In this document: positions 1 through 64,000 of the stretch, piece after piece
Position numbering within the stretch: the stretch's first letter is position 1
Layout of the letters: each line of letters opens with the position of its first letter
From: an uncultured Clostridia bacterium
GTDB lineage: Bacteria > Bacillota > Clostridia > Christensenellales > UBA1242
DNA length: 64,000 nt
Direction of reading: 5' to 3'
Assembly (NCBI GenBank): GCA_934757865.1
Contig: CAKVLS010000004.1
Coordinates: 15,981 to 79,980, forward strand
Translations under genes and position numbers: made by a program
Notes under the pieces: generated by a model
What the model was told of the DNA's origin: nothing
What the model saw: the letters and a program-made list of their open reading frames with translations, nothing else
Databases searched by the model: none

Positions 1-537
1 CTCATCTGTGTCGTATTTGTTCTTTCTAAAGAACTCTCCAACAATAAGTTTGTTATCCCTTACAAGCACAAAGTCAGCACCATTTCCTGGTGAAAAACTA
101 TCAATAATATCTACTACTCCGCCATTTTCAGCGTTTTTTGCATCAATGTAGCTAAATCTATGAACTTTTTTGTCGCCAACAATCCAGCCATAATCTCCGC
201 TGATTGTTATACCACCACAGTGACCATTATATGCTACGCCACCTTCTCTAAAAGTCACATATTTTTCTAGTTCTTTAGTCCCGTAGTTAACAAAATACAC
301 TCTCGAAGCTCCGCCCTTGCTCATGTATCCACCTACAAGGAAAGTATCGTTTGTGTCATCATACGCAAGTCCCTGTGGGCAAAAGTCAGTATTAAGCCCC
401 GGGATACCAAATTCTTTTTTTGCTATCGCATCAAAAGCTGGGAAACTAGCCCCAAAATAATAAATCATTAGCGCTATAAATAAAACCGCAACAACAGATG
501 CCACAACCGAAAGCGCAACTTTTGTTTTCTTTTTCAT
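1..537 (-). CDS. hypothetical membrane-anchored protein; first 179 codons, gene runs off the left edge
   Basis: ATG at 537-535 with AGGAG about 8 nt upstream, and the frame stays open to position 1. Translation starts MKKKTKVALSVVASVVAVLFIALMIYYF (signal anchor), followed by a Gly/Tyr-rich domain. Absent from the ORF track because no stop lies in the window. Confidence 0.6.
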   Translation of the reverse strand, partial: MKKKTKVALSVVASVVAVLFIALMIYYFGASFPAFDAIAKKEFGIPGLNTDFCPQGLAYDDTNDTFLVGGYMSKGGASRVYFVNYGTKELEKYVTFREGGVAYNGHCGGITISGDYGWIVGDKKVHRFSYIDAKNAENGGVVDIIDSFSPGNGADFVLVRDNKLIVGEFFRKNKYDTDE

Positions 538-602
538 AACACATCTCCTACATTTAATATATCATATAAAAAATATTTATCAAAGCATAAAGGACAAGTT
601 TT

Positions 603-863
603 TTAGATAGCAAGCACTAGACAAACTATCGAAAGTGCCGCAAGGATTATTCCTATAAGTATTTTTAGCCAGTTTTGTTTGTAATCAATTTCCTTAAAGT
701 AAAACACACCAATAAGTATTGTCCAGATACTATTAAGTGAAATTATGCTAAAAGCAATACTTCCAGCAAGATATATATACGCAAGCACATTAAAAATCGC
801 CGCAAAACCATAAATTGTACCAGAAATAATTTGATAAAAATTAAAATCAAAAAGACAGGTCAT
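603..863 (-). CDS. 86-aa three-TM membrane protein, possibly the C-terminal remnant of a DMT/EamA-type transporter
   Basis: Hydrophobic ORF with no convincing RBS. Its ATG lies in the loop of the terminator hairpin of the upstream gene. Confidence 0.3.
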   Translation of the reverse strand: MTCLFDFNFYQIISGTIYGFAAIFNVLAYIYLAGSIAFSIISLNSIWTILIGVFYFKEIDYKQNWLKILIGIILAALSIVCLVLAI

Positions 864-876
864 TAACCTGTCTTTT
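842..876. terminator. Rho-independent terminator after the EEP gene
   Basis: Stem AGACAGG (852-858) / CCTGTCT (866-872), flanked by an A-run and a T-run. Confidence 0.6.
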
Positions 877-888
877 TATCAAATAAAA

Positions 889-1992
889 TTATACATTTAA
901 CTTAAATGTCATAGTTGCTGGATTGTGGTCTGAATACATAAAATCAGTATCAATATTATTGTTACTTACAATAGTTATGTTGTCCGAAACAATAAATCCG
1001 TCTAAAACAACTGAGTAATTTACGCCTTTTTTGTATGCCATATCTGTAGAACGGCAAGTTGGTGCATTGGTAGAAGCACTAAATGAAAAATGCTCTGCCA
1101 AATCAGAATTAGAAAGTTGGAAAACCCATTCTGGCACTTGTTGCTCCGTTTCGAATAAGTTAAGAGAATTGGCGATATCGTGATTGAAGTCTCCGCCAGC
1201 AACAACATAGTTGCCATTGTCGTACTCCTCTTTCAAAACTGCATTAAGCATAGCTAGTTGTTTAGCTCTAATTTTTCCGCCTTTGTCATAGGCGCTCATA
1301 TGCAAGTTTATTAACACAAGTTGCTTTTCGCTACCTTCTATTGGAAGTTTTTGAACAGAAAAGCATCTATCAAGGTCAAAGAATTTAGCAAAAAATCCAT
1401 TATCAACTGGGAAAGAACGGCGTTCAGCTTCAGCTATTTTATACTTACTATAAGTCGCAATTCCAGCATTTACATAACCATGAGGGTCGGTAAGTGGATA
1501 GAATAAAAATCCTGAGTGGAAGTTTGAGGCAAAGGTTGTTCCGTAACCCCCAAAAGCCTCGCTAAGCATATTGTACTGATTAACTTTGTGACTTCTTGTA
1601 GCATCAGTGTCAACTTCTTGGAAAAACATAAAATCGCAGTTCTCGCCTTTAACTGCGTTTATTGCCCCATTTGTGTTTGTAAGCACAGTTTGTTTGTTTT
1701 TGGCCGTACTTCCAGTACCTGAGACCTTTTTACCATTTTTCATCACTCCACTATCCATAAAGAAGCTAAAGTCTTGCGAATATGCTCCAAAACCTATATT
1801 GTATGTAGAGATTTTGTAATCAGTGTCAAATTGAACCATTGATTCAGTATTGTTGGCAACCGAAAGAATCTTATGATCCTCTATTCTATAATACTGAATA
1901 GACAAATACGCAACATAGCCACCCAAAACTAGTACAATCAGTCCAATCAACCCAAGCACTGAAAAAATTGTAATTTTAACCCATTTTGGCAT
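889..1992 (-). CDS. endonuclease/exonuclease/phosphatase (EEP) family protein, membrane anchored
   Basis: N-terminal TM helix. EEP motifs GGDFNHD and SDHNP near the C-terminus. Confidence 0.8.
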   Translation of the reverse strand: MPKWVKITIFSVLGLIGLIVLVLGGYVAYLSIQYYRIEDHKILSVANNTESMVQFDTDYKISTYNIGFGAYSQDFSFFMDSGVMKNGKKVSGTGSTAKNKQTVLTNTNGAINAVKGENCDFMFFQEVDTDATRSHKVNQYNMLSEAFGGYGTTFASNFHSGFLFYPLTDPHGYVNAGIATYSKYKIAEAERRSFPVDNGFFAKFFDLDRCFSVQKLPIEGSEKQLVLINLHMSAYDKGGKIRAKQLAMLNAVLKEEYDNGNYVVAGGDFNHDIANSLNLFETEQQVPEWVFQLSNSDLAEHFSFSASTNAPTCRSTDMAYKKGVNYSVVLDGFIVSDNITIVSNNNIDTDFMYSDHNPATMTFKLNV

Positions 1993-2200
1993 ATTGTTAT
2001 CACTCCCTACTTACATATTAACATACAATTTTTAATTTTCAAAATAAAATTGATATACAAGGTTTTTAGAGCTTCAACTATTTTTATCCTCACGCAAATC
2101 TTACCCCTTATACAAAAAATCCTCTTTTTTGAATAGGACTACTAAAATATAAAAAGCTTAATTTACAAATCTTTGATATGCATGTAGCTTCAATTACAAT

Positions 2201-2273
2201 AAAAAAAGACACCACAGAAGTCGTTATCAACTCATTGCCCCAAATATCAGGGGATAACGCTTACCTGTGGTGT
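2201..2273 (-). terminator. terminator of the tRNA operon, extended nested hairpin
   Basis: Outer stem ACACCACAG (2209-2217) / CTGTGGTGT (2265-2273). Inner pairs CGTTATC/GATAACG and CCCC/GGGG. Seven U follow on the minus strand (A-run 2201-2207). Confidence 0.6.
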
Positions 2274-2281
2274 GATTTCAA

Positions 2282-2364
2282 TGGTGCGGATGAGAGGAAT
2301 CGAACCCCCACTCTTTCGAACTAGATCCTAAGTCTAGCGCGTCTGCCAGTTCCGCCACATCCGC
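2282..2364 (-). tRNA. tRNA-Leu (anticodon UAG), long variable arm, encoded CCA
   Basis: Acceptor GCGGATG/CATCCGC, anticodon loop CTTAGGA, T-loop GGTTCGATTCC. Confidence 0.9.
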
Positions 2365-2367
2365 ATG

Positions 2368-2443
2368 TGGTGATCCATTCGCGGTTTGAACGCGAGACCC
2401 CTTGATTAAAAGTCAAGTGCTCTACCAGCTGAGCTAATGGATC
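2368..2443 (-). tRNA. tRNA-Lys (anticodon UUU), encoded CCA
   Basis: Acceptor GATCCAT/ATGGATC, anticodon loop CTTTTAA. Confidence 0.9.
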
Positions 2444-2451
2444 ATATATAA

Positions 2452-2526
2452 TGGCTGGGGTGGCAAGAATCGAACTTACGAATGTCAGAGTCAAAGTCTG
2501 ATGCCTTACCGCTTGGCTACACCCCA
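2452..2526 (-). tRNA. tRNA-Gln (anticodon UUG), encoded CCA
   Basis: Acceptor TGGGGTG/CACCCCA, anticodon stem TCAGA/TCTGA, loop CTTTGAC. Confidence 0.9.
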
Positions 2527-2545
2527 TTATATTTTGCGGTAATTT

Positions 2546-2620
2546 TGGCTGGGGTGGTAGGATTTGAACCCACGAATGCGGGAGTCAGAGACCCGTGCCT
2601 TACCGCTTGGCTACACCCCA
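2546..2620 (-). tRNA. tRNA-Gln (anticodon CUG), encoded CCA
   Basis: Same acceptor and D-arm as the neighbouring Gln gene. Anticodon loop CTCTGAC. Confidence 0.85.
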
Positions 2621-2629
2621 TTATATTAT

Positions 2630-2707
2630 TGGGGTGAAAGATGGGACTCGAACCCACGACCTCCAGAGCCACAATCTGGCGCTCTAGCCAACTGAGCTAC
2701 AATCACC
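2630..2707 (-). tRNA. tRNA-His (anticodon GUG) with G-1, encoded CCA
   Basis: Anticodon stem CCAGA/TCTGG with loop TTGTGGC. An extra 5' G pairs with C73. The acceptor stem carries two adjacent U-U mismatches. Confidence 0.85.
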
Positions 2708-2712
2708 ATAAA

Positions 2713-2789
2713 TGGTGCACCAGAAGGGATTCGAACCCCTGACACCCGCCTTAGAAGGGCGGTGCTCTATCCAGCTGAGCTACTGGTGC
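2713..2789 (-). tRNA. tRNA-Arg (anticodon UCU), encoded CCA
   Basis: Acceptor GCACCAG/CTGGTGC, anticodon stem CCGCC/GGCGG, loop CTTCTAA. Confidence 0.9.
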
Positions 2790-2825
2790 ATACACAACCT
2801 TAGCTACTCTCTAGGGGGTATACAA

Positions 2826-2899
2826 TGGAGCGGGTGATGGGAATCGGACCCACGCGGCCAGCTTGGAAGGCTGGAACTCTACCATTGAGCTACACCCGC
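2826..2899 (-). tRNA. tRNA-Gly (anticodon UCC), encoded CCA
   Basis: Acceptor GCGGGTG/CACCCGC, anticodon stem CCAGC/GCTGG, loop CTTCCAA. Confidence 0.9.
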
Positions 2900-2929
2900 A
2901 AATATGATGTCGCTTTTGTGAACGAGATT

Positions 2930-2958
2930 ATATTACCACACTTTGTCTATGGTGTCAA
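2930..2958 (-). promoter_or_regulatory. sigma-A type promoter of the tRNA operon
   Basis: Minus-strand TTGACA (2958-2953), 17-nt spacer ending TGG, then TAATAT (2935-2930). Lies about 30 nt upstream of tRNA-Gly. Confidence 0.6.
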
Positions 2959-3048
2959 CAAAAATATTAAAAAAATTTTTGTTTTTTATAATTTTAGCAT
3001 TTTTTGTTAGCTACTAGCACAACCTATTTTTAAGGGAGGGTAAAATAT

Positions 3049-3258
3049 ATGAGAATTGCTAACCTAATCGCATACATTTTGCTAATAACAGGCGGTATAG
3101 TATGGCTTGTTGTAGGTATTGCAGGCTTTGATATAGTGGCAGGAATTTTTGGCACATTATCTGTTATGTCAAGAATTGTCTATATCTTAGTAGGTCTTAG
3201 TGCTATCTGGCTTATTATTTCGCCTATTATCACAAATGACCACAAGTTGGAACTATAA
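3049..3258 (+). CDS. DUF378-family small membrane protein
   Basis: RBS AGGGAGGG. Two-TM protein with the DUF378-like GGIVWLVVGIAGFDIVAGIFG segment. Confidence 0.75.
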   Translation: MRIANLIAYILLITGGIVWLVVGIAGFDIVAGIFGTLSVMSRIVYILVGLSAIWLIISPIITNDHKLEL

Positions 3259-3260
3259 AC

Positions 3261-3293
3261 AAAAAAACTAGCATTATTTGTGCTAGTTTTTTT
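3261..3293. terminator. bidirectional terminator between the DUF378 gene and spoIVA
   Basis: Stem CTAGCA (3268-3273) / TGCTAG (3281-3286), A-run before and T-run after. Confidence 0.7.
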
Positions 3294-3318
3294 ATTCTAT
3301 GACTTGAGATTAGGTTTT

Positions 3319-4794
3319 TTATAATAATATGCAGATAATTCCGCCTTTGCCTTCGTTAACTATTCTGCCTAGAGTTTTACGCATTTTGTTTTGCGCTTCT
3401 ACTGGCATTTGAACTAGTTTATTATTTAGTCCCTCATTAACTAGGTCGTGAAGAGATTTTCCAAACATATTGGTTTCCCAAATACCTTGTGGATTGCTCT
3501 CAAACTCTTTTAGAAGATATTTAATTAAGTCTGAACTTTGTTGCTCAGTACCAACTATTGAGCTGATTTCCGTCTGGACATCTACTCTCATCACATGCAA
3601 GCTAGGTGCAGAAGCTTTGAGTTTGACCCCGTATCTAGAACCTTGTTTGATTATTTCTGGCTCTTCTAATGTTAGCTCGCTCGTGCTAGGACTTACTACG
3701 CCGTAACCTGTTCTTTCTACTTCGCTAAGAGCATCTTTTAGTTTATCATACTCCACTTTTGCATGAGATAGCTGTTTGATATAGCTAATCAAATGATAGT
3801 CGCTTGTTATCTCATATCCACATTGTTTGCTAAGAACTCTATAGAATAGATTTGGCTTAGGGACAACTTCGGCAATAGCTATACCTTCGCCCATTTTTAG
3901 CTCAGTGATAGTGATAGGCTCGAACATATCACTTGTTTCAAAAGCGATTTTTGTGCTATCAACTTCGCCCACTCTTGTTACATTGTCGACAAGTGATTTT
4001 GTTTCGGCAATGATTTCTTGTATCATTTCGTCATCAAAAGGCACTGCCTCGATCCATTTAGGAAGTTTAACTTTTAGGCTAGTTAGTGGGAAGTCCGCCA
4101 AGATTTTGGCAAACATTTCGTCAATATCTTCTTCTACCATATTAGCAACATCTAGTGCCATAACGCATGCATTGTACTTTTTGGCAAGAGATTTTACAAG
4201 CTCTTTTGTTAGCTCGTCTTTTGGCTTAGTTGTGTTAAGTATAAGCACAAAAGGTTTGTTTGAGGCTTTTAGTTCTTTGACTATTTTTTCTTCTGCCTCA
4301 ATATAGTCGCTACGAGGTATCCCGCTAAAACTACCATCAGTGGTCATAGCAACTGCAATGGTCGAATGCTCTGTTACTACTTTTTTTGTTCCAATTTCCG
4401 CCGCCTCGTCAAAAGGCATTGCTTCTTCTCTCCATGGGGTTTTGACTAGTCTAGGTCTGTTCTCTTCGCCGCTAACGGCAGATTTTATCATATAACCTAC
4501 ACAGTCTATTAGCCTTACATTAAGAGTTGTATTATCTTTTACTTTTATCTTAACAGCTTTGTTTGGGATAAACTTTGGCTGAGTGGTCATAACAGTTTTG
4601 CCATCGGCACTTTGTGGAAGTTCGTCTATTGCCCTATCTTTATCAAATTGATTTTGGATATTAGGAATAACGAGTGTATTTATAAACTTTGTGATAAAAG
4701 TTGATTTTCCACATCTAACAGGGCCAACAACACCTAGATAAATATCGCCATTAGTTCGTACGGCAATATCTTCATAAATATTGTAATTTGTCAT
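3319..4794 (-). CDS. spoIVA: stage IV sporulation protein A (spore coat morphogenetic ATPase)
   Basis: N-terminus MTNYNIYEDIAVRTNGDIYLGVVGPVRCGKSTFITKF matches the characteristic SpoIVA start with its Walker A. Length 491 aa. Confidence 0.95.
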   Translation of the reverse strand: MTNYNIYEDIAVRTNGDIYLGVVGPVRCGKSTFITKFINTLVIPNIQNQFDKDRAIDELPQSADGKTVMTTQPKFIPNKAVKIKVKDNTTLNVRLIDCVGYMIKSAVSGEENRPRLVKTPWREEAMPFDEAAEIGTKKVVTEHSTIAVAMTTDGSFSGIPRSDYIEAEEKIVKELKASNKPFVLILNTTKPKDELTKELVKSLAKKYNACVMALDVANMVEEDIDEMFAKILADFPLTSLKVKLPKWIEAVPFDDEMIQEIIAETKSLVDNVTRVGEVDSTKIAFETSDMFEPITITELKMGEGIAIAEVVPKPNLFYRVLSKQCGYEITSDYHLISYIKQLSHAKVEYDKLKDALSEVERTGYGVVSPSTSELTLEEPEIIKQGSRYGVKLKASAPSLHVMRVDVQTEISSIVGTEQQSSDLIKYLLKEFESNPQGIWETNMFGKSLHDLVNEGLNNKLVQMPVEAQNKMRKTLGRIVNEGKGGIICILL

Positions 4795-4823
4795 AATTTT
4801 TGCTCCTTATATAAGTATAGTAA

Positions 4824-4852
4824 AATATATGTCAGCAAAAATATCTTTATGA
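4824..4852 (-). promoter_or_regulatory. candidate sigma-E type promoter of spoIVA
   Basis: Minus strand reads TCATAAA, 14 nt, CATATATT, against my recollection of the consensus kmATAtt-14-CATACAnT. About 30 nt upstream of the AAGGAG RBS. Confidence 0.4.
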
Positions 4853-4864
4853 CACAAATGCAAA

Positions 4865-4897
4865 TAAAAAAGAGCAAGTTTGATTTTGCTCTTTTTG
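4865..4897 (-). terminator. terminator after plsY
   Basis: Stem AGAGCAA (4871-4877) / TTGCTCT (4886-4892), followed by a U-run on the minus strand. Confidence 0.7.
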
Positions 4898-5602
4898 TTA
4901 ACCTATTTCCTTTGGGTTGTATTTTTTCTTATTATGTCTTGCGACTACTTTGTTCTTAAATTTTACAAGGCTTGCTTTGAAGTTAACTTTGTTTTCTTTG
5001 CCCAATAAAAGTCTATCTATGTTGCTCCTGTGAGCAAACCACATCAAGAAGAATATCGCAAATAGCAATATACTGATGTATATATTATTAAACTTCATAT
5101 ACCTAAAACCTTCAACAATAGTAAAGGCTGTATTCATAAAGAACGATGTTAAAACAGCATAATCTAGTACTAATAGATATATAAATCCTATAACAAATAC
5201 TGCAAGTCCTAGTTTCCAGTCCGCAAAGAAAAACATACCATAAGTTACAGCTGCGCCTTTGCCTCCCTTAAACTTATAAAAGACTGGGTATATATTGCCG
5301 ACAAGGACAGATAGTCCGCCGACATAAAGTCCTATAATGCTTTGGGCACTGTTCCAATTTCCGCCAAATAGCAAAAATCCCGCCATAGCACCAAGAGCGC
5401 CTTTACCCATATCAAGTAGTAGCGTAATAAGCCCTAGCAAAAAGCCCTGATTACGAAGCATATTCATAGTGCCTGGGTTACCACTACCTTGTTTAGTTAT
5501 GTCTATCTTCTTGATTCTGCCGATTATCTTAGCAAAATATATATTGCCAAGTAAGTAGCAGCCGATTATAAGACAAACATATTTTACAATAGTTATTGTC
5601 AT
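4898..5602 (-). CDS. plsY: glycerol-3-phosphate acyltransferase PlsY
   Basis: Motifs GSGNPGTMN and FKGGKGAA in a polytopic membrane protein. Conserved der-plsY synteny. Confidence 0.9.
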   Translation of the reverse strand: MTITIVKYVCLIIGCYLLGNIYFAKIIGRIKKIDITKQGSGNPGTMNMLRNQGFLLGLITLLLDMGKGALGAMAGFLLFGGNWNSAQSIIGLYVGGLSVLVGNIYPVFYKFKGGKGAAVTYGMFFFADWKLGLAVFVIGFIYLLVLDYAVLTSFFMNTAFTIVEGFRYMKFNNIYISILLFAIFFLMWFAHRSNIDRLLLGKENKVNFKASLVKFKNKVVARHNKKKYNPKEIG

Positions 5603-6930
5603 TATTCTTCCTTTTCTCCACGAGTTTTGATAACTAGTTTGATTGGAGTTCCCGAAAAGTCAACATGTCTTCTTATGCAGTTCTCCAAATATCTTTCATA
5701 TGAAAAATGCATCAATTTTGCATCATTAACGCAGATAACAAAAGTTGGAGGATTAGTTGAAGCCTGAGTTGCAAACATAATTTTTAGTCTTCTACCATTT
5801 TTTGTAGGAGGCTCTTTAACTGTTATTGCCTCTTGCAAAATCTCATTCAAAACGCCAGTAGTTATACGCTTGCTTGCATTTTCCAAAACTTTATTTACAG
5901 TTGGCATTATTTTGTTAAGTCTTTGACCAGTATGCGCAGAAACATATAGAGGCTCGTAGTAGTCCATAAATTTTAAGTCTTGCTTTAGTTTTTCATTATA
6001 CTTGTTGATAGTCTTATCATCTTTTTCTACAAGGTCCCACTTGTTCATAACTATGATACTAGGTTTACCTTGCTCATGGACATAGCCCGCTATTCTTACA
6101 TCTTGCTCAGTTAGTTTATCTACACTATCTACAGCTATAAGAACTATATCTGCTCTCTCTATAGCGTCTAGCGACCTTAGTATACTATATCTCTCTACAC
6201 TCTCTTTTGGTATTTGGCTCTTTCTTCTCATGCCGGCGGTGTCAATTATTACATAATCTTTTCCGTCATACTTAAAAGGTGTATCAATGGCGTCACGAGT
6301 AGTTCCGGCAACATTGCTTACAACAACTCTATCCTCGCCCAAAATTTTATTAGTTATACTACTTTTACCAGCATTAGGACGACCAACTATGGCTATCTTG
6401 ATAGAAGGAACTAAGTCCTCGTCAGTTACTTTGACTTTGAAATGTTTAACAACCTCATCAAGAACATCGCCCACGCCCTTAGCCTGCTCAGCAGATACCG
6501 GGAAAGGCTCGCCAAGTCCTAAATCATAAAAGTCATATGATTTTTCTACTTCATTGTTATCTAGCTTGTTTACGACTAGGACAATAGGTTTTTTGCTCTT
6601 ACGCAAAAAGTCCGCAACATCTCTATCGCTATGAGTAATGCCTTCTCTTCCGTCAACAAAAAGCATAATAACATCCGCAAGGTCAATAGCTACTTGAGCT
6701 TGGGTCAAAATATTCTTTTGAATTTCGTCATTTGAATTAGAAAAATCTAGACCACCTGTGTCTACAAGAGTAAAATTATGTCCGCACCACTCGCAATCTG
6801 CGTAAATACGGTCTCTAGTTACTCCTGGCAAATCTTCTACAATGCTTAGCCTTCTGCCACAAACTCTATTAAAAAAAGTACTTTTGCCAACATTGGGACG
6901 ACCAACTATAGCAACTAATGGTTTTTTCAT
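5602..6930 (-). CDS. der: ribosome-associated GTPase Der/EngA
   Basis: Two tandem G domains (GRPNVGKST and GRPNAGKSS) plus a KH-like C-terminus. Confidence 0.95.
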   Translation of the reverse strand: MKKPLVAIVGRPNVGKSTFFNRVCGRRLSIVEDLPGVTRDRIYADCEWCGHNFTLVDTGGLDFSNSNDEIQKNILTQAQVAIDLADVIMLFVDGREGITHSDRDVADFLRKSKKPIVLVVNKLDNNEVEKSYDFYDLGLGEPFPVSAEQAKGVGDVLDEVVKHFKVKVTDEDLVPSIKIAIVGRPNAGKSSITNKILGEDRVVVSNVAGTTRDAIDTPFKYDGKDYVIIDTAGMRRKSQIPKESVERYSILRSLDAIERADIVLIAVDSVDKLTEQDVRIAGYVHEQGKPSIIVMNKWDLVEKDDKTINKYNEKLKQDLKFMDYYEPLYVSAHTGQRLNKIMPTVNKVLENASKRITTGVLNEILQEAITVKEPPTKNGRRLKIMFATQASTNPPTFVICVNDAKLMHFSYERYLENCIRRHVDFSGTPIKLVIKTRGEKEE

Positions 6931-6979
6931 AATTTACCTCTTATGTATTGTAGCACAAATATCACTAATATTCCAACAA

Positions 6980-8875
6980 TTATTTTGTGTTTTTGGGGCA
7001 ATTTTTATATTTACAATTTTTACACCCAGAGCACCCTCTCAAAAATGCAACTGATATGGTAACAAGCATTATTACTATGACTACAATAAGCCAAGCTATG
7101 CTTTTTCTTGCCAAAAGTCCCAGCATATACACAACGCTACATGTAAGGTATGCAATGCCGGTATTTATAAGAAAAGAATAAACAGCATACTTTTTGCCGA
7201 TAGTTTTGCTCATACTACTAAGCGTACTAATGCATGGACTGTATAGGCTAACAAAAAGTATAAAGATAAATAATGTAAGTGGCGAAAAATACGCCTCTAA
7301 CCCACCACTCATACATAGCATTATATCTTTAGCATTTATTCCAGAAGTTAGGGCGAGCGTTGTAAGCACAAGTTCTTTTGCCATGATGCCAACAAAAAGA
7401 GCGCAAACAATCGCCCAATTATTAAGCCCAATGGGAGCAAAGATAGGAGCGAAAATTTTGCATATGTTTTTCAAAATACTATTGTCGCTATCTAGCCTAA
7501 ATGAGAAGTTAAAGTTACGCAAAAACCACACACAAATATTAACCAAAAATATAGTCGTGCCTATCTTGATAAAGAAATTTTTTGCAGTGTCAAGACTTGA
7601 TTTTAGGCACTTTTTTGTAGACGGAACATGATAGTCTGGAAGCTCCAATATAAGACATTTTTTATTACTTTTTATAAAAAATTTATTGCTCAAATATGTA
7701 ACAAAAAGCCCAACAAAAAGCGTCAAACTATATAGCAAAATTACATACAAAAAGCCCAAATTTTTGCTCAAAATTTTTGTAAAAATTACAAAGATAGGTA
7801 GCTTAGCCGAACAGCAAACAAACGGCAAAAGCATAGATAATTTTTTGCGACTAGGCTCGTCCTCTTGGGACGATGTAGTAATCATAGCTGTTGTGTTGCA
7901 CCCAAAAGACACAAGCAAGCTAAATATACTTTTGCCCGACAGCCCAACAAAAGATAGTAGCCCCTCAAACATAAAAGCTATACGAGCAAGATAGCCGCTA
8001 TCTTCTAGAATATTGATGCATATAGACACCAGCAAAATTTGTGGCAAAAAAGATATAATTCCCACAAAAGCCTCTAATATGCCATCAATTACAAGTGAGT
8101 AAACAAACTCTCCAGCGTTTAATTTCCTTATAAGGTTAGTTATAGGATTTTTGATTATCAGGTCAATAAGCCTTGATAAAAGGCTAGAAAGTGTATCTCC
8201 CACATATCCAAAGCATATAAAGAACATAAGCGCCACAATAATAGCAAATATAGGTAGCGAAAATATTGGGCTCAAAAATAGTTTATCAATAGAGAACTTT
8301 TTCTCTTTTTTTATAAGTTTGCACTTAGCAAGTAGCCTCTCGATATACTTATATCTAATAACTACTTTTTGGTCAAACGCAAGGCTATCAAATCTACTGT
8401 CAAAGTAGTCTAATTTACCTTGATGAAAGTCAACATTTATTAGCTTATCATTACTAACATTTTTTGCACTATCAACTATAATATCTACGCCAAGAAGTTC
8501 TTTTAATTTTTTAAAATTAAGCTCAGTTTTTTGCCTTCCAAACTTGTTGATGAATAGAACAATATTATAACCTTTTTCGATAAGTAGTAGAGTCAAATAT
8601 AAGTTGCGTTCTAGGCTTTCTAAACTACAAATATTTATAATCTTTTGGCTTTTTTCAAGAGCCTTCGCGGTGACTTTTTCTTCTATGCTATAACCTGTTA
8701 GATTATAGCACCCCGGAAGGTCAACAAAAATCTCTTTTTTGCCACCAAAAATAATTTCTTTTTTCTTTTCGCTGACGGTTACGCCGTGCCAGTTACCTAC
8801 TCTTTCGTTGCTTTTTGTCAAATGATTAAAAAGAACAGTTTTGCCCACATTAGGATTGCCAACAAGAGAGTACAT
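6980..8875 (-). CDS. feoB: ferrous iron transporter FeoB
   Basis: N-terminal G domain GNPNVGKTVLFN followed by a large polytopic membrane domain. Has a 1-nt overlap with feoA. Confidence 0.9.
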   Translation of the reverse strand: MYSLVGNPNVGKTVLFNHLTKSNERVGNWHGVTVSEKKKEIIFGGKKEIFVDLPGCYNLTGYSIEEKVTAKALEKSQKIINICSLESLERNLYLTLLLIEKGYNIVLFINKFGRQKTELNFKKLKELLGVDIIVDSAKNVSNDKLINVDFHQGKLDYFDSRFDSLAFDQKVVIRYKYIERLLAKCKLIKKEKKFSIDKLFLSPIFSLPIFAIIVALMFFICFGYVGDTLSSLLSRLIDLIIKNPITNLIRKLNAGEFVYSLVIDGILEAFVGIISFLPQILLVSICINILEDSGYLARIAFMFEGLLSFVGLSGKSIFSLLVSFGCNTTAMITTSSQEDEPSRKKLSMLLPFVCCSAKLPIFVIFTKILSKNLGFLYVILLYSLTLFVGLFVTYLSNKFFIKSNKKCLILELPDYHVPSTKKCLKSSLDTAKNFFIKIGTTIFLVNICVWFLRNFNFSFRLDSDNSILKNICKIFAPIFAPIGLNNWAIVCALFVGIMAKELVLTTLALTSGINAKDIMLCMSGGLEAYFSPLTLFIFILFVSLYSPCISTLSSMSKTIGKKYAVYSFLINTGIAYLTCSVVYMLGLLARKSIAWLIVVIVIMLVTISVAFLRGCSGCKNCKYKNCPKNTK

Positions 8876-9090
8876 TATTCCACCTCAATATTTTTTGCAA
8901 GAGCGCCAGAGATTATTATTTCAAATCCCCTTAGCCTTACCAAAAATACACCTTTTCTATACCCTATTGCTTTAATAGTGACAGGCGTGCTAACAAAGCC
9001 CATTTCCATAAGCCTTGCCCTGTCCTCGCACTCTTTGATAGACTTTACTAAATATGTGCTGTTTCTTTTACCTTCATATAGACAAATCAT
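8875..9090 (-). CDS. feoA: FeoA-domain protein
   Basis: 71-aa SH3-like protein immediately upstream of feoB and translationally coupled to it. Confidence 0.8.
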   Translation of the reverse strand: MICLYEGKRNSTYLVKSIKECEDRARLMEMGFVSTPVTIKAIGYRKGVFLVRLRGFEIIISGALAKNIEVE

Positions 9091-9169
9091 AATATATGAT
9101 TATTCATTCGCTTGGCTTTTTATTATTTTTATCAATTACTTTTGCCTTCAAGCAATACAAAAACTATAA

Positions 9170-9196
9170 AAAATGATAGTTATATAATTATAACTA
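9170..9196 (-). terminator. weak AT-rich hairpin after nrdR
   Basis: Stem TAGTTATA (9177-9184) / TATAACTA (9189-9196) with a 4-nt loop, followed by TCATTTTTT on the minus strand. Confidence 0.35.
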
Positions 9197-9221
9197 CCAC
9201 TTAATTGCAATTTTTCATTTC

Positions 9222-9668
9222 TTATTTCATATTTTTCAAAAAGCTAATAAAAGTTTCGACATCCTTAAACTGTCTATATACAGCCGCAAATCTAATATAT
9301 GCTATCTCGTCCATCTTTTTAAGCTCGTCCATAACAAGTTCGCCGATATAACTAGATTTTACCTCTTGGTCAAGAGAGTTTTGAAGTGTTTTCAAAATCT
9401 CATTTACAGCGGTGTCTATCTGCGCCATAGTAACAGGTCTTTTTTCGCAAGCTTTGATAAATCCTCTTTTAATCTTTTGAGGGTCAAGAGGTTGTCTTGA
9501 GTTGTCGTTTTTGATAACCAAAATAGGTATCTCTTCTACTGTCTCGTATGTTGTAAAACGCTTGCCGCATTTTAGACACTCTCTTCTTCTTCTAATGCTA
9601 TTTAACTCATCTGTTGCTCTAGAATCTATTACTTTGCTATCGCCATAACCACAATATATACACTTCAT
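9222..9668 (-). CDS. nrdR: transcriptional repressor NrdR
   Basis: N-terminal zinc ribbon (MKCIYCG ... CLKCG) followed by an ATP-cone. 148 aa. Confidence 0.95.
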   Translation of the reverse strand: MKCIYCGYGDSKVIDSRATDELNSIRRRRECLKCGKRFTTYETVEEIPILVIKNDNSRQPLDPQKIKRGFIKACEKRPVTMAQIDTAVNEILKTLQNSLDQEVKSSYIGELVMDELKKMDEIAYIRFAAVYRQFKDVETFISFLKNMK

Positions 9669-9727
9669 TTGTTTTTTCCTCTATATGTAGTATATCAGTT
9701 ATTTTTTAACTAGTAAATTGATTTAGA

Positions 9728-10117
9728 TTATTTTTCGAGGTCTTCGTCTATTATTTTGCTTTTTAAGCTACTTGTATTCATATCTATAGGCTCAATAGGA
9801 GAGTTTTCTATAGAGGTGTTTTCCTTTTGCTTCGCTTCCAGCGTACAGACATTATCCTTGCATTTTTTGACTGGTGGAAGATTAAAAAGTTCAACAAGTA
9901 TTACATCATCGCCAATCTTACAAATATTCCTATACGGTATAAAAATATCTTGCCCAGACTTAAAAAAGCTAAAAAAAGATTTAGCCCCCGGAACTACTAG
10001 CCCCGTTACTCTACTCGTCCTTATATCCACTACCATATCTACTATATGCCCCAAGAGTCTGCCATCAACTATATTGATAACTTCTTTACACCTAAGGTCA
10101 AGAAAAGATGTCTCCAT
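9728..10117 (-). CDS. YlmC/YmxH-family sporulation protein (PRC-barrel)
   Basis: The DLRCKEVINIVDGRLLGHIVDMVVD segment is typical of the family. Sits directly downstream of sigG, as in other spore formers. Confidence 0.8.
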   Translation of the reverse strand: METSFLDLRCKEVINIVDGRLLGHIVDMVVDIRTSRVTGLVVPGAKSFFSFFKSGQDIFIPYRNICKIGDDVILVELFNLPPVKKCKDNVCTLEAKQKENTSIENSPIEPIDMNTSSLKSKIIDEDLEK

Positions 10118-10160
10118 ACAAGCTCCTATGGTATATAATATGACAAAATATCTAAATAAA

Positions 10161-10925
10161 TTACAAAGATTTTTTTAGCATTTCAAGAGCGTTCTTTTCT
10201 AGCCTTGAAACTTGCGCTTGACTTATACCTACAGACTCGGATATTTCTGTTTGAGTTTTGCCAAGAAAATATCTAAGTCTCAAAATCTCTTTTTCCCTCG
10301 TGCCTAGCTTTTCCATAGCTTCTTTTAGAGCGACATTTTCAAGCAGTTCTTCACAAGTATTTTTGTTATCACTAAGCTGTTCCATCACAAGCACTGTATC
10401 TATGCCGTCATTATATACCGGCTCATATAGGCTGACAGGGTCGGCTATTGCGTCTAGCGCAGACAAAACATCAATCACCGGAAGGTCAAGGTCTTTTGCT
10501 ATATCGTCAATAGATATGTCTTTGCCCATCTTAGAATATTTTTGGCGAGTAAGCAAAACTTTGTACGCAATATCTCTCAAACTTCTGCTAACCCTCACAC
10601 AAGTGCCCTCTCTAAGATAACGCCTTATCTCGCCTATAATCATAGGCACAGCATAAGTCGAAAACTTAACATTAAAACCCTCGTCAAAATTATCCATAGC
10701 TTTCATTAGTCCAACGCAGCCGACTTGAAAAATATCATCAATATTGTTACTGCTTGTACTAAATCTACTAACAATACTAAGTACAAGTCTCATATTGCCA
10801 CTAATAAAAAGGTCCCTTGCCTCTAAATCTCCACCTTTTAGCCTTGTCATAAGGCTTGCCATTTCTTTGCCCGAAAAATTAGGAAGGTCTGCAGTATTAA
10901 CGCCACAAATAACTACTCGTTTCAT
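10161..10925 (-). CDS. sigG: sporulation sigma factor sigma-G
   Basis: Very close to B. subtilis SigG as I recall it (ICGVNT, FQVGCVGLMKAMDNFD, FSTYAVPMIIGEIRRYLR, ISQAQVSRLEK). I moved the start from the track's GTG at 10937 to the ATG at 10925, because the candidate promoter would leave the GTG without a leader. Confidence 0.9.
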   Translation of the reverse strand: MKRVVICGVNTADLPNFSGKEMASLMTRLKGGDLEARDLFISGNMRLVLSIVSRFSTSSNNIDDIFQVGCVGLMKAMDNFDEGFNVKFSTYAVPMIIGEIRRYLREGTCVRVSRSLRDIAYKVLLTRQKYSKMGKDISIDDIAKDLDLPVIDVLSALDAIADPVSLYEPVYNDGIDTVLVMEQLSDNKNTCEELLENVALKEAMEKLGTREKEILRLRYFLGKTQTEISESVGISQAQVSRLEKNALEMLKKSL

Positions 10926-10945
10926 AAAATTACTCACTTTGTAGT

Positions 10946-10975
10946 TATTTTCCCCAATATACCAAAAAAATATGC
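10946..10975 (-). promoter_or_regulatory. candidate sigma-F/sigma-G type promoter of sigG
   Basis: Minus strand reads GCATA, 15 nt, GGGGAAAATA, against the sigma-F consensus GCATR-15-GGnRAYAMTW recalled from B. subtilis. Confidence 0.45.
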
Positions 10976-11051
10976 AAAAAAATCCCTAATTTACTAGGTA
11001 TGCTTAATCAAACATCTATCAAAAAACATAATTTATATATAAAATTATAAT

Positions 11052-11774
11052 TTATATTACTTTCCCTAAGTCCTTTTTGAGTTTGGCAAGAATTTTCTTC
11101 TCTATGCGTGATATGTAACTTTGGGATATGCCCATGCAGTCTGCAACTTCTTTTTGCGTAAGCTCGTCTTTTCCATTTAGTCCAAAACGCAAAGTCATAA
11201 TAGTCTGCTCTCTAAGGTGTAACTTACTTATAGCATCTTTTAATATTTGCTTTTCGGCACTAAGCTCAATATTTTTGCCAGTGCTCTCTCCCTCTGCAAC
11301 TAATATGTCCGCTAGCAATAGTTCGTTGCCGTCTTTATCAAAGTTTAGTGGCTCGTCAAGACTAACTTCTAGTTTTTGTTTGGTTACCTTTCTAAGATGC
11401 ATCAAAATTTCATTTTCAATACATCTTGAAGCGTAAGTCGCAAGCTTGATATTTTTTTCAAAGTTAAAAGTAGAAACTGCCTTGATAAGTCCAATAGAAC
11501 CTATTGACACTAGATCCTCAAGTTCCACACCAGTATTCTCAAACTTTTTGGCAATATAAATGACTAGTCTCAAATTTCTTTCGATAAGTGTAGACCTAGC
11601 ATTTTGGTCACCGGTAGACGCAAGTGCTATACACTCCCGCTCCTCACTCTCCGTTAGCGGCTCGGGCAAAACTTCTGTCCCGCAGATATACGCAACAAGC
11701 TTTTTTCTTGCACTTAATATATCTTTACTAAATAGCCTTCTAAAAAACATTTTAATTTTGCTAAAAATATTCAT
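11052..11774 (-). CDS. sigE: pro-sigma-E sporulation sigma factor
   Basis: N-terminal pro-sequence followed by YICGTEVLPEPLTESEE and sigma-70 regions 2 and 4. RBS GGAGGG. spoIIGA-sigE-sigG synteny. Confidence 0.9.
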   Translation of the reverse strand: MNIFSKIKMFFRRLFSKDILSARKKLVAYICGTEVLPEPLTESEERECIALASTGDQNARSTLIERNLRLVIYIAKKFENTGVELEDLVSIGSIGLIKAVSTFNFEKNIKLATYASRCIENEILMHLRKVTKQKLEVSLDEPLNFDKDGNELLLADILVAEGESTGKNIELSAEKQILKDAISKLHLREQTIMTLRFGLNGKDELTQKEVADCMGISQSYISRIEKKILAKLKKDLGKVI

Positions 11775-11867
11775 TTTACCCTCCGCTAAATTTTTCTTTA
11801 ATCATTAGTACATTTATGAATATTTTTTGTCTATCAAGCTAAATTTTGACTTATGTTGCAAATTTTA

Positions 11868-11935
11868 TCAATTATGACGCTTCATCAATTATGCTACTTA
11901 ATCTATTACGACACTTCATCTATTACAGACTTTTG
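11868..11935. repeat. four degenerate 17-bp tandem repeats in the spoIIGA-sigE spacer
   Basis: Units are TCAATTATGACGCTTCA, TCAATTATGCTACTTAA, TCTATTACGACACTTCA and TCTATTACAGACTTTTG. More degenerate ATCAAT-containing copies continue to about 11972. Confidence 0.7.
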
Positions 11936-11972
11936 TATCAATAAATTCATATCAATTTTCAAAATATCAATT

Positions 11973-12743
11973 TTAGTTAACCAGCATAACATTAAGTAGT
12001 GCCGAATACTCTCCAAAGTTGGCCCCAACTGATAGCCCCAAGAGACATTTTTTAGGACTTCCATCAACTAAGACCTCGTTTGGCTCAAATACTAACATTT
12101 TACTTTTTGTGCCGACAGAATTGTACTCCAAAAAGTGCGAGTTCTTAAGGCAAAAGTTTTTGCTGGCAAGATCAAAAAAGTTCACACCGGTAAGGTGCAA
12201 AAAAGTCTTATAATCAATTATCACTACCGGCAGTCCGCTAGTATCCTCTAAGGTATTGCCGCTATCTAGGTACGCCTTGCATCTATATGTATTGCTGTTA
12301 TAAGTTATAGTCACTTGATACTCAAATTTCTTTTGGCGTTTTATGTTATAAAAATGCTTTGACAAACAAAGCACAACAAGCGTGCTAAAAATAAGCGTCA
12401 AAACTCTCATCAAAAGTGCCCTATCCCCAAAGTTATCGGTTGCAACTTTTTTTGTGCCTAGGATAAAAATTATAAAGCAGAGATTGGTCAAAACCTTTGC
12501 TAAATATTTATTGCTACTTGTAACGAGTACGCCCAATATAACTACCAAAATTGTCAGCAATATTTCGCCAAAAAACGCAAGATTAAGTATAGGAATAGCC
12601 GCATATAGTATGCCGCCCAAGACGCCTAAAACTAGAGCTCTTATAAGAGCCTTATCACACAAAATTTTTGATGAAAGAAAGCTTGCCACAAAGAAAATCA
12701 CAAAGCCTTCTATTAGTAACGCTTCATATACTACCATATCCAA
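11973..12743 (-). CDS. spoIIGA: sigma-E processing peptidase SpoIIGA
   Basis: Five N-terminal TM helices, then the aspartic-protease motif YLDSGN. Located immediately upstream of sigE. Confidence 0.85.
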   Translation of the reverse strand: MDMVVYEALLIEGFVIFFVASFLSSKILCDKALIRALVLGVLGGILYAAIPILNLAFFGEILLTILVVILGVLVTSSNKYLAKVLTNLCFIIFILGTKKVATDNFGDRALLMRVLTLIFSTLVVLCLSKHFYNIKRQKKFEYQVTITYNSNTYRCKAYLDSGNTLEDTSGLPVVIIDYKTFLHLTGVNFFDLASKNFCLKNSHFLEYNSVGTKSKMLVFEPNEVLVDGSPKKCLLGLSVGANFGEYSALLNVMLVN

Positions 12744-12763
12744 ATTGTATGATATTTATAAGT

Positions 12764-12800
12764 CAAAAAAAAGACAAGTTTTAACTAAACTTGTCTTTTT
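12764..12800. terminator. terminator after ftsZ
   Basis: Stem AGACAAGTT (12772-12780) / AACTTGTCT (12788-12796). An 8-A run on the plus strand gives a U-run on the minus strand. Confidence 0.75.
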
Positions 12801-12829
12801 GTGTATTAAATAATTTTTAATTTTTATCC

Positions 12830-13999
12830 TTACTTGTTTTGCAATCTTCTAAGGAAAGGTGGAATATTGCTATCGTCAACTTTGATACGAGATGAGTTAG
12901 GAATAATATCTTCTGTTGGTCTTGCATTATTCATAAGTCTCTCTTCATAATCTTTTAGTTGATCTTCACTTGCAACTTGTCTCTTTGGCTCTTCTTCATG
13001 TTTTGCAGTGTTCATGATATTTTTTAGATCTCTTTGAGGTTCTTTTTGCTCTTTTCCGCCGCTAAAACCAGTAGCAATAACTGTAATTTCAACTTCGTCA
13101 CTAAATGCTTCATCAATACCAGCACCGAAGATAATGTTGCAGTCTGGGTCAACTACTTCTTTTACAAGAGCTACTGCCTCGTCAACTTCGTCAATAGCTA
13201 GGTCTAGTCCGCCCTTAACATTGATAAGTATACCAGTTGCGCCCTCAATTGTTGTTTCTAGTAGTGGGCTTTGGACAGCTTGTCTTACAGCCTCGATAGT
13301 TCTATTTTCATTCTTGCCTCTACCGATACCCATATGAGCAAGACCTTTGTTTTTCATGATAGATTTTACATCTGCGAAGTCTAGGTTAATTAGGCTAGGT
13401 ACTACGATAAGGTCAGATATACCTTGGATACCTTGTCTTAATACATCGTCTGCACATCTAAATGCCTCAACGATAGGTGTGCCCTTAGGTACGATACGAA
13501 GTAGTTTGTCATTAGGAATAATAACAAGTGTATCAACATATTTTTTAAGTTCGGCAATACCCTTTTCGGCATTTTCCATTCTTCTCTTGCCTTCGAAGTT
13601 AAATGGTTTAGTTACAACTGCGATTGTTAGTATGCCTAGTTCTTTTGCTATTTGAGCTACAACTGGAGCAGCACCTGTACCAGTTCCGCCGCCCATACCA
13701 GCAGTGATAAATGCAAGGTCACAATCTCTTAGCATCTCTGTCAAAACTTGTTTGCTCTCTTCAGCAGCTTTTTGACCAATCTCAGGCTCAGCACCTGCAC
13801 CAAGACCTTTTGTTAATTTTTCACCTATTTGAACTCTGTGAGTTGCCTTGCTCATAAGCAATGCTTGTTTATCTGTGTTGATTGCTACAAACTCAGCAGA
13901 TGTGATGTTGGCAGCTACCATTCTGTTTACGGCGTTGTTTCCGCCACCGCCGACACCTATAACTAAAATTTTTGCTACTTGACTAATGTTATTATTCAT
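12830..13999 (-). CDS. ftsZ: cell division protein FtsZ
   Basis: [10 protein letters not shown] and the tubulin signature [10 protein letters not shown]. Confidence 0.97.
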
Positions 14000-14009
14000 A
14001 ATGTATCTC

Positions 14010-15182
14010 CTATCTGTTAATAAATGCTCTTAATTTTGCAAAGAAACCTTTTGGTTTTCTTAATTTTTCTTGTTTTAGTGCAATGTCCAAAAGTCCTATA
14101 CTTGAAGAATTGTGAGGTTTATTTAGTTGTGGTATAGGTGGAACAACTATCTCAACATTCATACCAAGGTATTTGGCTAATAAATCTTTTGCACCTTTTA
14201 GGTAACAAAGTCCGCCACCAGTAAGTGAAATAGGTATGTAGTGAGGATATTCAAACTTACATGCGTTAAGGCACTTCAAAATATTTTTTGCTATCTCTTC
14301 TATTCTGCACTCTACTATCTCGCCGGCAGTTTTTGCAGAAATAGGAACTACTCCGTCCTCAGTTGCGACCTCATACATATCGTTACTGCCTGGATCTATA
14401 GAAAGCACGATTTTTCGTTTAAGTGACTCTGCCTCTGCGAATGTAATCTTAAGGCACTGCATAAGGTCAGCAGTAATATGTCCGCCACCCATCGAAAAGC
14501 TAGAAAGTGAAAGTATACCATCACCTCTAACAAGTGCAACTGTCGTAGTAATATATCCGCAGTCGACCAAGATAGCATATCTATCTCTAGTCTCTTCATC
14601 GAACAAATACTTAGCCTCAGCAAGTGCTGATGAAACATAAGTTGCTCTTGTGATAGATAGGTCTACCAAGAATTTTTCGATAAGCGAAATAAAACTATTC
14701 TCAGCCAAAATGTATGACATACAAGCAGTAATCTTGTTAGTCGCAAGACCTAGTGGATTAGTAACTTTTCCGTTATCGTCTAGTATGTAGTATATAGCCG
14801 ATTGGTTAATCACTGTGTGAGTTTTGTATTTGCCAAAGTCATTGCCCATAGCAAATAGTTCGTTGATGTCATCTTGAGTTACCATCTTGACCCTAGGAAA
14901 AGTCAAACTTGCGGTATTACAAACGCAAAATGAAAACTCGGTAGGAACACCAATATAAAGCTCTTTTATTTCAGTCTTTGAGTTAATCTCAGCATTGTTA
15001 ATTGCTAGTCCCATAGCTAGTTTTAGGTTCTCGGGTTCAAGGAATTTCCCGTCCATAAAGCCAGCATATTCGCTCTCGCCAACGCCTTTTATCGCAAAGG
15101 TGTTATTGACATCTTCTGAGCCAATAATTACTGAAATTTTTTCTGAGCCAAAATCTAAAATTGCAACATCTTTTTTTGCCAT
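14010..15182 (-). CDS. ftsA: cell division protein FtsA
   Basis: Actin-like ATPase directly upstream of ftsZ. Has a C-terminal amphipathic helix, [12 protein letters not shown]. Confidence 0.85.
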
Positions 15183-15208
15183 TTGACCACCTTATTCAAT
15201 ATATAAAT

Positions 15209-15237
15209 ATTATAATATTTAATATTTTTATAGTCAA
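15209..15237 (-). promoter_or_regulatory. sigma-A promoter of ftsA-ftsZ
   Basis: Minus strand reads TTGACT (15237-15232), 17 nt, TATAAT (15214-15209). Confidence 0.6.
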
Positions 15238-15282
15238 ATTATTGAGCGTCATTTCCTAAAAATATTTTATGGCACAAAATAT

Positions 15283-15311
15283 AAAAAAATAAGGCTAAAA
15301 ATTAGCCTTAT
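15283..15311 (-). terminator. terminator after the ftsQ-like gene
   Basis: Stem ATAAGGCTAA / TTAGCCTTAT with a 3-nt loop, then a U-run on the minus strand. Confidence 0.7.
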
Positions 15312-15313
15312 CG

Positions 15314-16186
15314 TTAGTTGCTAGAAGTATTTCCGGTAGAATCAACATACGCACCGGTTAGGTTGTCGTATATTTTGATTGTTCCAGAACGAGACTTGAC
15401 ACTGCCCTCTGCTAAGTACTTACTATATATGCTTAGAGCTTTGTTTAGTTTGCTCTCAAAGTTTGCGTTGATGTTTTCAACTTCAATCTTTACGCCGGCC
15501 ATAGTAGAGTCGTCTGCGTTGTATACTCTTGTTTGAATTATTAAGTTAGGGCTCTTAGATTGTGGAGAGCCTGCCATATATTTATTTTCTATTATTACGC
15601 TCTCAAAGTTTTTGATAGAAGCCTCATTGTTGTATCTATTAGCGCCAAATTCGCTACCCAATTTTTTAAGAACTTTTATCTCGTTTTCGCCTGTCAAGAA
15701 TTGACCTTTTTTAGCATCATTAAGGCCTAGGCCTCTAAGTGCTATATAATCAAATTTGTTAACAGAATCTTTTATATCAAGGATTTTTAGCTCGCTGTCA
15801 CATATTGCTACTTGACCGCTTGCCAAAGTTATGCAGTATGTTTCTACTCTTTCCCTTGCTTTGATTTTGAATCCATCAGGGAAGGTCGCACTAATACCTA
15901 TTACTTTTATATATGGGAATTTCGCCTCTATCTTGTCGATGCTAGGTTGTTTTCTGATAAGGAAAATATTTTTTCCCATCTTAAACTCACCGCTATCAAT
16001 GATATCCTGAGTGTCTCCCTCGGTAAAGTGTTTTAGTCCCGCCTCATAATCTTCTATCAAATTGTTGTTACTATCGTAAAAACACAATTCGACATTTCTT
16101 AGAGTGAAGACAGTGGAAGATAGGATAACAACAACGACAATAACAAGCAAAACTATAAATAGTTTTAATAGCCTTCTCTTTTTCAT
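15314..16186 (-). CDS. FtsQ/DivIB-like cell division protein
   Basis: N-terminal TM helix and an extracytoplasmic domain. The call rests mainly on its murA-X-ftsA position; no sharp motif was seen. Confidence 0.5.
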   Translation of the reverse strand: MKKRRLLKLFIVLLVIVVVVILSSTVFTLRNVELCFYDSNNNLIEDYEAGLKHFTEGDTQDIIDSGEFKMGKNIFLIRKQPSIDKIEAKFPYIKVIGISATFPDGFKIKARERVETYCITLASGQVAICDSELKILDIKDSVNKFDYIALRGLGLNDAKKGQFLTGENEIKVLKKLGSEFGANRYNNEASIKNFESVIIENKYMAGSPQSKSPNLIIQTRVYNADDSTMAGVKIEVENINANFESKLNKALSIYSKYLAEGSVKSRSGTIKIYDNLTGAYVDSTGNTSSN

Positions 16187-16194
16187 TTTTTTTG

Positions 16195-17448
16195 TTATGA
16201 TAACCTCTTTATATCTGCTCCTAGGCTAGATAAAGTATCTTCTAGTTTGTAATACCCTCTATCTATATGCCTAATATCATTAACAGTCGTATAGCCCTCT
16301 GCTACAAGCCCTGCAATGGTAAGCGCAGCTCCGCCTCTTAAGTCGTGAGCTTCAACCTCAGCTCCAAACAATTTTTCTACGCCATCAACTATTGCTACTC
16401 TGTCTTTTACTTTGATTTTAGCTCCCATTTTGATAAGTTCCGGTACATGCTTGTACCTAGACTCAAATAGGTTCTCCGTAAAGACGCAAGTGCCTTCGCT
16501 GATTGTAGATAGCACCATCGTTTGTGGTTGAAGGTCGGTAGGAAAGCCCGGATACGGCATAGTATCTATGCAGCCTAGACTTTTAAGCCTACTATCACTT
16601 ACTAACTTTATTCTATCACTTTGACAGGATATTTTGCAACTATTATTACTAAGTTTTGTGACAAGAGATGCAATATGCGGCATATTTACACCATTTAAGA
16701 CTATTTCTCCGCCACACGCAGCACCAGCTATTAGGTAAGTACCGGCGATAATTCTATCTGGTATAGGCGTATATTCTGTTCCGCCTAAGTTCTCTACGCC
16801 AACGATTGTGATAACATTAGAGCCTGCACCACTGACCTTACCGCCCATACTATTTATAAAGTTTTGCAAGTCGACAATCTCAGGCTCTTTGGCTGGGTTG
16901 TAGATAATTGTAGTACCTTTGGCAAGAACTCCAGCCATCATAATATTTTCTGTTGCTCCAACGCTTGGATAGTCCAAGTGTACACTTCCCCCAACAAGCC
17001 CCTTGCCGTCACATTCTATAAATCCGTGTTTTTCCTTTATCTCAGCACCTATTGTTTTAAGCCCTTTTAGATGAAGGTCAATTGGTCTTGTGCCTATTTC
17101 GCACCCACCGGGGTAACATACTTTTGCTTTTTTTAGTTTACTAAGTATCGCCCCTAGCAAAAAAATCGAAGACCTAATCTCGCATGCAAGTTCTTTTGGC
17201 ACTTCGTAATTATTGGCGTTTTTTGTGTCTATTATAACAGTATCGCCTTTTATATCAACTTTTGCACCAAGGCTTTTTAGAATCTCAAGCATTTTTAAGA
17301 CATCTACAAACATTGGCACATTATGTAAAATTATTTCTCCACGGCTAAGCATACAGCCAGCCAAAATAGCAAGATAAGCGTTTTTTGCGCAAGGAATATC
17401 TACCTCCCCAAAAAGCTTTCTCCCGCCCTTTATCAAAAATTTTTCCAT
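16195..17448 (-). CDS. murA: UDP-N-acetylglucosamine 1-carboxyvinyltransferase MurA
   Basis: Active-site segment YPGGCEIGTRPIDLH. Start trimmed to the ATG at 17448, which is preceded by GGGAGAGG; the track's extra 21 codons are AT-rich leader. Confidence 0.92.
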   Translation of the reverse strand: MEKFLIKGGRKLFGEVDIPCAKNAYLAILAGCMLSRGEIILHNVPMFVDVLKMLEILKSLGAKVDIKGDTVIIDTKNANNYEVPKELACEIRSSIFLLGAILSKLKKAKVCYPGGCEIGTRPIDLHLKGLKTIGAEIKEKHGFIECDGKGLVGGSVHLDYPSVGATENIMMAGVLAKGTTIIYNPAKEPEIVDLQNFINSMGGKVSGAGSNVITIVGVENLGGTEYTPIPDRIIAGTYLIAGAACGGEIVLNGVNMPHIASLVTKLSNNSCKISCQSDRIKLVSDSRLKSLGCIDTMPYPGFPTDLQPQTMVLSTISEGTCVFTENLFESRYKHVPELIKMGAKIKVKDRVAIVDGVEKLFGAEVEAHDLRGGAALTIAGLVAEGYTTVNDIRHIDRGYYKLEDTLSSLGADIKRLS

Positions 17449-17542
17449 ACCTCTCCCAAAATAAATATAATTTATTAGATTAAAATATTTAATGCTTATG
17501 TATATATACATTTTATGGTCAAAATCTTTTCTTTGTTACAGC

Positions 17543-17579
17543 AAAAAAATAACTGCTAATTTATAGCAGTCTATTTTTT
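17543..17579. terminator. terminator after the HIT gene
   Basis: Stem ACTGCTA (17552-17558) / TAGCAGT (17564-17570), with A- and T-runs on both sides. Confidence 0.65.
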
Positions 17580-17596
17580 AGTTATAATATAAATAT

Positions 17597-18112
17597 CTAA
17601 TTAGATTTATTTAGTTTTGATGCATATTCACTAATTTTTTGCTTAACTAAAGCCATTTTTTTAGCATCGTAAACATAGTCTTTCCTTGGCTTTACAAAGT
17701 TTTTTGAGCCTCTTTGTTCAAAATTGTATCTTGGAATAAGCTGTATATGATAATGATTCATAGGCCCGTCAGACATGGTACACAAATAAACTCTCTCACA
17801 CCCAAAAACTTCGCACAAAATTTTCATAAACTGTTTAGCAAAACAAATTATCTTTTTGTTCACCCTATCAGAGCACTCAGACAAATCATGAAAATGCTTT
17901 TTTGTGGCTATCATCATATGTCCATCTGCCCTAGGATTGGCGACAAATAAACAAGCAATATCTTTATCATCAAATATTTCCAAGTTACTTTCGTCCCCAT
18001 AAACATGTCCGTTAGTTGCTTTATTAAAGCAGTATGGACAAATGCCCGCATCTACAAGCTCTGCCGGAGAGTAATCATAATATTTTTTAATTTGTTCTTT
18101 TAAATATTTCAT
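17597..18112 (-). CDS. HIT-superfamily nucleotide hydrolase/transferase with an HxHxQ motif
   Basis: Has HYHIQLIPR, where the third His of the HIT triad is Gln, as in the GalT/Ap4A-phosphorylase branch. Also has an N-terminal CPYC. Confidence 0.65.
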   Translation of the reverse strand: MKYLKEQIKKYYDYSPAELVDAGICPYCFNKATNGHVYGDESNLEIFDDKDIACLFVANPRADGHMMIATKKHFHDLSECSDRVNKKIICFAKQFMKILCEVFGCERVYLCTMSDGPMNHYHIQLIPRYNFEQRGSKNFVKPRKDYVYDAKKMALVKQKISEYASKLNKSN

Positions 18113-18304
18113 TTTTTGCCACCTACCTAAATTTATTTCATAAAATATTTTATATTATTTTTTATTTTATGCCAACATATTTAATACTTTTTTTTAATTT
18201 ATATAAACATATTGAAATTTATTTTTTGCAATATTTTCTTTATCTACTAGATATCTAATTTTTATTTTTGGACAATAAATGATAATTTTCGTTTATATAG
18301 ACAT

Positions 18305-18336
18305 CAAAAAAAACAGAGGTTTTATCTCTGTTTTTA
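18305..18336 (-). terminator. terminator after ftsW/spoVE
   Basis: Stem ACAGAG (18313-18318) / CTCTGT (18326-18331), followed by 8 U on the minus strand. Confidence 0.75.
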
Positions 18337-18340
18337 TAAA

Positions 18341-19498
18341 TTATATAGGTTTTAATTTAGTTTTTTTTACATTTAATATTTGGCTCTCGCCTTTATTCTT
18401 TGCGATATTAAGCAAAATACCTATTGCACTCATAAGTACAATAAGGGAGCTACTGCCTGCCGAGATAAAAGGTAGTGGCAGACCTGTAGGCGGGATTGAA
18501 CCTGTGACTACCGCAATGTTGACTAGCACTTGTATTGATATCAGTGCCGTGATGCCAGTCGCAAGATAAGCGCCAAATAAACAATCGGCAGATTTTGCAA
18601 TCTTTATGCCACATATAAGTATGGTTATGAATAATAACATTAACCCAAGCACGCCAATAAATCCTAATTCTTCGCATATAACTGCAAATATAAAGTCACT
18701 CTCAGCAAACGGCAAAAACAGGTATTTTTGGCGTGAGTTAAATAACCCTACCCCAAACAGTCCGCCCGAGCCTAAACTATATAGCGATTGAACGAGCTGA
18801 TACCCTTCGCCCTTTGGGTTTGCCCATGGGTCGATAAACGCAAGTAATCTTTTAAGTCTATAAGGTTCGATGATTATAAGCACGGGCACAAGGCATGCCG
18901 CAGGTATACATATTATCAAAAAATGTTTCAAGCTGATGCCACCCACAAAAAGCATGGTAAGCATAACAAGTCCTGTGCAAATAGTTATTGACATATTTGG
19001 TTCCATAAGTATAAGTACACAAATGATACCACCAAAAATGCAAATAGGAAGTATACCCTTAAAAGTTTTTATCTTATCTCTACTTTTGCTAAGATATGCC
19101 GCAGTAAAAACTATGTAGCAAAACTTTGATATTTCGCTTGCCTGAATAGTAAACCCTGGGAGCCTTATCCATCGCCTTGCGCCATAGTTTTCGACTCCAA
19201 TGCCAGGTATAAGAACAACAATAAGCAAAATAATACCCACGCAAAGAATAGGAACAGCAAGTTTTTTGAGTTTGTGATAGTCAAAAAACGAAAAGCCTAT
19301 CATTGCAGCCGCACCAATACATACGCCAATTATCTGTTTAGTCAAAAAGTGCTTGCTATCGCCATAAACAACATTTGCCGAATACGAACTTGCCGAGTAC
19401 ACCATCACGCACCCAAACACCGCAAGAGAGATGACAACTATTGCAAGAATTATGCTGACTTTTTTGCTTTTAGCCCCTAAAAAGAACATATTCTTCAA
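18341..19498 (-). CDS. ftsW: SEDS-family peptidoglycan polymerase FtsW/SpoVE
   Basis: Ten-TM FtsW/RodA/SpoVE-type protein following murD in the dcw cluster. Confidence 0.85.
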   Translation of the reverse strand: MKNMFFLGAKSKKVSIILAIVVISLAVFGCVMVYSASSYSANVVYGDSKHFLTKQIIGVCIGAAAMIGFSFFDYHKLKKLAVPILCVGIILLIVVLIPGIGVENYGARRWIRLPGFTIQASEISKFCYIVFTAAYLSKSRDKIKTFKGILPICIFGGIICVLILMEPNMSITICTGLVMLTMLFVGGISLKHFLIICIPAACLVPVLIIIEPYRLKRLLAFIDPWANPKGEGYQLVQSLYSLGSGGLFGVGLFNSRQKYLFLPFAESDFIFAVICEELGFIGVLGLMLLFITILICGIKIAKSADCLFGAYLATGITALISIQVLVNIAVVTGSIPPTGLPLPFISAGSSSLIVLMSAIGILLNIAKNKGESQILNVKKTKLKPI

Positions 19499-20771
19499 AT
19501 TTTTCGCCTCTTTCTATATAATTTTTGAATTCGTCATGGCTAGCACTTGCTGGGGACAAAAGCACAATATCTCCGTCCTTTGCCATAGATTTTGCTAGCT
19601 CTACCGCATCAAAAAGTTTGTCAGCTACTGCATAGTTATCAAAATTGTTTCGCTTGCAAGCATCTTGAATTTTATCTTTTACCGCCCCAAAAATTATTAG
19701 TTTTTTTACATTGAGATTTTGTATTAACTCATCATACTCATAGCCCTTGTCACTGCCACCAGCAAGAAGTATAGTGCTACCCTTTACACTTTTTAGAGCG
19801 ACAAGTGTAGCGGAAATATTAGTTGCTTTGCTATCGTCTATGTATGTTACATTATCAATTTTGGCTATCTCTTCTAGCCTATGCTCTAAGCCTCTAAAAG
19901 CTGATATCTGCTGTCTTATTCTCTTAATAGATACGCCAGCAAGCCTTGCCATAGTGATGCATAGTAGGACATTGGCAAGGTTGTGCTCGCCGTACAATTT
20001 GATATCCTTTGTATCCATAACATACACGGGTCTAAAACGCTTAACAAAATATATTTTACCGTCTTTTACATAAGCGCCTTTGCACTCGTCATGCAAAGAA
20101 AAAGCGTAAACTTTTGCTTTTGTTTCAAGCGCTAAATGCATAGAAATAGGGTCTTCGCTATTGAGTACTAAGTAGTCTTTTGGTCCCATATTTTTTGCTA
20201 TATTATATTTTGCTTTTATATAGTTTTCTTTTGTTTTATGATAATCTAAGTGGTCACTATCTATGTATGTAATTCCCGCAATATGCGGTCTAAATTTTTC
20301 AATAGTCATAAGCTGAAAACTACTAACTTCTGCAACTAATTTTCTATCTTTTGTATGCCCAGTTATTGGCTCGCCTATATTTCCAACAGTTTTTGAGCCT
20401 TTGATTATAGAGCCTAGAAGCGTTACTGCCGTTGTCTTACCATTTGTGCCGGTAATAGCCAAAAGCTCTCCTCGGCAAAATGACGCCCCAAGTTCGAGCT
20501 CTCCAATTACCTTTATGCCCATTTTATATATTTTTTGCATAATTTCGCTGTCAAGCCTTACTGCCGGACTTACGACACAGACATCTATTTTTTTTAGTAT
20601 TTCAGTGTTTAGTTTTTTGACAAAAGTTACCTTCCCAAAAGTCTTATTGTTTTGAGCATTTTGGTACTTTTTATTATCGCTGTCGTACACAAAAACATTT
20701 TGTTTTTTGCTTATAAGTAAACTCGCTGCACTGATACCGCTCTTTTCAAACCCTATAATCAAATAGTTCAT
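19470..20771 (-). CDS. murD: UDP-N-acetylmuramoylalanine--D-glutamate ligase MurD
   Basis: Mur ligase P-loop ITGTNGKTT. Position matches mraY-murD-ftsW synteny. Confidence 0.9.
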   Translation of the reverse strand: MNYLIIGFEKSGISAASLLISKKQNVFVYDSDNKKYQNAQNNKTFGKVTFVKKLNTEILKKIDVCVVSPAVRLDSEIMQKIYKMGIKVIGELELGASFCRGELLAITGTNGKTTAVTLLGSIIKGSKTVGNIGEPITGHTKDRKLVAEVSSFQLMTIEKFRPHIAGITYIDSDHLDYHKTKENYIKAKYNIAKNMGPKDYLVLNSEDPISMHLALETKAKVYAFSLHDECKGAYVKDGKIYFVKRFRPVYVMDTKDIKLYGEHNLANVLLCITMARLAGVSIKRIRQQISAFRGLEHRLEEIAKIDNVTYIDDSKATNISATLVALKSVKGSTILLAGGSDKGYEYDELIQNLNVKKLIIFGAVKDKIQDACKRNNFDNYAVADKLFDAVELAKSMAKDGDIVLLSPASASHDEFKNYIERGEKFEEYVLFRG

Positions 20772-20774
20772 AAA

Positions 20775-21767
20775 TTATCCCCTAATTACTATAGTTAGCA
20801 AAATGCTAAGCACGCTCAGCATTGCCGTTATAATAATATATATGGTGACAATTTTTGTTTCATACATACCTTTTTTCTCAAAGTGGTGATGAAGTGGTGC
20901 CATAAGAAAAACTCTTTTGTGAGTTCTCTTAAAATGCAAAACTTGAATAATAACTGACACTGTCGACATGACAAACATAAATCCAATAATTGGTATATAG
21001 AGGTCAAGTCCCGTAAAGCAAGCAGCGGTCGCAACTACACTACCAATAGCAAGCGAGCCTGTATCTCCCATAAATATGCTAGCTGGGTGACTATTAAAAA
21101 TCAAGAACCCCATTAGTCCCCCGACTACCGAAAAGACAAATATAAGAAGATTCTTTTGCTCTATCATAGCTAGGTTGTCAAGCCCCGGAAGATAAATAAG
21201 TGTGATGATAGCAAGACCTATTAAATACACAACACTAACGCTACCCGCTAGCCCATCAAGTCCGTCAGTTAAGTTGACGCTATTGGTAGTAGCAATAAAT
21301 ATAAAGATAATAAATGGAATAATAAATATACCAAGGTCAAGCTTTGCATCTGAAAAAGGCACTATTATACTCGTACCTATGCTAGAGTTTTTGTAAACAA
21401 AAACGCCTATTATTATACTAATAGCTAGTTGGCCGATTACTTTTTGATAGGCTTTTAGTCCTAAGTTTCGCTTGCATTTTATCTTGATAAAGTCGTCCAA
21501 AAATCCCAGCACCCCAAAGGCGAAAAATACAGCTATCGCCATAAGTGCCACCGAAAAGCTCTCCCTCATAAGGCAAAAACTAGCTATAATTGATGATAGT
21601 ATAAATATTATGCCGCCCATTGTGGGAGTGCCTTGTTTGGACTTGTGCGACTCTACATAACTTAGAATATTTTGCCCAAACTTTAATCTTTTGGTCCACT
21701 TAATAACTAGCGGAGATAAGATAAGCGCCACAAAAAAAGATATTAAAATAGCTAAAAAATACTCCAC
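20775..21767 (-). CDS. mraY: phospho-N-acetylmuramoyl-pentapeptide transferase MraY
   Basis: Polytopic protein with DDFIKI, NLTDGLDGLA and FMGDTGSLA segments. Confidence 0.93.
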   Translation of the reverse strand: MEYFLAILISFFVALILSPLVIKWTKRLKFGQNILSYVESHKSKQGTPTMGGIIFILSSIIASFCLMRESFSVALMAIAVFFAFGVLGFLDDFIKIKCKRNLGLKAYQKVIGQLAISIIIGVFVYKNSSIGTSIIVPFSDAKLDLGIFIIPFIIFIFIATTNSVNLTDGLDGLAGSVSVVYLIGLAIITLIYLPGLDNLAMIEQKNLLIFVFSVVGGLMGFLIFNSHPASIFMGDTGSLAIGSVVATAACFTGLDLYIPIIGFMFVMSTVSVIIQVLHFKRTHKRVFLMAPLHHHFEKKGMYETKIVTIYIIITAMLSVLSILLTIVIRG

Positions 21768-21770
21768 TTT

Positions 21771-23210
21771 TTACTCCTTTTGATGCTTTTTCTTGGTTTT
21801 TAGGTCGTTTACCACCTCAAAATCGCTAAAATGATACTTTACTCCGTCTATTTCTTGGTAGTCCTCAGCACCTTTTCCTAGCACCAAAATACAAGAACCT
21901 TTTGGGCTTGTTGTTATTCCTGTAATTATTGCCTGAGTTCTATTTTCTATAACAAGAGCTTCTGGGCAGCCTTCTTTTATCTCGTCAATGATAGCGTATG
22001 GATTTTCAAATCTAGGGTTGTCGCTCGTGATAATTACTTTGTTACTATACTTTTTGGCTATCTCGCCCATAACCTTTCGCTTGCCCTTATCTCTATTTCC
22101 GCCACATCCAAAAATAGTCGTGATATACCCTTTGCTAAGAGCTTTTGCTGTTCGCAAGACATTTTCTACTCCGTCTGGCGTATGGGCAAAGTCTATTATG
22201 ACATTTTTGTCCCCAACAGTTATTAGGTTAAATCTGCCAGCGACATTTTCTATTGTATATAAGCCTGCTACTATCTGGTCACTTGTTATGCCGATAAGCT
22301 TAGCTCCTAGTATAGCTGCTAGCGAGTTATAAATATTAAACTTACCTGCAAGCGAGATCTGCACCTCCAAAATATCGTCAAAAAGATTAACAACAAACTT
22401 AGACCCCGAAAGGCTCATCTTGGTATTGATAGCAAAAACATCACTTGGATTTATAAGTCCATAAGTGTATTTAGTAACTTGACATTTTTCAAAAAACTCT
22501 CTTCCAACCTCGTCATCTGCATTAAAAATACATTTTTTGCAATAATCTTCTAAAAAGAACTTCGCCTTAGTCTCCTTGTACCTCTCCATTGTCTCAAAAT
22601 AATCTAAGTGGTCACGAGTAAAATTGGTAAATATTCCTAGCTCAAATTTAACGCCATACACCTTGTATAAGTCAAGAGCATGAGCCGAAACTTCCATCAC
22701 GACATATTGAACGCCAGCATTTTTCATCTTGCTAAAAACTTCAAAAAGCTCTTGTGGGTCAGGTGTTGTAAGAGTCGCCCTAAAAAAAACTTTGTTAATC
22801 TCTATACCATTAGTGCCGATGATACCAACACTTTTGCCTGCCGTTTCTAAGATATTTTTTAGCATATACGAAGTCGTAGTCTTGCCGTTTGTACCAGTTA
22901 TGCCGATAATTTTTAGGTCCTTGTCCGGATTACCAAAAAAGTTACTGCAAATTTTGGCAATATTTTTTCGCACATTTTGAAGTCTTACCTGAGTTACTTT
23001 GTACGGCAAAAACTCCTCAACGACAAGTGCCACAGCGCCATTGCATATAGCTTCTTTTGCATAACTTTCGCCGTCCTTGTCTACGCCCTTGTAACAAAAG
23101 AACAACCCATTTTGTACTTCATTTTGAGAGTTCTTTTGGAGGCTCAAAATATCTACATCTTCGCCTCTAAGCTCATAATCTATACCTTTTAGCAAACTTG
23201 TTATATTCAT
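21771..23210 (-). CDS. murE: UDP-MurNAc-L-Ala-D-Glu--2,6-diaminopimelate ligase MurE
   Basis: GITGTNGKTTT P-loop and the DNPR motif (TSDNPRFENP) associated with meso-DAP-adding MurE. Start trimmed to the ATG at 23210, which follows AGGAGA. Confidence 0.9.
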   Translation of the reverse strand: MNITSLLKGIDYELRGEDVDILSLQKNSQNEVQNGLFFCYKGVDKDGESYAKEAICNGAVALVVEEFLPYKVTQVRLQNVRKNIAKICSNFFGNPDKDLKIIGITGTNGKTTTSYMLKNILETAGKSVGIIGTNGIEINKVFFRATLTTPDPQELFEVFSKMKNAGVQYVVMEVSAHALDLYKVYGVKFELGIFTNFTRDHLDYFETMERYKETKAKFFLEDYCKKCIFNADDEVGREFFEKCQVTKYTYGLINPSDVFAINTKMSLSGSKFVVNLFDDILEVQISLAGKFNIYNSLAAILGAKLIGITSDQIVAGLYTIENVAGRFNLITVGDKNVIIDFAHTPDGVENVLRTAKALSKGYITTIFGCGGNRDKGKRKVMGEIAKKYSNKVIITSDNPRFENPYAIIDEIKEGCPEALVIENRTQAIITGITTSPKGSCILVLGKGAEDYQEIDGVKYHFSDFEVVNDLKTKKKHQKE

Positions 23211-23316
23211 ATATTTATCTCCTTTTTTTTGCTCTATAATATAGCTTTTTGAGGCGAATAATTTGTCAAAAATAAAAAAAGACAATATCATCTAAATATT
23301 GTCTTAATTTTTTGAG

Positions 23317-25215
23317 TTAATTTGTCGTAATTACTATTGTTTGTCCGCTGGATATTTTTGTACCACCGCTAGGGTACTGGCTAATAAGCACTTCGCCCTC
23401 GCCTGCTATCTCATAATTGATGCCATACTTTTCTATAATGCTTATTGCGCTCGCTAGTGGCTGTCCTACAACATCTGGAACTATGACAAAACTTTCTGTC
23501 TTTTCAAAATCCTTAGGGATATTTTTGTAAGCAAAAAGCCCTTCAAAAATCTGTTTACCATACGGGCTTGCAACAACACTACCATAGTAAGCTCCGCTAC
23601 TTGGCTCGTTAACACATACAAGTAGTGCGTACTCTGGGTCACTCGCTGGATACATACCAAAGAAACTTGATACATATTTGCCTCTTGCGATAGTCCCATT
23701 TTCGTACTTTTGGGCAGTTCCTGTCTTGCCGCCTATATCGTAACCTGTAACAAAAGTCCCTTCGCCTTTTTTGAGTGACAAAACACCTTTTAATAGTTCA
23801 TTGACTTGTTTTGAAACAGCAGGTGATACAGTTGTACTCTTTTTGGTTATTCCGCTTGTTTTTACAACCTTATTGCCGTTATATACTGCTTTTAGGATAT
23901 GTGGAGTAACAAGAGTGCCGCCGTTGATAATGCTACAAAAAGCCGTAAGTAATTGGAGCTGGCTAACAGCTACCGCCTGACCAAAGCTTATACGGGCAAG
24001 GTCGACAGTTTTAACAAGCGATTTGTCCATAAGTATGCCGCTACTCTCGCCCAAGATATCAACGCCAGTTTTTTCGCCTATGCCAAATTGTTTTAGATAT
24101 TTGTACAACTTTTCTTTGCCTAGCCTTAGCCCCAAGTCCATAAAGACACAGTTACAAGAGTTGCAAATCCCCTCTGCAAGATTTTGACTACCATGTCCTA
24201 TACTTCGCCAGCATTTGATTCTTTGACCATCGACTATTCTATACCCAGGACAATAAAATCTATCATTAAAACTAGTTAGCCCCTCCGAAAGTGCCGCCGC
24301 CACTGTCAAAATCTTAAAAGTAGAACCTGGCTCATAAACATCAACGACAGATTTATTTTTTGTAAGCTCCATAAGAGTTTTTACATCTTCTCTAGGTGGG
24401 GTGTTATTATCATATGACGGAGTCATTCCCATACCTAAGATTTCGCCAGTCTTTGCATTTAGCATAACAATAGATGCTGACTTTGGATTATGAGTTTGAG
24501 TGATATCATATAGAGCCTTCTCGATTATTGCTTGGATCTTACTATCAATTGTTAGCATAAGATTGAGCCCGTCAACAGCTGGCACATAATAATCTATGCC
24601 TTCTATCTCTACCCCTGACGCATCACCTTGAGATAGCACCCTGCCATTGACGCCTTTTAGGAGTTCATTATAATAAGCCTCTACACCCGCCTGACCTATA
24701 TTATCTATAGTAGTAAGTCCTAAGACTTGTGTCAAAAACTGCCCATAAGGATAATATCTAGAAATATTTTGGCTAAGCACAACACCGCTCAAATTTTTGT
24801 CAATTATCTTACTTGCGGTCTCTTCATCAACTGATAGTTTGATTAAACTTTCGGATATAGACTTATTTTTTGCTTTATCAAAGACCTTTTGCCTATCTAT
24901 GCCCAAAATACTAGATAATGTGTCCGCAACTTCGTCAGCATTTTTAACATTTTTTGCCCTAACATAGATATCATAAGTTGTATAACTTGTAGCTAAGTAG
25001 TCGCCCGTCCTATCAAGTATATCTCCACGGCGGGCAGACAGTGGCAGCGTTCTTACCCACTGTGGAACGGCTTTTACTATAAGACTATCTTGTTTGAGCC
25101 CCTGAAGATAAAAGACTCTAATGATAAGTGCACAAAAAATAAAGGCTATCAGTATTAACAATACTAATAACCTCTTTTGTAAAGATAAAATTGAATATTT
25201 AATTTTAAGCTTCAA
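23317..25215 (-). CDS. class B penicillin-binding protein (FtsI/PBP2B/SpoVD family) with a C-terminal PASTA domain
   Basis: N-terminal TM helix. Transpeptidase motifs STFK, SCN and KTGTA, then a PASTA-like C-terminal 60 aa. Confidence 0.9.
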   Translation of the reverse strand: MKLKIKYSILSLQKRLLVLLILIAFIFCALIIRVFYLQGLKQDSLIVKAVPQWVRTLPLSARRGDILDRTGDYLATSYTTYDIYVRAKNVKNADEVADTLSSILGIDRQKVFDKAKNKSISESLIKLSVDEETASKIIDKNLSGVVLSQNISRYYPYGQFLTQVLGLTTIDNIGQAGVEAYYNELLKGVNGRVLSQGDASGVEIEGIDYYVPAVDGLNLMLTIDSKIQAIIEKALYDITQTHNPKSASIVMLNAKTGEILGMGMTPSYDNNTPPREDVKTLMELTKNKSVVDVYEPGSTFKILTVAAALSEGLTSFNDRFYCPGYRIVDGQRIKCWRSIGHGSQNLAEGICNSCNCVFMDLGLRLGKEKLYKYLKQFGIGEKTGVDILGESSGILMDKSLVKTVDLARISFGQAVAVSQLQLLTAFCSIINGGTLVTPHILKAVYNGNKVVKTSGITKKSTTVSPAVSKQVNELLKGVLSLKKGEGTFVTGYDIGGKTGTAQKYENGTIARGKYVSSFFGMYPASDPEYALLVCVNEPSSGAYYGSVVASPYGKQIFEGLFAYKNIPKDFEKTESFVIVPDVVGQPLASAISIIEKYGINYEIAGEGEVLISQYPSGGTKISSGQTIVITTN

Positions 25216-25218
25216 GCT

Positions 25219-25830
25219 TTAGCCTCCAAAAATGCTAGAGAAGAAGTTGCACACTTTATCAAACCAATTTGTTTCGCTTGGTATCTCTTCAATTATTTGT
25301 CTAGGTATAAGCTCGATATCTTGATACTCGCCTTCTGCCATGTCAAGACCGCCAGCATTTAAGCCTTCTTTTATTCCGTCTAGTTGACCTTTTATAGCAG
25401 CATTTTCTTCTTCAAGAGTTACTACTATTTGAGAGTTTGTGCCCACTTCTGCTCTGTATCTATTAATAAGTACAGCATTATATATTAAAAGTATGCTAAG
25501 AAGTAGCACAATAGACGCAAATACTCCAATTATTAGTTTTCCTCTAAGATTGATAGAAACAACTTGTGAAGGTGTTTCTTCTACATCCTCTTTTAGTCTA
25601 ATAGTTGGGAAAAATTCGTTATCTACTTTTGTTATAGTCTCGGTGCTTGTGATAGGCTCAGCAAGCATCTCGCTTTTCATCTTTTCATAATTTTCTGCGA
25701 TGTCGTCTTCGTAGGTGGTATCAAAATGGTTCAGTTCGCTTTTTGCAATAGAAGATAAATCTTGCACCTTGCTCAAATTGATGTCATCTATATCCGTTGT
25801 TTGATCGGTTATTAGTTTTGCACTACTCAT
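25219..25830 (-). CDS. FtsL-like bitopic protein with a long acidic N-terminal extension
   Basis: Single TM helix (LIIGVFASIVLLLSILLIYNAVLI) followed by a coiled-coil-like segment. Occupies the ftsL slot between rsmH and the PBP gene. Confidence 0.45.
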   Translation of the reverse strand: MSSAKLITDQTTDIDDINLSKVQDLSSIAKSELNHFDTTYEDDIAENYEKMKSEMLAEPITSTETITKVDNEFFPTIRLKEDVEETPSQVVSINLRGKLIIGVFASIVLLLSILLIYNAVLINRYRAEVGTNSQIVVTLEEENAAIKGQLDGIKEGLNAGGLDMAEGEYQDIELIPRQIIEEIPSETNWFDKVCNFFSSIFGG

Positions 25831-25847
25831 TTTGAAACCTCCTTAAT

Positions 25848-26783
25848 CTATAACTTCTCTACAATACGAAGCTTAGCGCTAGTTGACCTAGAATTTACTT
25901 TTAGTTCACTCTCGCTTGCTACGATTGGTTTTTTGTTTATTAGTTTAACAACCTCTTTGTGATGACAAACACAAATTGGAAGTTCTTTTGGGCATATACA
26001 ACCTGTTGACTCATCTTTGAAAACAGTTTTTACTATTCTATCTTCTAGTGAGTGGAAAGTAAGAACAACAAGCCTGCCACCTTTATTCAAACTAAAAATC
26101 ATTTCTTTGAGTGCTCTATCTAGGTCTGCTAGCTCGCCGTTAACCTCAATTCTTATCGCTTGAAAGGTCTTTTTGGCTACGCTACCGCCTTTGTGTAGCA
26201 CCTTTGAAGGAACGCTACTTTCGATAATTTTTACAAGCTCTCCAGTAGTTTCTATATTTTTAGTTTCTCTTGTCTTTATAATGTTTCTTGCGATAGATTT
26301 TGCAAAGTCCTCTTCGCCATACTCAAAAAGTATTTTGATAAGCTCTTCATATGAGTAGCTATTAACTACTTCATACGCAGATAAACTTTGGCTCTTGTCC
26401 ATACGCATGTCTAGTGGAGCATCAAATCTATAACTGAATCCTCTCTCGGCGTTGTCTATCTGATATGATGACACCCCAAGGTCTATTAACACTCCGTCTA
26501 CTTTTTCAATACCATTTTCGGCTAGTATTGATTTATAATTTTTGAAATCCTCATTTACAAAAATTATCTTTGGCTTCTTATCTTTTAATCTCTCTTTTCC
26601 TACCTGTATTGCCTCAATATCTTTGTCAATACAAATAAGTGTTCCTTCACTTGAAAGTTTGTCCGCTATAACGCTGCTATGTCCTGCCCCACCCATGGTG
26701 CAATCTACATAAGTGCCGTTTGGCTTAATATTAAGTCCATCAATACACTCATTTAGCATAACTGGTATATGACTAAATTCCAT
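25848..26783 (-). CDS. rsmH: 16S rRNA (cytosine1402-N4)-methyltransferase RsmH/MraW
   Basis: HIPVMLNE and GGAGHS motifs. mraZ-rsmH synteny. Confidence 0.95.
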   Translation of the reverse strand: MEFSHIPVMLNECIDGLNIKPNGTYVDCTMGGAGHSSVIADKLSSEGTLICIDKDIEAIQVGKERLKDKKPKIIFVNEDFKNYKSILAENGIEKVDGVLIDLGVSSYQIDNAERGFSYRFDAPLDMRMDKSQSLSAYEVVNSYSYEELIKILFEYGEEDFAKSIARNIIKTRETKNIETTGELVKIIESSVPSKVLHKGGSVAKKTFQAIRIEVNGELADLDRALKEMIFSLNKGGRLVVLTFHSLEDRIVKTVFKDESTGCICPKELPICVCHHKEVVKLINKKPIVASESELKVNSRSTSAKLRIVEKL

Positions 26784-27201
26784 ACTCGCCTAGCTCACTC
26801 AAAACTTCATCAAAGTTTCCAGCATTTTCGTTATACTTATTCCATCTCTCTCTAGACCATAGCTCAGCACGGTTGCCTACGCCGATAAATACAACATCTT
26901 TTGTAATTCCAGCAAACTCTCTAAGGCTAGCTGGCAACAAAAATCTGCCTTGATTGTCCTCTTCTACCTCAAAAGCCGAAGATAGAAGTAGTCTCAAAGG
27001 TCTTTGGGCTTTGGAATCAAAAATAGGTAGACTATCAAGTCTCTCTTCTAGCGCATCAAATTGCTTACGAGAGAACACGAACAAACAACCATCGCTGCCC
27101 TTTGTTATGAAACAGCCATCGCTAAACTCTTTTTTAAGCTTAGCAGGTAGTCTTAGTCTAAACTTTTGGTCACACTGATGAAAGTACTCGCCGTTTAACA
27201 T
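26773..27201 (-). CDS. mraZ: transcriptional regulator MraZ
   Basis: Two DxxxR repeats (DQKFRLRLPAKL, DNQGRFLLPASL). Start trimmed to the ATG at 27201, 7 nt after AAGGAGG. Confidence 0.9.
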   Translation of the reverse strand: MLNGEYFHQCDQKFRLRLPAKLKKEFSDGCFITKGSDGCLFVFSRKQFDALEERLDSLPIFDSKAQRPLRLLLSSAFEVEEDNQGRFLLPASLREFAGITKDVVFIGVGNRAELWSRERWNKYNENAGNFDEVLSELGEYGI

Positions 27202-27253
27202 AGTCATACCTCCTTTTCCAAAAATCATCAAAGATAGTCCTTTAATTGACTAT

Positions 27254-27300
27254 ATTATACAACACTTTTTAACCACTTCCAACCACTTTTGACCACTTTT
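27254..27300 (-). promoter_or_regulatory. P_mra promoter overlapped by a phased MraZ-box array
   Basis: Minus strand reads TTGGAA (27282-27277), 17 nt, TATAAT (27259-27254). Four direct 10-bp-phased repeats run across it: AAAAGTGGTC, AAAAGTGGTT, GGAAGTGGTT and AAAAAGTGTT (27300 down to 27261). Confidence 0.65.
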
Positions 27301-27561
27301 CAAAAAAATTTTTACTTTTTTGAAACTTTTTTGACCCAAAATATCAAAATTTTGGCAAACAAGTTATGTAAAAATAACTAACTTGTACATAATATAAAAC
27401 ATTATAATAAGACAAATACCGACAAATATAGAGAAAAAATATGGAGCAAAATAGCCTGCTACACTAACAGACTTACCAAATACCTCTACTCTATATATGT
27501 AAAACATCTCATATGCACAAATATGCAAATAAAAAAGCCACTAAATGAATTTAGCTCAAAC

Positions 27562-27598
27562 AAAAAAAATCAAATCGCTTTAAGCAATTTGATTTTTT
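27562..27598 (-). terminator. terminator after the 293-aa gene
   Basis: Stem AATCAAAT (27568-27575) / ATTTGATT (27587-27594). It overlaps the stop codon and is followed by a U-run on the minus strand. Confidence 0.6.
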
Positions 27599-28461
27599 AT
27601 TTCATTTAATAAGTGTTCTATATCTTTGTAGTCATTGTATAAATAAGTTTTAACAACATTATTTTGTTTGTTCCATACTTTTACAGAATTATTTAAGAAT
27701 ACCATTTCTAAATTTTCAGCATCACTATCAGCAAAAACCAAATAAGCATCTTTTATTTTAATGAATCCACAATTCTCAAAAGGACCAAACTGAGATAAGC
27801 CATCTTCATAAAGACTTTCATTATAGTATTTTGCAATACCTTTATAAAAAACAGACTTTGTTATACTTTTATCAAATGAATAAACATTTTTAATTTTCTT
27901 CGCTCTTTGAACATCTGCAATAGTAAAACATACTAAAATAAATATAATTAATACCCCAATAAATATTGAACTTATTATTATATTGTTAGTTTTATCAAAA
28001 GTTATAACTGTTAAGGAACAAACAAAATAAACTAAAGATAATACCAAGCAAATAAAAGGAATAAATAAAATTTTAAGCCACGCTTTTCTATTTGCTTTCA
28101 ATTCTTCATAGGTAGATAACTCTTTATGCTTACAATTAAAAACAATACTTTTTTCAAAAGGTGGTATTGTGTATTCTTTTGGAGAGATACAATCTAACGC
28201 AATAATTTCGGTATTATTCCAAATCTCTTTGAGTGATTTTCCATCAAATATTTTAGCATTAACAAAATCGTCTAATGAAGAAAATTCACAACTTAAATTA
28301 TCTTCTTCACTTCCAAACCAATATACCAATTCATTATCATTATGAGGATTTTGAGTTACTCCAAACCATACATATTGAAATTTTTTAGAGTTTTTTAATC
28401 TAAAAGCAGACTCTGAAAACCCATATTTTTCAAATATCTCATAAAACCTTTCAAATTCCAT
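27580..28461 (-). CDS. hypothetical two-TM protein with cytoplasmic N- and C-terminal domains
   Basis: Long ORF that looks more AT-rich than its neighbours by eye. Central hydrophobic pair (LKILFIPFICLVLSLVYFVCSL and IISSIFIGVLIIFILVCFTI). I recognise no motif. Confidence 0.5.
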   Translation of the reverse strand: MEFERFYEIFEKYGFSESAFRLKNSKKFQYVWFGVTQNPHNDNELVYWFGSEEDNLSCEFSSLDDFVNAKIFDGKSLKEIWNNTEIIALDCISPKEYTIPPFEKSIVFNCKHKELSTYEELKANRKAWLKILFIPFICLVLSLVYFVCSLTVITFDKTNNIIISSIFIGVLIIFILVCFTIADVQRAKKIKNVYSFDKSITKSVFYKGIAKYYNESLYEDGLSQFGPFENCGFIKIKDAYLVFADSDAENLEMVFLNNSVKVWNKQNNVVKTYLYNDYKDIEHLLNEIKNQIA

Positions 28462-28470
28462 AAAGCCCCC

Positions 28471-29445
28471 TTAGTCTTTTTCTAGACTTGTTACAAATTT
28501 TGCTATTTCGTTACATGCCTTACGAGATTCTGGAGTGGTATCGCCCATAACTACATATGCATGGAAACACTTTTTATCTGTGTATAGCTTGCATTTGATA
28601 TTTTTAGTTTTTGCCTTGTAATATGCTAGTGCTGTATCTTCATAAAGTATTTCGTCTGAACATACGCAGAACATAAGTGGTGGCAAACCATCAAAGTTAA
28701 GAAGTACTGGAGATACATACCCTTCTTCGCATAGTGGATTAGGTATCTCGCAATAGTCGCCCTTGATATAGCTCATAGCCATAAGGTCTAAGATTTCTTT
28801 AGTTAGACAAACATCAGTCGCTTTGTTAATCTCATAGCTTGGGGTATCGTTTCTAAGATTTAGGTATGGAGATAACATTATTCCGCAGCTAGGTAGTGGC
28901 AAATTATTATCTCTTAAGTACATAAGTAGCGCCAAAACAAAGTTGCCTCCCGCAGACTCTCCAGTAACTATAATATCATCTGGGGCATACTGCTCCAAAA
29001 GTCCTTTGTACACAGAAACAATCTCGTTAAGTGCTGTAGGATAAATGCACTCTGGAGATAAAGAGTAATCAACAGCTATAGCCTTACATCCAAGACGCTT
29101 CATCATGGCCTTCATATAAAAAGTGCCATGTAGTGGGAAGCCTCTACAAAAGCCACCGCCGTGGATATATAATAAAATTTTATTTTCGTTTGGCTTAGTT
29201 TTTTTGTAATACTTTTTCTTAGGGTTAACTTCTAGTTTATGGCATTTGACTCCGCCTATCTCTACTATCTCGTGATATGTTCCGCCAAGGACTAGCCTCT
29301 CAAGAAACTCATTAACTTCTCTAAAAAAGTCTTTATTTACAACAACAGATTTTAGGTCTTGGTCGCCTTTCTTTGCTACGGCGTTGATGTCGCTTTTCTT
29401 TGAAAGCTTCATAGACTTTCTAAGCAGTCTCATTCTTACACTCAT
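28471..29445 (-). CDS. alpha/beta hydrolase, hormone-sensitive-lipase-like esterase
   Basis: Oxyanion motif HGGGF and nucleophile elbow GESAGG. Start trimmed to the ATG at 29445 (MSVRMRLL...). Confidence 0.8.
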   Translation of the reverse strand: MSVRMRLLRKSMKLSKKSDINAVAKKGDQDLKSVVVNKDFFREVNEFLERLVLGGTYHEIVEIGGVKCHKLEVNPKKKYYKKTKPNENKILLYIHGGGFCRGFPLHGTFYMKAMMKRLGCKAIAVDYSLSPECIYPTALNEIVSVYKGLLEQYAPDDIIVTGESAGGNFVLALLMYLRDNNLPLPSCGIMLSPYLNLRNDTPSYEINKATDVCLTKEILDLMAMSYIKGDYCEIPNPLCEEGYVSPVLLNFDGLPPLMFCVCSDEILYEDTALAYYKAKTKNIKCKLYTDKKCFHAYVVMGDTTPESRKACNEIAKFVTSLEKD

Positions 29446-29624
29446 AAAAATTTTCCTTTTTTTGTAAGATTTTATATTTTTAGTATAGCATATACTTTTT
29501 ATTTTTACAACAAAACTACTTTTAGAGAGCAAAATTTATGCAAATAATAATATAAATATTTGGTAATAGTATTTTGGTGTGCTATAATAAAGTTATCAAT
29601 TATGCATAAGTTTTAGGAGTAAAG

Positions 29625-30917
29625 ATGAAAAAAAAGACTTGGTATCCACTGGATAACGCAGCTAAACTTTATCCCGCAATAAGCGGTCCAAGAAGACCTA
29701 ACCTATTTAGTTATAGTGTTAGATTGACCGAAAATGTAGACAAAAACTTGCTTGAAAAAGCCGTTAATATGTTATTAGAAAACAACCCTGCTTTTAAGGT
29801 AAAGCTTAGAAGAGGTATTTTTTGGTATTATCTAGAAAAGAACTATAAGCCTTTTGTTGTCAAAGAAGAAATTCCAAATTATCTAGGCTACTTTGACTTT
29901 GACGAAGAGAACAATGGATACCTATTTAGAGTTTTTTATAAGTATAACAAAATTTCTATTGTTAACTTTCATGCTCTATCAGATGGCGATGGAATACTTT
30001 CATTTTTCAAAAGTATCATCGCTATGTACCTTAGTCTAAAAGGTTATAAAATTGATAGTGAAAATTTAATTAAACCTCTTGATGCTCCATACACTAACGC
30101 AAACAGTGAAGACTCTTTTAACAAAGAATATTTGAAAAAGTGCAAGAAGCCTGAAAAAGAAAAAAAGGCGTTCAAAGTTGACGGGACTCCTTTTGACTAT
30201 GACGGATATGGCATTATTACGGCAAAAATTGACCTAGAAGGCCTAAAAACCTTATGTAAGACTTACAATGCTACTATCACTGAGTATCTTGTAGGGCTAT
30301 ATATGTATACAGCATATAATGTGTATGTTAGAAATAAAAAGGTAAAAAATAAACTAATTAGCATATTAGTTCCTGCCAATATGCGCAAGCGTTATAACAG
30401 TGCTACCCTTCGAAATTTCTCACTTTTTATTAGACCAAAACATGACTTTGGGGTAAAGGAACTTAACCTAGAAGAGTGCATCGAAACATGCAAAAAACAA
30501 ATGAAGGAAGGGCTATCAAAAGAGCGTCTTGACGCGCTAATCCATGACAATGTCAAGGTAGAAAAGAACTTCTTCATGAAGATAGTTCCTTTGTTTATAA
30601 AAGATGCTGTTATCCGCATGGTATATAACTATGTGGGAGAAAATTTGCAAACAGGCAACATCAGTAATATAGGTATTGTAGAGCTACCACAAAGTATGCA
30701 AAAGTATGTTACAGATTTTACAATGGCAATCGCCCCAACATACACCTGCAAGCAGCAACTAGGAGCAATAACATATAACGGCAACTTGTACATTACCTCA
30801 GCAAGAGAATTTGTTGAGACAAACTTTGAAAGAGAGTTTTTCACTACTCTATCAAAAAATAATGTACATGTAGAAATCTTTAGCAACAACTGGGAGGCAA
30901 AAAATGAAACATTGTAA
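29625..30917 (+). CDS. condensation/alcohol-acetyltransferase-like acyltransferase
   Basis: RBS AGGAG. HxxxDG-type catalytic motif in NFHALSDGDG at about one third of the length, as in NRPS C-domain/WES/AATase folds. Confidence 0.6.
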   Translation: MKKKTWYPLDNAAKLYPAISGPRRPNLFSYSVRLTENVDKNLLEKAVNMLLENNPAFKVKLRRGIFWYYLEKNYKPFVVKEEIPNYLGYFDFDEENNGYLFRVFYKYNKISIVNFHALSDGDGILSFFKSIIAMYLSLKGYKIDSENLIKPLDAPYTNANSEDSFNKEYLKKCKKPEKEKKAFKVDGTPFDYDGYGIITAKIDLEGLKTLCKTYNATITEYLVGLYMYTAYNVYVRNKKVKNKLISILVPANMRKRYNSATLRNFSLFIRPKHDFGVKELNLEECIETCKKQMKEGLSKERLDALIHDNVKVEKNFFMKIVPLFIKDAVIRMVYNYVGENLQTGNISNIGIVELPQSMQKYVTDFTMAIAPTYTCKQQLGAITYNGNLYITSAREFVETNFEREFFTTLSKNNVHVEIFSNNWEAKNETL

Positions 30918-31575
30918 ATATTGTAATGTCGATGTCAGCACCAGTGAAAAGTATTGTCCACTGTGCTACAACATCTTAGAGGGCGATGACGAAAAGACAG
31001 TGGACTTTTATCAAAAGCGTCAATCTAATGACAAGACACATAAGACACATTATCTATTGTCAAAAATATTTTTTATGATAACGCTTGCAATAATTGCAAT
31101 ATGCGTATTTATCAATGTTCTTACTTGGGACGGAATAGTTTGGAGTTTGCTTGTAGGTGTTAGCATTGCATATGTCTGGATATTTGTCGCTCATACTATA
31201 CTTTCAAAAAGAAGCATCTTTGAAAAAATACTTCTTCAGCTTGTAGGTATAGTTGCTATAGTTGTCGTATGTAATATATTGTCAAAAGGTAATTGGCTAC
31301 TTAACTATGTATTACCATCTATTGAACTTGCAGCAGCGATTACACTTGCTTTTGTGACTTTTATACTACGAAACAAGTATAGAGTTATCTTACCATTTTT
31401 CTTGGTATATATTTTACTAATAGTTACTTCTATTGTCTTACTTGCTGTCAAAGCAGACACTTTTATGATACTTAGCGAAATAAATATAATAGTATGCGGA
31501 CTAGCAATAGTAGGCACACTTATCTTCGGGCACAAAACTCTAAAAACCGAACTTGCCAAAAAGTTCCATTTATAA
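30904..31575 (+). CDS. zinc-ribbon plus polytopic membrane protein (DUF6320-like)
   Basis: N-terminal CKYCN...CPLC ribbon followed by about 5 TM helices. RBS GGGAGG. Overlaps the preceding gene by 14 nt. Confidence 0.55.
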   Translation: MKHCKYCNVDVSTSEKYCPLCYNILEGDDEKTVDFYQKRQSNDKTHKTHYLLSKIFFMITLAIIAICVFINVLTWDGIVWSLLVGVSIAYVWIFVAHTILSKRSIFEKILLQLVGIVAIVVVCNILSKGNWLLNYVLPSIELAAAITLAFVTFILRNKYRVILPFFLVYILLIVTSIVLLAVKADTFMILSEINIIVCGLAIVGTLIFGHKTLKTELAKKFHL

Positions 31576-31660
31576 CCTCTAATGAAAATTGGACAATAAA
31601 TTCACAAAACTTAAACAATATAATATCGTAAGTTGTCCATCAGTATAAAAAGTGATAACA

Positions 31661-31693
31661 AAAAAAAGACTAGCGTATAACTAGTCTTTTTTT
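31661..31693. terminator. bidirectional terminator shared by the convergent units
   Basis: Stem AGACTAG (31667-31673) / CTAGTCT (31681-31687), with a 7-A run before and a T-run after. Confidence 0.75.
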
Positions 31694-32250
31694 ATTGCTA
31701 TTGACAATTCAAAATCAGGATACGACTTAGTGATAAACTCAAAATCATCACTTCTATCAAGTATGTCCTTGGTATTATAGAATACGCTTGACCCTTCGCA
31801 CTTAACAAGAGATTCCTTTTTGACAAAGTACTTAGTTAGCGTTCTACTATCAGGGCAGGACTTTTTCTCGCTATCATTTAGGATATAGTCTTTAAGCGAT
31901 GTATCTTTTATTATATCCTCTATATCTACGCCCACTTCTCTATCACATATCACGCAACATACAGCGCTGTCTGTGTGGCTAATGTTAAAGTAGCAACTAT
32001 CTATATAAGGTTTGCCATTTTTGTTATACGAATACTCAGGGAGCACTAGCGTCCCAAATCTATCATACAAAAGTTTAACCAAAAGCATATAACCTAGCGT
32101 TGATAGTATGTTACTAGTTTTGTTTTTGCTAAGTCTTTTTTGCATAGGCTCGCTAAAATACTTGTGCATCTTCTCAATAGTCAAGTCGTCCACACTAAGC
32201 GGATTAGTTAGCACCAAGCAATCGCAAAAGTTACAAGCAGCGTCTTTCAT
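31681..32250 (-). CDS. Sfp-type 4'-phosphopantetheinyl transferase
   Basis: FNISHTDS ... GVDIEDI and the W/KEA-like motif FVKKESLVK. 189 aa. Overlaps the upstream gene by 20 nt. Confidence 0.75.
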   Translation of the reverse strand: MKDAACNFCDCLVLTNPLSVDDLTIEKMHKYFSEPMQKRLSKNKTSNILSTLGYMLLVKLLYDRFGTLVLPEYSYNKNGKPYIDSCYFNISHTDSAVCCVICDREVGVDIEDIIKDTSLKDYILNDSEKKSCPDSRTLTKYFVKKESLVKCEGSSVFYNTKDILDRSDDFEFITKSYPDFELSIAIKKD

Positions 32251-33196
32251 AATTCTCTAACGCCTTATCAAGATTAACTGAATATTCTGTCCCTCTAAAA
32301 TCTGTAAGAGATGGACACTCAGCTTTTATATAATCAGCTAGATATTTTGTTATCTTTTGAGCACCTTGCAAATTAACATGCATGCCTTTATCTCTAAAGT
32401 CTTGCTCATAATCAAGACCGTAGCTCATGTGATTTTCGTTAAAGTCAATAAGGTCTATGCCCTCTTTCTTAATTAGTTTCAAAAGACCTTTTTGCTTAGA
32501 ATAATTCCAATTCTTTGTTGTAGGCATAACGACAAATGCAAGTTTGATATTATTCTTTTTGCATAACTTTATCATCTTTTTAATTTTTTGTTTGTTGTGC
32601 AATGTAAAGTTTGCCGCTTTTGACTTTGGGCTACCCATATAAGACTCATCGTTTGATACCTTAGTTATATCTTTACGCATATAGTAGCCTTTGCTGATAT
32701 CATAATATTTTGCATCTGTAGGTGCCGTGAAGAAGTCTTTTGCTTTTAGATTTTTCCAGCGAGAGTGATATGTATATATGTTATAAAATATTGGCAAGTC
32801 ATCAAAGATATTTGTTGTATTTCTACTATACAAACTCTCTGGGCTAATCAAAATCATCTTAGGATGATGAGTATTTATAAACTTTTCCATATTCCTATAG
32901 ATACCACTTGCACTCAAAGTATCAGGGTTATTTACGCCACAGTTATATGCCGAAAAGCCATATTCTTTGTATAGCTCCATAGGTATAAATCCGTTTTTAA
33001 CTTCTGAGCTTCCAAAGAAGCCAATCTCAACCTTGCCATTTTCTTTTGCGGTATAAGTTTGACCTTGCCAATACTTCTCTCCGCCTTTGTCTGTGTAACT
33101 TTTTGTGATCAAAATATTGTTAATATATAAAAGCATAAGAATAGGTATAAGTAAAATTATAAATACTTTTAGGGTTATAAGTAATGCTTTTTTCAT
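32231..33196 (-). CDS. DltD-like membrane-anchored SGNH-type acyl transfer protein
   Basis: N-terminal TM helix, the GSSE serine motif (FFGSSEV) and a C-terminal DKGMHVN block. The start at 33196 is 1 nt after the MBOAT stop; in-frame ATGs at 33211 and 33232 are alternatives. Confidence 0.55.
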   Translation of the reverse strand: MKKALLITLKVFIILLIPILMLLYINNILITKSYTDKGGEKYWQGQTYTAKENGKVEIGFFGSSEVKNGFIPMELYKEYGFSAYNCGVNNPDTLSASGIYRNMEKFINTHHPKMILISPESLYSRNTTNIFDDLPIFYNIYTYHSRWKNLKAKDFFTAPTDAKYYDISKGYYMRKDITKVSNDESYMGSPKSKAANFTLHNKQKIKKMIKLCKKNNIKLAFVVMPTTKNWNYSKQKGLLKLIKKEGIDLIDFNENHMSYGLDYEQDFRDKGMHVNLQGAQKITKYLADYIKAECPSLTDFRGTEYSVNLDKALENYERRCL

Positions 33197-33197
33197 A

Positions 33198-34766
33198 CTA
33201 GAACGCTCCATAAATAGGGTCTGGAGGTACATAACCTACTCCGTATGCCCCAAAAACTATTATTATAAACACATATACTTCAATAAGCACAATTCCCCAG
33301 AAGATAGATATCTTAAATAACTTTTCGTATATGTCGACTTTTAGATATTTCATTATTCCTACAGCTATAACAGGCACTAGACATACGCACATAGCAACTA
33401 TATCTTGCCAGTTGACAAGGTCGTTTGCGATTGAGGCTTTGCCTGGGCTAAAAATTCTGCCAAACATACCAAAAGCATCGTTAATAGTAACCGCTCTAAA
33501 TAGTAGCATACCAATACCAACCAAAATCGAGGTCTTAACAACTCTTAGAGCAAATAGAACTTTTGAATCAGCAGAAACATGAATCTTTTCGTACAGTTTC
33601 TTAAATAAAGGTTCAAGTAACATATGTAAAAACATAAGCACTAGATAATATACGCCATACAAAACATACTTAAAACTAGCGCCGTGCCACAATCCTGTCA
33701 AAAGCCAAACAGCACTCATAGATAGTACAGTAGGCACAAATACTTGCATAAAAGCGCCAAACTTAGTGTTTTTCTTATTTAGTTTTTGATACACAGGGCT
33801 CATTGATATTGGGTAAAAGACATAGTCTTTGAACCACCTACCAAGAGATATGTGCCACCTACTCCAAAACTCGCCAACATCTTGTGATAAAAATGGTGCG
33901 TTGAAGTTTTCTGCAAGATTGACACCAAACATATGGCTAACGCCTTGCGCCATATCTATACACCCCGAAAACTCGCAGAATAATTGTATAGTAAAGCAAA
34001 TAACTCCGCAAATAATCATAAATCCGTTGTAACTAGCATAATTTCTAAATATTTCGTCCGCTATAGCGCCCGCTCTTGGCACTATCATAATTAGCTTAAA
34101 GATACCAAAACAAATTCTTGCAAGTCCTTTTTTGATATTATTTGCATCAAAGTCTGTTCCGTCATATAGGCTATACGCTATCTCGTTATATTTGCTAAAA
34201 GGTCCTTCTAGTAATTGTGGAAAGTAGCAAACAAAAAGCCCTACTCTTAAGATATTTTTGTCCGCAGGGCAAACACCTCTATAAACATCTACTATATAGC
34301 TAATCGCTTGCAAGGTATAATAAGATATACCAAGAGGCAAAACTATACTTCTAAGAGGTATATTACCCGCTCCGCCAAATAGCCTTTCAATGCCATTAAA
34401 AATGCCAGCAAAAAAGTTGGCATACTTCAAAAATGCAAGTAAGCCAAGATTGATAATGATGGTACCAAATACGCACCATCTCTTTTTTACTTTATACTTT
34501 GCTTTTAGGGCTTTCTTCTGGTCTTTTTCTAAGCCTTCTTTTTTCTTCTCAAAGTCGCTCTGCAACTTACCTATCAAAAGTCCAAATAGATATATTGACA
34601 ATGCAGTGCCTATCATATAAAAAGCTAGTAGCCCACTATAAACAAACACCGCCGCCATACTTAGCACAAGTAGCACTATAAATCTAAATCTCTTAGGCAA
34701 AAGATAATATATGATAGTACCAAGAGCCGCAAAGATAAGGTAGTAGAATAAAAGTTCTGTACTCAA
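33198..34766 (-). CDS. MBOAT-family membrane O-acyltransferase (DltB/AlgI/PatA-like)
   Basis: Catalytic-His signature FWSRWHISLGRWFKDYVFYP and a later LWHG. 522 aa, with a Lys-rich cytoplasmic loop (KKKEGLEKDQKKALKAKYKVKKR). Confidence 0.85.
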   Translation of the reverse strand: MSTELLFYYLIFAALGTIIYYLLPKRFRFIVLLVLSMAAVFVYSGLLAFYMIGTALSIYLFGLLIGKLQSDFEKKKEGLEKDQKKALKAKYKVKKRWCVFGTIIINLGLLAFLKYANFFAGIFNGIERLFGGAGNIPLRSIVLPLGISYYTLQAISYIVDVYRGVCPADKNILRVGLFVCYFPQLLEGPFSKYNEIAYSLYDGTDFDANNIKKGLARICFGIFKLIMIVPRAGAIADEIFRNYASYNGFMIICGVICFTIQLFCEFSGCIDMAQGVSHMFGVNLAENFNAPFLSQDVGEFWSRWHISLGRWFKDYVFYPISMSPVYQKLNKKNTKFGAFMQVFVPTVLSMSAVWLLTGLWHGASFKYVLYGVYYLVLMFLHMLLEPLFKKLYEKIHVSADSKVLFALRVVKTSILVGIGMLLFRAVTINDAFGMFGRIFSPGKASIANDLVNWQDIVAMCVCLVPVIAVGIMKYLKVDIYEKLFKISIFWGIVLIEVYVFIIIVFGAYGVGYVPPDPIYGAF

Positions 34767-34768
34767 AA

Positions 34769-34993
34769 TTAATCTTCCAATTTTTCAACAAGTTTTTTGA
34801 TAGCGGCTACAGAGTTAAAGTTTTCTGGTAGCATATCCATAGGAGTGATCTCAATATCAAACTCATCATTTAGTTTCATAACAAGTTTCAAAATATTGAT
34901 AGATGTTAGTATTCTGTCATCAACAAGTGCTGTTTGTTTCTCAACATCAACATCTGGTAAAATCTCTTTTAGTATTTTTGTAATCTCTTCCAT
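34769..34993 (-). CDS. DltC-like acyl/aminoacyl carrier protein
   Basis: 74 aa, acidic. LVDDRILTSINILKLV aligns by eye to DltC EEGLLDSFGTVELL, placing Ser at the phosphopantetheine site. Confidence 0.7.
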   Translation of the reverse strand: MEEITKILKEILPDVDVEKQTALVDDRILTSINILKLVMKLNDEFDIEITPMDMLPENFNSVAAIKKLVEKLED

Positions 34994-35002
34994 AATAATT
35001 CC

Positions 35003-36502
35003 CTACTTTATATATGTATTTTTTAACGCCTTTCTGTCTACTTTTCCATTGGCGTTGTATGGTAAAAGTTGCTCTTTATAAACTTTTGCTGGCATCATAT
35101 AATAAACTAGTTTTTTATTAAGTGTCGCCATCAATTCGTCCACTTTGATTCTGCCGGTGTATATAAGCACTATTTCATCGTTTTTGTCATCAAATAGGCA
35201 AACGGCATCTTGCACCTTCTCAATAGCTACGATGGTGTTTTCTATTTCGCCTAGTTCTATTCTATAACCCATATGTTTAATCTGGTAATCTGCTCTACCG
35301 CAAAATTCCATTTCGCCATACTTGTTGTACTTGACTAAATCGCCAGTCTTGTATACAACCTCTGGATAGTCACTTTGAATAGGATTTTGGACAAAGTTTT
35401 CTTTATTCTTAGCGTCATTTTTGTAATAACCATGAGCTAAGAAGCTACCTCTAATATATAGCTCGCCCATCTCATCTTGAGCTGTAACTCTTTTGCCATC
35501 ACTTACTATCATGCAATCACAATTTCGGCAAGCTATACCTATAGGCAAACTCTCGTCATTTCTAAACTTTCTATTAACCTCATAGTAACAGCATATATCA
35601 GTTGCTTCTGTTGGTCCAAATAAGTTGTAGTACTTGACGCCTTTTAGGTTGTTTCTCCAATAGTTAAGAGGTTTATTGTGCATTACTTCGCCCGCAAAAA
35701 GTACTTTTTTAAGGTGTTCTGGCTTTTGATACTTAAACATATCAATATTTGCCATGATGCTAATAGCAGATGGTACCCAATAGATTGTATTGACTTTTTG
35801 CTCGTTCATGAATTGTATTGCTTTTAGCGGAAAGGCAAAATATTTAGTTGGGATAATTACATAAGTCGCCCCAGCAAAAATAGTTGCAAAAAAGTCAGAC
35901 ACTGACATACTGAAATATAGTGGCGTTTGGCTACCAAAAACAGTCTTGTTGTTTATTCTAAATGTATCTATAAACCACTCAATATAACTTATAACATTGC
36001 CATGACTAAGCACTGTGCCCTTTGGAACGCCAGTTGAGCCTGATGTAAATAGTATATAAAGTGGGTCGGTACTAATAATATCATCAAGATTTGCAGAGTT
36101 TTTTGCTTCTACGCAGTCATCAATACAAATTACATTTTTTGATTCAAAGTTTTGGCAAAAGTTGTCTTTTGTATCCTTAGAAACTATAACAGCACTTGGG
36201 CTCAAAACATCAAGTATCTTATCTAATCTATCTTTTGGTGAGTGAGTATCTAGCACAGTGTAGACATTGCCACTATACACAGCACCCATCATTGCCGCCG
36301 TAAGATCGCATGATCTATCTATAAATAAAGCAATATTTTTGTGCTTTTCGCCGTTTAGACTCCCAAAAATACTGCTCGCAATTTTCTTAGCTTTATCTTT
36401 TAGCTCGCCAAATGTAAGGCTAGAACTTTCATCTACAATAGCAACTTTGTTATAATTTTTTGCTACCGTCTTCTCAAAATAATTTATGATATTGTTTAGC
36501 AT
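35003..36502 (-). CDS. DltA-like stand-alone adenylation enzyme (ANL family)
   Basis: Core motifs TSGSTGVPKG, GPTEAT, YKTGDL, GRADYQIKHMGYRIELGEIE and NGKVDRK. At 499 aa it is DltA-sized. Confidence 0.85.
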   Translation of the reverse strand: MLNNIINYFEKTVAKNYNKVAIVDESSSLTFGELKDKAKKIASSIFGSLNGEKHKNIALFIDRSCDLTAAMMGAVYSGNVYTVLDTHSPKDRLDKILDVLSPSAVIVSKDTKDNFCQNFESKNVICIDDCVEAKNSANLDDIISTDPLYILFTSGSTGVPKGTVLSHGNVISYIEWFIDTFRINNKTVFGSQTPLYFSMSVSDFFATIFAGATYVIIPTKYFAFPLKAIQFMNEQKVNTIYWVPSAISIMANIDMFKYQKPEHLKKVLFAGEVMHNKPLNYWRNNLKGVKYYNLFGPTEATDICCYYEVNRKFRNDESLPIGIACRNCDCMIVSDGKRVTAQDEMGELYIRGSFLAHGYYKNDAKNKENFVQNPIQSDYPEVVYKTGDLVKYNKYGEMEFCGRADYQIKHMGYRIELGEIENTIVAIEKVQDAVCLFDDKNDEIVLIYTGRIKVDELMATLNKKLVYYMMPAKVYKEQLLPYNANGKVDRKALKNTYIK

Positions 36503-36523
36503 AACCCTTTATCTCTACTTTTC

Positions 36524-36552
36524 ATTATACAAGCCTATATTATATATGTCAA
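36524..36552 (-). promoter_or_regulatory. consensus sigma-A promoter of the Dlt-like operon
   Basis: Minus strand reads TTGACA (36552-36547), 17 nt, TATAAT (36529-36524). About 22 nt upstream of the start codon. Confidence 0.65.
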
Positions 36553-36687
36553 ACTCATATGGCTAAAAATATACAATCGTGCAGTTTTTGCCCATTTTTA
36601 TGTGAATTTGAGGCGTTTTTGGCACAAAAATGCAAATTTTCTATAACTAATACAATGCTGTATTTTGTCGTATTTAATAAAATGCAA

Positions 36688-36724
36688 CAAAAAAACTAGC
36701 CGTTATTTTGGCTAGTTTTTTTTA
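36688..36724 (-). terminator. terminator after the AcnX small-subunit gene
   Basis: Stem CTAGCC (36696-36701) / GGCTAG (36710-36715) between A- and T-runs. Confidence 0.75.
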
Positions 36725-36757
36725 GATTGTTATCTATACTATTATGTTATCTATATA

Positions 36758-37216
36758 TTATTTATCTTCTTTGATAACGGTAACAGTACCATCTTGAGCT
36801 ATTTCAATTTTGTCGCCAGTTTCTACATATTTTAAGAATTTGTCGCCTAGTCTATCAATAGCTATGATTGGGCTGTTTTCCCAGTTACGAGCAAGGATAA
36901 TACCTGAGCATGCTAGAGAGTCAATATCCTCAGAAAATAGCATTGCGCTTGGGTTAATCTTCATAGAACAAACTGTTTGGATAACAAGTCCGCCTGTTGT
37001 AGAACCTATAGTTTTTGGCAAGCATAAAATTTTGCCTGTTAGGTTCTTTTTATAGATATCTGGGTTGTTTTGGTCAGATGCAATTACTTGCTTAGCGTTT
37101 TTTAGAGCGCTCTTTTGGAAAGTAGCAAGTGTGTTAACACCTTGTCTTGATACGATAGCTTCGCCTTTTAGCTCGCCGCCACCTATTACTCTACCCTTAA
37201 AAGTCTTAGTACTCAT
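36758..37216 (-). CDS. aconitase X swivel-domain protein (DUF126), small subunit
   Basis: GKILCLPKTIGSTTGG segment typical of DUF126. Start trimmed to the ATG at 37216, after AAGGAGGG and 1 nt past the large-subunit stop. Confidence 0.75.
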   Translation of the reverse strand: MSTKTFKGRVIGGGELKGEAIVSRQGVNTLATFQKSALKNAKQVIASDQNNPDIYKKNLTGKILCLPKTIGSTTGGLVIQTVCSMKINPSAMLFSEDIDSLACSGIILARNWENSPIIAIDRLGDKFLKYVETGDKIEIAQDGTVTVIKEDK

Positions 37217-37217
37217 A

Positions 37218-38495
37218 TTATTTACCCTCCTTGCCTGTGATAATATTAAGTATATCTTCATCTTTATAATATCTAGCAGAAGAATATGTTCTTAGTTTGT
37301 TAGAAGAAGTGATGATTGGAGCTTTGCCAGCTATTGGGTTGTTGGTGTACATTAGCGGACAGATAGAAGAAACTCTAACTCCAGTCTTAACTAGCTCTTT
37401 ATATAGATCAGTCTTTTCAAACTCTTTGCGAATAGCTGGGCTAGTAGTTAAGATTGTTCTTACTCTTACCTTCGACTTTCCGCTCTCTTTTAGGCCATTT
37501 AGAATATTGTTAGCCCAAGAGTGAAGTTGCGAAGTTGTAAGATGTGGACAGCCTATAAAGCATAGTTTTGGCTTTGCATCTTTGTTCTTCCAAAGGATTG
37601 GATATGACTTATAAACTCTCTCAATCTCAGCATCATCAATAACATAAGTTTTTGCTTTGTCTTTGATTAAAGTTTTCTTTAGCTCTTTTGCTTCTGGGGT
37701 CAAGTTGTCAACATGGTATAGACCAACTGCACCATTTGAAGCACTAGCAGCGCCCATATCTTTTAGATATGCCTTAGCGTTGTCGTCTAGCTTCTTGCCA
37801 AGGAATTTATCAAGGCCAACGATGTATGGAACATCTTCCATAACTTTAAGGCCTATTGCACTACCTAGTATTTGAGCCTCAGGAAGTTTAGAAGTCTTAA
37901 CCTCTATTACCCAGTCAGCTTTTCTACCCTCATCAGTAAGTAGTCCAAATTCTGGAACTTTACCAACGATAGCTGAGAAAATATCTAGCATACCGCTATT
38001 TCTGTTGCATCTAGCACCAAGTACTGAGTTAGCATATACAACTGCAGAACTCTCTGCCCAAGAAAGAATATCGCCTTTCTTAGGAGTGTTGCCTACTTCG
38101 TCTAGGTAACAAGTACATGTAAAGCCGTCAGTAGTTTTTAGACCAAGCTTCTTTAGTTGCTCTTCGTATCTAGCTTGTTGGCTGTACATAATTTTGCTAA
38201 AAATTAGTTTGTTTAGAATATTACATTTTACATTTTTGTAATCGATAGGTCTTGGGTCTACGGTAAATGGGTATTTAGTTTTTAGGCCAGCAGCGATTAG
38301 CTCGTCCATTGTTCTAAATAGTGGTTTTAGTAGTCCAATACCAAAAGATGTTACAAGGTGTCCGTCATGAGTTACTGGGACAAGTCTTTTTGCTCCAAAA
38401 GCGTCACCAAACTCAACGATTGTTTTCATAACTTTGGCAAGAGTTTCGCCTTGTTTTCCGTCAAGTATCTCTTGCTCTTCTTTAGTTAGTTTCAT
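37218..38495 (-). CDS. aconitase X catalytic-domain protein (DUF521), large subunit
   Basis: The N-terminus MKLTKEEQEILDGKQGETLAKVMK is characteristic of DUF521/AcnX. 425 aa with several conserved-looking Cys. Confidence 0.75.
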   Translation of the reverse strand: MKLTKEEQEILDGKQGETLAKVMKTIVEFGDAFGAKRLVPVTHDGHLVTSFGIGLLKPLFRTMDELIAAGLKTKYPFTVDPRPIDYKNVKCNILNKLIFSKIMYSQQARYEEQLKKLGLKTTDGFTCTCYLDEVGNTPKKGDILSWAESSAVVYANSVLGARCNRNSGMLDIFSAIVGKVPEFGLLTDEGRKADWVIEVKTSKLPEAQILGSAIGLKVMEDVPYIVGLDKFLGKKLDDNAKAYLKDMGAASASNGAVGLYHVDNLTPEAKELKKTLIKDKAKTYVIDDAEIERVYKSYPILWKNKDAKPKLCFIGCPHLTTSQLHSWANNILNGLKESGKSKVRVRTILTTSPAIRKEFEKTDLYKELVKTGVRVSSICPLMYTNNPIAGKAPIITSSNKLRTYSSARYYKDEDILNIITGKEGK

Positions 38496-38505
38496 TTATT
38501 TCCTC

Positions 38506-40767
38506 CTAAATGCTCAAACATTTTCTATAAGCGCCCTTAACAGCAGTAAATACTTTGCCTGGCATCAAACTATCGCCAACATTGTATATTTCTGGAGCGG
38601 CATTTGATTTTACTAAGCCATAATACAAATCATCATTAGAAGATATTCCGCAAGCAAATACTACTACATCGCTCTCGACATAGATATCTTGATACTCGTC
38701 TTTAACCTTCTTAGCAAGTGGGTTAGGAATATTTTCTGGCAAAATTGGTTGCCATGTATTAAATGGATTTGGAACAGTCTTAGAAACATTTTTCTTAACA
38801 GTAACGGTCTTATCTGCATTGATAGATTTTACAAATGAGCAGTTGTGAACTTTTACACCATACTTCTCTAGGTAATGCAAAATATGTCCACGGTTAGCAG
38901 TACATGAGTTAGCCATTAGGTTAGGTGTAGCTTCGATGATTGTTACATCTTTGTTTAGCTCAGTCTTTAAATAATATGCTAGCTCGCAGCCGCTATCACC
39001 ACCACCGATGATTGCAAATGTATCTGCTTTGCTATATTTTTTAGGATTATTAAGAACATCAACAACATAAGTTACATTTTTGTTCTCAACGCCGTCGATT
39101 GGAAGGAATCTTTGTTTTGTACCAGTTGCAACTACGATAGCATCGTATTTTGCAGCCTTTAACATTTTTTCATCAGCGGCTACGCCTAGATTTAGAGTGA
39201 AGTTTTTGTTCTTCTTCATACCAGTAACTAAGTTGTTAAGATACTCAACATAGTTAGCTAGTTCATACTTAAATTTTGGAACAGAAGCTGCTATGATTGT
39301 ACCACCAATCTTTTTAGATTTTTCGTATAGGTCAACTTTGTGTCCTCTTGCAAGCAATGTCTTAGCTGCTACCACGCCCGCAGGGCCAGCACCAATAACA
39401 GCAATCTTTTTGCTCTTTTCTGCCTTAGGAATATCTCTCAAAAGTTCTTCTTCAAAAGCAGTTCTTGGGTTAACCGCACATTGTGGGTGTCCGCCGTCTA
39501 CAAACTCTTTGATACAACCTTCGTGACAACCGATACATGGGATGATGTCTTTTGTATTACCAGCATAAGCCTTGTTTACCCAGTCTGGGTCTGCAAGTAG
39601 TGGTCTACCTAGCATTATCATGTCGCACATATTATCTCTTAGAGCTTTTTCAGCAAGGTCTGGATAACCTAACTTACCTACAGCAACTACAGGAACTTCT
39701 ACGCCTGCATTTGACAAAATATTATTCTCTTTGAAGTAGTCTTTTACAAGTTTAGAAACTTCTAGGAAACAGCCACTTGGCATACTAGCAGGAGGATGAG
39801 GAAGCCACCAGTTATCATAGCAACCTAGGTCAACGTCAAACATATCAACGCCCGCTTTAACAAGGTTAGCCATATAATCTAAAGTCTCGACTATTCTTCT
39901 CTCGTTTCTGTATTTACGAAGAGCTTTTACGCCTTTCATCTTATCGCCATAAGTTGCGTTAAGAGCAAGTGAAAGGTCAATTCTATACATAATAGGATAA
40001 TTGTTTCCAACTCTCTTACGAATTTGTTTAACGCAGTCGATACCAAATTGTTGCCAATTAGCATATCTACCAGCAAGTCTTCTGTTAAATGCTGGGTTAG
40101 TCAATTGCTCCATTAGGTAGCCTTCGTGACCATGCAAATACACACCATCAATGTTACAAGCTTTTGCGTCAGCAGCACCTTGTCCCATATTTTTGACTAT
40201 CTTCTTTACTTTCCCATCGGTGATAGTAGCACATGGAATCTCTGGAATATAAAAGTTAGGGTTCCAGCTAGCTGAAACAGGAAGTTTAAGGCTGTTAACT
40301 AAGCATTGTGGGTTGCCTACTCTACCAAGGCCAGCAGTTAGCTGAATAAATAATTTAGCACCATGACTATGACAAGCATATGCAAGGTCTCTCCAGCCAG
40401 CAAGTACTGTACGGCTACGATCTATTCTTGGGAAGTAAGATAATTTTCCAAGCTCAGTGATAGATGGATCAATTCCATGAGATACAGGCACAAGACCTGT
40501 TGTGATAAGACCAACGCCGCCCTTAGCACGCTCTTCAAAGTATGCAAGCATTTTTGCGTTAGGTCTACCAGTCTCCTCACACATAGAAATGTTGCCCATA
40601 GGTCCCATTACCAAACGGTTTTTTATGGTAAGTTTGTTAACTTTTATAGGACTAAACATCTCTTTGTAAGGATAAAGTTTATTGGTCATTTTTGGGGTTT
40701 CGCCCTTCAAAAACCAATTACCGAAACTTTCTTCTAAATTTTGAAGAAGTTGTTCTTTGTTTTCCAT
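38506..40767 (-). CDS. enoate-reductase / 2,4-dienoyl-CoA-reductase-like Fe-S flavoenzyme (OYE domain plus FAD/NAD(P) domain)
   Basis: OYE start NRLVMGPMG. A 4Fe-4S motif C-x2-C-x3-C-x11-C (CIGCHEGC...C). Dinucleotide folds VIGAGPAGV and IIGGGDSGCE. Confidence 0.8.
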   Translation of the reverse strand: MENKEQLLQNLEESFGNWFLKGETPKMTNKLYPYKEMFSPIKVNKLTIKNRLVMGPMGNISMCEETGRPNAKMLAYFEERAKGGVGLITTGLVPVSHGIDPSITELGKLSYFPRIDRSRTVLAGWRDLAYACHSHGAKLFIQLTAGLGRVGNPQCLVNSLKLPVSASWNPNFYIPEIPCATITDGKVKKIVKNMGQGAADAKACNIDGVYLHGHEGYLMEQLTNPAFNRRLAGRYANWQQFGIDCVKQIRKRVGNNYPIMYRIDLSLALNATYGDKMKGVKALRKYRNERRIVETLDYMANLVKAGVDMFDVDLGCYDNWWLPHPPASMPSGCFLEVSKLVKDYFKENNILSNAGVEVPVVAVGKLGYPDLAEKALRDNMCDMIMLGRPLLADPDWVNKAYAGNTKDIIPCIGCHEGCIKEFVDGGHPQCAVNPRTAFEEELLRDIPKAEKSKKIAVIGAGPAGVVAAKTLLARGHKVDLYEKSKKIGGTIIAASVPKFKYELANYVEYLNNLVTGMKKNKNFTLNLGVAADEKMLKAAKYDAIVVATGTKQRFLPIDGVENKNVTYVVDVLNNPKKYSKADTFAIIGGGDSGCELAYYLKTELNKDVTIIEATPNLMANSCTANRGHILHYLEKYGVKVHNCSFVKSINADKTVTVKKNVSKTVPNPFNTWQPILPENIPNPLAKKVKDEYQDIYVESDVVVFACGISSNDDLYYGLVKSNAAPEIYNVGDSLMPGKVFTAVKGAYRKCLSI

Positions 40768-40794
40768 AATTTCCCTCCAGTTTTTATTACTTAT

Positions 40795-40823
40795 ATAATA
40801 CCAAAATCAGCCATTTTTTTCAA
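40795..40823 (-). promoter_or_regulatory. sigma-A promoter of the reductase-AcnX operon
   Basis: Minus strand reads TTGAAA (40823-40818), a 17-nt spacer ending TGG, then TATTAT (40800-40795). Confidence 0.5.
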
Positions 40824-40964
40824 ACAAACTAATACAATATTTTGCAAAATACACAAAAAATATTTTTTGTTAAATACATAAATAATATTTTTGAAAAAAT
40901 ATAAAAAATAATACAAATATAAAAAATAAATATATCTTAAAGGCATATATAAAAAACATCAATA

Positions 40965-40993
40965 TTGACATTACAAAGAACTTGCAATATAAT
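40965..40993 (+). promoter_or_regulatory. consensus sigma-A promoter of paralog 1
   Basis: TTGACA (40965-40970), 17 nt, TATAAT (40988-40993). Confidence 0.65.
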
Positions 40994-41015
40994 ATAAAGG
41001 TGAGGAAAATAAATA

Positions 41016-41741
41016 ATGAAACCAGAAATAAAAGATAAAAAACAAGAAATCAAAAAACCAACTTTATTAACAAAAATTAAAAAACTCTTTATCCCAAAAG
41101 AAAAAGAGCCTGAGCAAATTACCGCTATAAAAATTGTAAAAGAGATGTCAAAAAATAACCCTTACCCTGTAGGTAAAAGCATAGACAAAATATCAAAATA
41201 TATTACAAATGAAAAAGAATTACCCGTAGCCCAAAGACTTGAACTTTTGCTTGATGCCTACGGCAAGTATTATAAATACCAACATCAATCTACAGTTTCA
41301 TATGCAGTAGATGAAGAAGCTGCGGATTTTTCTAGAATTGAAGATGAGTACTATCGTATGGGCAAAAAAATATCTTTTAACGACTACTTCAATGCGCGTA
41401 TGAAAGAACAAGAATATATCGTAAATAGAGAGCTTAGAAATAATGCTCAAAAACTTCTTACAAATGCAGAAAATAATGGCAATAAAGAAGAAGTGATGAA
41501 CAATTTGGATTCATATGGAGCATTAATAATTAATAACTCGCTTAAACTACAAGATGACTTTTGGACAAATAGAGATAAGAGTGGATACAAATTTTCTAAT
41601 GATGAAAAATTTATAAAAGATGCACTTATATATAGATATGAGCAAAAGTTAGAAGCTAAAAAATCAAAAACAACTCAATGCCCTTCTCAACAAAAAAGCG
41701 AAGACAAAAAACAATCTTCAGATTCAGCCCAAGGTATGTAA
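41016..41741 (+). CDS. hypothetical Lys-rich helical protein, paralog 1
   Basis: RBS GGTGAGG. Shares YPxGxSxDxIS...LLxDAYGKYYKYQH, YIVNR and RYxxKLE blocks with the next gene. Confidence 0.7.
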   Translation: MKPEIKDKKQEIKKPTLLTKIKKLFIPKEKEPEQITAIKIVKEMSKNNPYPVGKSIDKISKYITNEKELPVAQRLELLLDAYGKYYKYQHQSTVSYAVDEEAADFSRIEDEYYRMGKKISFNDYFNARMKEQEYIVNRELRNNAQKLLTNAENNGNKEEVMNNLDSYGALIINNSLKLQDDFWTNRDKSGYKFSNDEKFIKDALIYRYEQKLEAKKSKTTQCPSQQKSEDKKQSSDSAQGM

Positions 41742-41763
41742 ATTTTTTTACAATTTTTTGGTA

Positions 41764-41791
41764 TTGACATCTAAAAAAAATCAATTATAAT
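41764..41791 (+). promoter_or_regulatory. near-consensus sigma-A promoter of paralog 2
   Basis: TTGACA (41764-41769), 16 nt, TATAAT (41786-41791). Confidence 0.6.
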
Positions 41792-41828
41792 GAGTTTAGA
41801 ATTATAACATTAAGGGGGGGGACAAAAA

Positions 41829-42530
41829 ATGAATCCAATATTAAAAAACGGCAATAAAAAAGTAAAAAAATCAAATTTCTTCAATAATATTAGGACTTTC
41901 TTTTTCCCGACCCCAGAGATGCTTGTTGATAAGATGAGCACATCAACTAGCTATCCTTACGGCAGATCACTAGATGCGATATCTAACAAAATCGTAAGCT
42001 CAAAAACACTTGCTCCAGAGCAAAAAATTGACCTTTTGTTTGACGCCTACGGTAAGTATTATAAGTACCAACACGAAAGAGTTGTTAATTTTGCGACTTT
42101 TGAGTTCTATTATGAAGACTTTATGATAGAGTTTGCGGGCGAGCTTTTTAAGCATCAATATAGATATGACAAACGCTTTAGAGAGTTATCTGCTGAGACA
42201 AAGTACATCGTTAACAGAAACTTTGACGAAGATATGAAAGATGTATTTGCAGAGGCTAAACAAAAAAATATTATGCACTCTGTTATTGAAAAATTAGATG
42301 ACTATCAAATTAAAGCCATCAATGCAGCTATGAAACTTAAAGACAACTACAAAGAGGGTCTTGTAGATAATGAATATCAAGCTGATGATAACGAGAAGTA
42401 TCTAGAAAAATTACTTGTTGCAAGATATGACAAAAAATTAGAGCAACAAAAAGCTTCTACCAAACCTTTCCCAGAGTTTGAGGAGCAAGTAATCACAGAG
42501 ACTCATTCACAAGGTAGCCAAGTATTGTAA
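41829..42530 (+). CDS. hypothetical helical protein, paralog 2
   Basis: RBS AAGGGGGGGG. Has conserved blocks in common with 41016-41741. Confidence 0.7.
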   Translation: MNPILKNGNKKVKKSNFFNNIRTFFFPTPEMLVDKMSTSTSYPYGRSLDAISNKIVSSKTLAPEQKIDLLFDAYGKYYKYQHERVVNFATFEFYYEDFMIEFAGELFKHQYRYDKRFRELSAETKYIVNRNFDEDMKDVFAEAKQKNIMHSVIEKLDDYQIKAINAAMKLKDNYKEGLVDNEYQADDNEKYLEKLLVARYDKKLEQQKASTKPFPEFEEQVITETHSQGSQVL

Positions 42531-42550
42531 ACTAGCAAAAATAACAAGTA

Positions 42551-42588
42551 AAAAAGCACTTAAGAGATTACCCCTTAAGTGCTTTTTA
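42551..42588. terminator. bidirectional terminator
   Basis: Stem GCACTTAAG (42556-42564) / CTTAAGTGC (42574-42582) with flanking A- and T-runs. Confidence 0.8.
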
Positions 42589-42593
42589 TTTAT

Positions 42594-43289
42594 CTACACT
42601 ATCTCAACTAATTTGTTGCCTAGTTTGTCGCAAGATGTAAGGTAGTATGTTACGCCATTTTTGTTAACGACAAGATCTGACTTACATTGATTGCCGTGTA
42701 AGTGCCCATACACAACAGTTGTTATACCAAACTCTTCAATAAGTCTTGTAAAATCACTATCTTCTCTTTTGCTATTAAATGGTGGATAATGAAGTATAGC
42801 AATTATTTTTTCGCCATTTGTAGCAAGGGCTTTGGCCTTTTCAAATGACATACGAAGTCTAATAACTTCTCTATCTAGTATCTTCTTGTCCTCAGGTGTT
42901 GGCTCGCCCTTTTCTGGTACGCTCCACGCTCTTGAACCGCAAAAGACTTTGTCCTCTATCTTGATAGCGTCATTTTGAAGGGCATAAAAGTTAGGAGGCA
43001 AGACGCCTCTTACTTTACTAATAGTACTCCACCAGTAGTCATGATTGCCACGGACTATTATTTTTTTGCCTTTGTTCTTGCCTATAAGTTCTAGGTCACA
43101 AACGGCGTCTTCTAGATTCATCGCCCAGCTAATATCTCCGGCTACTATTACCATATCGTCATCAGTTACTTTTTTGTCCCAATCGGCAAAAATATCGTCA
43201 ACATAATTTTCCCATGTAGGTCCAAAAATATTCATAGGTTTAGGGTTATTGATAGATAAGTGTAAATCACTGATAGCAAATACTCTCAT
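42594..43289 (-). CDS. calcineurin-like metallophosphoesterase
   Basis: Motifs SDLHL, GDISW, GNHDYW and GHLHG. Confidence 0.85.
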   Translation of the reverse strand: MRVFAISDLHLSINNPKPMNIFGPTWENYVDDIFADWDKKVTDDDMVIVAGDISWAMNLEDAVCDLELIGKNKGKKIIVRGNHDYWWSTISKVRGVLPPNFYALQNDAIKIEDKVFCGSRAWSVPEKGEPTPEDKKILDREVIRLRMSFEKAKALATNGEKIIAILHYPPFNSKREDSDFTRLIEEFGITTVVYGHLHGNQCKSDLVVNKNGVTYYLTSCDKLGNKLVEIV

Positions 43290-43333
43290 ATTTTCTCCTA
43301 CATGTATTATGGCACAAAAACCTTATAATGTCA

Positions 43334-43369
43334 AAAATAAAAAAGCCCCAAATAAATTGGGGCTATTTT
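43334..43369 (-). terminator. terminator after the 216-aa gene
   Basis: Stem AGCCCCA (43344-43350) / TGGGGCT (43358-43364), followed by a U-run on the minus strand. Confidence 0.75.
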
Positions 43370-44020
43370 TTATATTCTTTGATTTTGGATAGCTGTTGGG
43401 TATATTGGTAGTTCCAAAACTCCCGAGCAAGCATCTTGAGTGTATTCTTGACAAACAGGTGCATTACAATAACCATAACTTGGCACCAAAATCTCTGCTC
43501 TTACAATGACTTTGATAATAATAGTGATGCAGGCAGTGATTGAGAAAGTGTTACCGCTAACATAAGTTCCTCTAGGTACACTTGTCGCCCCAAAAGCTTC
43601 TATTGTATATGGTACGATAGATGGCTGTGGTACAAAAAGTATTACATCTACAGGGACTGTTATGGTAGTAGCTCCTGTGCCTGTTACTCCGTTATTATCC
43701 GTATATGTAACGATCAAAGGTATATTTACATTTCCTGAAACTCTAGCAAAATTTGGCTTATCTGCAAGCCTTTCGACAACAAGGTCAGTAAGGGTAGTAC
43801 CTTGGGCAGTTTGAGCGCTGACAAAAGTAAGTGGAAGCGTAGGATTAGCTGGGTTAAGTCCAGTTAAAGTTTGCTCCAAATTTACTTCTTGTACTTGTTT
43901 CATACATGCGTCCAAAACCTTGTCTGTTTGGATACAAGCCTTTTCGCATAGTCCGTGAAGTGGATTGCCTACAATTACACCTGGTGTATTTCCTGTTCTA
44001 TTACAAGTATAAAAAGACAT
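43370..44020 (-). CDS. hypothetical Cys-containing beta-rich protein, possible spore surface protein
   Basis: RBS AAGGAGG. Cys-bearing N-terminus (HGLCEKACIQTDKVLDACMKQ) followed by long alternating beta-type stretches. A sigma-K-like promoter lies upstream. I recognise no family. Confidence 0.5.
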   Translation of the reverse strand: MSFYTCNRTGNTPGVIVGNPLHGLCEKACIQTDKVLDACMKQVQEVNLEQTLTGLNPANPTLPLTFVSAQTAQGTTLTDLVVERLADKPNFARVSGNVNIPLIVTYTDNNGVTGTGATTITVPVDVILFVPQPSIVPYTIEAFGATSVPRGTYVSGNTFSITACITIIIKVIVRAEILVPSYGYCNAPVCQEYTQDACSGVLELPIYPTAIQNQRI

Positions 44021-44039
44021 ATATTTTACCTCCTTACTC

Positions 44040-44068
44040 TATTATATGAAGCCAACACCCCAAAGGTT
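44040..44068 (-). promoter_or_regulatory. candidate sigma-K type promoter
   Basis: Minus strand reads AC, 17 nt, CATATAATA, against the recalled consensus AC-16/17-CATAnnnTA. Ends about 20 nt before the ATG, directly abutting the RBS. Confidence 0.3.
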
Positions 44069-44163
44069 AAAACAATATAGCCAAGCCCTAATGCTTAAAA
44101 ATCTTTATAAAAATAACTAAAAAAAGAAGTCCTATATAGGCCCTCTTATAATTTATTATATAT

Positions 44164-44787
44164 TTAGTTAAGCTCTTCTTCGCCCTCGTCTTCTACATTA
44201 TTTTCGGCATTTAGTCTTGCGTCAAGAGAGTCAAGCAAATTGTCTCTTCCAAGTTTGCCATCACTTGATGTGATGATAAAGTTAGAAACTGCAAGCCCTA
44301 GCTCACTAGCTATACGGCTTACACTTCTTGCTCTTTCGGCTTTAGAAAGTTTATCAGCCTTGGTCAAAACAAAGACTGTTGGAATACTATAGTAATACAA
44401 AAACTTAATCATTTGCTTATCGTTATCGTTAGGCAAATGTCTAATATCTAGTAGCATATATACAGCTTTTAGATTAGTTGATTTTTTTAGATAATTTTCA
44501 AGTAAATGTCCCCAAGATTCTTGGGCTTCTTTACTTGCTTTGGCATAGCCATAACCCGGCAAGTCTACCAAAAGGAACTCTTTGTTAATCAAAAAATAAT
44601 TGATTAGTCTAGTTCTACCTGGTAGTGATGATGTCTTGGCAAGTTTGCCGTTATTGGTCATAAAATTGATAAGTGAGCTTTTGCCAACATTGCTTCTGCC
44701 AACAAAGGCTACTTCTTTATAATCGGATTTGTAAATATCGTTAAAATTCGAAACACTTTTTACAAACTCGGCAGTTTTGATTACCAT
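44164..44787 (-). CDS. engB: ribosome biogenesis GTPase YsxC/EngB
   Basis: G1 motif GRSNVGKSSLIN. Lies downstream of clpX, as is typical. Confidence 0.9.
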   Translation of the reverse strand: MVIKTAEFVKSVSNFNDIYKSDYKEVAFVGRSNVGKSSLINFMTNNGKLAKTSSLPGRTRLINYFLINKEFLLVDLPGYGYAKASKEAQESWGHLLENYLKKSTNLKAVYMLLDIRHLPNDNDKQMIKFLYYYSIPTVFVLTKADKLSKAERARSVSRIASELGLAVSNFIITSSDGKLGRDNLLDSLDARLNAENNVEDEGEEELN

Positions 44788-44800
44788 AATAAATTTTTCC

Positions 44801-46129
44801 TTAGCTTATTGTTCCTGTTTGTTTTAGGTCAGCGTCCAAGACTTTGATGCTGTCGTCTATTTTGGTTGGAGCTTCAGGAACGGGTTTTCTTACATAGATA
44901 GGTTCTGATTGACCATCAATAAACTTGTCAGTTAAGATTATCTTCTCAATAGTCTTATCCTCAGGAGCTGAGTACATAAGTCCTATCATACTATCTTCTA
45001 AGATTGTTCTTAGTCCTCTAGCTCCAGTTTTTAATTTAATTGCCTTTTTTGCAACAGCAGATAGGCAAGCATCTTCAAATTCAAGTTTGATGCCGTCCAT
45101 ATCAAACATCTTGGTGTATTGTTTAGTGATAGAGTTCTTTGGAGTTGTCAAAATTTGGATAAGGGCTGGCTCATTAAGTTCATGAAGACCAACAACAATA
45201 GGTAGTCTACCAACAAACTCCGGAATAAGACCAAACTTAATCATATCTTGTGGTTGGATATTTCTAATATACTCGTAAGAGTCTTTTTCCTCTTTTGACT
45301 TAACGCCACTACCAAATCCTAGTGTGCTATCGCTCATTCTCTTCTCGACTATTTTGTCAAGACCAACAAAAGCACCACCGCAAATAAACAATATGTTAGT
45401 AGTGTCTATTTGGATCATCTCTTGTTGTGGGTGTTTTCTACCACCTTGAGGTGGGACTGAAGCAACTGTGCTTTCTAAAATTTTTAGTAAAGCTTGTTGA
45501 ACACCTTCACCACTTACATCACGAGTGATAGAACGGTTTTCGCTCTTTCTAGAGATTTTGTCTATTTCGTCAATGTATACGATACCCATTTCGGCTTTTG
45601 AGATGTCGTAGTCTGCATTTTGAATAAGTTTAAGTAAAATATTCTCAACATCTTCTCCAACATATCCAGCCTCAGTAAGAGTTGTTGCGTCTGCTTGTGC
45701 AAAAGGCACTTTCAAAATCTTAGCTAAAGTCTTAGCAAGAAGTGTTTTGCCGCAGCCGGTAGGTCCTATCATAAGAACATTACTCTTCTCTAGCTCGATA
45801 GGAGTTTCGCCCATATTGTTCTCTTTTAGCTCGGCGTTGTAGTTAATTCTCTTGTAGTGATTGTATACCGCAACCGAAAGAGCTTTTTTAGCTTCATCTT
45901 GTCCTACGATATAAGAATCTAGCATTTCCTTAATCTCGTGAGGAAGTGGCAAATCTACTTTTGTTGTAGTCTTGTTATCTCTAGTTTTGCCTTCATTAAT
46001 AATGTCTTTGCAAACATCAATGCACTCGTCACATATAAAACTGTCTCCTGATGGGCTAGAGATTAACCTTTTTACCTCGGCTTGACTCTTGCCACAAAAA
46101 GAACATACTAGATTTACTTCTTTTTGCAT
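44801..46129 (-). CDS. clpX: ATP-dependent protease ATPase subunit ClpX
   Basis: Zinc ribbon CSFCGK...CDEC and Walker A GPTGCGKT. Start trimmed to the ATG at 46129, after AGGAGA. Confidence 0.95.
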
Positions 46130-46251
46130 TATTTTTCTCCTTATATATTTTTGCCGTAAACAAAAGTTGCTAAACCAAAAATATTTTTTTAGTTTAGCAA
46201 TCAATTTTTTGATTAGTCTAAACTTTGCTAATCTTGTACAAGTTTAGGCTT

Positions 46252-46848
46252 TTATTTTCTTTTGTAGAATATTTCGTCTATTAGACCATATTCTTTGGCT
46301 TGCTCAGCGGTCATATAGTTATCTCTATCTGTATCTTTTTCAATTTGCTCAAGAGATTTACCAGTTCTCTCGCTAAGTACTCTGTTGATTTTTTCTTTAA
46401 TGCGTTTGATGTGGTTAGCTTGGATCTCAATGTCGCTTGCTTGACCTTGTGCACCGCCCAAAGGTTGGTGAATCATAATCTCGCTGTTTGGCAAAGCGTA
46501 TCTCTTGCCCTTAGTACCACTAGCAAGAAGGAAAGCGCCCATTGAAGCTGCAAGGCCAATACAGATAGTACATACATCGCATTTGATATAATTGATTGTG
46601 TCAAAAATCGCAAGACCTGCAGTAACGCTACCGCCAGGGCTATTGATATATAAACTAATATCTTTGTCTGGGTTTTTGCCCTCAAGATAGATAAGCTCAG
46701 CAACTACAGTATTAGCTACTGCATCATCAATCTCACCTGTCAAGAATATTATTCTGTCCTCAAGTAGTCTAGAATAAATATCATAGCTTCTCTCGCCCTC
46801 GCTTGTCTTATCGACAACCATAGGAACTAAAGCATTTTTTACTCCCAT
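46252..46848 (-). CDS. clpP: ATP-dependent Clp protease proteolytic subunit ClpP
   Basis: Ser-His-Asp context ([17 protein letters not shown]). Confidence 0.95.
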
Positions 46849-46877
46849 AATTTACCTCCATAAAAATTATGTAAATA

Positions 46878-48158
46878 TTATAGATTGTTGTTTGATTTTA
46901 AGAAAGTCATAAGTTTGTTTAGTAAAATGCCATTTTCAAGGTATGCTAGTTGCTCGCCTTTTAGCTCTTTTCTAATATCTTCAATAGATTTCTTATGCTC
47001 TTTACCCTCGTTGTACTTGTTAACAATATCTTCATCTGTAACATCTAGTTTCTCAGCATTAACGATAGCCTCAAGTACTAGTCTTGTCTTAACTGTCTTC
47101 TCAGCATCTTCTTTACGAGAAAGTCTTAGCTCTTCTAGGCTTTGACCAATGTATGATAGATAGTCTTCTAATTTTAGACCTTGATAGCTTAGTCTATACT
47201 CAAAATCTTTGATAAAGTCATCAATTTGGTGCTCAATCATAGCTTCTGGGATATCTACTTTTGCATTATCAACAACTGCGTCAATCAAAGCTGCTTCTTG
47301 CTTGTGCATAGCTTCGTGCTCAGCATCCTCAGTTAGTTTTTTCTTAACATCTGCTTTTAGGTCAGCAAGAGTTTCAAACTCGCTAACTTCGCTAGCAAAC
47401 TCATCGTTTAGTTCTGGCAAAACTTTTGCTTTGATAGCTTTTACTGTTACTTCAAATACAGCTGGTTTTGATTTTAGGCTTTCAACATGGTACTCTTTTG
47501 GGAAAGTAACTTTTACATCTTTCTTCTCGCCAACTTTCATACCAACAATTTGGTCCTCAAAGTTATCAATAAAGCTGTGTGAACCAATCTCTAGATCGTA
47601 GTCTTCTGCTGTGCCACCCTCAAACTTAACGCCATCAACTGAACCGCTAAAGTCGATAGTCGCAAGGTCGCCCTTCTCTACAGCTCTGTCAGTAACATCA
47701 ATAAATCTTGCTCTTGAAGCTACCATTCTGTCAAGTTCAGCTTTGATATCTTTTTCGCCAATCTTAACTTCTTCTTTCTTAACTGTTAGTCCTTTGTAAT
47801 CGCCAAGTTTAACTTCTGGCTTGTTCTCAACAGTAGCAACTATAACTATACCATTTTCGTTAATCTCTTTAATGCTCAAAGCTGGAGCGTCAACTGGCTC
47901 TATGCTCTTTTCATTTTGAAGAACTTCAAAATAGTATCTATAAAAACATCCGTCAATAGCATCTTCAAAGAATACTCCAGGTCCATAAGTTTTCTCGATA
48001 ACTTTTCTTGGAGCTGCACCTTTACGGAAGCCGTGAATATTGTATCTACCTTTTGTCTTTTTGTAAGCAGCCTCTTGTGCATCTTCCCATTCTTTTGCAT
48101 CTAGGCTGATTTCAATCTCAATCTTTTTGTCTTTCAAAGTCTTAATTTCGTATTTCAT
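46878..48158 (-). CDS. tig: trigger factor
   Basis: tig-clpP-clpX synteny. GFRKGAAPRKVIE ribosome-binding loop and a central FKBP domain. Start trimmed to the ATG at 48158, after AAGGAGA. Confidence 0.93.
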   Translation of the reverse strand: MKYEIKTLKDKKIEIEISLDAKEWEDAQEAAYKKTKGRYNIHGFRKGAAPRKVIEKTYGPGVFFEDAIDGCFYRYYFEVLQNEKSIEPVDAPALSIKEINENGIVIVATVENKPEVKLGDYKGLTVKKEEVKIGEKDIKAELDRMVASRARFIDVTDRAVEKGDLATIDFSGSVDGVKFEGGTAEDYDLEIGSHSFIDNFEDQIVGMKVGEKKDVKVTFPKEYHVESLKSKPAVFEVTVKAIKAKVLPELNDEFASEVSEFETLADLKADVKKKLTEDAEHEAMHKQEAALIDAVVDNAKVDIPEAMIEHQIDDFIKDFEYRLSYQGLKLEDYLSYIGQSLEELRLSRKEDAEKTVKTRLVLEAIVNAEKLDVTDEDIVNKYNEGKEHKKSIEDIRKELKGEQLAYLENGILLNKLMTFLKSNNNL

Positions 48159-48283
48159 TGTATTCTCCTTAATAGATAGGCACACTTTTTTATCTTAAGT
48201 GTACCCTGTAAGTATAACATAGCACCCAAATATTTTCAAGCATTTTTGAGGCGGTTTAGATTTTTTTGCCAGCTTTTTTGCGA

Positions 48284-48314
48284 CAAAAAAAACACCTTAT
48301 AATAGGTGTTTTTG
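48284..48314 (-). terminator. terminator after the small membrane-protein genes
   Basis: Stem ACACCT (48292-48297) / AGGTGT (48304-48309), followed by 8 U on the minus strand. Confidence 0.75.
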
Positions 48315-48365
48315 TACATTTTTTATATTTAAGTTTAATTTGTGATAACCTCATCAATATCTCTA

Positions 48366-48758
48366 TTACAAAATATGTATATAAAGCCCTATTGTGATAC
48401 CAAAAATTATAAATCCAAACACTGCAAGAAGCACACAAAAAGACATAGTGTTGTTGTACTTTTTGACTTTTTTCTTAAATAGTTCTTTTTTGTCATCTTC
48501 TGCGACATAATATACATCTTCATCAACAGATATGTTAGTTGCATCAAAAGTAACTTTTCTGTCCGAAACCTCGTCCATGTCTTTTCGCTCTTGGTTAGCG
48601 ATATAAATATTGTTAGCTTCCATAAACATAGCAACAGCTATGATATCAAGCCCTATTGGCATAAGTATATCAACCAAACTGCCAAGGGACACAAGCACTA
48701 CACCAACTACAAATATAGTAAGCATAGCAATGTTGTATTTTGACTTAAAAAATTTCAT
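48366..48758 (-). CDS. hypothetical membrane protein
   Basis: 130-aa ORF with two N-terminal and one C-terminal TM helices. Confidence 0.45.
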   Translation of the reverse strand: MKFFKSKYNIAMLTIFVVGVVLVSLGSLVDILMPIGLDIIAVAMFMEANNIYIANQERKDMDEVSDRKVTFDATNISVDEDVYYVAEDDKKELFKKKVKKYNNTMSFCVLLAVFGFIIFGITIGLYIHIL

Positions 48759-48769
48759 ATTCTACACCT

Positions 48770-49024
48770 TTACAAAATAATAAAAATAACAATAATTGCA
48801 AGCATAGCCGCTACATACAAAGTAATAAAAATACCATTTCGTCTACTTATAGCGTAGTATCCTCCACACAAAGCCGCCGCCAAAAATGCAACTGCCCAAG
48901 AGACATAGTACATAATGGTAGTAATCTGTGGAACAAGTTTACCGACCAAAACAAGCACTGCGGTAACAAGAACAGCCACAAAGCCTATAAAATCTATTAT
49001 TCTCTTTATTCTTTGTTTAGTCAT
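48770..49024 (-). CDS. hypothetical small membrane protein
   Basis: 84 aa with three TM helices. Confidence 0.45.
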   Translation of the reverse strand: MTKQRIKRIIDFIGFVAVLVTAVLVLVGKLVPQITTIMYYVSWAVAFLAAALCGGYYAISRRNGIFITLYVAAMLAIIVIFIIL

Positions 49025-49072
49025 AATTATCTCCTATCTAAAATATATCACAAAATATATTTTGATGTAAAA

Positions 49073-49975
49073 CTATTTTAGGTCATCTAATACTTTATTG
49101 AACCAGTCAGGAAGCGGAACTTCAAAAGTCATAGCTTCTCCCGTCCTTGGATGTGTAAAACTTATCTTGCACGCACAAAGTGCCTGCCCAACAAGTCCCC
49201 ACCTATCATCAGGCTTTCCATAAACTTTATCCCCTAGTATTGGGTGACCAATAAATGCTGAGTGAACTCTTATCTGGTGCGTTCTGCCAGTCTTAAGCTC
49301 GTACTCAACTAGGCTATACCCCTTAAACTCTTCAAGAACTCTATAATTAGTAATTGCAATTTTGCCTTTGCCCATAGGTACGACAAATATCTTCTTACGC
49401 TCGTTTGTGCCACGATTAAGATATGTAGTTATTTGTCCTTCTTTTTCTTTTAGATGTCCTAGCACTATTGCCTTATATATTCTCTTGCAAGATTTTTCTT
49501 TTATCTGCTCGGCTAAACTTACATGTGCAAAGTCGTTTTTTGCCACAAGCAAAAGTCCTGCAGTGTCTTTGTCAAGTCTATGAACTATGCCAGGTCTAAG
49601 CTCGCCGTTAATACCGCTCAAATCTTTAATATGATACAAAAGTGCATTGACAAGAGTTCCAGTATAACAGCCGCTTGCTGGATGCACTACCATACCTTGT
49701 GGCTTGTTGATTACAAGCAAATCGCTATCTTCATACACGATATCAAGAGGAATATTCTCTGGGCTAATGTCTGTACTAATAGGCTCTGGAACTTCGACAT
49801 CAACAATGTCGCCCACTCTCAAACTAAAACCCGCTTTAACGCTCTCGCCGTTAACTGTTATGTCGCCTTTTTCGATAAGATTTTTTATAAAACTTCTTGT
49901 CCTATCGCTATATATTTTTTGGACATAGACGTCTAGTCTTGTGCCTTTGTCTATTTCTTCAATGATATGTTCCAT
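49073..49975 (-). CDS. rluD: RluA-family 23S rRNA pseudouridine synthase (RluD-like)
   Basis: S4 domain followed by the catalytic HRLDKDTAGLLLVAK. lspA-rluD synteny. Confidence 0.88.
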   Translation of the reverse strand: MEHIIEEIDKGTRLDVYVQKIYSDRTRSFIKNLIEKGDITVNGESVKAGFSLRVGDIVDVEVPEPISTDISPENIPLDIVYEDSDLLVINKPQGMVVHPASGCYTGTLVNALLYHIKDLSGINGELRPGIVHRLDKDTAGLLLVAKNDFAHVSLAEQIKEKSCKRIYKAIVLGHLKEKEGQITTYLNRGTNERKKIFVVPMGKGKIAITNYRVLEEFKGYSLVEYELKTGRTHQIRVHSAFIGHPILGDKVYGKPDDRWGLVGQALCACKISFTHPRTGEAMTFEVPLPDWFNKVLDDLK

Positions 49976-49978
49976 AGG

Positions 49979-50449
49979 CTACTTTTTACTCTCTTTTTCT
50001 TTGTTAAAAAACAAAAGATAAATAACCATCAAAATAACGCCTATAACAAGAAAGCTGTCCGCAACATTAAATGTTGGGAAACTTGGCCAAAACTCGAATA
50101 CGATAAAGTCTCTAACTCCGCCTAGAGCTATACGGTCAACTAGGTTGCCTAGTGCTCCGCCGATTATAAAACTTATACCAACAGAATAAAGTTTGTTTGT
50201 AGGCTTGTATTTGAAATCAAATAGTACAATAAACACAATGACAATAAGTGTTATGATAACCAAAAGTGGTGTGTAACCGCTAAATATATTGTAAGCTGCT
50301 CCGTAGTTAAGTTCGTTTGCCCATTTGATGCCAATTAGACCTGGGATTAGCGAAAAGGCTTTGCCCTTAAAAAGTTCTTTTGTAAGAAGGTCGCAAAAAG
50401 CTACGAAACATATTATACAGCATTTCAAAATAATATTTTTCTTCACCAA
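49979..50449 (-). CDS. lspA: lipoprotein signal peptidase II
   Basis: Motifs NYGAAYN, GNLVDR and FNVADS. Confidence 0.9.
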   Translation of the reverse strand: MVKKNIILKCCIICFVAFCDLLTKELFKGKAFSLIPGLIGIKWANELNYGAAYNIFSGYTPLLVIITLIVIVFIVLFDFKYKPTNKLYSVGISFIIGGALGNLVDRIALGGVRDFIVFEFWPSFPTFNVADSFLVIGVILMVIYLLFFNKEKESKK

Positions 50450-50524
50450 AAAAATCTCCTTCTTGTATTATACTAAAAAGCGTCCACAAAGGCAAGCAGA
50501 AATATTTTGAGCAATAGAGCTGAC

Positions 50525-50556
50525 AAAAAAATCACCTTAAAAATTTTTAAGATGAT
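50525..50556 (-). terminator. terminator after sepF
   Basis: Imperfect stem ATCACCTTAAAA / TTTTAAGATGAT with one mismatch, followed by a U-run on the minus strand. Confidence 0.55.
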
Positions 50557-50606
50557 TTTATTATTTTGTCATAAAGTAGGCTTTATTAAAATATCTATTT
50601 ACAAAA

Positions 50607-51074
50607 TTACTGGTTGCCGTTGTTCTGGGTCATAATATTTACGCCCTCAGGAGTTAGCAAAAATAGGTCGCCTTGAAGTCTTTTGATAGTTCCACGAAGT
50701 GCGTATACAGCTCCGCTCAAAAAGTCAAGGACCTTCTCAGCTGTTGTATTGTCCATAGCTCCAAGGTTAACGATACAAGACTCTTGGCGTCTTAGGCACT
50801 CGATTAGTAGTTGCAAATCTTTATCGCCTTTTGGGGCATAAATAAGAACATTTTTGCCAGAAGTGCCAAATGGCATTGATGACAAATCAATACTTGTAGA
50901 ATCTACACTTTGGGTAGCAAAAGTATTGGCAAGTCCTTTATCAAAGTTGCTATATCTATTAGAAGTATTTTGTTCAGGAACAATAGAGTTTTCGGCTTTT
51001 GATTGTTTCTTTTTTTTGCCATTATCTTTGTCGCTGAAACCAACGCCTTTCATAAAAAAGTTAAAAAGTCCCAT
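50607..51074 (-). CDS. sepF: cell division protein SepF
   Basis: The C-terminal DUF552 core (VLIYAPKGDKDLQLLIECLRRQESCIVNL...FLSGAVYAL) matches SepF. Confidence 0.8.
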   Translation of the reverse strand: MGLFNFFMKGVGFSDKDNGKKKKQSKAENSIVPEQNTSNRYSNFDKGLANTFATQSVDSTSIDLSSMPFGTSGKNVLIYAPKGDKDLQLLIECLRRQESCIVNLGAMDNTTAEKVLDFLSGAVYALRGTIKRLQGDLFLLTPEGVNIMTQNNGNQ

Positions 51075-51211
51075 ATCTTTCTCCTATGTATATATTAGCA
51101 CATGCACATATATTTTAGCAAATAAAATAAATATTTTTTGCTTTTACAATAGTTTTTTGCCCAAAAATTAGCTCTTTTTGTGCCAAAAAGTCATCAAAAT
51201 CAAACACATTA

Positions 51212-51793
51212 TTACTTAATAACACATTCACTACCGTGTCCACTAAGTAGTCTATAACCTTTATAATTTCGCATCAAAGTCTTAAGACTTAATAATAAAT
51301 CTCTATAACTAGAAGTTTTTAGGTCAGTCCTGCCGTAGCCTCCGTTAAACATAGTGTCACCGCTAAATACAATATTGTCTAGAACAAATCCAAGTCCGCA
51401 ATCTGTATGCCCCGGTAAGTCTAAAACTTCAAAACTTAGTCCAGCAAGGTCTATCTTATCTCCGCCTTTGACATACACAAGGCTACTCTCGTCTACACTT
51501 ATAGTAAATGGCTTAGACAAAAATGATGCGTTAGCTTCTACATCACCAAACTTCTTTGGAGCGTTTTTGCTAAGGTAACACTTGGTATTAAAGTGTTTAA
51601 GAATCTCAGGTAAATTGGCTATATGGTCAAAGTGTGCGTGAGTCAAAAGTACGCCTTTGACAATAGCTCCATCGAGAGTTTTTTCGAGCTCCTTTATGCT
51701 CGCAGCAGCATCTACTACAACAGCCTCGCCATTATTTATAACGACATAAGTATTATTATCAAGTTCTCCACTAACGATAGTTTTTACTTGCAT
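51212..51793 (-). CDS. MBL-fold metallo-hydrolase
   Basis: THAHFDH zinc motif. Start trimmed to the ATG at 51793, 7 nt after AGGAG. Confidence 0.8.
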   Translation of the reverse strand: MQVKTIVSGELDNNTYVVINNGEAVVVDAAASIKELEKTLDGAIVKGVLLTHAHFDHIANLPEILKHFNTKCYLSKNAPKKFGDVEANASFLSKPFTISVDESSLVYVKGGDKIDLAGLSFEVLDLPGHTDCGLGFVLDNIVFSGDTMFNGGYGRTDLKTSSYRDLLLSLKTLMRNYKGYRLLSGHGSECVIK

Positions 51794-51803
51794 TTTTTTG
51801 CTC

Positions 51804-54617
51804 CTATATTTTTTTGATTGCGTCAACTGGTTTCATTCTGCTTATCTTGATAACTGGCAAAAGTGTAGCCACAAGCACTACAACAAGGCAAGCCCCAAGA
51901 ACTGCGATTATAGGCACAATACCCACTGATAAAAGTGTTATACGCTCAATAACTGTTGATTGCAAATAACTCTTGAAACTATCAACTAAAACATTGTTAA
52001 TAAGTACAGTGCCTATGCCAATAAGCATCCATGAAAATACCACCGTAATAGCCCCCATAATTAGAGACTCTATCAAGAATATTTTGCTGACATCTTCGCC
52101 CTTTGCACCTATTGCGCGCAATATACCAATTTCTTTTTGCTTATTGATAACGCTAAGTGAAACAAAGTTGAATAGAAGTATAGTTGAGAATATCCCCATA
52201 ATAAGTGCAACCCATCTAAACACAATGCTAAAAATTTTGAAAATATTGCTTACAAGATATAATGTGTCTGAAAGTTCACTCTCGTGATAAACATAATTAT
52301 TATTAGCTATATTTAAGTATTTTTCTACATTTCGCTCGCTACTAGGAAGACTAGCATAAATACCTTTTAACCCGTTATTATCTTTTGCATACTCTTCTAC
52401 GCACTTGTCACTCATTATAGCAGTAACTATAGATTTATAACTTGCAGTGCTAGGTATAAGTTTGGCTAGTGCTTCGAAATCAATAACTCCTACAACATTG
52501 TAATATTTATCAAGTTTTGGAGCTTTATTTGAAGATAGCATTTCAAAGAATCCAATAACAACCTTTTGTTCATCAGAGCCTAGACTTGTGTCAAAGATAT
52601 AATTTTCAGGCTTTATATTTTCTTGTAAATTAAAAATCTTAGAATATGTAGTTGTAGGCAAAATAATTGCGTTCTCTACGCTATCAAGATATGTTTTTGC
52701 GTCCGCTGACAAAATCTTTTTGTCATACAAATCTTGCAAAGTATATCCGCTATTTTCAAGTTTTTCAACAAGCTTGTTTAGCTTAAATACATAACTAGTT
52801 GAAGCAGAACCTTTTTTGTACTCACTCATTATTTGGCGATATTTGAATCTAGTAAGTTTTGAATAAGAAATAGTCTCAATAACATTATTGATAAATGTCT
52901 CATCTCTAGCAAAAAGTACTCCATAATAGTTAATTACCGCAAGCTGATATTTATAATAATCTTTGCGTGAGGTAAATTGCTCTGGATTTTTGGCATAGTC
53001 ATCAAAAATATCTTTGTACTTAGTCTTATAATCTGTTGAGATTATTCCGCTAACTTCTACTTTTTCGCCCAAAACATCTTCTATGCCTCTATACATTATA
53101 TAAGAATATAGGTCTGTAAGGTATTGTTCATACCCTTCGCCCAAAGCTGTAATTTCGTTTATATACTTTTTACCATTTATTCTTATAATACAATCGGCTA
53201 AATAATCTGTAATTGCAACTTTTTGAGAGCCTTCTTGTGGGTATTCGCCTTTTATCATGTTGCAGTCTTGACCAAAATAAGTAGATAATTTTTCAAAAGG
53301 TGCAACTAATACTCCTTTTGAAGATTTTACATAAGGAGTTGTAAGTTCTCTTCCCATCATCATAGACATAATAATAGATATAATATCATTAGATGATGCT
53401 GAGTCATAAGTCATTTCTAACCCATAAAAATCTAGCGTCTTAATTCCATGCTCACCGGTAGTTAATTTTTTGTAAACGGTATCATCAAACTTTTTGCTAA
53501 TTGCCATATTGAAAGAGTCGTATTCCGCCATATATTCGCCCTGTCTTAGAACTATCTCGCTAATATCGTTTTTTCTAAAACTCTGGGCAGAGGCAACTGC
53601 TATATTATAACTTGCAAAAATTTGGCTAAGACCAAAAAGAGCTAAGGCTACTACCGTCAAAAAAATAGTCACTACAAGTCTTAATTTTTTGGTCTTAAAG
53701 TTAGAAACTCCAAGTTGTGCGGCATACTTGTTAGGAAAATGCGAGCGAATAAGCGTGCAACCATTAGTTTTTTCGCTTTTTACTTCGCCAGTCTTTTCAA
53801 ACTTGCTATCTTTATTTCGTTTAATTTTGACTTGTCTATCAAGTATTGTGTTGTTTATTTCTTTTAGTTCTTTTGAACTAAGTGGTCTATCAGACGGAAT
53901 TGTTATGCTGTTTTTTGTTACTCTAAAGTCCTCAAAACCCTCATTTCTTTTGCTAATATCAGCTATCACTTCGCCATCACTAAGCTCTATTATTCTGTCT
54001 GCGTACTTTTCTGCAGAATCTCTATCATGACTTACGATTATTACAAGTTTATTTTTTGCAAGTTTACCTAGTAGCTTAAAAATTTGCTTGCTGGTATTAC
54101 TATCCAAGTTGCCTGTTGGCTCATCGCCTAGTATTATCTCAGTAGACTTAACAAGTGCTCTTGCTATTGCGACTCTTTGCTTTTGACCACCAGAGAGTTC
54201 GTTAGGTTTGCGTTTCTCAAAACCTTTTAGCCCAACCTTGTTTAGGATATCTTCAATTTTGTTTTTGTCTACCTTTTGGTTTTGGAGTTTTAGCGACAAA
54301 GCAACATTATCATATACAGAAAAATCGTCTAGCACATTATACTCTTGGAATATAAAGCCCAAAAAAGTATTGCGGTATGCGTCATAATCTTTTCCGCTGA
54401 AATCCTTACTTGATTTTCCTTTGATGATTATTTCTCCGCTGTCTGGGGCATCTAGTCCCCCTATTACATTAAGTAGTGTTGACTTTCCGCTACCTGACTT
54501 TCCCAAAATAAACACAAGTCCTTTGTCGGGGAATTTTATATTTATATCTTTTAGTGCCTTACAAGAGCTACCTTTTTTGCTCTTGTAAGTTTTGCAAATA
54601 TTTTTTAACTCTAACAT
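51804..54617 (-). CDS. fused ABC ATPase / FtsX-type permease (MacB-like) with a very large extracytoplasmic domain
   Basis: Walker A GKSGSGKST, signature LSGGQKQR and Walker B ILGDEPTG. One TM helix near residue 320, then roughly 450 non-hydrophobic residues (my own count), then three C-terminal TM helices. Confidence 0.85.
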   Translation of the reverse strand: MLELKNICKTYKSKKGSSCKALKDINIKFPDKGLVFILGKSGSGKSTLLNVIGGLDAPDSGEIIIKGKSSKDFSGKDYDAYRNTFLGFIFQEYNVLDDFSVYDNVALSLKLQNQKVDKNKIEDILNKVGLKGFEKRKPNELSGGQKQRVAIARALVKSTEIILGDEPTGNLDSNTSKQIFKLLGKLAKNKLVIIVSHDRDSAEKYADRIIELSDGEVIADISKRNEGFEDFRVTKNSITIPSDRPLSSKELKEINNTILDRQVKIKRNKDSKFEKTGEVKSEKTNGCTLIRSHFPNKYAAQLGVSNFKTKKLRLVVTIFLTVVALALFGLSQIFASYNIAVASAQSFRKNDISEIVLRQGEYMAEYDSFNMAISKKFDDTVYKKLTTGEHGIKTLDFYGLEMTYDSASSNDIISIIMSMMMGRELTTPYVKSSKGVLVAPFEKLSTYFGQDCNMIKGEYPQEGSQKVAITDYLADCIIRINGKKYINEITALGEGYEQYLTDLYSYIMYRGIEDVLGEKVEVSGIISTDYKTKYKDIFDDYAKNPEQFTSRKDYYKYQLAVINYYGVLFARDETFINNVIETISYSKLTRFKYRQIMSEYKKGSASTSYVFKLNKLVEKLENSGYTLQDLYDKKILSADAKTYLDSVENAIILPTTTYSKIFNLQENIKPENYIFDTSLGSDEQKVVIGFFEMLSSNKAPKLDKYYNVVGVIDFEALAKLIPSTASYKSIVTAIMSDKCVEEYAKDNNGLKGIYASLPSSERNVEKYLNIANNNYVYHESELSDTLYLVSNIFKIFSIVFRWVALIMGIFSTILLFNFVSLSVINKQKEIGILRAIGAKGEDVSKIFLIESLIMGAITVVFSWMLIGIGTVLINNVLVDSFKSYLQSTVIERITLLSVGIVPIIAVLGACLVVVLVATLLPVIKISRMKPVDAIKKI

Positions 54618-54627
54618 TTTTTGTCCC

Positions 54628-54660
54628 TAAAAACAAACTGCCAAACAAAAATTTGGCAGT
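54628..54660 (-). terminator. terminator after the LOG-like gene
   Basis: Stem ACTGCCAAA (54637-54645) / TTTGGCAGT (54652-54660), followed by TTTGTTTTT on the minus strand. Confidence 0.7.
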
Positions 54661-54662
54661 AG

Positions 54663-54697
54663 AATTTGATTTAATTAAATTTAATTTGATTTAATTA
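54663..54697. repeat. 15-bp direct repeat (two copies)
   Basis: AATTTGATTTAATTA occurs at 54663-54677 and 54683-54697. The second copy covers the LOG-like stop codon. Confidence 0.8.
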
Positions 54698-55336
54698 TTT
54701 ATTGCCACTATTGTAGCTTGCTTTGTCCTTTTCTCTAAGATATGCAGGAATAAATCTATTAACGGCTGGGCGTCTTCTGTAGCTGTGGATTAGTTCCAAA
54801 GCATCATCAACATTATCAACGACATTAACAAGGTCATTAAACTCGCCCGGAGTGCACAAGCCCTCTTCTTCTTGGACTTTGTAAAATTCAAGAAGTTTGT
54901 CATAATAGCCGTCAATGTTAACTAAAACTATCTCGTAAGCATGAGGATATTGTCTGTTGATTTCTAAGAAAGTAACAAACTCATGTACTGTGCCGTTAGC
55001 ACCCGGAAGAACTACAATTATATCTGTATTGTCGGCAAAAGTCTTAAGTCTTGTATTAAGACATTGATTAGGAAGTCTTTCGCCTACCATACCGTCTCTA
55101 TAACTATCAAAGTACACAACGCTAAGGTCTACAAGTTTAACCTTTTTGTTGTACTTAATAAACTCGTTGTAAGTAACGCCCATTAGCCCGTACTCGCTAC
55201 AACCTTGCAAATATACATATTGCTTTTTGCCTAAGTATTCGCCTATTTTTCTAGCGGCTTCTATTGTCTTTGGGTTTTTTGGCAATCTGCAACCCTCCGC
55301 AACAAAAACTCTAACATCATCATCATCTTTTAACAT
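54695..55336 (-). CDS. divergent LOG-family (TIGR00730/SLOG-type) nucleotide-binding/phosphoribohydrolase-like protein
   Basis: RBS AGGAGG. Has PGANGTVHE where the family has PGGxGTxxE, and QGCSEYGLMG where it has GGGxxGLMG. Confidence 0.6.
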   Translation of the reverse strand: MLKDDDDVRVFVAEGCRLPKNPKTIEAARKIGEYLGKKQYVYLQGCSEYGLMGVTYNEFIKYNKKVKLVDLSVVYFDSYRDGMVGERLPNQCLNTRLKTFADNTDIIVVLPGANGTVHEFVTFLEINRQYPHAYEIVLVNIDGYYDKLLEFYKVQEEEGLCTPGEFNDLVNVVDNVDDALELIHSYRRRPAVNRFIPAYLREKDKASYNSGNK

Positions 55337-55346
55337 TTTTGTCCTC

Positions 55347-56621
55347 CTACTTTAAGTAAAGTGATTTACATAATTTTCTTACGCCATCGACATCGTTTGC
55401 CTTAGACATTGTAAGAATATTTTTTATGTCTTCGTTAGGTATCTCTTCTTCTATCTCGCCGATGTATTCTTTGACAAGGTCGCACCATGCTTGTGCGGTC
55501 TTTTGGCTATAAAATAGCTTAATCATAATATGTGCGTCAAAGAAGTAGTTTTTGAAGAAGAATATCCATTTATCATTTGGTATATCTGCCAAAATCTCTT
55601 TTGCAACATTACGAGCTTCGTCTAGGTATCCATAAGGGTTGCCGATATATGCTAGTATTGTTGGGCAAATATAATTTCTTGTAAACATAGCGGGTATGTG
55701 TAAGTTGTCTTTTATATTAAGTAGCGCACTTATCTCGCTACGAGTGTTGTTAAGACTAAAATGGCTAGCTATAGCGTCTTGACCATTGATAAAGATATGT
55801 CTTATAAGGTTAACATCGGTATTGAAGTCTGGTATCTTAATGTGATTGCTTACCTCGTTCAAAACCTCTTCTGCAAGCTCAGTGTTGTTGTTTTGTTTAA
55901 TGTATAGTGACAAGAAAATCTTATCGGACATAGATAGATTTTCCCAAAGAGCTGGTATTAGAAGTTTGAAATTGTTTATAAAGACTTCATCTTTTTTCTT
56001 AACCTCAAACAAAAGCACAAATAGTAGTCTTGTAACTATTGTCTTTTCGTCATTAGTAGCTTCTAGTATTGTTATGTACTCGCTAGTTAGTGGCATAAGT
56101 TTATCACTAGTTAACATATCAACTAGTGACTTATAACTCTCGCTAAATGCTGAATAGTCCTTGTAAAAAATATAGTTAAAGCATAGCTTACCATAATTTT
56201 CTACTTGCTCTTTTGTTATCTGCCCTACATTTAGTTTACGATTTTGTGCTTGCAAAAGTTCTGCAAGTTTGATGATATTCATTCTGTCTTCTCTATCAAT
56301 GATGCCAAACTTATTAGCCAAACTTAGTGCAAATACATCGCTAATACCTAGTATTGAACCTTGGTCCATAACATACGCCATTTTGTTAGCGATAGTTTCG
56401 CCGGCACTATAAAGAACTTTTCTTAGTAGTGCCATAGATTTTTTGTATATATACTCTAAGCAATATCTATAAAAGCCCGCTTCATAAGAAGATTTGATAT
56501 AATCTTTTTCTTCGTCTTTTATATTAACAGGACAATTAGTTACTATGTCTTCAAAGTTTTGGTCACTATTAAAGTCCGCAACCGCAAGTCCCTCATAGTT
56601 AAATACTGAATTTTCTGTCAT
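55347..56621 (-). CDS. hypothetical 424-aa protein that looks all-helical
   Basis: Long ORF whose ATG shares 1 nt with the upstream stop (TAATG). I recognise no motif. Confidence 0.6.
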   Translation of the reverse strand: MTENSVFNYEGLAVADFNSDQNFEDIVTNCPVNIKDEEKDYIKSSYEAGFYRYCLEYIYKKSMALLRKVLYSAGETIANKMAYVMDQGSILGISDVFALSLANKFGIIDREDRMNIIKLAELLQAQNRKLNVGQITKEQVENYGKLCFNYIFYKDYSAFSESYKSLVDMLTSDKLMPLTSEYITILEATNDEKTIVTRLLFVLLFEVKKKDEVFINNFKLLIPALWENLSMSDKIFLSLYIKQNNNTELAEEVLNEVSNHIKIPDFNTDVNLIRHIFINGQDAIASHFSLNNTRSEISALLNIKDNLHIPAMFTRNYICPTILAYIGNPYGYLDEARNVAKEILADIPNDKWIFFFKNYFFDAHIMIKLFYSQKTAQAWCDLVKEYIGEIEEEIPNEDIKNILTMSKANDVDGVRKLCKSLYLK

Positions 56622-57652
56622 TATTTAACTACCTCTTCATAGAAAGTTTCGCCGTCTTGTGACTGGAAGTATACGCCGATTACTTTCTTTACCTTAGAGT
56701 TAACTATGGTGTATGCTGCTCTCTTACGAGCTCCGCCTACGACATTGGTTAATTTATTGTTGCTGGTAATAAATACATTGTATGCTCTTATTCTGCCGGC
56801 GTTATCTACTATGGTAATACCATCATAGTTAAGCATTGCTATAAATAGTTCCGCAACGCTCATAAGTTTGGCCTCGGAGTAGCCATTGGTCTGCATAAAT
56901 AACTTAGAAAACTCAATAGGAGTTTCTAGCCATATACCATCGCCAAAGTAGCCTTTGTCAACATAATCTTTGTCTACGATTACACATATAGCACCGTGTA
57001 TATCGTTAAATGCTTGTTTGAAAATATTAGCATACAATATTTTGATTTCGTTTAGTTTTTTCTTTGTAGTTTTTAGTTTAGAAAGGCTTGCGTTAACAAA
57101 ACGGTTAACGACACCTTCTCTATTGACATAGCTTAGGTCGTTAAGTGAAAAGTTAATAACTGCCTCACTGCCCTTGATGCCTCTTAGAAGTATAGCAAAG
57201 GAACTCATAACATCTAGTGTTAAAAGTGAGATTTTTGACTCTTTGAGAGTGTCGCTCAAATACATCAAATCAACAAATTTTTTCTCTTTGATACTGTTAA
57301 AAGTCTTAACAATACCATAAGTAAATTTGTCATCTTTTATCTCGACAAAGACTGTCCAGTCAATGTCGCAAAATCCCATAAGGGCTTTCATACGAGAGTT
57401 AAATTGTGACTCGTTGTTATCAAAGAATAGTGGCAATTTATAACTAGTTGGAACATTTTTTACGATGGTGTCAATGTTGCTAGTGATAAGTATGCTTGGT
57501 CTTATCTTGCGGCCTTCTTCTTCGTAATTACAAAACTTATATAAGAAGTTCATTATATAAGTAACAAACTTTTCGGGCATGGTAGGAAACTCTTTGCACA
57601 CTAGTTTGATTACCGATTCTTTTGCGTCTGTATAAAATATGTTTTCAACCAT
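56621..57652 (-). CDS. DisA_N/diadenylate-cyclase-like domain protein (divergent)
   Basis: The C-terminal 140 aa line up by eye with DAC blocks: HGAICVIVD (GALIVI), YDGITIVDNAGRIRAYNV (HDGAVI...I.AA), GGARKRAA (GTRHRAA) and VYFQSQDGE (VVSEETG). The N-terminal half shows a weaker echo of the same pattern. Confidence 0.45.
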   Translation of the reverse strand: MVENIFYTDAKESVIKLVCKEFPTMPEKFVTYIMNFLYKFCNYEEEGRKIRPSILITSNIDTIVKNVPTSYKLPLFFDNNESQFNSRMKALMGFCDIDWTVFVEIKDDKFTYGIVKTFNSIKEKKFVDLMYLSDTLKESKISLLTLDVMSSFAILLRGIKGSEAVINFSLNDLSYVNREGVVNRFVNASLSKLKTTKKKLNEIKILYANIFKQAFNDIHGAICVIVDKDYVDKGYFGDGIWLETPIEFSKLFMQTNGYSEAKLMSVAELFIAMLNYDGITIVDNAGRIRAYNVFITSNNKLTNVVGGARKRAAYTIVNSKVKKVIGVYFQSQDGETFYEEVVK

Positions 57653-57686
57653 AAATTTTCGCCCTCACTTTTAACCTTTTTGTATT

Positions 57687-59054
57687 TTAATTTTCTTTTT
57701 TGCTTTGTTTTTCTTTTTCTTTAATTTGCTTTTTTCTTTTGTTATATTTTCTAATTATTTGATTTTTTTCTTCCATTGTACGTTTTTTGCGTGGAACATT
57801 TTTTAGAGCCTCTTTACGCTCTTTCTTGTCTTGTTTGATTTTTGCCTTGTGCTCTTGTTTTTTCTTATACTCATCGATTAGGTATAAGTATCTATTGTAA
57901 GCATCATCAACTTTTTGGTCCCAAGTCCTGTATAGTTCCTTAAAAGCGTTCTCGCTAACTTCTTTATATTTTTCCTCATCGCCAAGAACTTCTATTATCT
58001 TCTCCGCAAAGCCCTCAGTAGATGGCTTAGAGATATAACCATTGTGGTCGTTAACAACTCCGGCTGTCGCGGCTATACCTTCCATAAGTACGGTAGGTGT
58101 ATGTTGTGACGCACCCTCATACTTAACAAGTCCGTCAGTATCATATACCGATGGGAATAACATTAACTTGCTTGCAGCATAGTATTCAGCTAGTAGTTTC
58201 CTGTCTTTGATAGACCCTGTAAAGATTACTTTGTCATCAAGACCAAGTTCGGTGACATGTTTTTTTAGATCGGCAAGGTCCATACCATCGCCGACATATA
58301 TCATTCTAAAGTCAATGCCTCTATCCTTAATAATCTTCAAGCTGTCAGCTATCATAAAGATGCTCTTCATTACAATCATTCTGCCGACAAACAAGAATAC
58401 TGGGACATTGTCTGGGATATTGTGCTTTTCGTAAATCTTCTTTCTAGCAGCTTCTTTGTCGATAGGTAACATCTCTGTGCCTGACTTCATAACATAAGAA
58501 GGTTTTTTGTACCCATAGGATTTCAAAACATCTTGGGTGTTTTCGTTAACAGCCCACACTTCTGTGCAGTTATTAAAAACTTTCATAACATCTTTTAGAA
58601 GAATATTAGAGATAAACTCAGACTTAGTAGCTCTCTTAAAGTCTTGCTTAAACTGGCTGTGCATTGTAGCTACAACGGGTATCTTTTTCTCTTTTGCGAT
58701 AGCTACGCCCATCTTGCCAATATTAAAAGGTGAGTGAATATGTATGATATCAATCTTACGCTTTTTCATATTGTTTATAAACTTTGAGTCAATTTGTGGC
58801 ATAGCATAGTCATAACCTAGAATAGGAACTTTTGTCGCAAGGCATCTTACTACCTCATAGTCAAAAGCATCTTTGTAACCCTTTCTTCTAGGTGCTACGA
58901 CAAAGACATTTGCCTTATCTTTCAAAATTCTTGCGTAGTGATTAACAACTGTTACTACGCCGTCTATAGATGGATAAAACGCATCACAAAATAATGCTAT
59001 GTTTATCTTTCCGTCATCATTTTGCTCGGCGTTTAATTTTGCGTTCTTTGGCAT
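57687..59054 (-). CDS. GT4-family glycosyltransferase, glycolipid-synthase-like, with a Lys-rich C-terminal tail
   Basis: RBS AGGAGA. N-terminus ALFCDAFYPSIDGVVTVV resembles diacylglycerol glucosyltransferases. EX7E-type region (YEGASQHTPTVLMEG). The last roughly 70 aa are a K/E/R-rich tail. Confidence 0.7.
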   Translation of the reverse strand: MPKNAKLNAEQNDDGKINIALFCDAFYPSIDGVVTVVNHYARILKDKANVFVVAPRRKGYKDAFDYEVVRCLATKVPILGYDYAMPQIDSKFINNMKKRKIDIIHIHSPFNIGKMGVAIAKEKKIPVVATMHSQFKQDFKRATKSEFISNILLKDVMKVFNNCTEVWAVNENTQDVLKSYGYKKPSYVMKSGTEMLPIDKEAARKKIYEKHNIPDNVPVFLFVGRMIVMKSIFMIADSLKIIKDRGIDFRMIYVGDGMDLADLKKHVTELGLDDKVIFTGSIKDRKLLAEYYAASKLMLFPSVYDTDGLVKYEGASQHTPTVLMEGIAATAGVVNDHNGYISKPSTEGFAEKIIEVLGDEEKYKEVSENAFKELYRTWDQKVDDAYNRYLYLIDEYKKKQEHKAKIKQDKKERKEALKNVPRKKRTMEEKNQIIRKYNKRKKQIKEKEKQSKKEN

Positions 59055-59065
59055 AAATTTTTCTC

Positions 59066-59614
59066 CTATTTTTCAAACAATAATGCAATATCATTTTGTC
59101 CCTCAAAGTGGTATAAGCTGTCATAACTTACTGTACCCACTTTTGAGGTTTTGATTAATTTGTAACCCTGTGACAATCCATAGTTGATAATATCAAAACT
59201 CTTGATATTTGGGTTATTAAGATTTTCTATCACTAGCAAATACTTAGTGTATAGCGAAAAGATACCTCTCTTTAACTCCTCTACACTTTTACCACGCTCT
59301 ACACCTCTACTGATAGCAAGATGCGCAACTACTAGATCATATTGTCTATTTATCTTTTGTTTTGTAATGTCGGCTTTTACTATTTCCCAATTTCTTGCTT
59401 TGACTGCCTTTTTCATTTGTGCAACGCCTAGCATTGTAGGAGTCTCCATTATTGCATCAATTACAGCGTTTGGATAAGTCTCAGTAAGATTATATAAACT
59501 AGTTCTGCCGCTACCTATATCTGCTATAAACTCTATTTTTTCTGGTTTAAGCAAAGTAAACATTTCGTTAAAAAGTTTGCTATGCTCAGGTCTTGGAGTG
59601 TATTTTCTAAACAT
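59066..59614 (-). CDS. class I SAM-dependent methyltransferase (small)
   Basis: Motif I-like IADIGSGRT. 182 aa. Confidence 0.55.
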   Translation of the reverse strand: MFRKYTPRPEHSKLFNEMFTLLKPEKIEFIADIGSGRTSLYNLTETYPNAVIDAIMETPTMLGVAQMKKAVKARNWEIVKADITKQKINRQYDLVVAHLAISRGVERGKSVEELKRGIFSLYTKYLLVIENLNNPNIKSFDIINYGLSQGYKLIKTSKVGTVSYDSLYHFEGQNDIALLFEK

Positions 59615-59628
59615 ATTTGCTTTCCTTT

Positions 59629-60435
59629 TTACTTACTTTTTTTGACCGGCTTAAAACCGCCAAAGTATCTATAAATAAATCCATAAATCCAACGCTTAGG
59701 GAATATCTTAGTCAAAAAGTATAAGAATTTGTACTTAGCACCAACGATAAACATAGGCTTAGGATGTTTTTTGTTAGATATCTTATAAACTCTCTTACCA
59801 ACAACTTCTGGACTCATACGCTTGTCTTCTCTAGAGTCTATTGCCTCAGCTGCGTTTTTGATACGAGCGCCGTAATGCTCATTTGTTACATTTACCTTAA
59901 CTCTATTGCGAGTAAAGTTGGTCTTAACATCTCCTGGGCACACTGCTATAACATCTATGCCAAGAGGTTTAACCTCCATAGCAACCGAAAAACTCAAGTT
60001 GTTAACAGCAGACTTACTTGCACAATATAGCGCTCTAAAAGGTAGTGGAAATAGCGCACATGCTGAGCTCATATTGATTATCTTGCTGCCCTTTTTCATA
60101 TAAGGGATAGCGTGCTTGATACAATTAAGCACGCCGAAGTAGTTAACATCAATAATGCCTTCTGACTCTTGCTCGTCAATTAGTTCCACTGCACCCGAAA
60201 CACCATAACCTGCATTGTTAATCAAGATATCAAAGTCGCCGAACTTATCGTGGATTTTTTCTAGCACATCATGAACCATAGCATCTATTGATACATCGCA
60301 CATAAAAAAGTTTTGAGAGTGATTGTTATTTTTTCTTGACATAACAACTACTGTGTCACCGTTTTTTGTAAACTCCTTAGCACACGCCTCACCAATACCG
60401 CTAGTACCACCTGTTATTACTACTACTCTATTCAT
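59629..60435 (-). CDS. short-chain dehydrogenase/reductase
   Basis: TGGTSGIG and YCASK motifs. Start moved to the ATG at 60435, 5 nt after GGAGG; the track's start is a TTG inside the RBS. Confidence 0.85.
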   Translation of the reverse strand: MNRVVVITGGTSGIGEACAKEFTKNGDTVVVMSRKNNNHSQNFFMCDVSIDAMVHDVLEKIHDKFGDFDILINNAGYGVSGAVELIDEQESEGIIDVNYFGVLNCIKHAIPYMKKGSKIINMSSACALFPLPFRALYCASKSAVNNLSFSVAMEVKPLGIDVIAVCPGDVKTNFTRNRVKVNVTNEHYGARIKNAAEAIDSREDKRMSPEVVGKRVYKISNKKHPKPMFIVGAKYKFLYFLTKIFPKRWIYGFIYRYFGGFKPVKKSK

Positions 60436-60751
60436 AATTGCCTCCAAAAATGTAGAATTTTGCGATTTTTTGCCAAATACAATTTTACATTTTTAGTTTA
60501 TAATAATTGCCGTTTTTTTGCAAATAATTTAGTATATATATTTATTTAATTTATGTACATTTTTTGTTAAACTTCTCAAAAGTAAATAAAAGTATCACAA
60601 ATTTTCAAAATAAGATTAGTTCTCATAAACCCCTGCCAAAAACTGGAAAATATTTTTTTGCATTTTTTGTATAACTAAAAAGCTCCTTCACATACTAACA
60701 CCAGCAAGGGACAAATAATTTGCCACTTGTGATTATAAAAGGAGGGAAAAT

Positions 60752-60892
60752 ATGTCTGCTGTTGTAACCGGCGAAAAGCCAGGATGTGGTTGTTATACAT
60801 GTCGCAACTGTGGTCAAAGAGTTGACCTAGGTGCATATGACAAAATGCCACCATGCCCAAGATGTGGTAACACTACTTTTTCAAAAAGATAG
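60752..60892 (+). CDS. 46-aa zinc-ribbon protein (not in the ORF track)
   Basis: Strong RBS AAAAGGAGGG 7 nt upstream. Translation MSAVVTGEKPGCGCYTCRNCGQRVDLGAYDKMPPCPRCGNTTFSKR carries CxxC...CxxC. A terminator follows. Confidence 0.65.
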   Translation: MSAVVTGEKPGCGCYTCRNCGQRVDLGAYDKMPPCPRCGNTTFSKR

Positions 60893-60913
60893 ATAATATT
60901 TTACCAAGTAAAA

Positions 60914-60949
60914 AAATAACGGAAGTATTAGCTCCCGTTATTTTTTTTG
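60914..60949 (+). terminator. terminator after the zinc-ribbon gene
   Basis: Stem ATAACGGAAG / CTCCCGTTAT with one mismatch, followed by 8 T. Confidence 0.7.
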
Positions 60950-60977
60950 TATTTTTTCATTTTATCTCGCTATCTAC

Positions 60978-61820
60978 CTAAAAATTCTTGTCTATCTTCT
61001 CTATCCAACTAGGCTGATGGCTAAATGTCTTGCCATTAAGATAGCTAAGAAGGTTAGTTTTAGGAAAGTCAAAACTTAAATAAGTAGCGGTTAGACATTG
61101 ACGCCTTAGAGATAGCGACTTGTTTATGTCTACTTTACCGTACTTTTCGTCACCGATTATAGGCATACCTAGATAACTAAGCACTGCCCTTATCTGGTGA
61201 GTTCTGCCAGTAGGAATCTCAACCTCCACAAGGCAAGTTCTGTTATACCCCTGCACTTTTTTGATTATTGTCAAAATCTCTTTTGTATTTGGCTTTTTGG
61301 TGTCGTAAATGTAAACTTGAGATTTTTTTGCATCTTTGAAAAGATAACCTTTGTGTACAATCTCATTTTTGTATGGGCTACCAAAAACCCATGCCAAGTA
61401 CTTCTTGTGGATATATTTATTAAAGAACGCATCTTCAAGAAGCTCTTTTGTCTTTTGATTTTTGGCAAATATTACAAGTCCTTCGGTGTTAAGATCCAGC
61501 CTATGCACCGCAAAGAAGCTTGGAAGCAAACTCTCTAAGCTACCCTCGCCGCAAGTTTCTATACCGGCAGGCTTGAATACAATAACTAAGTTGTCATCTT
61601 CATAAACTCGCTCAATATTGATAGTTTGCTTTTCAAAGTCGTAATAGACCTCGATTTTGTCCCCTGGGTAAACTCTAATATTGCTACTAGTTCTAACGCC
61701 GTTTACTTTTATATCCTTTTTCCTAAACAATTTATTAAGAGCCCCAAAGCTTATACTTGGGTAATTAGCATTTATGCTTTTTACAAGATTTTGTTCTTTT
61801 GTTTCTGTGTACCATTTCAT
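60978..61820 (-). CDS. RluA-family pseudouridine synthase
   Basis: S4-like N-terminus and catalytic HRLDLNTEGLVIFAK. Confidence 0.85.
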   Translation of the reverse strand: MKWYTETKEQNLVKSINANYPSISFGALNKLFRKKDIKVNGVRTSSNIRVYPGDKIEVYYDFEKQTINIERVYEDDNLVIVFKPAGIETCGEGSLESLLPSFFAVHRLDLNTEGLVIFAKNQKTKELLEDAFFNKYIHKKYLAWVFGSPYKNEIVHKGYLFKDAKKSQVYIYDTKKPNTKEILTIIKKVQGYNRTCLVEVEIPTGRTHQIRAVLSYLGMPIIGDEKYGKVDINKSLSLRRQCLTATYLSFDFPKTNLLSYLNGKTFSHQPSWIEKIDKNF

Positions 61821-61851
61821 ACAGGTATTTTAGCAATTTTGGACTCAAAAA

Positions 61852-62640
61852 TCAACTTAAACTTTTACACAATTTGATATAATCAAAAACTATTTGCATA
61901 TAGACATATTTTATCTCGCTGTTGAGCTGATAATTCTCGGCTGGGGCATTTGTTATTTGCATTAGCCTTTGCGGAATAATAATAGCATTTTCTTTTATGA
62001 CAAGTCCCTCTTTGCTAGTAGGTTCGAGCTTTTGCAAAAACTTAAGTTCATCAATCTTGCTTTTCACACTCATCTTGACACTATCACTACTAAGAGAGCC
62101 GCTGTCGTACTTGATTGATAAGTCATAAAGAAACTCGTAGACATCAAGAAAACTCTCTGCCGCTTTTACTAAATTTTTGTCCTTGTCACTAAACTTAAAA
62201 TTTAGTCTTGGAATATTAACATTGATGATGCTTGCACTTACGCCACTTGACTTTAACTTACTTATCACAGACTGAGCGTCTATAGTGCTTGAATACATAG
62301 CGAGCAAAACATAATAATTCCCGCTCAAATGCACATACCCCGCCCCGCCTTGTTTTTTTACGGAAGTAGCACAAGACTCCGCCTCGTCCTGATTTTTGAA
62401 ACTACCAATAGACACGGCATAATATGTAGACGAAGATATGTAATATTTGCCGTTATAAAAAATACTGCCTTTGCCAATAATTAGGCTAGACACAATGTCT
62501 GCAACATTAAACGCTACAAATAAGCAAATGCAAAACATTATAATCAAAAACCAAAATCCAAACTTCTTTTTCTTAGGCCTTTTATAAACATAGTCGTTAT
62601 AATTTTTTGTCATAAAAAATTGAAACTCACTTTTTCTCAT
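61852..62640 (-). CDS. SPOR-domain membrane protein
   Basis: N-terminal TM helix followed by a SPOR-like block (YAVSIGSFKNQDEAESCATSVKKQGGAGYVHLSGNYYVLLAMY). Confidence 0.55.
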   Translation of the reverse strand: MRKSEFQFFMTKNYNDYVYKRPKKKKFGFWFLIIMFCICLFVAFNVADIVSSLIIGKGSIFYNGKYYISSSTYYAVSIGSFKNQDEAESCATSVKKQGGAGYVHLSGNYYVLLAMYSSTIDAQSVISKLKSSGVSASIINVNIPRLNFKFSDKDKNLVKAAESFLDVYEFLYDLSIKYDSGSLSSDSVKMSVKSKIDELKFLQKLEPTSKEGLVIKENAIIIPQRLMQITNAPAENYQLNSEIKYVYMQIVFDYIKLCKSLS

Positions 62641-62705
62641 CTTATACTAAAAGTGTGCAAAAAACTTTTTGCTTAGAATATACATATTAAAAAAAGGAGA
62701 AATAT

Positions 62706-64000
<1,295 letters not shown>

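Follow-up and report, generated by a model that had tools for sequence, protein, structure and literature searches.

A Dlt-like carrier-protein, MBOAT and SGNH operon in an uncultured Clostridia bacterium, and an acyl relay proposed for it

Organization of the operon

The window analyzed here, a 64,000-nucleotide stretch of DNA from an uncultured Clostridia bacterium, contains a minus-strand operon (31681-36502) of five tightly packed ORFs. These encode an NRPS-type adenylating enzyme (ANL), a carrier protein, an MBOAT, an SGNH protein and an Sfp-type PPTase (Table 1), and calling genes independently on the source contig gave the same five. With the starts used here, the genes are separated by 9, 2 and 1 nt and then overlap by 20 nt, as described in an earlier, sequence-only reading of this DNA. 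The families assigned in that reading were recovered in profile searches (AMP-binding, PP-binding, MBOAT and ACPS).

The perfect sigma-70-type promoter reported for the operon is present, and its exact pattern occurs twice in the window compared to 0.03 occurrences expected. Only 21 nt, including the Shine-Dalgarno sequence AAAGGG, lie between the -10 box and the ANL start codon, a gap too small for any ORF, one of the DltX type included, as the sequence-only reading had pointed out. At the other end, the shared hairpin noted previously covers the PPTase stop codon and can also terminate the convergent DUF6320 gene. As RNA, it folds with -18.5 kcal/mol (z = -6.4, equalled by none of 200 shuffles) and is followed by a U-run. 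The operon is set off from the AcnX genes upstream by a second terminator (36722-36689).

Table 1. Features of the operon, in window coordinates
Feature	Position	Strand	Description
Sigma-70-type promoter TTGACA-17-TATAAT	36524-36552	-	12/12 positions matched
ANL (NRPS-type adenylating enzyme)	35003-36502	-	499 aa
Carrier protein	34769-34993	-	74 aa
MBOAT	33198-34766	-	522 aa, TTG start
MBOAT Lys/Arg-rich helical hairpin insert	34476-34571	-	residues ~66-97; helical in AF2 model
MBOAT C-terminal extension	33201-33410	-	two extra TM helices (453-474, 488-505), then flexible low-confidence tail (AF2 model)
Acyl-shuttle motif P517-I-Y519-G-A-F522	33201-33218	-	MBOAT C-terminus, ...PPDPIYGAF
SGNH protein	32231-33196	-	321 aa counted from MKKALL ATG; longest ORF extends to 33232
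Sfp-type PPTase	31681-32250	-	189 aa; 20-nt overlap with SGNH gene
Bidirectional intrinsic terminator	31661-31693	.	13-bp stem, A7/T8 flanks

Families, motifs and folds of the encoded proteins

The ANL matches PF00501 (E = 2e-63) and meets the NRPS adenylation model TIGR01733 (322.8 versus a cut-off of 317.4), and its translation contains core motifs A3, A5, A7, A8 and A10 (TSGSTGVPKG, GPTE, YKTGD, GRADYQIK and NGKVDR). It scores below the DltA equivalog TIGR01734 (271.4 versus 559.85) and below NF003417 (281.1 versus 476). Its pocket code is SMSYLALDIK, with Ser198, Asp302 and Lys487 at positions 235, 330 and 517, respectively. The FSMS segment aligns with FDGS/FDIS of LgrA, and the substitution of Ser for Asp at this FDxS position bears out the proposal that the amino-group-binding Asp is missing. 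The canonical DltA pocket, DLM[IV][LV]CTVAK, has Asp235 and Cys301, the latter being Ala in the ANL.

In every one of the 120 nearest ANL relatives (cluster representatives), position 235 is Ser and position 330 is Asp; the codes are near-identical, with 114 reading SM[ST]Y[LM]ALDIK. Because the code is retained across relatives that share only 48–54% overall identity, these data indicate a single selected substrate. The invariant non-Asp pocket strongly suggests, as judged from sequence, that the acyl group is something other than D-alanine. In a simple neighbor-joining tree, midpoint-rooted and including only two DltA sequences, both canonical DltA sequences form the outgroup to all cassette ANLs.

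The carrier protein is acidic, with a predicted phosphopantetheine attachment site at Ser31 (LTS motif); the serine of this L[TD]S motif is kept in the carrier proteins of three homologous loci compared. It matches PF00550 (25.8, cut-off 20.8) and scores 26.5 against the DltC model NF003464, below the cut-off of 68. Hence, of the earlier description 'DltC-like carrier protein', the PP-binding assignment stands, but the likeness to DltC does not (BLASTP versus Enterococcus DltC, E = 0.3).

The PPTase contains the expected Sfp-type motifs, GVDIED and KKESLVK, and matches the ACPS domain (PF01648, 27.2, cut-off 25). Its best NCBIfam matches, AusB, AcpT, EntD and HetI, are all Sfp-type, and all lie under the equivalog cut-offs. 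At 189 aa, the protein is short for an Sfp-type enzyme. The operon does encode a dedicated PPTase, as claimed, but this gene is not part of the core and is an infrequent addition in particular lineages: a cassette-linked PPTase was seen in only three lineages (the window operon, L003 and L006/L007).

The MBOAT matches PF03062 and scores 136.6 against the DltB equivalog TIGR04091, below the cut-off of 375. Its best PDB match, both by sequence and by fold, is DltB (AF2 model pLDDT 86.6; Foldseek E = 3e-11, TM-score 0.69). A pairwise comparison with a Bacillus PatA-type MBOAT gave 34.7% over 421 aa (218 bits), whereas that with DltB gave 30.3% over 244 aa (117 bits). By this measure the protein, described earlier as AlgI/PatA-sized and carrying a Lys-rich loop, is nearer to the PatA/AlgI type than to DltB. 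Thus, both the ANL and the MBOAT fall outside orthodox DltA and DltB (a placement inside those clades was what the sequence-only reading had said would refute it); equivalog scores, the DltA outgroup and the proximity to PatA all agree on this point.

Regarding the catalytic-His signature assigned to WHISL, the residue in question, His305 (RWHISL), is indeed conserved and aligns with DltB His289, but the MBOAT-invariant His is H361 (LWHGAS), which aligns with DltB His336. Both H305 and H361 are invariant in 57 family MBOAT sequences. The Lys-rich insert is 43–47 aa long with 9–15 K/R in most family MBOATs, with K85 invariant and K88, K90 and K95 nearly so. In PatA, the equivalent stretch has 23 aa, 4 of them K/R; in DltB it has 18 aa, 2 of them K/R; co-resident paralogous MBOATs likewise have a short version. 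This insert is a candidate docking surface that might possibly receive the acidic carrier protein.

No separate DltX-like ORF was found within 31500-36800, so the 'no DltX' claim holds for the gene. It does not hold for the shuttle motif, which the MBOAT itself carries, fused at its C-terminus. Y-x-x-F ends 79 of the 87 family MBOATs and Y-x-x-Y six more, and neither Y519 nor F522 varies in the family alignment; the first position of the motif is Pro in the window MBOAT and Phe in many relatives. DltX terminates in FIYNEF, and PatA has an FxYxxF motif along with two extra helices (PMC12148441). An acyl-Tyr shuttle has been shown experimentally for both DltX and PatA (PMC12148441). The absence of DltX is therefore explained by an MBOAT that, like PatA, carries the shuttle tyrosine motif itself, on two extra helices.

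The SGNH protein, which has an N-terminal TM helix (residues 2–29), gave no sequence match in Pfam, NCBIfam or PDB, and a sequence-profile comparison with the DHHW-type PatB partner of Bacillus also found no match. Its AF2 model (pLDDT 91.5) has SGNH hydrolases as best fold matches (TesA, E = 1e-5); PatB, AlgX and DltD are missing from the top 50 PDB fold matches. The motifs are FFG62-S-S64-E (block I), YH144xR146W147 and D269-x-G-x-H273-x-N275. The family to which it belongs is very large (7934 representative clusters) and unnamed, with the catalytic Ser, S64, conserved in at least 90% of sequences and the catalytic His, H273, invariant, as is N275; Lipase_GDSL_2 was matched weakly by 19 of 52 members. 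The Asp of the triad is unusually spaced (D-x-G-x-H). Block I aligns with FFGSSEL of DltD, at an hhalign probability of 7% and over block I only, and BLASTP against DltD gave E = 0.02. The label 'DltD-like TM+GSSE protein' is thus apt for the SGNH fold and the shared block I, but not for membership of the DltD family, as there is no Pfam DltD match and the protein belongs to a separate family.

Family context and a proposed acyl relay

The ANL, carrier-protein, MBOAT and SGNH genes are adjacent and in the same order in 50 of the 80 species-representative genomes that have this MBOAT family, and the A-C-B-D order recurs in further metagenome loci. The family resides mostly in gut Clostridia, extends to several phyla and has variable surroundings. 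Hence, the A-C-B-D order that had been listed as non-canonical is real, but it has been conserved across a large family and is no peculiarity of the window locus. In approximately 13 of the 80 loci, the MBOAT-SGNH pair occurs without an adjacent ANL or carrier protein. In sister operons, a gene for a PLP decarboxylase or for a GNAT stands exactly between those for the ANL and the carrier protein; in the decarboxylase class, the enzyme is TIGR03099-like (165–179 bits). Relatives are given Dlt names in the JGI annotation.

Two loci of class 1, to which the window operon belongs, lie inside TagD/TagF/TarI/TarJ teichoic-acid clusters, and two follow OmpR-type two-component systems directly, in one of these cases together with a fused ABC-FtsX transporter. 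A surface-polysaccharide cluster also contains an ANL whose pocket code is identical. At most class-1 loci, including that of the window, the neighbors are uninformative. We found no published function for this gene set in the searchable open-access literature, in line with the earlier statement that no characterized example was known; an already assigned function, which the earlier reading had named as another refuting condition, was thus not encountered. The system is a distinct, widespread and apparently uncharacterized relative of Dlt.

An orthodox dlt operon was rejected, as the curated DltA, DltB and DltC cut-offs are not reached and there is no Pfam DltD match. All of the departures from dltXABCD listed in the sequence-only reading were borne out. 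One could instead suppose that the operon is the lineage's own functional D-alanylation system, with a divergent DltA that still uses D-alanine and a DltX fused to DltB. This would account for the common overall logic and protein sizes, and for DltA and DltB being the top-ranked single-protein NCBIfam matches, although these are far under their cut-offs, and no Dlt equivalog score exceeds half of its cut-off. It would also suit the Dlt names, the teichoic-acid and two-component-system contexts, which are as for dlt, and the identity of block I with the DltD motif FFGSSE; yet the carrier and SGNH proteins have no significant similarity to DltC and DltD. Given that Asp235, which binds the alpha-amino group in canonical DltA, is Ser in all 120 relatives, that Cys301 is Ala, that DltA branches outside the cassette ANLs and that the MBOAT is nearer to PatA, we regard this explanation as quite improbable.

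Because the MBOAT is closer to the acetyl-CoA-using PatA type than to DltB, the evidence that it would use the carrier protein is synteny. It could be argued that the MBOAT-SGNH pair is an ordinary acetyl-CoA O-acetyltransferase and that the same transcript just happens to encode an unrelated pathway made up of the ANL, carrier protein and PPTase, as the similarity to PatA and the ∼13 loci that have the pair by itself might suggest. Such an arrangement is very hard to reconcile with the tight gene order kept in 50 of 80 species from several phyla amid changing surroundings, with the absence of the Lys-rich insert from PatA and the co-resident paralogs, and with the placement of decarboxylase and GNAT genes exactly between ANL and carrier within the cassette. 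We consider it exceedingly improbable.

Our preferred reading, to which we assign a probability of roughly 0.65, is that the operon specifies an MBOAT-SGNH acyl relay that depends on the carrier protein and in which a Dlt-type cytoplasmic half is joined to a PatAB/AlgIJ-type membrane half. The genes present, their motifs and folds, their synteny and the conserved pocket are observations, and we infer the direction of transfer, the nature of the acyl group and the acceptor as follows. The PPTase would convert the carrier protein to the holo form at Ser31, and the ANL would activate a small carboxylic acid with ATP and then attach it to the carrier as a thioester. With Ser198 at the site in question and the class-specific Asp302 deeper in the pocket, the acid would be bound without the usual contact between alpha-amino group and Asp235. 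Possible acyl groups are a hydroxy acid, a short acyl, and an acid, omega-amino or cationic in some other way, that Asp302 would hold. The loaded carrier would dock at the cytoplasmic face of the MBOAT, possibly via the Lys-rich hairpin, and H305/H361 would move the acyl group through the membrane onto Tyr519 of the MBOAT's own C-terminal motif. The flexible tail would then bring the acylated tyrosine to Ser64 in the SGNH protein, which is anchored in the membrane and would esterify a hydroxyl group on an envelope polymer outside the cytoplasm. A wall glycopolymer, of the teichoic-acid type or another, is the most likely acceptor.

Alternatively, the relay might acylate peptidoglycan, a lipid of the membrane or, in the manner of eukaryotic MBOATs, a protein or peptide that is secreted. 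The SGNH family is new, most loci (the window included) have no polymer-synthesis neighbors, and the targets of PatAB-type relatives are peptidoglycan or secondary wall polysaccharides (PMC12148441), all of which leave room for a target of this kind. Nevertheless, the contexts that are informative concern teichoic-acid or surface-polysaccharide synthesis, and every characterized bacterial MBOAT-SGNH pair modifies envelope glycopolymers (PMC12148441), making an acceptor other than a wall glycopolymer rather unlikely.

Viewed more broadly, the relay may belong to a family of 'programmable' Dlt-like systems found in gut anaerobes, a family that is large and modular and has not been described so far. 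Here, the ANL, with or without on-carrier tailoring by a decarboxylase or GNAT, would set the acyl group that a PatA-type MBOAT and the new SGNH family put on wall polymers. The window operon's class, the closest and most abundant by a wide margin, would add a non-alpha-amino acyl ester. We give this wider proposal even odds. If true, Clostridia would have a type of cell-surface chemistry that has not been recorded in them so far, and resistance to antimicrobial peptides, phage adsorption and recognition by the host immune system would likely be affected.

Comparison with known systems

Like the Dlt system (dltXABCD), the operon comprises a stand-alone adenylating enzyme with a carrier of ∼75 aa, an MBOAT, an FxYxxF tyrosine and membrane-anchored SGNH delivery, and some copies of the cassette reside in teichoic-acid clusters or beside two-component systems. 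It differs in its A-C-B-D order and in having the shuttle motif on the MBOAT rather than on a DltX microprotein. The MBOAT resembles PatA/AlgI, exceeds DltB (∼400–415 aa) in length by ∼120 aa and contains the Lys-rich insert. The ANL is 26% identical to Enterococcus DltA and has neither Asp235 nor Cys301, and the carrier and SGNH proteins are not detectably members of the DltC and DltD families. Finally, the window operon has its own Sfp-type PPTase, whereas canonical DltC is served by AcpS (PMC9338922).

The ligase/PLP decarboxylase/ACP trio of exosortase A (PEP-CTERM) systems (TIGR03098, TIGR03099) likewise pairs an ANL with a carrier, at exopolysaccharide loci, and a TIGR03099-like decarboxylase is also found in the sister decarboxylase class of the window's family. 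In contrast, the window operon itself has no decarboxylase, and its ANL scores 204 bits against TIGR03098, where the cut-off is 592.

In AlmEFG of Vibrio cholerae, which adds glycine to lipid A, a DltA-like adenylating enzyme and a DltC-like carrier feed an envelope-modifying acyltransferase in a setting other than canonical Dlt, as we propose here. However, AlmG is an LpxL-type enzyme of the cytoplasmic face, the substrate is an alpha-amino acid, and there is no MBOAT, SGNH protein or tyrosine shuttle.

The PatA/PatB, AlgI/AlgJ/AlgX, WssH/WssI and Bacillus PatA1/PatB1 systems O-acetylate peptidoglycan, alginate, cellulose and secondary wall polysaccharides. They share with the window operon an MBOAT with two extra C-terminal helices and a terminal shuttle tyrosine, together with a separate extracytoplasmic SGNH-fold transferase, and it is to the Bacillus PatA type that the window MBOAT has its highest pairwise similarity. 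PatA has no counterpart of the Lys-rich insert, and the SGNH partner in the window has no profile match to the DHHW-type PatB. PatAB-type systems use acetyl-CoA as donor and no carrier protein (PMC12148441), unlike the window operon with its ANL, carrier and PPTase. A 2025 mechanistic paper states that, Dlt excepted, MBOAT/SGNH pathways have no carrier protein (PMC12148441).

Layout of the operon and its neighbours

The sequence-only reading had placed a five-gene operon, with its own promoter and terminator, at 31661-36552. This layout was confirmed by our ORFs, by the promoter match, by folding of the hairpin and by genes called independently on the source contig (86 kb, from a gut-metagenome assembly), which were the same five. 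The genes, for an adenylating enzyme (ANL), a carrier protein, an MBOAT, an SGNH protein and a PPTase, are separated by 9, 2 and 1 nt and then overlap by 20 nt. An exact TTGACA-17-TATAAT occurs 2 times in the 64 kb, compared to 0.03 expected, and the copy serving the operon lies only 21 nt from the ATG of the ANL gene, with AAAGGG in this interval. The only other copy lies just beyond the 5' end of the gene for a 753-aa oxidoreductase, points away from that gene, and faces two genes for proteins with no Pfam family on record. The hairpin at the distal end overlaps the PPTase stop codon and also faces the convergent DUF6320 gene.

Features of the operon and of other parts of the window
Feature	Position	Strand	Remarks
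Promoter, TTGACA-17-TATAAT	36552-36524	minus	12/12 positions match
ANL, 499 aa	35003-36502	minus	ORF; AMP-binding
Carrier protein, 74 aa	34769-34993	minus	ORF; PP-binding
MBOAT, 522 aa	33198-34766	minus	ORF; TTG start
SGNH protein, 321 aa	32231-33196	minus	ORF; counted from the MKKALL ATG
PPTase, 189 aa	31681-32250	minus	ORF; ACPS superfamily
Hairpin terminator	31661-31693		-18.5 kcal/mol, z = -6.4, U-run
Terminator closing the upstream AcnX genes	36722-36689		Terminator call
AcnX genes for the large and the small (swivel) subunit, and before them the gene for a 753-aa Oxidored_FMN/Pyr_redox_2 enzyme	36758-40767	minus	
Second TTGACA-17-TATAAT	40965-40993	plus	Perfect match
DUF6320 membrane protein	30904-31575	plus	N-terminal zinc-ribbon-like CxxC pair
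430-aa protein with HxxxDG motif	29625-30917	plus	Condensation/acyltransferase-like (FHALSDGDG)
Abhydrolase_3 / hormone-sensitive-lipase-type esterase	28471-29532	minus	GESAG subfamily-like, under cut-off
Seven-tRNA gene cluster	2285-2899	minus	

Nothing in the genes around the operon points to an acceptor. Upstream lie the AcnX genes and the FMN/FAD oxidoreductase gene, which show no link to the acylation operon in other genomes. Downstream are the genes for the HxxxDG protein, the DUF6320 protein and the esterase, followed by a division and cell-wall (dcw) cluster, mraZ-rsmH-ftsL-PBP. The HxxxDG protein has no sequence match in Pfam, NCBIfam or the PDB; its gene overlaps the DUF6320 gene by 14 nt, and the pair converges on the operon terminator. 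As candidate parts of the system, these two proteins and the esterase were rejected, since the only homologues came from the window's own contigs, with none in the 80+ other loci; nor is the esterase conserved beside the cassette (ANL, carrier protein, MBOAT and SGNH genes) elsewhere. All three are treated here as unrelated or lineage-specific.

Comparison of the proteins with Dlt and PatA

An orthodox Dlt system was rejected on curated HMM cut-offs, on the pocket code of the ANL and on direct comparison with two annotated dltXABCD operons, fetched from Enterococcus casseliflavus and Latilactobacillus curvatus. Against the NCBIfam equivalogs, the ANL scores 271 for DltA (cut-off 559.85), the MBOAT 136.6 for DltB (cut-off 375) and the carrier protein 26.5 for DltC (cut-off 68); the ANL does exceed the cut-off for the amino-acid adenylation domain TIGR01733 (322.8 versus 317.4). 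In the direct comparison, the ANL is 26% identical to DltA, and the carrier protein matches DltC with E = 0.3. Both DltA sequences fall outside all cassette-family ANLs in a simple neighbour-joining tree, and no second dlt-like locus was found within the 64-kb window. The earlier view of the operon as something other than orthodox Dlt is supported, with refinements such as the DltX motif fused to the MBOAT.

The ANL pocket was read from alignments to NRPS A domains, to the cassette ANLs and to DltA. Its ten specificity positions are SMSYLALDIK, compared to DLM[IV][LV]CTVAK in canonical DltA. Position 235, where an Asp binds the alpha-amino group, is Ser198; position 301, Cys in DltA, is Ala; and position 330 is a class-specific Asp302. 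The missing amino-group-binding Asp, pointed out from the sequence, proved to be a stable trait: although overall identity is merely 48-54% among the 120 nearest ANL cluster representatives, all 120 combine Ser at 235 with Asp at 330, and in 114 the code is SM[ST]Y[LM]ALDIK, with the remaining 6 varying at 1-3 other pocket positions. Ser198 and Asp302 are also invariant in a 21-sequence ANL alignment. Asp240 offers no compensation for the loss of Asp235, because it is conserved in every pocket class. Such residue conservation implies strong purifying selection for one defined substrate, presumably bound in another way than a normal alpha-amino acid. Candidates, in rough order, would be small hydroxy acids or short-chain acids; acids with a cationic or H-bonding group able to reach Asp302 (omega-amino acids or betaines, for example); and small hydroxy-aryl acids.

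In Dlt, the Tyr of the FxYxxF 'acyl shuttle' of DltX takes D-alanine from DltB, while in PatA the same Tyr is auto-acetylated in the protein's own C-terminal hexapeptide, which sits on two additional transmembrane helices absent from DltB; the acyl group passes from the shuttle Tyr to the SGNH partner (PMC12148441). An ORF search found no separate DltX-like ORF in the window operon. The window MBOAT itself ends in ...GYVPPDPIYGAF, with Y519 and F522 invariant among 57 homologues. Family C-termini have Y-x-x-F in 79/87 cases and Y-x-x-Y in 6 more, and many read FIYxQF, compared to FIYNEF at the C-terminus of DltX. The AF2 model (pLDDT 86.6) has helices 453-474 and 488-505 beyond the DltB-like core, followed by the motif-bearing tail, which is modelled with low confidence. 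The best PDB fold match is DltB; in sequence, the MBOAT is 34.7% identical to a Bacillus PatA-type MBOAT over 421 aa (218 bits) versus 30% to DltB over 244 aa (117 bits). Given the fused motif, the two extra helices and the lack of a DltX ORF, the membrane half of the system is of PatA type, and the cytoplasmic half is of Dlt type.

The catalytic-His signature proposed earlier for the MBOAT needs one correction: the RWHISL His (H305) aligns with DltB His289, and the MBOAT-invariant His, equivalent to DltB His336, is H361 of LWHGAS. The two residues are invariant across the family. The Lys-rich loop remarked on earlier is a hallmark of family MBOATs, an insert of 43-47 residues with 9-15 K/R that is missing from PatA, DltB and co-resident paralogous MBOATs. 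It is a plausible candidate dock for the acidic carrier protein.

The SGNH protein has no significant match in Pfam, NCBIfam (DltD included) or the PDB by phmmer and profile searches, and a word-indexed homologue search returned 3 matches only. Its family was recognised through exhaustive profile search and fold comparison. An N-terminal transmembrane helix is joined to a confidently modelled domain (pLDDT 91.5), which in fold comes nearest to SGNH hydrolases (TesA, GDSL lipases and sialate O-acetylesterases; E about 1e-5). The family comprises 7934 representative clusters at E <= 1e-3 and carries no family name; Lipase_GDSL_2 weakly matches 19/52 members. Conserved are G62-x-S64, YH144xR146W147 and D269-x-G-x-H273-x-N275. 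Direct comparison with DltD gave E = 0.02, and profile comparison gave a weak match (probability 7%) whose aligned part is exactly the nucleophile block, FFGSSEV versus FFGSSEL in DltD. Hence the label 'DltD-like' fits the role and block I, but not family membership. Profile comparison found no similarity to the DHHW-type PatB partner of Bacillus. In one SGNH-protein homologue, P0123, the nucleophile is replaced by Cys (FIGDCEV in place of GxS), and in several loci two tandem SGNH genes follow the MBOAT gene (L003 9562-11871, L036, L115).

The PPTase is of the Sfp type by its motifs and best matches (AusB, AcpT, EntD, HetI). The operon is 'self-contained' at the window locus, as proposed, but this is no defining feature: the only other cassettes with a linked PPTase gene are those of L003, in which that gene lies upstream of the ANL gene, and of L006/L007. 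The linked PPTase is a lineage-specific convenience.

Family variants and genomic contexts

Scanning one genome per species with the MBOAT alignment yielded 80 loci, mostly from Lachnospiraceae, Oscillospiraceae, Acutalibacteraceae and Ruminococcaceae, with a minority from Coriobacteriia, Gastranaerophilales and other bins. The MBOAT gene adjoins ANL, carrier protein and SGNH genes in 50/80 loci, nearly always in the A-C-B-D order (ANL, carrier protein, MBOAT, SGNH) first seen in the window; it adjoins ANL and carrier protein genes in 7/80 and an SGNH gene only in about 13/80. A metagenome scan with ANLs of the window's pocket type (class 1) added only two further cassettes (L097, L100) and one polysaccharide context (L098).

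At least four ANL pocket classes recur across loci. The window's class, without Asp235, accounts for 13 loci in the species-level set and is monophyletic, nested among Asp235-bearing classes in the neighbour-joining tree. In the DVKILSLCNK class, Asp235 and Lys239 suggest an acidic or diamino-dicarboxylic amino acid. In about 20 loci of this class (L015, L017-L020, L022, L023, L026-L028, L036, L037, L039, L042, L043, L045, L053, L060, L061, L065), a gene for a PLP-dependent decarboxylase (~395 aa, similar to the DAP decarboxylase LysA and to the exosortase-A-associated TIGR03099) sits between the ANL and carrier protein genes, which suggests that a carrier-bound aminoacyl group is decarboxylated; VinN/VinO-type beta-amino acid pathways offer a parallel. 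Five loci have, at the same place, a gene for a ~265-aa protein whose C-terminal part is a GNAT domain, which may N-acetylate the carrier-bound aminoacyl group. The ANL codes are of the DSKDACIVDK or DGKQLGLVDK type in L059, L062 and L080, which we take to resemble glutamate-type codes, and decarboxylase-class-like in L046 and L075 (DVKIMSLCNK, DIKIMSLFNK). A further class reads DAKCAGLGMK. Cultured bacteria that carry a class-1 cassette include Brotomerdimonas butyrica (L012), Clostridiaceae bacterium M8S5 (L003) and Vallitalea spp., and Acetobacterium carbinolicum (L020) has one of the decarboxylase class. Because pocket classes differ and the inserts occur in only some loci, the family looks modular, with loading that varies, on-carrier tailoring that is optional and an export/transfer module that stays constant, and it appears to have diversified its acyl specificity.

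The four-gene core travels as a cassette in varying surroundings. In L004/L005 and L054, it lies amid genes for TagD, several TagF-type glycerophosphotransferases, TarI/TarJ-like proteins, a PMT_2 protein and an AT3 protein. In two class-1 lineages, the cassette directly follows genes for an OmpR-type regulator and a histidine kinase (L013 970-7219, L087 6607-8967), and L013 additionally encodes a 928-aa fused ABC-FtsX transporter; this arrangement resembles the Bce/GraRS-VraFG modules that control dlt. The ANL of the L087 lineage (Clostridium sp. CAG:264 type) occurs in >2400 index blocks of assemblies. Since dlt is found and regulated in such teichoic-acid and two-component contexts, the evidence favours a wall polymer as acceptor, with the system acting in envelope stress or in resistance to antimicrobial peptides. 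Dlt D-alanylation is a textbook determinant of such resistance and of host interaction.

The polysaccharide context L098 (45-12011) contains an ANL with the identical code SMSYLALDIK (44% identity), encoded within a gene cluster for surface polysaccharide that lacks an MBOAT. Other products encoded there are Bac_transf, hexapeptide and PglD-like transferases, an ABC-2 exporter, two KASIII, two SDR, three tandem carrier proteins and an MBL-fold protein. The shared code ties the acyl group to glycan decoration, and L098 may use the same group in a cytoplasmic glycan-acylation route. Among the loci compared, no substrate-supplying enzyme was found conserved beside class-1 cassettes; a 2-hydroxyacid dehydrogenase gene lies downstream in one lineage only.

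Proposed acyl relay and relation to known pathways

The best explanation of the window operon, to which we assign a probability of about 0.65, is a carrier-protein-dependent acyl relay. The PPTase would generate the holo-carrier protein, on which the ANL would form acyl-S-carrier protein; the MBOAT His would then direct transfer to give acyl-O-Tyr519, and Ser64 of the SGNH protein would pass the group to an envelope polymer. The group transferred would not be an alpha-amino acid bound in the conventional way.

No description of such an operon was found in the open-access full-text literature. These loci indicate a second, architecturally hybrid carrier-protein MBOAT/SGNH family, which is abundant in gut Clostridia of humans and animals. 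They open cell-wall ester modifications to direct testing in commensals that are dominant but little studied, and they are a natural setting in which to ask if PatA-type MBOATs accept acyl-carrier-protein donors. Dlt is presently regarded as the sole carrier-protein-dependent MBOAT/SGNH pathway, the others operating without a carrier protein (PMC12148441). The window operon combines the logics of Dlt and PatAB in one hybrid: like Dlt, it has a cytoplasmic half made up of an ANL and a carrier protein, and like PatAB, it has an MBOAT that itself carries the shuttle Tyr motif and two extra helices.

Follow-up and report, generated by a model that had tools for sequence, protein, structure and literature searches.

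Background

D-alanylation is the textbook means of adjusting surface charge, resistance to antimicrobial peptides and host signalling in Gram-positive bacteria. The machinery responsible, DltA/DltC/DltB/DltX/DltD, combines a stand-alone adenylating (A) enzyme and a small carrier protein with a two-histidine MBOAT protein, a tyrosine acyl-shuttle motif and an anchored SGNH-fold protein. In DltA the alpha-amino group of the substrate is held by three contacts, one of which is the backbone carbonyl at the Val301 position (review PMC11253843), and Cys269 serves as the enantiomer gate that keeps L-Ala out (PMC4176424). PatA/PatB-type O-acetylation draws on acetyl-CoA as donor and operates without a ligase or a carrier protein (PMC12148441). 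Among A domains that activate other acids, those for alpha-hydroxy acids have a small residue at position 235 (GrsA numbering), while those for alpha-keto acids have a hydrophobic one (Ile/Val) together with Met instead of Pro in the G-P-T-E motif (PMC11253843).

Here we describe an operon from an uncultured Clostridia bacterium, contained in a window of 64,000 nucleotides to which all positions below refer, that resembles the Dlt system in its components and whose A enzyme lacks the amino-binding aspartate. We suggest that it belongs to a widespread cell-envelope system that probably attaches a small acid other than D-alanine.

A Dlt-like operon with a fused acyl-shuttle motif

The operon comprises five genes, the ligase being the first:

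36524..36552, minus strand: promoter-like site, perfect TTGACA-17-TATAAT, 22 nt 5' of the ligase start codon
35003..36502, minus strand: ligase P0001, a 499-residue stand-alone adenylating enzyme of the ANL/NRPS A-domain fold
34769..34993, minus strand: carrier protein P0002, 74 residues (Pfam PP-binding; weak DltC and ACP matches)
34901-34903, minus strand: Ser31 of P0002, the phosphopantetheine-attachment residue, invariant in 89/89 homologues
33198..34766, minus strand: DltB-like MBOAT protein P0003, 522 residues (Pfam MBOAT; TIGR04091 LTA_dltB 1.2e-39, below cut-off)
33201-33218, minus strand: C-terminal P-I-Y-G-A-F of P0003, a fused FxYxxF-type acyl-shuttle motif (Tyr519 at 33210-33212)
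32231..33232, minus strand: SGNH-fold protein P0004, membrane-anchored, in the DltD/PatB position (AF2 fold; no Pfam match at 1e-3)
31681..32250, minus strand: Sfp-type 4'-phosphopantetheinyl transferase (PPTase) P0005, 189 residues (Pfam ACPS; NCBIfam AusB, AcpT, EntD-like)
31661..31693, no strand assigned: hairpin terminator common to the operon and the convergent downstream genes

The ligase reading frame is intact, with complete A3 (TSGSTGVPKG), A5 (NLFGPTE), A7 (YKTGD), A8 (GRADYQIKHMGYRIELGEIE) and A10 (NGKVDRK) motifs. It matches the Pfam AMP-binding model (2e-63) and lies narrowly above the cut-off of the NCBIfam amino-acid-adenylation model TIGR01733 (322.8 against 317.4 bits). Against the DltA models TIGR01734 and NF003417 it scores 271.4 versus 559.85 and 281.1 versus 476 bits, i.e. 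about half of the DltA cut-offs or less (270.4 bits against the DltA model in the genome-wide profile search), and in the tree it falls in a clade separate from DltA. An AF2 model of P0001 (pLDDT 87.6) finds its closest PDB folds in 1AMU, Txo2, LgrA and DltA, with 1AMU nearest.

The MBOAT protein has conserved histidines at positions 305 and 361 (75-77/77 homologues), and its C-terminal motif is of the FxYxxF type described in PMC12148441. [quoted passage not shown] PatA has FIYANF, P0003 has PIYGAF, with Pro rather than Phe at the first position, and relatives of P0003 have FIYAQF or FIYGQF; overall [F/P/L][I/L]Y[A/G]xF is the C-terminal end in 74/76 MBOAT homologues. P0004, whose translation probably starts at Met13 (near 33196), gave just a faint GDSL match by sequence profile, while Foldseek with its AF2 model (pLDDT 83) recovered TesA and GDSL hydrolases (E ~1e-5). 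The invariants of its family are G74, S76 (in FGSSE), D263, H285 and N287, along with an N-terminal TM helix. The P0005 gene shares 20 nt with the preceding P0004 gene.

Thus the predicted features of a Dlt-like pathway, an MBOAT protein with its histidines, an FxYxxF-type motif and an SGNH fold with Ser and His, are present. Compared with the Dlt operon the gene order is A-C-B-D', a dltX gene is absent and its motif is instead fused onto an MBOAT protein that is ~120 residues longer, the SGNH protein is shorter than DltD and unrecognised by DltD profiles, and an Sfp-type PPTase is encoded within the operon. The distance of 22 nt between the promoter-like site and the ligase start codon is too short to accommodate dltX or a leader RNA, and an Rfam scan of 36 family loci for leader RNAs recovered neither riboswitches nor T-boxes. 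In contrast to PatA/PatB the system appears to be carrier-fed, and from its gene content we would classify it as a Dlt-like envelope acylation system.

The aspartate of the A4 motif is replaced by serine

The features of the ligase pocket considered below, all on the minus strand, are:

35900..35914: A4 core motif F197-S198-M199-S200-V201
35909-35911: Ser198 (AGT), at the position of Asp235 of GrsA and Asp197 of Bacillus cereus DltA (BcDltA)
35693..35695: Ala270, code position 301, equivalent to DltA Cys268/269 (DltA and family alignments; PMC4176424)
35597..35599: Asp302 (GAT), code position 330, equivalent to BcDltA Val301, a candidate for relocated binding of a polar or cationic group (alignments; review PMC11253843)
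35042..35044: Lys487, the retained carboxylate/adenylate-binding lysine, Lys517 of GrsA and Lys492 of BcDltA

An earlier sequence-only reading of this DNA had proposed, by eye, that the segment F-S-M-S-V occupies the place of the A4 motif and that its serine stands where A domains have the aspartate which binds the substrate amino group. The reverse complement of 35900-35914 indeed reads TTC AGT ATG TCA GTG, encoding residues 197-201, and the motif quoted for comparison from B. subtilis DltA (BsDltA), FSFDLSV, matches its actual sequence. We examined the equivalence with two alignments, both gap-free, which place S198 on Asp235 and on Asp197 of DltA respectively. In a HMMER alignment to the solved LgrA, YFSMSVSDFF pairs with IFDISVAEIF and SFSFDGSALDIF; the match list from the PDB was filled by five near-identical LgrA entries. 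The second was made with MAFFT using the BsDltA and BcDltA sequences taken from PDB alignments (the DltA structures named for comparison being 3E7W, 3DHV, 3FCC, 7VHV and 7R27). It has no gaps between A3 and A5, and it pairs S198 with Asp196 (Bs)/Asp197 (Bc), A270 with Cys268/269, D302 with Val300/301 and K487 with Lys491/492, a numbering consistent with PMC4176424. No shifted aspartate rescues the motif: the nearby Asp203 is an ordinary acidic residue that is also found in DltA (FDLSVMD).

The ten-residue specificity code extracted from these alignments is S-M-S/T-S-L-A-L-D-I-K. It differs from that of DltA at seven of ten positions (Asp to Ser, Leu to Met, Met to Ser, Cys to Ala, Thr to Leu, Val to Asp and Ala to Ile), among them Asp197 to Ser, Cys269 to Ala and Val301 to Asp in BcDltA numbering; positions 278 and 299 (the latter Leu in BcDltA but Met in BsDltA) and Lys517 are unchanged.

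A pocket altered once and then conserved

To see how far these changes extend we collected a family of 121 members with 48-54% identity. Despite this ~50% identity the pocket code is almost invariant: the serine at the 235 position is found in 121/121, Ala at code position 301 in 117/121, Asp302 and Pro297 each in 121/121, and Lys487 is likewise invariant. The motif is carried by more than 120 species among the matches listed, chiefly gut Clostridia. Carriers that have been cultured include Gemmiger formicilis, Lentihominibacter hominis, Olegusella massiliensis, Vallitalea longa and Clostridiaceae bacterium M8S5. Given that all 121 relatives have Ser and all D235-type sister families have Asp, the serine is far beyond what chance would produce.

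In the tree the family is monophyletic (SH-aLRT 99) and nested in a clade with 100% support, the remaining members of which all have Asp235. Since every sister clade keeps the Asp, its loss was a single derived event, and it was accompanied by four further pocket changes, including that of the DltA enantiomer-gate Cys; the positions that discriminate the family from the sister family include 198, 199 and 303. A literature search on the motif and code strings returned nothing relevant, and the family is undescribed in the papers found. A search of 1.84 billion representatives recovered giant NRPSs only, by virtue of summed multi-domain scores, and nothing on the family.

The reading that we favor, with moderate confidence in it as a whole, is that P0001 is an active carrier-loading ligase of a Dlt-like envelope acylation operon, whose pocket was re-tooled one time in evolution and then frozen, and whose cargo is not DltA-style D-Ala but likely a small polar acid. 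The contrary view, that it is a decaying or non-catalytic paralogue in which Ser is a loss-of-function change, might appeal to the missing Asp and to the dispensability of an operon that is absent from 40/41 relatives, but is very improbable: catalytic motifs and partner genes are all intact, the pocket does not vary across the more than 120 species among the matches listed, and a perfect consensus promoter precedes the operon.

Proposed pathway

By analogy with Dlt and PatAB we infer the catalysis, the nature of the acid and the acceptor polymer as follows. The enzyme would adenylate a small carboxylic acid and thioesterify it onto the Ser31-phosphopantetheine of the 74-residue carrier, which would be primed by the Sfp-type PPTase of the operon. 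The DltB-like MBOAT protein would then hand the acyl group to Tyr519 of its own PIYGAF shuttle on the outer side of the membrane, and the anchored SGNH protein would accept it on Ser76 and esterify a surface polymer, probably a teichoic-acid-like one.

Which acid is activated?

Replacement of Asp235 is shared with NRPS A domains that activate non-amino acids (EnSyn A1 and engineered TycA; StsA/CesA; DhbE and EntE), and P0001 differs from each of these types as follows. DhbE, with Asn at this position, had been cited by the sequence-only reading and is a valid precedent for the substitution; P0001 is otherwise unlike the aryl-acid ligases, having Ser198 and NLFGPTE in place of Asn235 and the A5 motif QQVxFMAEGL, and it scores only 88.9 bits against the aryl-acid ligase model TIGR02275 (cut-off 723). 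It also departs from the keto-acid StsA/CesA type, since Ser198 is not Ile/Val and the GPTE proline (Pro297) is kept. With the hydroxy-acid A domains the comparison is mixed: their residue at 235 is small, as is Ser, but Ser is polar and theirs is Ala/Gly, and they have no Asp330, unlike P0001.

As to what the pocket accepts, the family-wide Asp to Ser change, the loss of the gate Cys and the far-below-cut-off DltA scores make D-alanine an unlikely substrate, and to this extent the earlier argument against an alpha-amino-acid cargo such as D-Ala agrees with our results. Its wider claim, against alpha-amino acids in general, is plausible from the pocket residues but not established: an amino group may still be bound, as the invariant Asp302 adjoins the alpha-amino site, and both the A5 motif (N-x-F/Y-G-P-T-E) and the TIGR01733 score resemble those of amino-acid-activating enzymes, which speaks against a non-amino-acid cargo. 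We consider the most likely cargo to be a small, polar, universally available acid without the canonical alpha-ammonium group, our first guess being an alpha-hydroxy acid, for example lactate or glycerate, for which Ser198 and Asp302 would serve as hydrogen-bond partners. D-lactate and glycerate are the hydroxy analogues of alanine and serine.

The strongest alternative, which we regard as a real if clearly lesser possibility, is that the enzyme continues to use an alpha-amino acid (for instance D-Ala, Gly, Ser or L-Ala) and that the amino-binding carboxylate has shifted from position 235 to 330, so that Asp302 and two retained backbone carbonyls hold the amino group in another orientation. 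Asp302 (121/121) aligns with BcDltA Val301, an alpha-amino contact, and its side chain could replace the lost carboxylate; but the closest sister family, with the code DNLSLCLDAK, has Asp330 alongside Asp235, so Asp330 did not arise together with the loss to compensate for it. The amino-acid-type A5 motif, the retained Lys517 and the TIGR01733 score above cut-off fit an amino acid, and McyG shows that Asp235 is not strictly needed (review PMC11253843). Against this, the enantiomer-gating Cys is gone and five pocket residues shifted together relative to the DNLSLCLDAK family and were then frozen, which resembles a specificity switch. No small acids are more universally available than amino acids, a point in their favor as the cassette has no linked supply gene. 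Canonical DltA is missing from most carrier genomes, the 1.17 Mb source genome included (none of 50 carrier genomes has a DltA above cut-off), hence the cassette is possibly their sole aminoacylation route; yet two genomes encode a separate Asp235/Cys301 DltA-like ligase besides the family member, in one case 3.4 kb off in a cassette and with a carrier of its own (G024) and in the other on another contig (G016), which points to different cargoes.

A beta- or omega-amino acid such as beta-alanine or GABA, with its distal amine on Asp302 and yielding a cationic ester that mimics D-alanylation, seems improbable. In published codes, acidic residues at 330/331 do go with amines in the side chain (Dab, Orn), and the code for beta-Ala is without Asp at 235. 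The two-component systems adjoining ~15% of the loci likewise recall dltRS-type control of charge modification. However, PanD is missing from 45/51 carrier genomes, the source genome included, the structurally characterised VinN, IdnL1 and CmiS6 keep the Asp235 equivalent (PMC11253843), and the bulky Met199, Leu294 and Ile303 would leave scant depth for longer chains.

Gene-neighborhoods of the family

The order ligase-carrier-MBOAT-SGNH is conserved across the family loci. Recurrent neighbors include a TagF-type glycerophosphotransferase, an IspD-family cytidylyltransferase, which we read as TarI-like, two-component systems and ABC exporters; the TagF-like and IspD-family genes adjoin the cassette in several genomes, and such proximity of teichoic-acid genes and two-component systems is another likeness to Dlt. 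No substrate-making gene travels with the operon in our survey of family-locus neighbors, which found no recurrent racemase, decarboxylase or aminotransferase. A D-2-hydroxyacid dehydrogenase beside the cassette of Clostridium sp. CAG:264 was considered as a linked supply gene and set aside, as 2-Hacid_dh recurs near the cassette in just 2-3 of 124 loci.

If the favored non-amino-acid cargo is correct, this esterification would be an unreported envelope decoration. We tentatively extend this to the whole family and suggest that more than 120 gut Firmicute species, probably several hundred, might esterify a teichoic-acid-like polymer with a small, carrier-delivered non-amino acid. Whatever its cargo, this large sister family of the D-alanylation machinery, which is common among the gut anaerobes of humans and animals, combines a strictly conserved pocket with the lack of the amino-binding Asp, and thereby adds a natural data point on substrate recognition by A domains lacking Asp235. 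Knowing the cargo would establish a new surface modification in abundant commensals, among them Gemmiger, Coprococcus, Eubacterium and uncultured Bacilli, and would broaden the acyl-tyrosine shuttle mechanism to include a carrier-fed MBOAT protein with a fused shuttle.

On the tentative family-wide view, this operon would also be one of a swappable set of Dlt-like cassettes by which gut anaerobes vary their surface chemistry. Sister Clostridial ligase-carrier-MBOAT cassettes (L011-L017), recovered by a generic TSGSTGxPK pattern search in which the matches listed were mostly NRPS modules, belong to the same clade and share the architecture at 34-40% identity. All keep Asp235, with the code DNLSLCLDAK, or with DAKS/DVKS and Lys239, and those of the DNLSLCLDAK type carry a GNAT tailoring gene. 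A congener of the source genome has a Lys239 cassette (DAKSFVLGIK) at another locus.

A DltA-like ligase lacking the A4 aspartate

The ligase, a 499-residue DltA-like adenylating enzyme, is encoded by the first gene of a five-gene minus-strand operon with the following features:

36552-36524, minus: perfect consensus promoter at the operon start
35003-36502, minus: ligase ORF, 499 aa, containing F197-V201
downstream of the ligase, minus: carrier protein, 74 aa, Ser31 invariant in 89/89 homologues
downstream of the ligase, minus: MBOAT, 522 aa, sole NCBIfam match DltB, below cut-off
downstream of the ligase, minus: membrane-anchored SGNH protein, 333 aa, assigned from AF2 fold and family invariants
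downstream of the ligase, minus: Sfp-type PPTase, from profile matches
31661-31693: hairpin terminator at the operon end

The ligase matches the Pfam AMP-binding profile (2e-63), scores narrowly above the cut-off of TIGR01733, the NCBIfam amino-acid-adenylation model (322.8 vs 317.4 bits), and falls far below those of two DltA models (271 vs 560 bits, less than half, and 281 vs 476 bits). Its AlphaFold2 model is confident (pLDDT 87.6), with PheA (1AMU), Txo2, LgrA and DltA as the closest solved folds. It is an intact ANL/NRPS-type adenylating enzyme, predicted to be active.

The sequence-only reading had held that the A4 motif of this enzyme lacks its aspartate (Asp235 in GrsA). Re-reading the window confirmed TTC AGT ATG TCA GTG, the reverse complement of 35900-35914, as the codons of F197-S198-M199-S200-V201, and in HMMER alignments YFSMSVSDFF fell on the FDxS motif in each of the two LgrA modules. 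We then aligned the enzymes carrying this serine (the Ser-type family) with the actual DltA sequences of B. subtilis and B. cereus (BsDltA and BcDltA), taken from PDB alignments; the A3-A5 stretch contained no gaps, and the numbering matched the published Asp196/197, Cys268/269 and Lys491/492 of DltA (PMC4176424). An aspartate was sought at the 235-equivalent position and Ser198 was found instead, bearing out the earlier claim. The ten-residue specificity code that had been called for could also be extracted, as S-M-S/T-S-L-A-L-D-I-K.

Pocket code of the ligase (ligase residue, GrsA position, BcDltA residue)
S198, 235, Asp197
M199, 236, Leu198
S202, 239, Met201
S245, 278, Ser244
L268, 299, Leu267
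A270, 301, Cys269
L294, 322, Thr293
D302, 330, Val301
I303, 331, Ala302
K487, 517, Lys492

Nine of these positions were fixed by DltA numbering and the A4/A5 motifs; S245 we take to be position 278, in part from the local sequence of GrsA.

Partner proteins and likeness to Dlt and PatA systems

The ligase-carrier-MBOAT-SGNH order is kept across the Ser-type family. The MBOAT conserves His305 and His361 and terminates in PIYGAF (33201-33218, minus), and 74 of 76 MBOAT homologues end in [F/P/L][I/L]Y[A/G]xF. This tail is the FxYxxF acyl-shuttle motif. In the Dlt pathway a microprotein, DltX, bears that motif; in the PatA/AlgI systems, which depend on acetyl-CoA, it is part of the MBOAT itself, and such fused systems use acyl-CoA without a carrier protein (PMC12148441). 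The operon is thus a hybrid: carrier-fed like Dlt, with a fused shuttle like PatA, but, unlike PatA/AlgI, with a dedicated ligase and carrier. A Pfam search with the SGNH protein gave no significant match; its AF2 model (pLDDT 83) resembles SGNH hydrolases, and Ser76 and His285 are among the residues invariant in its family.

Recurrent neighbors of the cassette are histidine-kinase/OmpR pairs, an ABC exporter, TagF-type glycerophosphotransferases and IspD-family cytidylyltransferases, the last of which we read as TarI-like. By this gene context, the acceptor polymer may be teichoic-acid-like. The system is probably a variant of Dlt-like envelope acylation, a known kind of pathway. Full-text searches of the literature, covering the motif, the code strings and Dlt-like systems with a carrier and MBOAT, turned up no account of the Ser-type family.

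Origin and distribution

Serine occupies the 198 position in all of the best 120 homologues (48-54% identity), mostly from gut and rumen metagenome Clostridia, and the code is almost invariant among them. The degenerate DNA pattern for QTP[FL]YFSMS[VI]xD matched at least 120 species-representative genomes, mainly, among the matches listed, Eubacteriales/Oscillospirales and Lachnospirales, along with uncultured Bacilli, Erysipelotrichia and "Mollicutes"-labelled MAGs. A few of those listed are cultured organisms, namely Gemmiger formicilis, Lentihominibacter hominis, Olegusella massiliensis, Vallitalea longa and Clostridiaceae bacterium M8S5.

In a maximum-likelihood tree the Ser-type family is monophyletic (SH-aLRT 99) and nested in a 100%-supported Clostridial ligase clade, apart from canonical DltA. 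All other branches of that clade (the DNLSLCLDAK family, the Lys239 families with DAKS.. and DVKS.. codes, and the locus L015) have Asp235, so the Asp-to-Ser change is derived and happened once. Relative to the DNLSLCLDAK family, five code positions (235, 236, 239, 301 and 331) were altered and thereafter frozen, and 13 positions, among them 198, 199 and 303, cleanly separate the two. This pattern indicates a switch of specificity maintained by purifying selection, not decay, and makes a dead enzyme hardly credible.

In a set of 41 relatives from the same genus, family and order, the Ser-type cassette is present only in the genome studied here. One congener, which lacks the operon, bears at an unrelated locus a Lys239-type cassette (L227, G051:C2:22000-40000, 5192-9656; code DAKSFVLGIK) whose ligase has GSSE in place of GPTE at A5; most other relatives have no such cassette. 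The cassettes behave as accessory, interchangeable surface-chemistry modules that vary within a genus. The G+C content of the operon (34.8%) matches that of the window (35.4%). The genome itself spans just 1.17 Mb at 99% estimated completeness (family-level relatives, 0.8-1.3 Mb) and still keeps a five-gene operon for envelope acylation that includes a dedicated PPTase.

Candidate substrates

The sequence-only reading had also argued that the substrate is not an alpha-amino acid such as D-alanine. The part concerning D-alanine is well supported: the amino-binding Asp and the enantiomer-gating Cys are gone, DltA profile scores are low and the clade is separate. Two other genomes, G024 and G016, combine the Ser-type cassette with a distinct DltA-like ligase (Asp235/Cys301) that has its own carrier protein; in G024 a single contig carries both, separated by 3.4 kb, and in G016 they are on different contigs. 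No DltA above cut-off was found in 50 carrier genomes or in the 1.17-Mb, 99%-complete genome studied here. At the G024 locus (L229, G024:C6:74000-93000, 3876-14051) two minus-strand ligase/carrier modules lie side by side, the first comprising VanW, the DltA-like ligase (DLASLCSFAK), Wzy_C, an unknown gene, TraX and a carrier, and the second the Ser-type ligase, carrier, MBOAT and SGNH genes; the TraX/Wzy_C module is a different carrier-fed system, likewise undescribed.

Using the class criteria for A domains in a review (PMC11253843), we compared the pocket with known non-amino classes. In keto-acid domains Met takes the place of the Pro in GPTE, and Pro297 is invariant in the Ser-type family; aryl-acid enzymes have Asn235 and an altered A5 motif, and here Asn235 is absent and A5 reads NLFGPTE. 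In hydroxy-acid domains position 235 is taken by a small residue (Ala or Gly), and Ser198 is closest to this class, yet polar. We lean towards a small acid without a canonical alpha-ammonium group as the cargo, in the first place a hydroxy acid.

The broader exclusion of alpha-amino acids overlooked Asp302. This residue is invariant in the family alignment and sits at the position of BcDltA Val301, which contacts the alpha-amino group by its backbone carbonyl, alongside Asp197 and Gly295 (PMC11253843); the carboxylate of Asp302 is plausibly within reach of an amino or hydroxyl group located at the alpha position or close to it. An alpha-amino acid gripped by Asp302 and backbone carbonyls is thus a possible, if rather doubtful, substrate, but Asp330 already accompanies Asp235 in the closest sister family, DNLSLCLDAK, and therefore did not arise as compensation for the loss of the Asp. 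A beta- or omega-amino acid is improbable: PanD is missing from 45 of 51 carrier genomes, which speaks against beta-alanine, and beta-amino-acid enzymes retain Asp235 (PMC11253843). At the Ser-type loci no recurrently linked supply gene and no riboswitch or T-box was found, so the cargo has to be a metabolite that even 1-Mb genomes have at their disposal.

In two DNLSLCLDAK-family loci (L223, 8001-11779; L225, 6477-11080) a GNAT acetyltransferase gene lies between ligase and carrier, which suggests that the cargo of those cassettes is N-acetyl-aminoacyl, N-acetylated on the carrier before MBOAT transfer.

Neighboring genes in the window

Convergent with the Dlt-like operon, and sharing its terminator, a gene at 29625-31575 (plus) codes for a 430-residue protein with only a faint Condensation-domain match (E 0.057) and overlaps that of a DUF6320 membrane protein; this pair was not seen beside the cassette in the other genomes inspected. 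Upstream, a separate operon (36758-40767, minus) codes for a 753-residue Oxidored_FMN/Pyr_redox_2 flavoenzyme and then for AcnX and a protein with the AcnX swivel domain; a terminator at 36722-36689 lies between this operon and that of the ligase.

Follow-up and report, generated by a model that had tools for sequence, protein, structure and literature searches.

Do three closely packed genes of an uncultured Clostridia bacterium, encoding a diadenylate cyclase (DAC)-like protein (A), an all-helical protein (B) and a divergent protein of the LOG family (C), form one nucleotide-signaling unit, as a first-pass annotation had proposed, or does only a part of them belong together? The genes lie in a stretch of 64,000 nt (GCA_934757865.1, contig CAKVLS010000004.1, positions 15,981–79,980 of the forward strand), referred to here as the window, from whose first nucleotide all positions are counted. 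Until 2025–2026, DACs were thought to be limited to c-di-AMP homeostasis; two defense classes were then reported, which had been recognized via the Pfam DAC signature. The question is approached from the layout of the locus, from the proteins themselves, and from the places in which their relatives occur.

Layout of the locus

Genes A (56621–57652, 343 aa), B (55347–56621, 424 aa) and C (54695–55336, 213 aa) are co-directional in the list of open reading frames, all on the minus strand. The stop codon of A and the start codon of B share one base within the sequence TAATG (56619–56623, minus strand), an arrangement of translational coupling, and the ATG of the LOG gene lies 10 nt past the stop of B, behind an AGGAGG Shine-Dalgarno sequence (55343–55348, minus strand) that overlaps the TAG stop codon of B. 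These features, the three reading frames and the codons for GGARKRAA at 56737–56714 were all re-read as first annotated. A terminator-like hairpin at 54637–54660 (minus strand; 10-bp stem and T-run), 35 nt 3′ of the LOG stop codon, is likely the 3′ end of the transcription unit, with the qualification that it was found by a consensus scan alone and that the region as a whole has no more sites of this type than expected from shuffled sequence. Upstream of A, a GT4 glycosyltransferase gene (57687–59054), a methyltransferase-like open reading frame of 182 aa (59066–59614) and an SDR gene (59629–60447), all annotated via Pfam and on the minus strand, are spaced by 11–34 nt and appear in identical order at five related loci (L005–L009); they are probably co-transcribed with A and external to the module.

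The A-B pair of the window sits in a stable core-chromosome array, in which synteny within the clade extends from groESL-SPOR-SDR to sepF-lspA, and the GC content of the window is unremarkable. PADLOC-DB v2.0.0 yielded no match for A, B or C, and no CD-NTase is encoded within the 64-kb window.

The DAC-like domain of protein A

Protein A comprises two domains, as delineated from its reading frame, an AF2 model (pLDDT 80.5) and Foldseek. In a Foldseek comparison of the model with the PDB, each of the 42 matches with E ≤ 0.011 was a chain of DisA, CdaA/DacA or CdaM/DacM (E 8e-5 to 1e-2, probability about 1), and the target-normalized TM-score against the 150-aa CdaA domains was about 0.45–0.52, a test of the fold that uses a predicted structure. 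DisA and CdaS also rank at the top of a search of the A profile against the PDB. The sequence of A scores 16.7 bits (E 0.0056) against Pfam DAC (PF02457), below the gathering threshold of 27 bits, and its similarity to DACs falls under every curated sequence threshold; across the family, Pfam DAC is the sole recurrent Pfam family (E < 0.1 in 26 of 122 members, best E 1e-5). The DAC fold that had been proposed by eye is thus borne out by the structural comparison, whereas its sequence signal stays sub-threshold. As modeled, the C-terminal half of A (about residues 216–343, nt 56624–57007, minus strand) has a divergent DAC (DisA_N) fold, and A is a real, albeit very divergent, relative of the c-di-AMP synthases.

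The sequence blocks on which the proposal had been based, HGAICVIVD, DGITIVDNAGRIRAY and SQDGE, are indeed present and highly conserved. Among 122 family members with pairwise identities down to 18%, E46, G220, D277, G278, G307 and R309 are invariant, and R311, S331, D333 and G334 are conserved in at least 90%. Four residues (D, G, G and R) have been reported to be 100% conserved across all curated DACs, and A retains them as D277, G278, G307 and R309. In the alignments, DGI falls on DGA, SQD on SEE, F294 on the adenine-stacking Tyr187, and ARKRAA on the TRHRAA of Bacillus subtilis CdaA and on that of CdaS (2fb5). The codons at 56714–56737 (minus strand) encode the family motif G-G-A-R-x-R-A, corresponding to G-T-R-H-R-A-A of canonical DACs. 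The third residue of DGA is Ile or Val in the A family, not Ala. The change of RHR to RKR had been read as the loss of a metal-binding His. A metal-binding role was not confirmed; the literature consulted describes RHR as an ATP/ligand-binding motif, whose change to AAA abolishes ATP binding. Moreover, the middle residue of R-x-R varies freely in the A family (K, R, S, T and others) while both arginines are conserved; RKR is therefore not diagnostic and does not by itself point to unusual chemistry.

The N-terminal domain (about residues 1–215, nt 57008–57652, minus strand) has no Pfam match, DACN* sensor domains included, and the N-terminal domains of nine diverse family members gave no match to DACNG or DACNH at E ≤ 10. 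A fainter repeat of the DAC half, which had been suspected here, finds no profile-profile support in hhalign: the predicted order of secondary-structure elements is the sole resemblance between the two halves. The family is large and uniform in length (about 340–355 aa). At least 953 close homologues were found, and clustering of the family at 50% identity gave 577 clusters, of which nearly all are of about 345 aa and matched over the full length; among uncultured Clostridia/Christensenellales, A is found in no fewer than 194 GTDB species.

A conserved partner, a local LOG gene and a variable neighborhood

The AF2 model of B is all-alpha (pLDDT 85.9, pTM 0.85). No match was obtained in Foldseek, the PDB or Pfam, no effector, transmembrane or nucleotide-binding domain could be recognized, and no transmembrane segment is predicted (maximal 19-residue Kyte-Doolittle hydropathy, 1.55). 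B is, according to this confident model, an all-helical protein of a new family without known relative. Its association with A extends far beyond the window: at distant environmental loci, B overlaps or closely trails A in 35 of 36 cases. Further copies of B come from four remote loci (L089, L091, L094 and L146), two plasmids and three viral contigs; the proteins encoded after remote A genes are homologous to B over the full length (hhalign probability 98.8–100%). Wherever B is present in the Clostridia clade (33 of 33 loci) it overlaps A or follows after a gap of at most 7 nt, and the same holds for the 35 environmental loci with B. In the related gut Clostridia, the A/B overlap was found in 30 of 72 species, and an adjacent B is absent in the other 42. 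The conserved unit is A and B, not the trio.

The third gene does encode a member of the LOG family, as had been suggested: C matches Pfam PF03641 (4e-15; 56.5 bits, above the cut-off of 27), PDB entry 1ydh (1e-9) and Arabidopsis LOG structures. Against TIGR00730 (NCBIfam) it scores 59.8 bits, below the cut-off of 96.35. C falls into the Rossmann-like LOG fold family, as do the LOG/TIGR00730 “lysine decarboxylase-like” phosphoribohydrolases, and keeps the Arg and Glu that align with their catalytic pair (R96, E119). However, the motif PGGxGTxxE reads PGANGTVHE in C (PGANGT[VL]HE among its relatives), and GGGxxGxMG (GGGxxGLMG) reads QGCSEYGLMG (QGC[SN]ExGLMG), so that the Gly-Gly and Gly-Gly-Gly runs are altered; C retains G-T-x-x-E, L-M-G, R96 and E119, none of which varies among close relatives. 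These relatives amount to 14 clusters, all from one narrow clade, in which PGANGT and QGC.E.GLMG are invariant. LOG follows A-B at only five other species-level loci (L005–L009), in all of which A is at least 70% identical, and a gene of the PRK/uridine-kinase family takes its position in the sister clade. In a census of the proteins flanking remote A-B pairs, LOG/SLOG is not among the most frequent families, and none was seen beside the plasmid or prophage copies. LOG is a recent, lineage-specific local add-on, which lies outside the conserved module. From the trio proposed initially, the coupling of A and B remains, but the inclusion of LOG did not survive the comparison of neighboring loci.

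Outside the gut Clostridia clade, A-B behaves as a mobile accessory module. The pair is carried by plasmids of Vibrio and Agrobacterium and by Firmicute prophages, one of them with a terminase, and its neighbors include pAgo, CBASS, restriction-modification systems and integrases. In one setting, a class II pAgo directly follows B; on the Agrobacterium plasmid pAtCG920, the only relative of this kind, A-B lies beside a CdnE-type CD-NTase and a patatin; in Vibrio, a BsuBI/PstI restriction-modification system and an IS3 element are nearby; other copies are adjoined by an HsdM-like methyltransferase and integrases, or have a C5-methyltransferase in the vicinity. The flanks of the plasmid, prophage and defense-island copies are wholly variable. 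The association with defense, for which the census of flanking proteins was also used, refers to a modest, non-random sample without statistical background. Housekeeping or polysaccharide genes surround A-B at some of the remote loci, and for three remote A-B pairs PADLOC returned nothing for five of the six proteins and a marginal match (E 0.006) for one A. In some lineages, A stands beside yabP-yabQ-divIC or pheST. At locus L001, a DHH/DHHA1 phosphoesterase adjoins A. The question of a variable, defense island-like setting thus has two answers: distant relatives are found in such settings, whereas the window itself is a stable core array.

Known DAC systems and the proposed function of A-B

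The architecture of A-B differs from that of every DAC class named in the literature consulted, PanS–PanE and CdaG/DS-2C of 2026 included, and no description of the pair was found there, in line with the initial impression that the combination is not a described system. The two genes form a module that is widespread and undescribed. The C-terminal domain of A shares with the canonical DACs (DisA, CdaA/DacA, CdaS, CdaM, CdaZ; PF02457) the predicted fold, D-G, G-x-R-x-R-A, S-x-[DE] and the aromatic character of the adenine-stacking position, and DisA, CdaS and CdaZ are, like A, soluble proteins with an appended regulatory domain. A differs from them by its score below the Pfam threshold, DG[IV] instead of DGA, the variable His of RHR, and an N-terminal domain of 215 aa that matches no Pfam family, DACN* included. 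Moreover, canonical DACs are accompanied by CdaR or GlmM, whereas A is accompanied by the overlapping, all-alpha B, and its distribution outside one Clostridia clade is accessory or mobile. Panoptoo/PanDA, which consists of the minimal DAC PanS and the 2TM-β effector PanE (bioRxiv 10.64898/2026.08.10.743927; 10.64898/2026.08.10.743972), is likewise a two-gene operon built on a divergent DAC with the universal DAC residues, and both systems occur in defense islands, PanDA often by CBASS and A-B in this way in Agrobacterium (CdnE and patatin). However, PanS is a DAC of about 150 aa without further domains, while A, with about 345 aa and a large N-terminal domain, is not a minimal DAC; PanE is a membrane-associated β-barrel receptor (S2TM-β, Cap15-like), while B is soluble and all-alpha, has about 430 aa and no transmembrane segment, and no sequence relationship between the two partner proteins was detected. 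CdaG/DS-2C of CBASS-DAC (DACNG, DACNH and DAC; about 550–575 aa) resembles A as a multi-domain defense DAC with uncharacterized N-terminal domains that can adjoin CBASS, and its DACNH, reported to be degenerate and DAC-like, parallels the DAC-like order of elements in the N-terminal half of A. Yet A is about 200 aa shorter and matches neither DACNG nor DACNH, and CdaG is a single protein inside a CBASS operon, whereas A is paired with a separate B gene and usually does not lie by a CD-NTase.

On balance, we lean towards the view that A-B belongs to an undescribed, ancient two-gene module, with LOG as a recent passenger in the operon. The novel N-terminal domain of A (about 215 aa) is presumably sensory or regulatory; A may bind ATP or another NTP via its D-G and G-x-R-x-R motifs and the conserved aromatic residue, and, as a head-to-head dimer, could produce c-di-AMP or a related cyclic dinucleotide. 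B, probably translated in strict coupling with A, would be its dedicated partner, i.e., either a regulator of A or a receptor/effector of its product, and LOG, co-transcribed with A-B, would contribute at most local nucleotide processing. Sequence and models lead us to infer an enzymatic activity of A and a role of A-B in defense, for which there is a precedent: divergent DACs from defense islands, about 25% identical to DisA, are active cyclases in vitro. Given Ile or Val at the Ala position of DGA and the lack of conservation at the His of RHR, A may catalyze differently, make another product or have lost its activity. Because A-B is present on plasmids, in prophages and in defense islands, it is a candidate for a third type of DAC-based conflict/defense system. 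Since the host clade inherits A-B vertically as part of an array of core genes, and since many of its members retain A with no B next to it, the module may have taken on a physiological role in this organism. A bolder version of this view, which we consider possible but rather doubtful, sees A-B as a third, mechanistically distinct DAC system against phages and mobile elements. The N-terminal domain would either sense infection or pair with the DAC half as an asymmetric pseudo-dimer, the signal would be a cyclic or linear, possibly non-canonical dinucleotide, and B would represent a new class of soluble all-alpha receptors/effectors; in the gut Christensenellales-like Clostridia, the system, missed by Pfam-based screens, would have been domesticated to the core genome and have recruited nucleotide-salvage enzymes (LOG here and, in the sister clade, the uridine-kinase-like protein) for shaping or clearing the signal.

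Three other readings have to be weighed against the ancient A-B module. The DAC-like domain could be an inactive pseudo-enzyme, which serves as a receptor for nucleotides or cyclic dinucleotides or as a scaffold that controls B. The sub-threshold Pfam similarity, DG[IV] for DGA, the lost His and the DAC-like order of elements in the N-terminal half fit this idea, as does the DACNH domain of CdaG, which is distantly related to DAC and reported to be without catalytic residues. However, strong purifying selection on the four universal DAC residues, the second Arg and Ser-x-Asp among members that are 18–25% identical would be unusual for a dead enzyme, and the in vitro activity of the defense DACs also speaks against it, so that we regard this as unlikely. 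The occurrence of A in at least 194 species, in stable synteny among core genes, beside yabP-yabQ-divIC, pheST or, at L001, the phosphoesterase, together with its conserved catalytic residues, would instead agree with a housekeeping c-di-AMP synthase of the clade, equipped with a new regulatory domain (compare CdaA, CdaS and CdaZ) and with B as a regulator similar to CdaR/GlmM, without any function in conflict. This appears improbable to us, since A-B pairs with fully variable flanks reside on plasmids, in prophages and in defense islands of unrelated bacteria. Moreover, 93% of gut Bacillota_A species carry a canonical CdaA or DisA, and therefore a second, atypical DAC would not be needed for homeostasis, presumably also in the genomes considered here; neither a c-di-AMP riboswitch nor cdaA was found in the 64-kb window, which at this size is uninformative on the point.

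Still less credit is given to the original three-component model, which takes all three genes for a nucleotide-centric conflict system, with A as the source of a signal and LOG as its sensor or as the enzyme that cleaves it. It draws on the tight packing of the genes (1-nt overlap, 10-nt gap, hairpin after LOG), on the atypical LOG itself, with PGANGT for PGGxGT and a score below the TIGR00730 cut-off, and on the second nucleotide-metabolism enzyme at the LOG position in the sister clade. The narrow range of the linkage and of the LOG relatives, and the lack of LOG/SLOG among the most frequent flanking families and in plasmid and prophage neighborhoods, argue against it and for the conserved A-B pair with a local passenger.

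The A family lies under the Pfam DAC signature, although it comprises hundreds of clusters at 50% identity and keeps the universal catalytic residues, and outside one Clostridia clade A is almost always paired with B, a protein from a family of unknown fold. If A is active, nucleotide immune signaling would gain a new pairing of synthase and partner, and with it a new signal-binding or effector fold. At the same time, the abundant uncultured Clostridia of the human and animal gut provide a natural example of the fixation of such a module in the core genome, a fixation that bears on estimates of c-di-AMP production by the microbiota, which at present count only Pfam-positive DACs.

Locus layout and genomic setting

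The first-pass annotation had described a translationally coupled trio, and its three co-directional open reading frames were found at the same positions on the minus strand: gene A (343 aa, 57652-56621), gene B (424 aa, 56621-55347) and gene C, which encodes a LOG-family protein (213 aa, 55336-54695). The sequence bears out the overlap of the A stop with the B start (TAATG), the GGARKRAA codons at 56737-56714, and an AGGAGG that overlaps the TAG stop of B, with the LOG ATG 10 nt past that stop. Directly after C lies a terminator-like hairpin with a 10-bp stem and a T-run (54660-54637, minus strand). Genes for an SDR, a methyltransferase-like ORF and a GT4 glycosyltransferase are located 5' of A with intergenic gaps of 11-34 nt, so that A-B probably forms the distal part of a longer operon, which comprises these genes and has C as its last gene. 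In a promoter scan, the match count was not above shuffled expectation.

A variable, defence-island-like setting had been raised as one possibility for the trio. The whole 64-kb window, however, belongs to the core chromosome of a spore-forming, low-GC Clostridia MAG: the dcw cluster, ftsA/Z, sigE/sigG-like and spoIVA-like genes, tig-clpP-clpX and groES are all present, nearly all genes lie on one strand, and no compositional anomaly was found at the A-B-C locus. The same genomic region was found again in human gut metagenomes. The sporulation-type genes (3319-4794, 10161-11774 and 11973-12743, minus strand) comprise a spoIVA-like ATPase and, following a spoIIGA-like membrane protein, two ORFs that resemble sigma factors; they indicate that the host forms, or once formed, endospores. 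Rfam matches in the window were limited to seven tRNAs (55-69 bits), which form a tight array at 2285-2899 (minus strand); a c-di-AMP riboswitch was not found. Two adjacent ORFs of ~235 aa with similar N-termini (41016-41741 and 41829-42530) are on the plus strand amid almost all-minus-strand genes, and the AT skew switches sign there.

Predicted folds of genes A and B

According to its predicted structure, gene A encodes a cryptic protein of the diadenylate cyclase (DAC) fold; the relationship is hardly visible to sequence methods, and structure is decisive. The Pfam DAC family matches window A at residues 266-325 with only 16.7 bits (gathering cut-off 27, E 0.0056), NCBIfam and PADLOC gave no match, and searches of PDB sequences yielded nothing from the single sequence or from a 28-sequence profile. 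With a 122-sequence alignment, DisA and CdaS came out on top as weak matches, and among these 122 members DAC was the sole recurrent Pfam family (26 members, best E 1e-5). An AlphaFold2 model of A, built on 28 homologues (pLDDT 80.5), gave a much clearer answer: all 42 structural matches in the PDB with E ≤ 0.011 are DisA, CdaA/DacA or DacM/CdaM chains (probability ~1), after which E-values leap to >0.1. The DAC fold proposed for the 343-aa protein is thereby borne out at the level of the model.

The alignment with canonical DACs locates the conserved core. Family A has HGA where canonical enzymes have (H/I)GA, D277-G278-I for DGA, F294 at the position of the adenine-stacking Tyr187 of CdaA, G307-A-R309-K-R311-A-A for G-T-R-H-R-A-A, and S331-Q-D333 for S-E-E. 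Across members down to 18-25% identity with window A, the columns E46, G220, D277, G278, G307 and R309 are invariant, and R311, S331, D333 and G334 are conserved in at least 90% of the family. According to a 2026 survey, four residues (D, G, G, R) are fully conserved across all curated DACs; these correspond to D277, G278, G307 and R309 of A. The change of RHR to RKR had been taken as a peculiarity of the window protein that replaces a metal-binding His. However, the position flanked by the two arginines is variable in family A (K, R, S, T, H, M and others), so the change reflects a family-wide relaxation, and the DAC papers examined treat RHR as an ATP/ligand-binding motif and not as a metal ligand.

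Residues 1 to ~215 of A form a second alpha/beta domain with a signature of its own (Y43-x-E45-E46, K89, W99, G113). A fainter repeat of the DAC pattern, suggestive of an internal pseudo-dimer, had been seen in this half: its predicted order of elements, beta-alpha-beta-alpha-beta-beta-alpha-beta-beta, does parallel the DAC half, but hhalign detected no similarity between the N-terminal and C-terminal halves, which leaves an internal duplication without sequence support and the pseudo-dimer a conjecture. The DACNH domain of CdaG, a defence-associated DAC, has been reported to be a degenerate DAC. Pfam searches with the N-terminal domains of nine diverse members (E ≤ 10) returned nothing recurrent, and a DACNV match (E 0.24, two of 28 members) was dismissed as noise.

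The AlphaFold model of gene B, a confident one (pLDDT 85.9, pTM 0.85), is entirely helical, and no transmembrane segment is predicted. The B family matched nothing in Pfam (37 diverse members) or in a PDB profile search, and a relationship with designed armadillo repeats was rejected, as the best Foldseek match in the PDB (E 0.07) is not meaningful. The conserved positions N217, W226, Y239, H287-x3-N-N-x3-E296, P310, G327-N-x-Y-G331, W352 and D362 suggest a defined, putative binding or catalytic site.

The A-B pair and its neighbours in gut Clostridia

Close homologues of A number at least 953, all of ~345 aa and all unnamed or annotated as 'hypothetical'. When 1.84 billion representative proteins were scanned in full with an HMM, 577 clusters at 50% identity were recovered (E ≤ 1e-3), nearly all 340-355 aa long and matched over their full length. 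Relatives occur in 194 GTDB species, the best 80 of which are all uncultured Clostridia, Christensenellales or related MAGs that derive mainly from the gut.

Among the loci of these best 80 species, 72 could be judged, having an intact A and sufficient downstream DNA. B lies directly 3' of A in 30 of them, overlapping or abutting (offsets of -1, -4, -32 or 0 nt), and the other 42 have no adjacent B. LOG is the third gene in only five A-B loci (L005-L009), all with an A at least 70% identical to window A; the LOG of L007 is counted although a nearby contig end puts this locus under the length filter of the 72-locus set. In the sister clade (L010-L036, ~8320-10070), the third gene in 21 species-level loci encodes a 305-aa P-loop protein of the PRK/uridine-kinase family (Pfam PRK, 7e-12), and the LOG slot is therefore held by a different nucleotide-metabolism gene. 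The gene after it is often sepF or one for a 268-aa HD-domain protein. Four A-B loci have other third genes. The conserved unit is thus A plus B, and the trio as a conserved unit did not hold up. B evolves at about twice the rate of A: identities of 88, 73, 62 and 53% for A correspond to 64, 43, 34 and 19% for B, respectively.

Membership of gene C in the LOG family is well supported (PF03641, 4e-15; Arabidopsis LOG structures, 1e-9), but C is divergent: its score against TIGR00730 is 59.8 bits (cut-off 96). PGANGT stands in place of PGGxGT and QGC[SN]ExGLMG in place of GGGxxGLMG, both invariant among C relatives, and an Arg and a Glu aligned with catalytic residues are retained. Close relatives (14 clusters) are confined to the narrow trio-bearing clade. 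Since LOG linkage in related genomes is so restricted, the LOG part of the original hypothesis fails by the standard of linkage that the first-pass annotation itself had set.

Several further neighbours were observed around A. In six B-less loci (L041, L049, L050, L052, L053 and L058; ~7046-7360 of 13-kb loci), A is translationally coupled to a 103-aa ORF, c25, the two overlapping or lying 1-2 nt apart; c25 has no Pfam match and may be an alternative small partner of A. The window also encodes, ~12 kb from A (43370-44020, minus strand), a 216-aa Cys-rich protein without Pfam match. It is 55% identical to c26, a protein whose gene, in six other Clostridia lineages (L041, L043, L049, L052, L053 and L058), is located on the opposite strand from A, one or two genes further downstream. 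In L001/L002, a B-less lineage, the next same-strand gene after A (7360-8388, plus strand) encodes a DHH/DHHA1 phosphoesterase of the NrnA/Pde2-like type (Pfam 6e-17, 2e-13), a type to which c-di-AMP and pApA hydrolases belong; this is a single observation. In several relatives, yabP-yabQ-divIC immediately precedes A.

Remote pairs, known DAC systems and possible roles

Remote A proteins, ~20-25% identical to window A, are likewise followed by an overlapping gene, which profile-profile comparison identifies as a full-length B homologue (probability 98.8-100%, E 1e-16 to 6e-85). As the 69-sequence A alignment was too divergent for a metagenome scan, an alignment of 13 sequences from one remote subfamily took its place. 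This query recovered 49 loci from JGI metagenomes, and B is present in 35 of the 36 with at least 1.3 kb of downstream DNA, overlapping A or at most 7 nt away. The pair is thus ancient and tight. The flanks of these JGI loci share essentially no gene families, except for a pAgo gene after B in three related loci. GenBank phages gave no match for window A or a remote A, and the remote A subfamily was not found in IMG/VR.

The surroundings of individual remote pairs are often mobile or defence-like. In L094, A-B lies between a type I restriction fragment and genes for a class II pAgo and an Argonaute-associated protein; here (6208-9359) and in L095 and L096, which are related metagenomic loci, the pAgo (PADLOC pAgo_II, E 2e-239) and Argonaute-associated genes begin 35 nt past the B stop. 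Upstream of the L089 pair are a HigB-like toxin and an HTH-M78 peptidase, downstream a 2005-aa DUF4011 helicase; the L146 pair comes after an HsdM-like methyltransferase and an HD_4 gene and before DUF488 and two integrases. On a mobilizable plasmid of Vibrio sp. dhg, an HTH gene precedes the pair and a BsuBI/PstI restriction-modification system and IS3 follow it, while the pair on Agrobacterium pAtCG920 is transcribed away from a type I CBASS made up of a patatin gene and a CdnE-type CD-NTase (6e0k, E 4e-50). In two Firmicute-like prophages from IMG/VR (L149, L150), A-B has a replication module on one side and ArpU-like and terminase genes on the other, and in L151 (IMG/VR) a HaeIII-like C5-methyltransferase is nearby. 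A gene with HTH and HExxH (ImmA/IrrE-type, Peptidase_M78-like) lies directly 5' of A-B in two unrelated remote contexts (L089, 6373-7470; L149, 6592-7776, and L150, 6587-7771); the Vibrio plasmid has a small HTH regulator instead.

Among 144 flanking proteins, PADLOC matched pAgo, PbeA, DpdF, PDC-M30/M41, PD-Lambda-2_B and type I REase, and Pfam matched ResIII, DEAD, Piwi, phage integrase, Schlafen/AlbA_2 and DUF5131 as well as ordinary metabolic genes, all counted as raw matches uncorrected for genome background. PADLOC had no match for the window trio and no significant match for the remote pairs themselves. One subfamily (L091-L093) is found inside a polysaccharide-biosynthesis locus, which is not defence-like, and a lone remote A is surrounded by glycine-cleavage genes. 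In L091-L093, a 510-aa protein of unknown function follows A-B, with epimerases, EpsG, pyruvyl transferase and GT4 genes around; the window pair likewise comes after its GT4, methyltransferase-like and SDR genes. Taken together, gut Clostridia show core syntenic inheritance of A-B, whereas the pair occurs elsewhere in mobile, defence-island-like contexts.

The classification of Galperin (2023, J Bacteriol 205:e0002323) is cited as splitting DACs into 22 families by regulatory domain. Two defence-associated classes were reported in 2025-2026, both recognised by the Pfam DAC signature: CdaG/DS-2C (~550 aa; DACNG, DACNH and DAC) inside CBASS operons, and Panoptoo/PanDA, in which a minimal PanS of ~150 aa is paired with the 2TM-beta effector PanE. 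A-B differs from both in length, domain content and partner, and A falls below the Pfam DAC threshold on which both screens relied. Accession searches for the plasmid A-B proteins retrieved no paper. A gut-microbiome census based on PF02457 assigned validated DACs only to CdaA, DisA, DacZ and CdaS, and probably missed the A family, which is abundant in gut MAGs. The same census found a canonical DAC in 93% of gut Bacillota_A species, and the host here therefore probably also carries CdaA; a regex for a canonical DGA...GxRHR ORF had no match in the window and 84 loci, which cover a small part of each genome.

A is inferred to be an active nucleotide cyclase whose N-terminal domain would regulate or sense, and B would act as a regulator of A or as the receptor/effector of its product. 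The A-B module may have begun as a conflict system, or may still be one in many lineages; for the window copy, a domesticated or physiological role is no less likely than active phage defence. The first-pass observation was largely correct, and the original interpretation was right on A and B but wrong on the LOG linkage and the local context. What emerges is larger than the trio initially proposed: a widespread, unannotated two-gene family, in which a protein of predicted DAC fold is paired with a predicted all-alpha partner.
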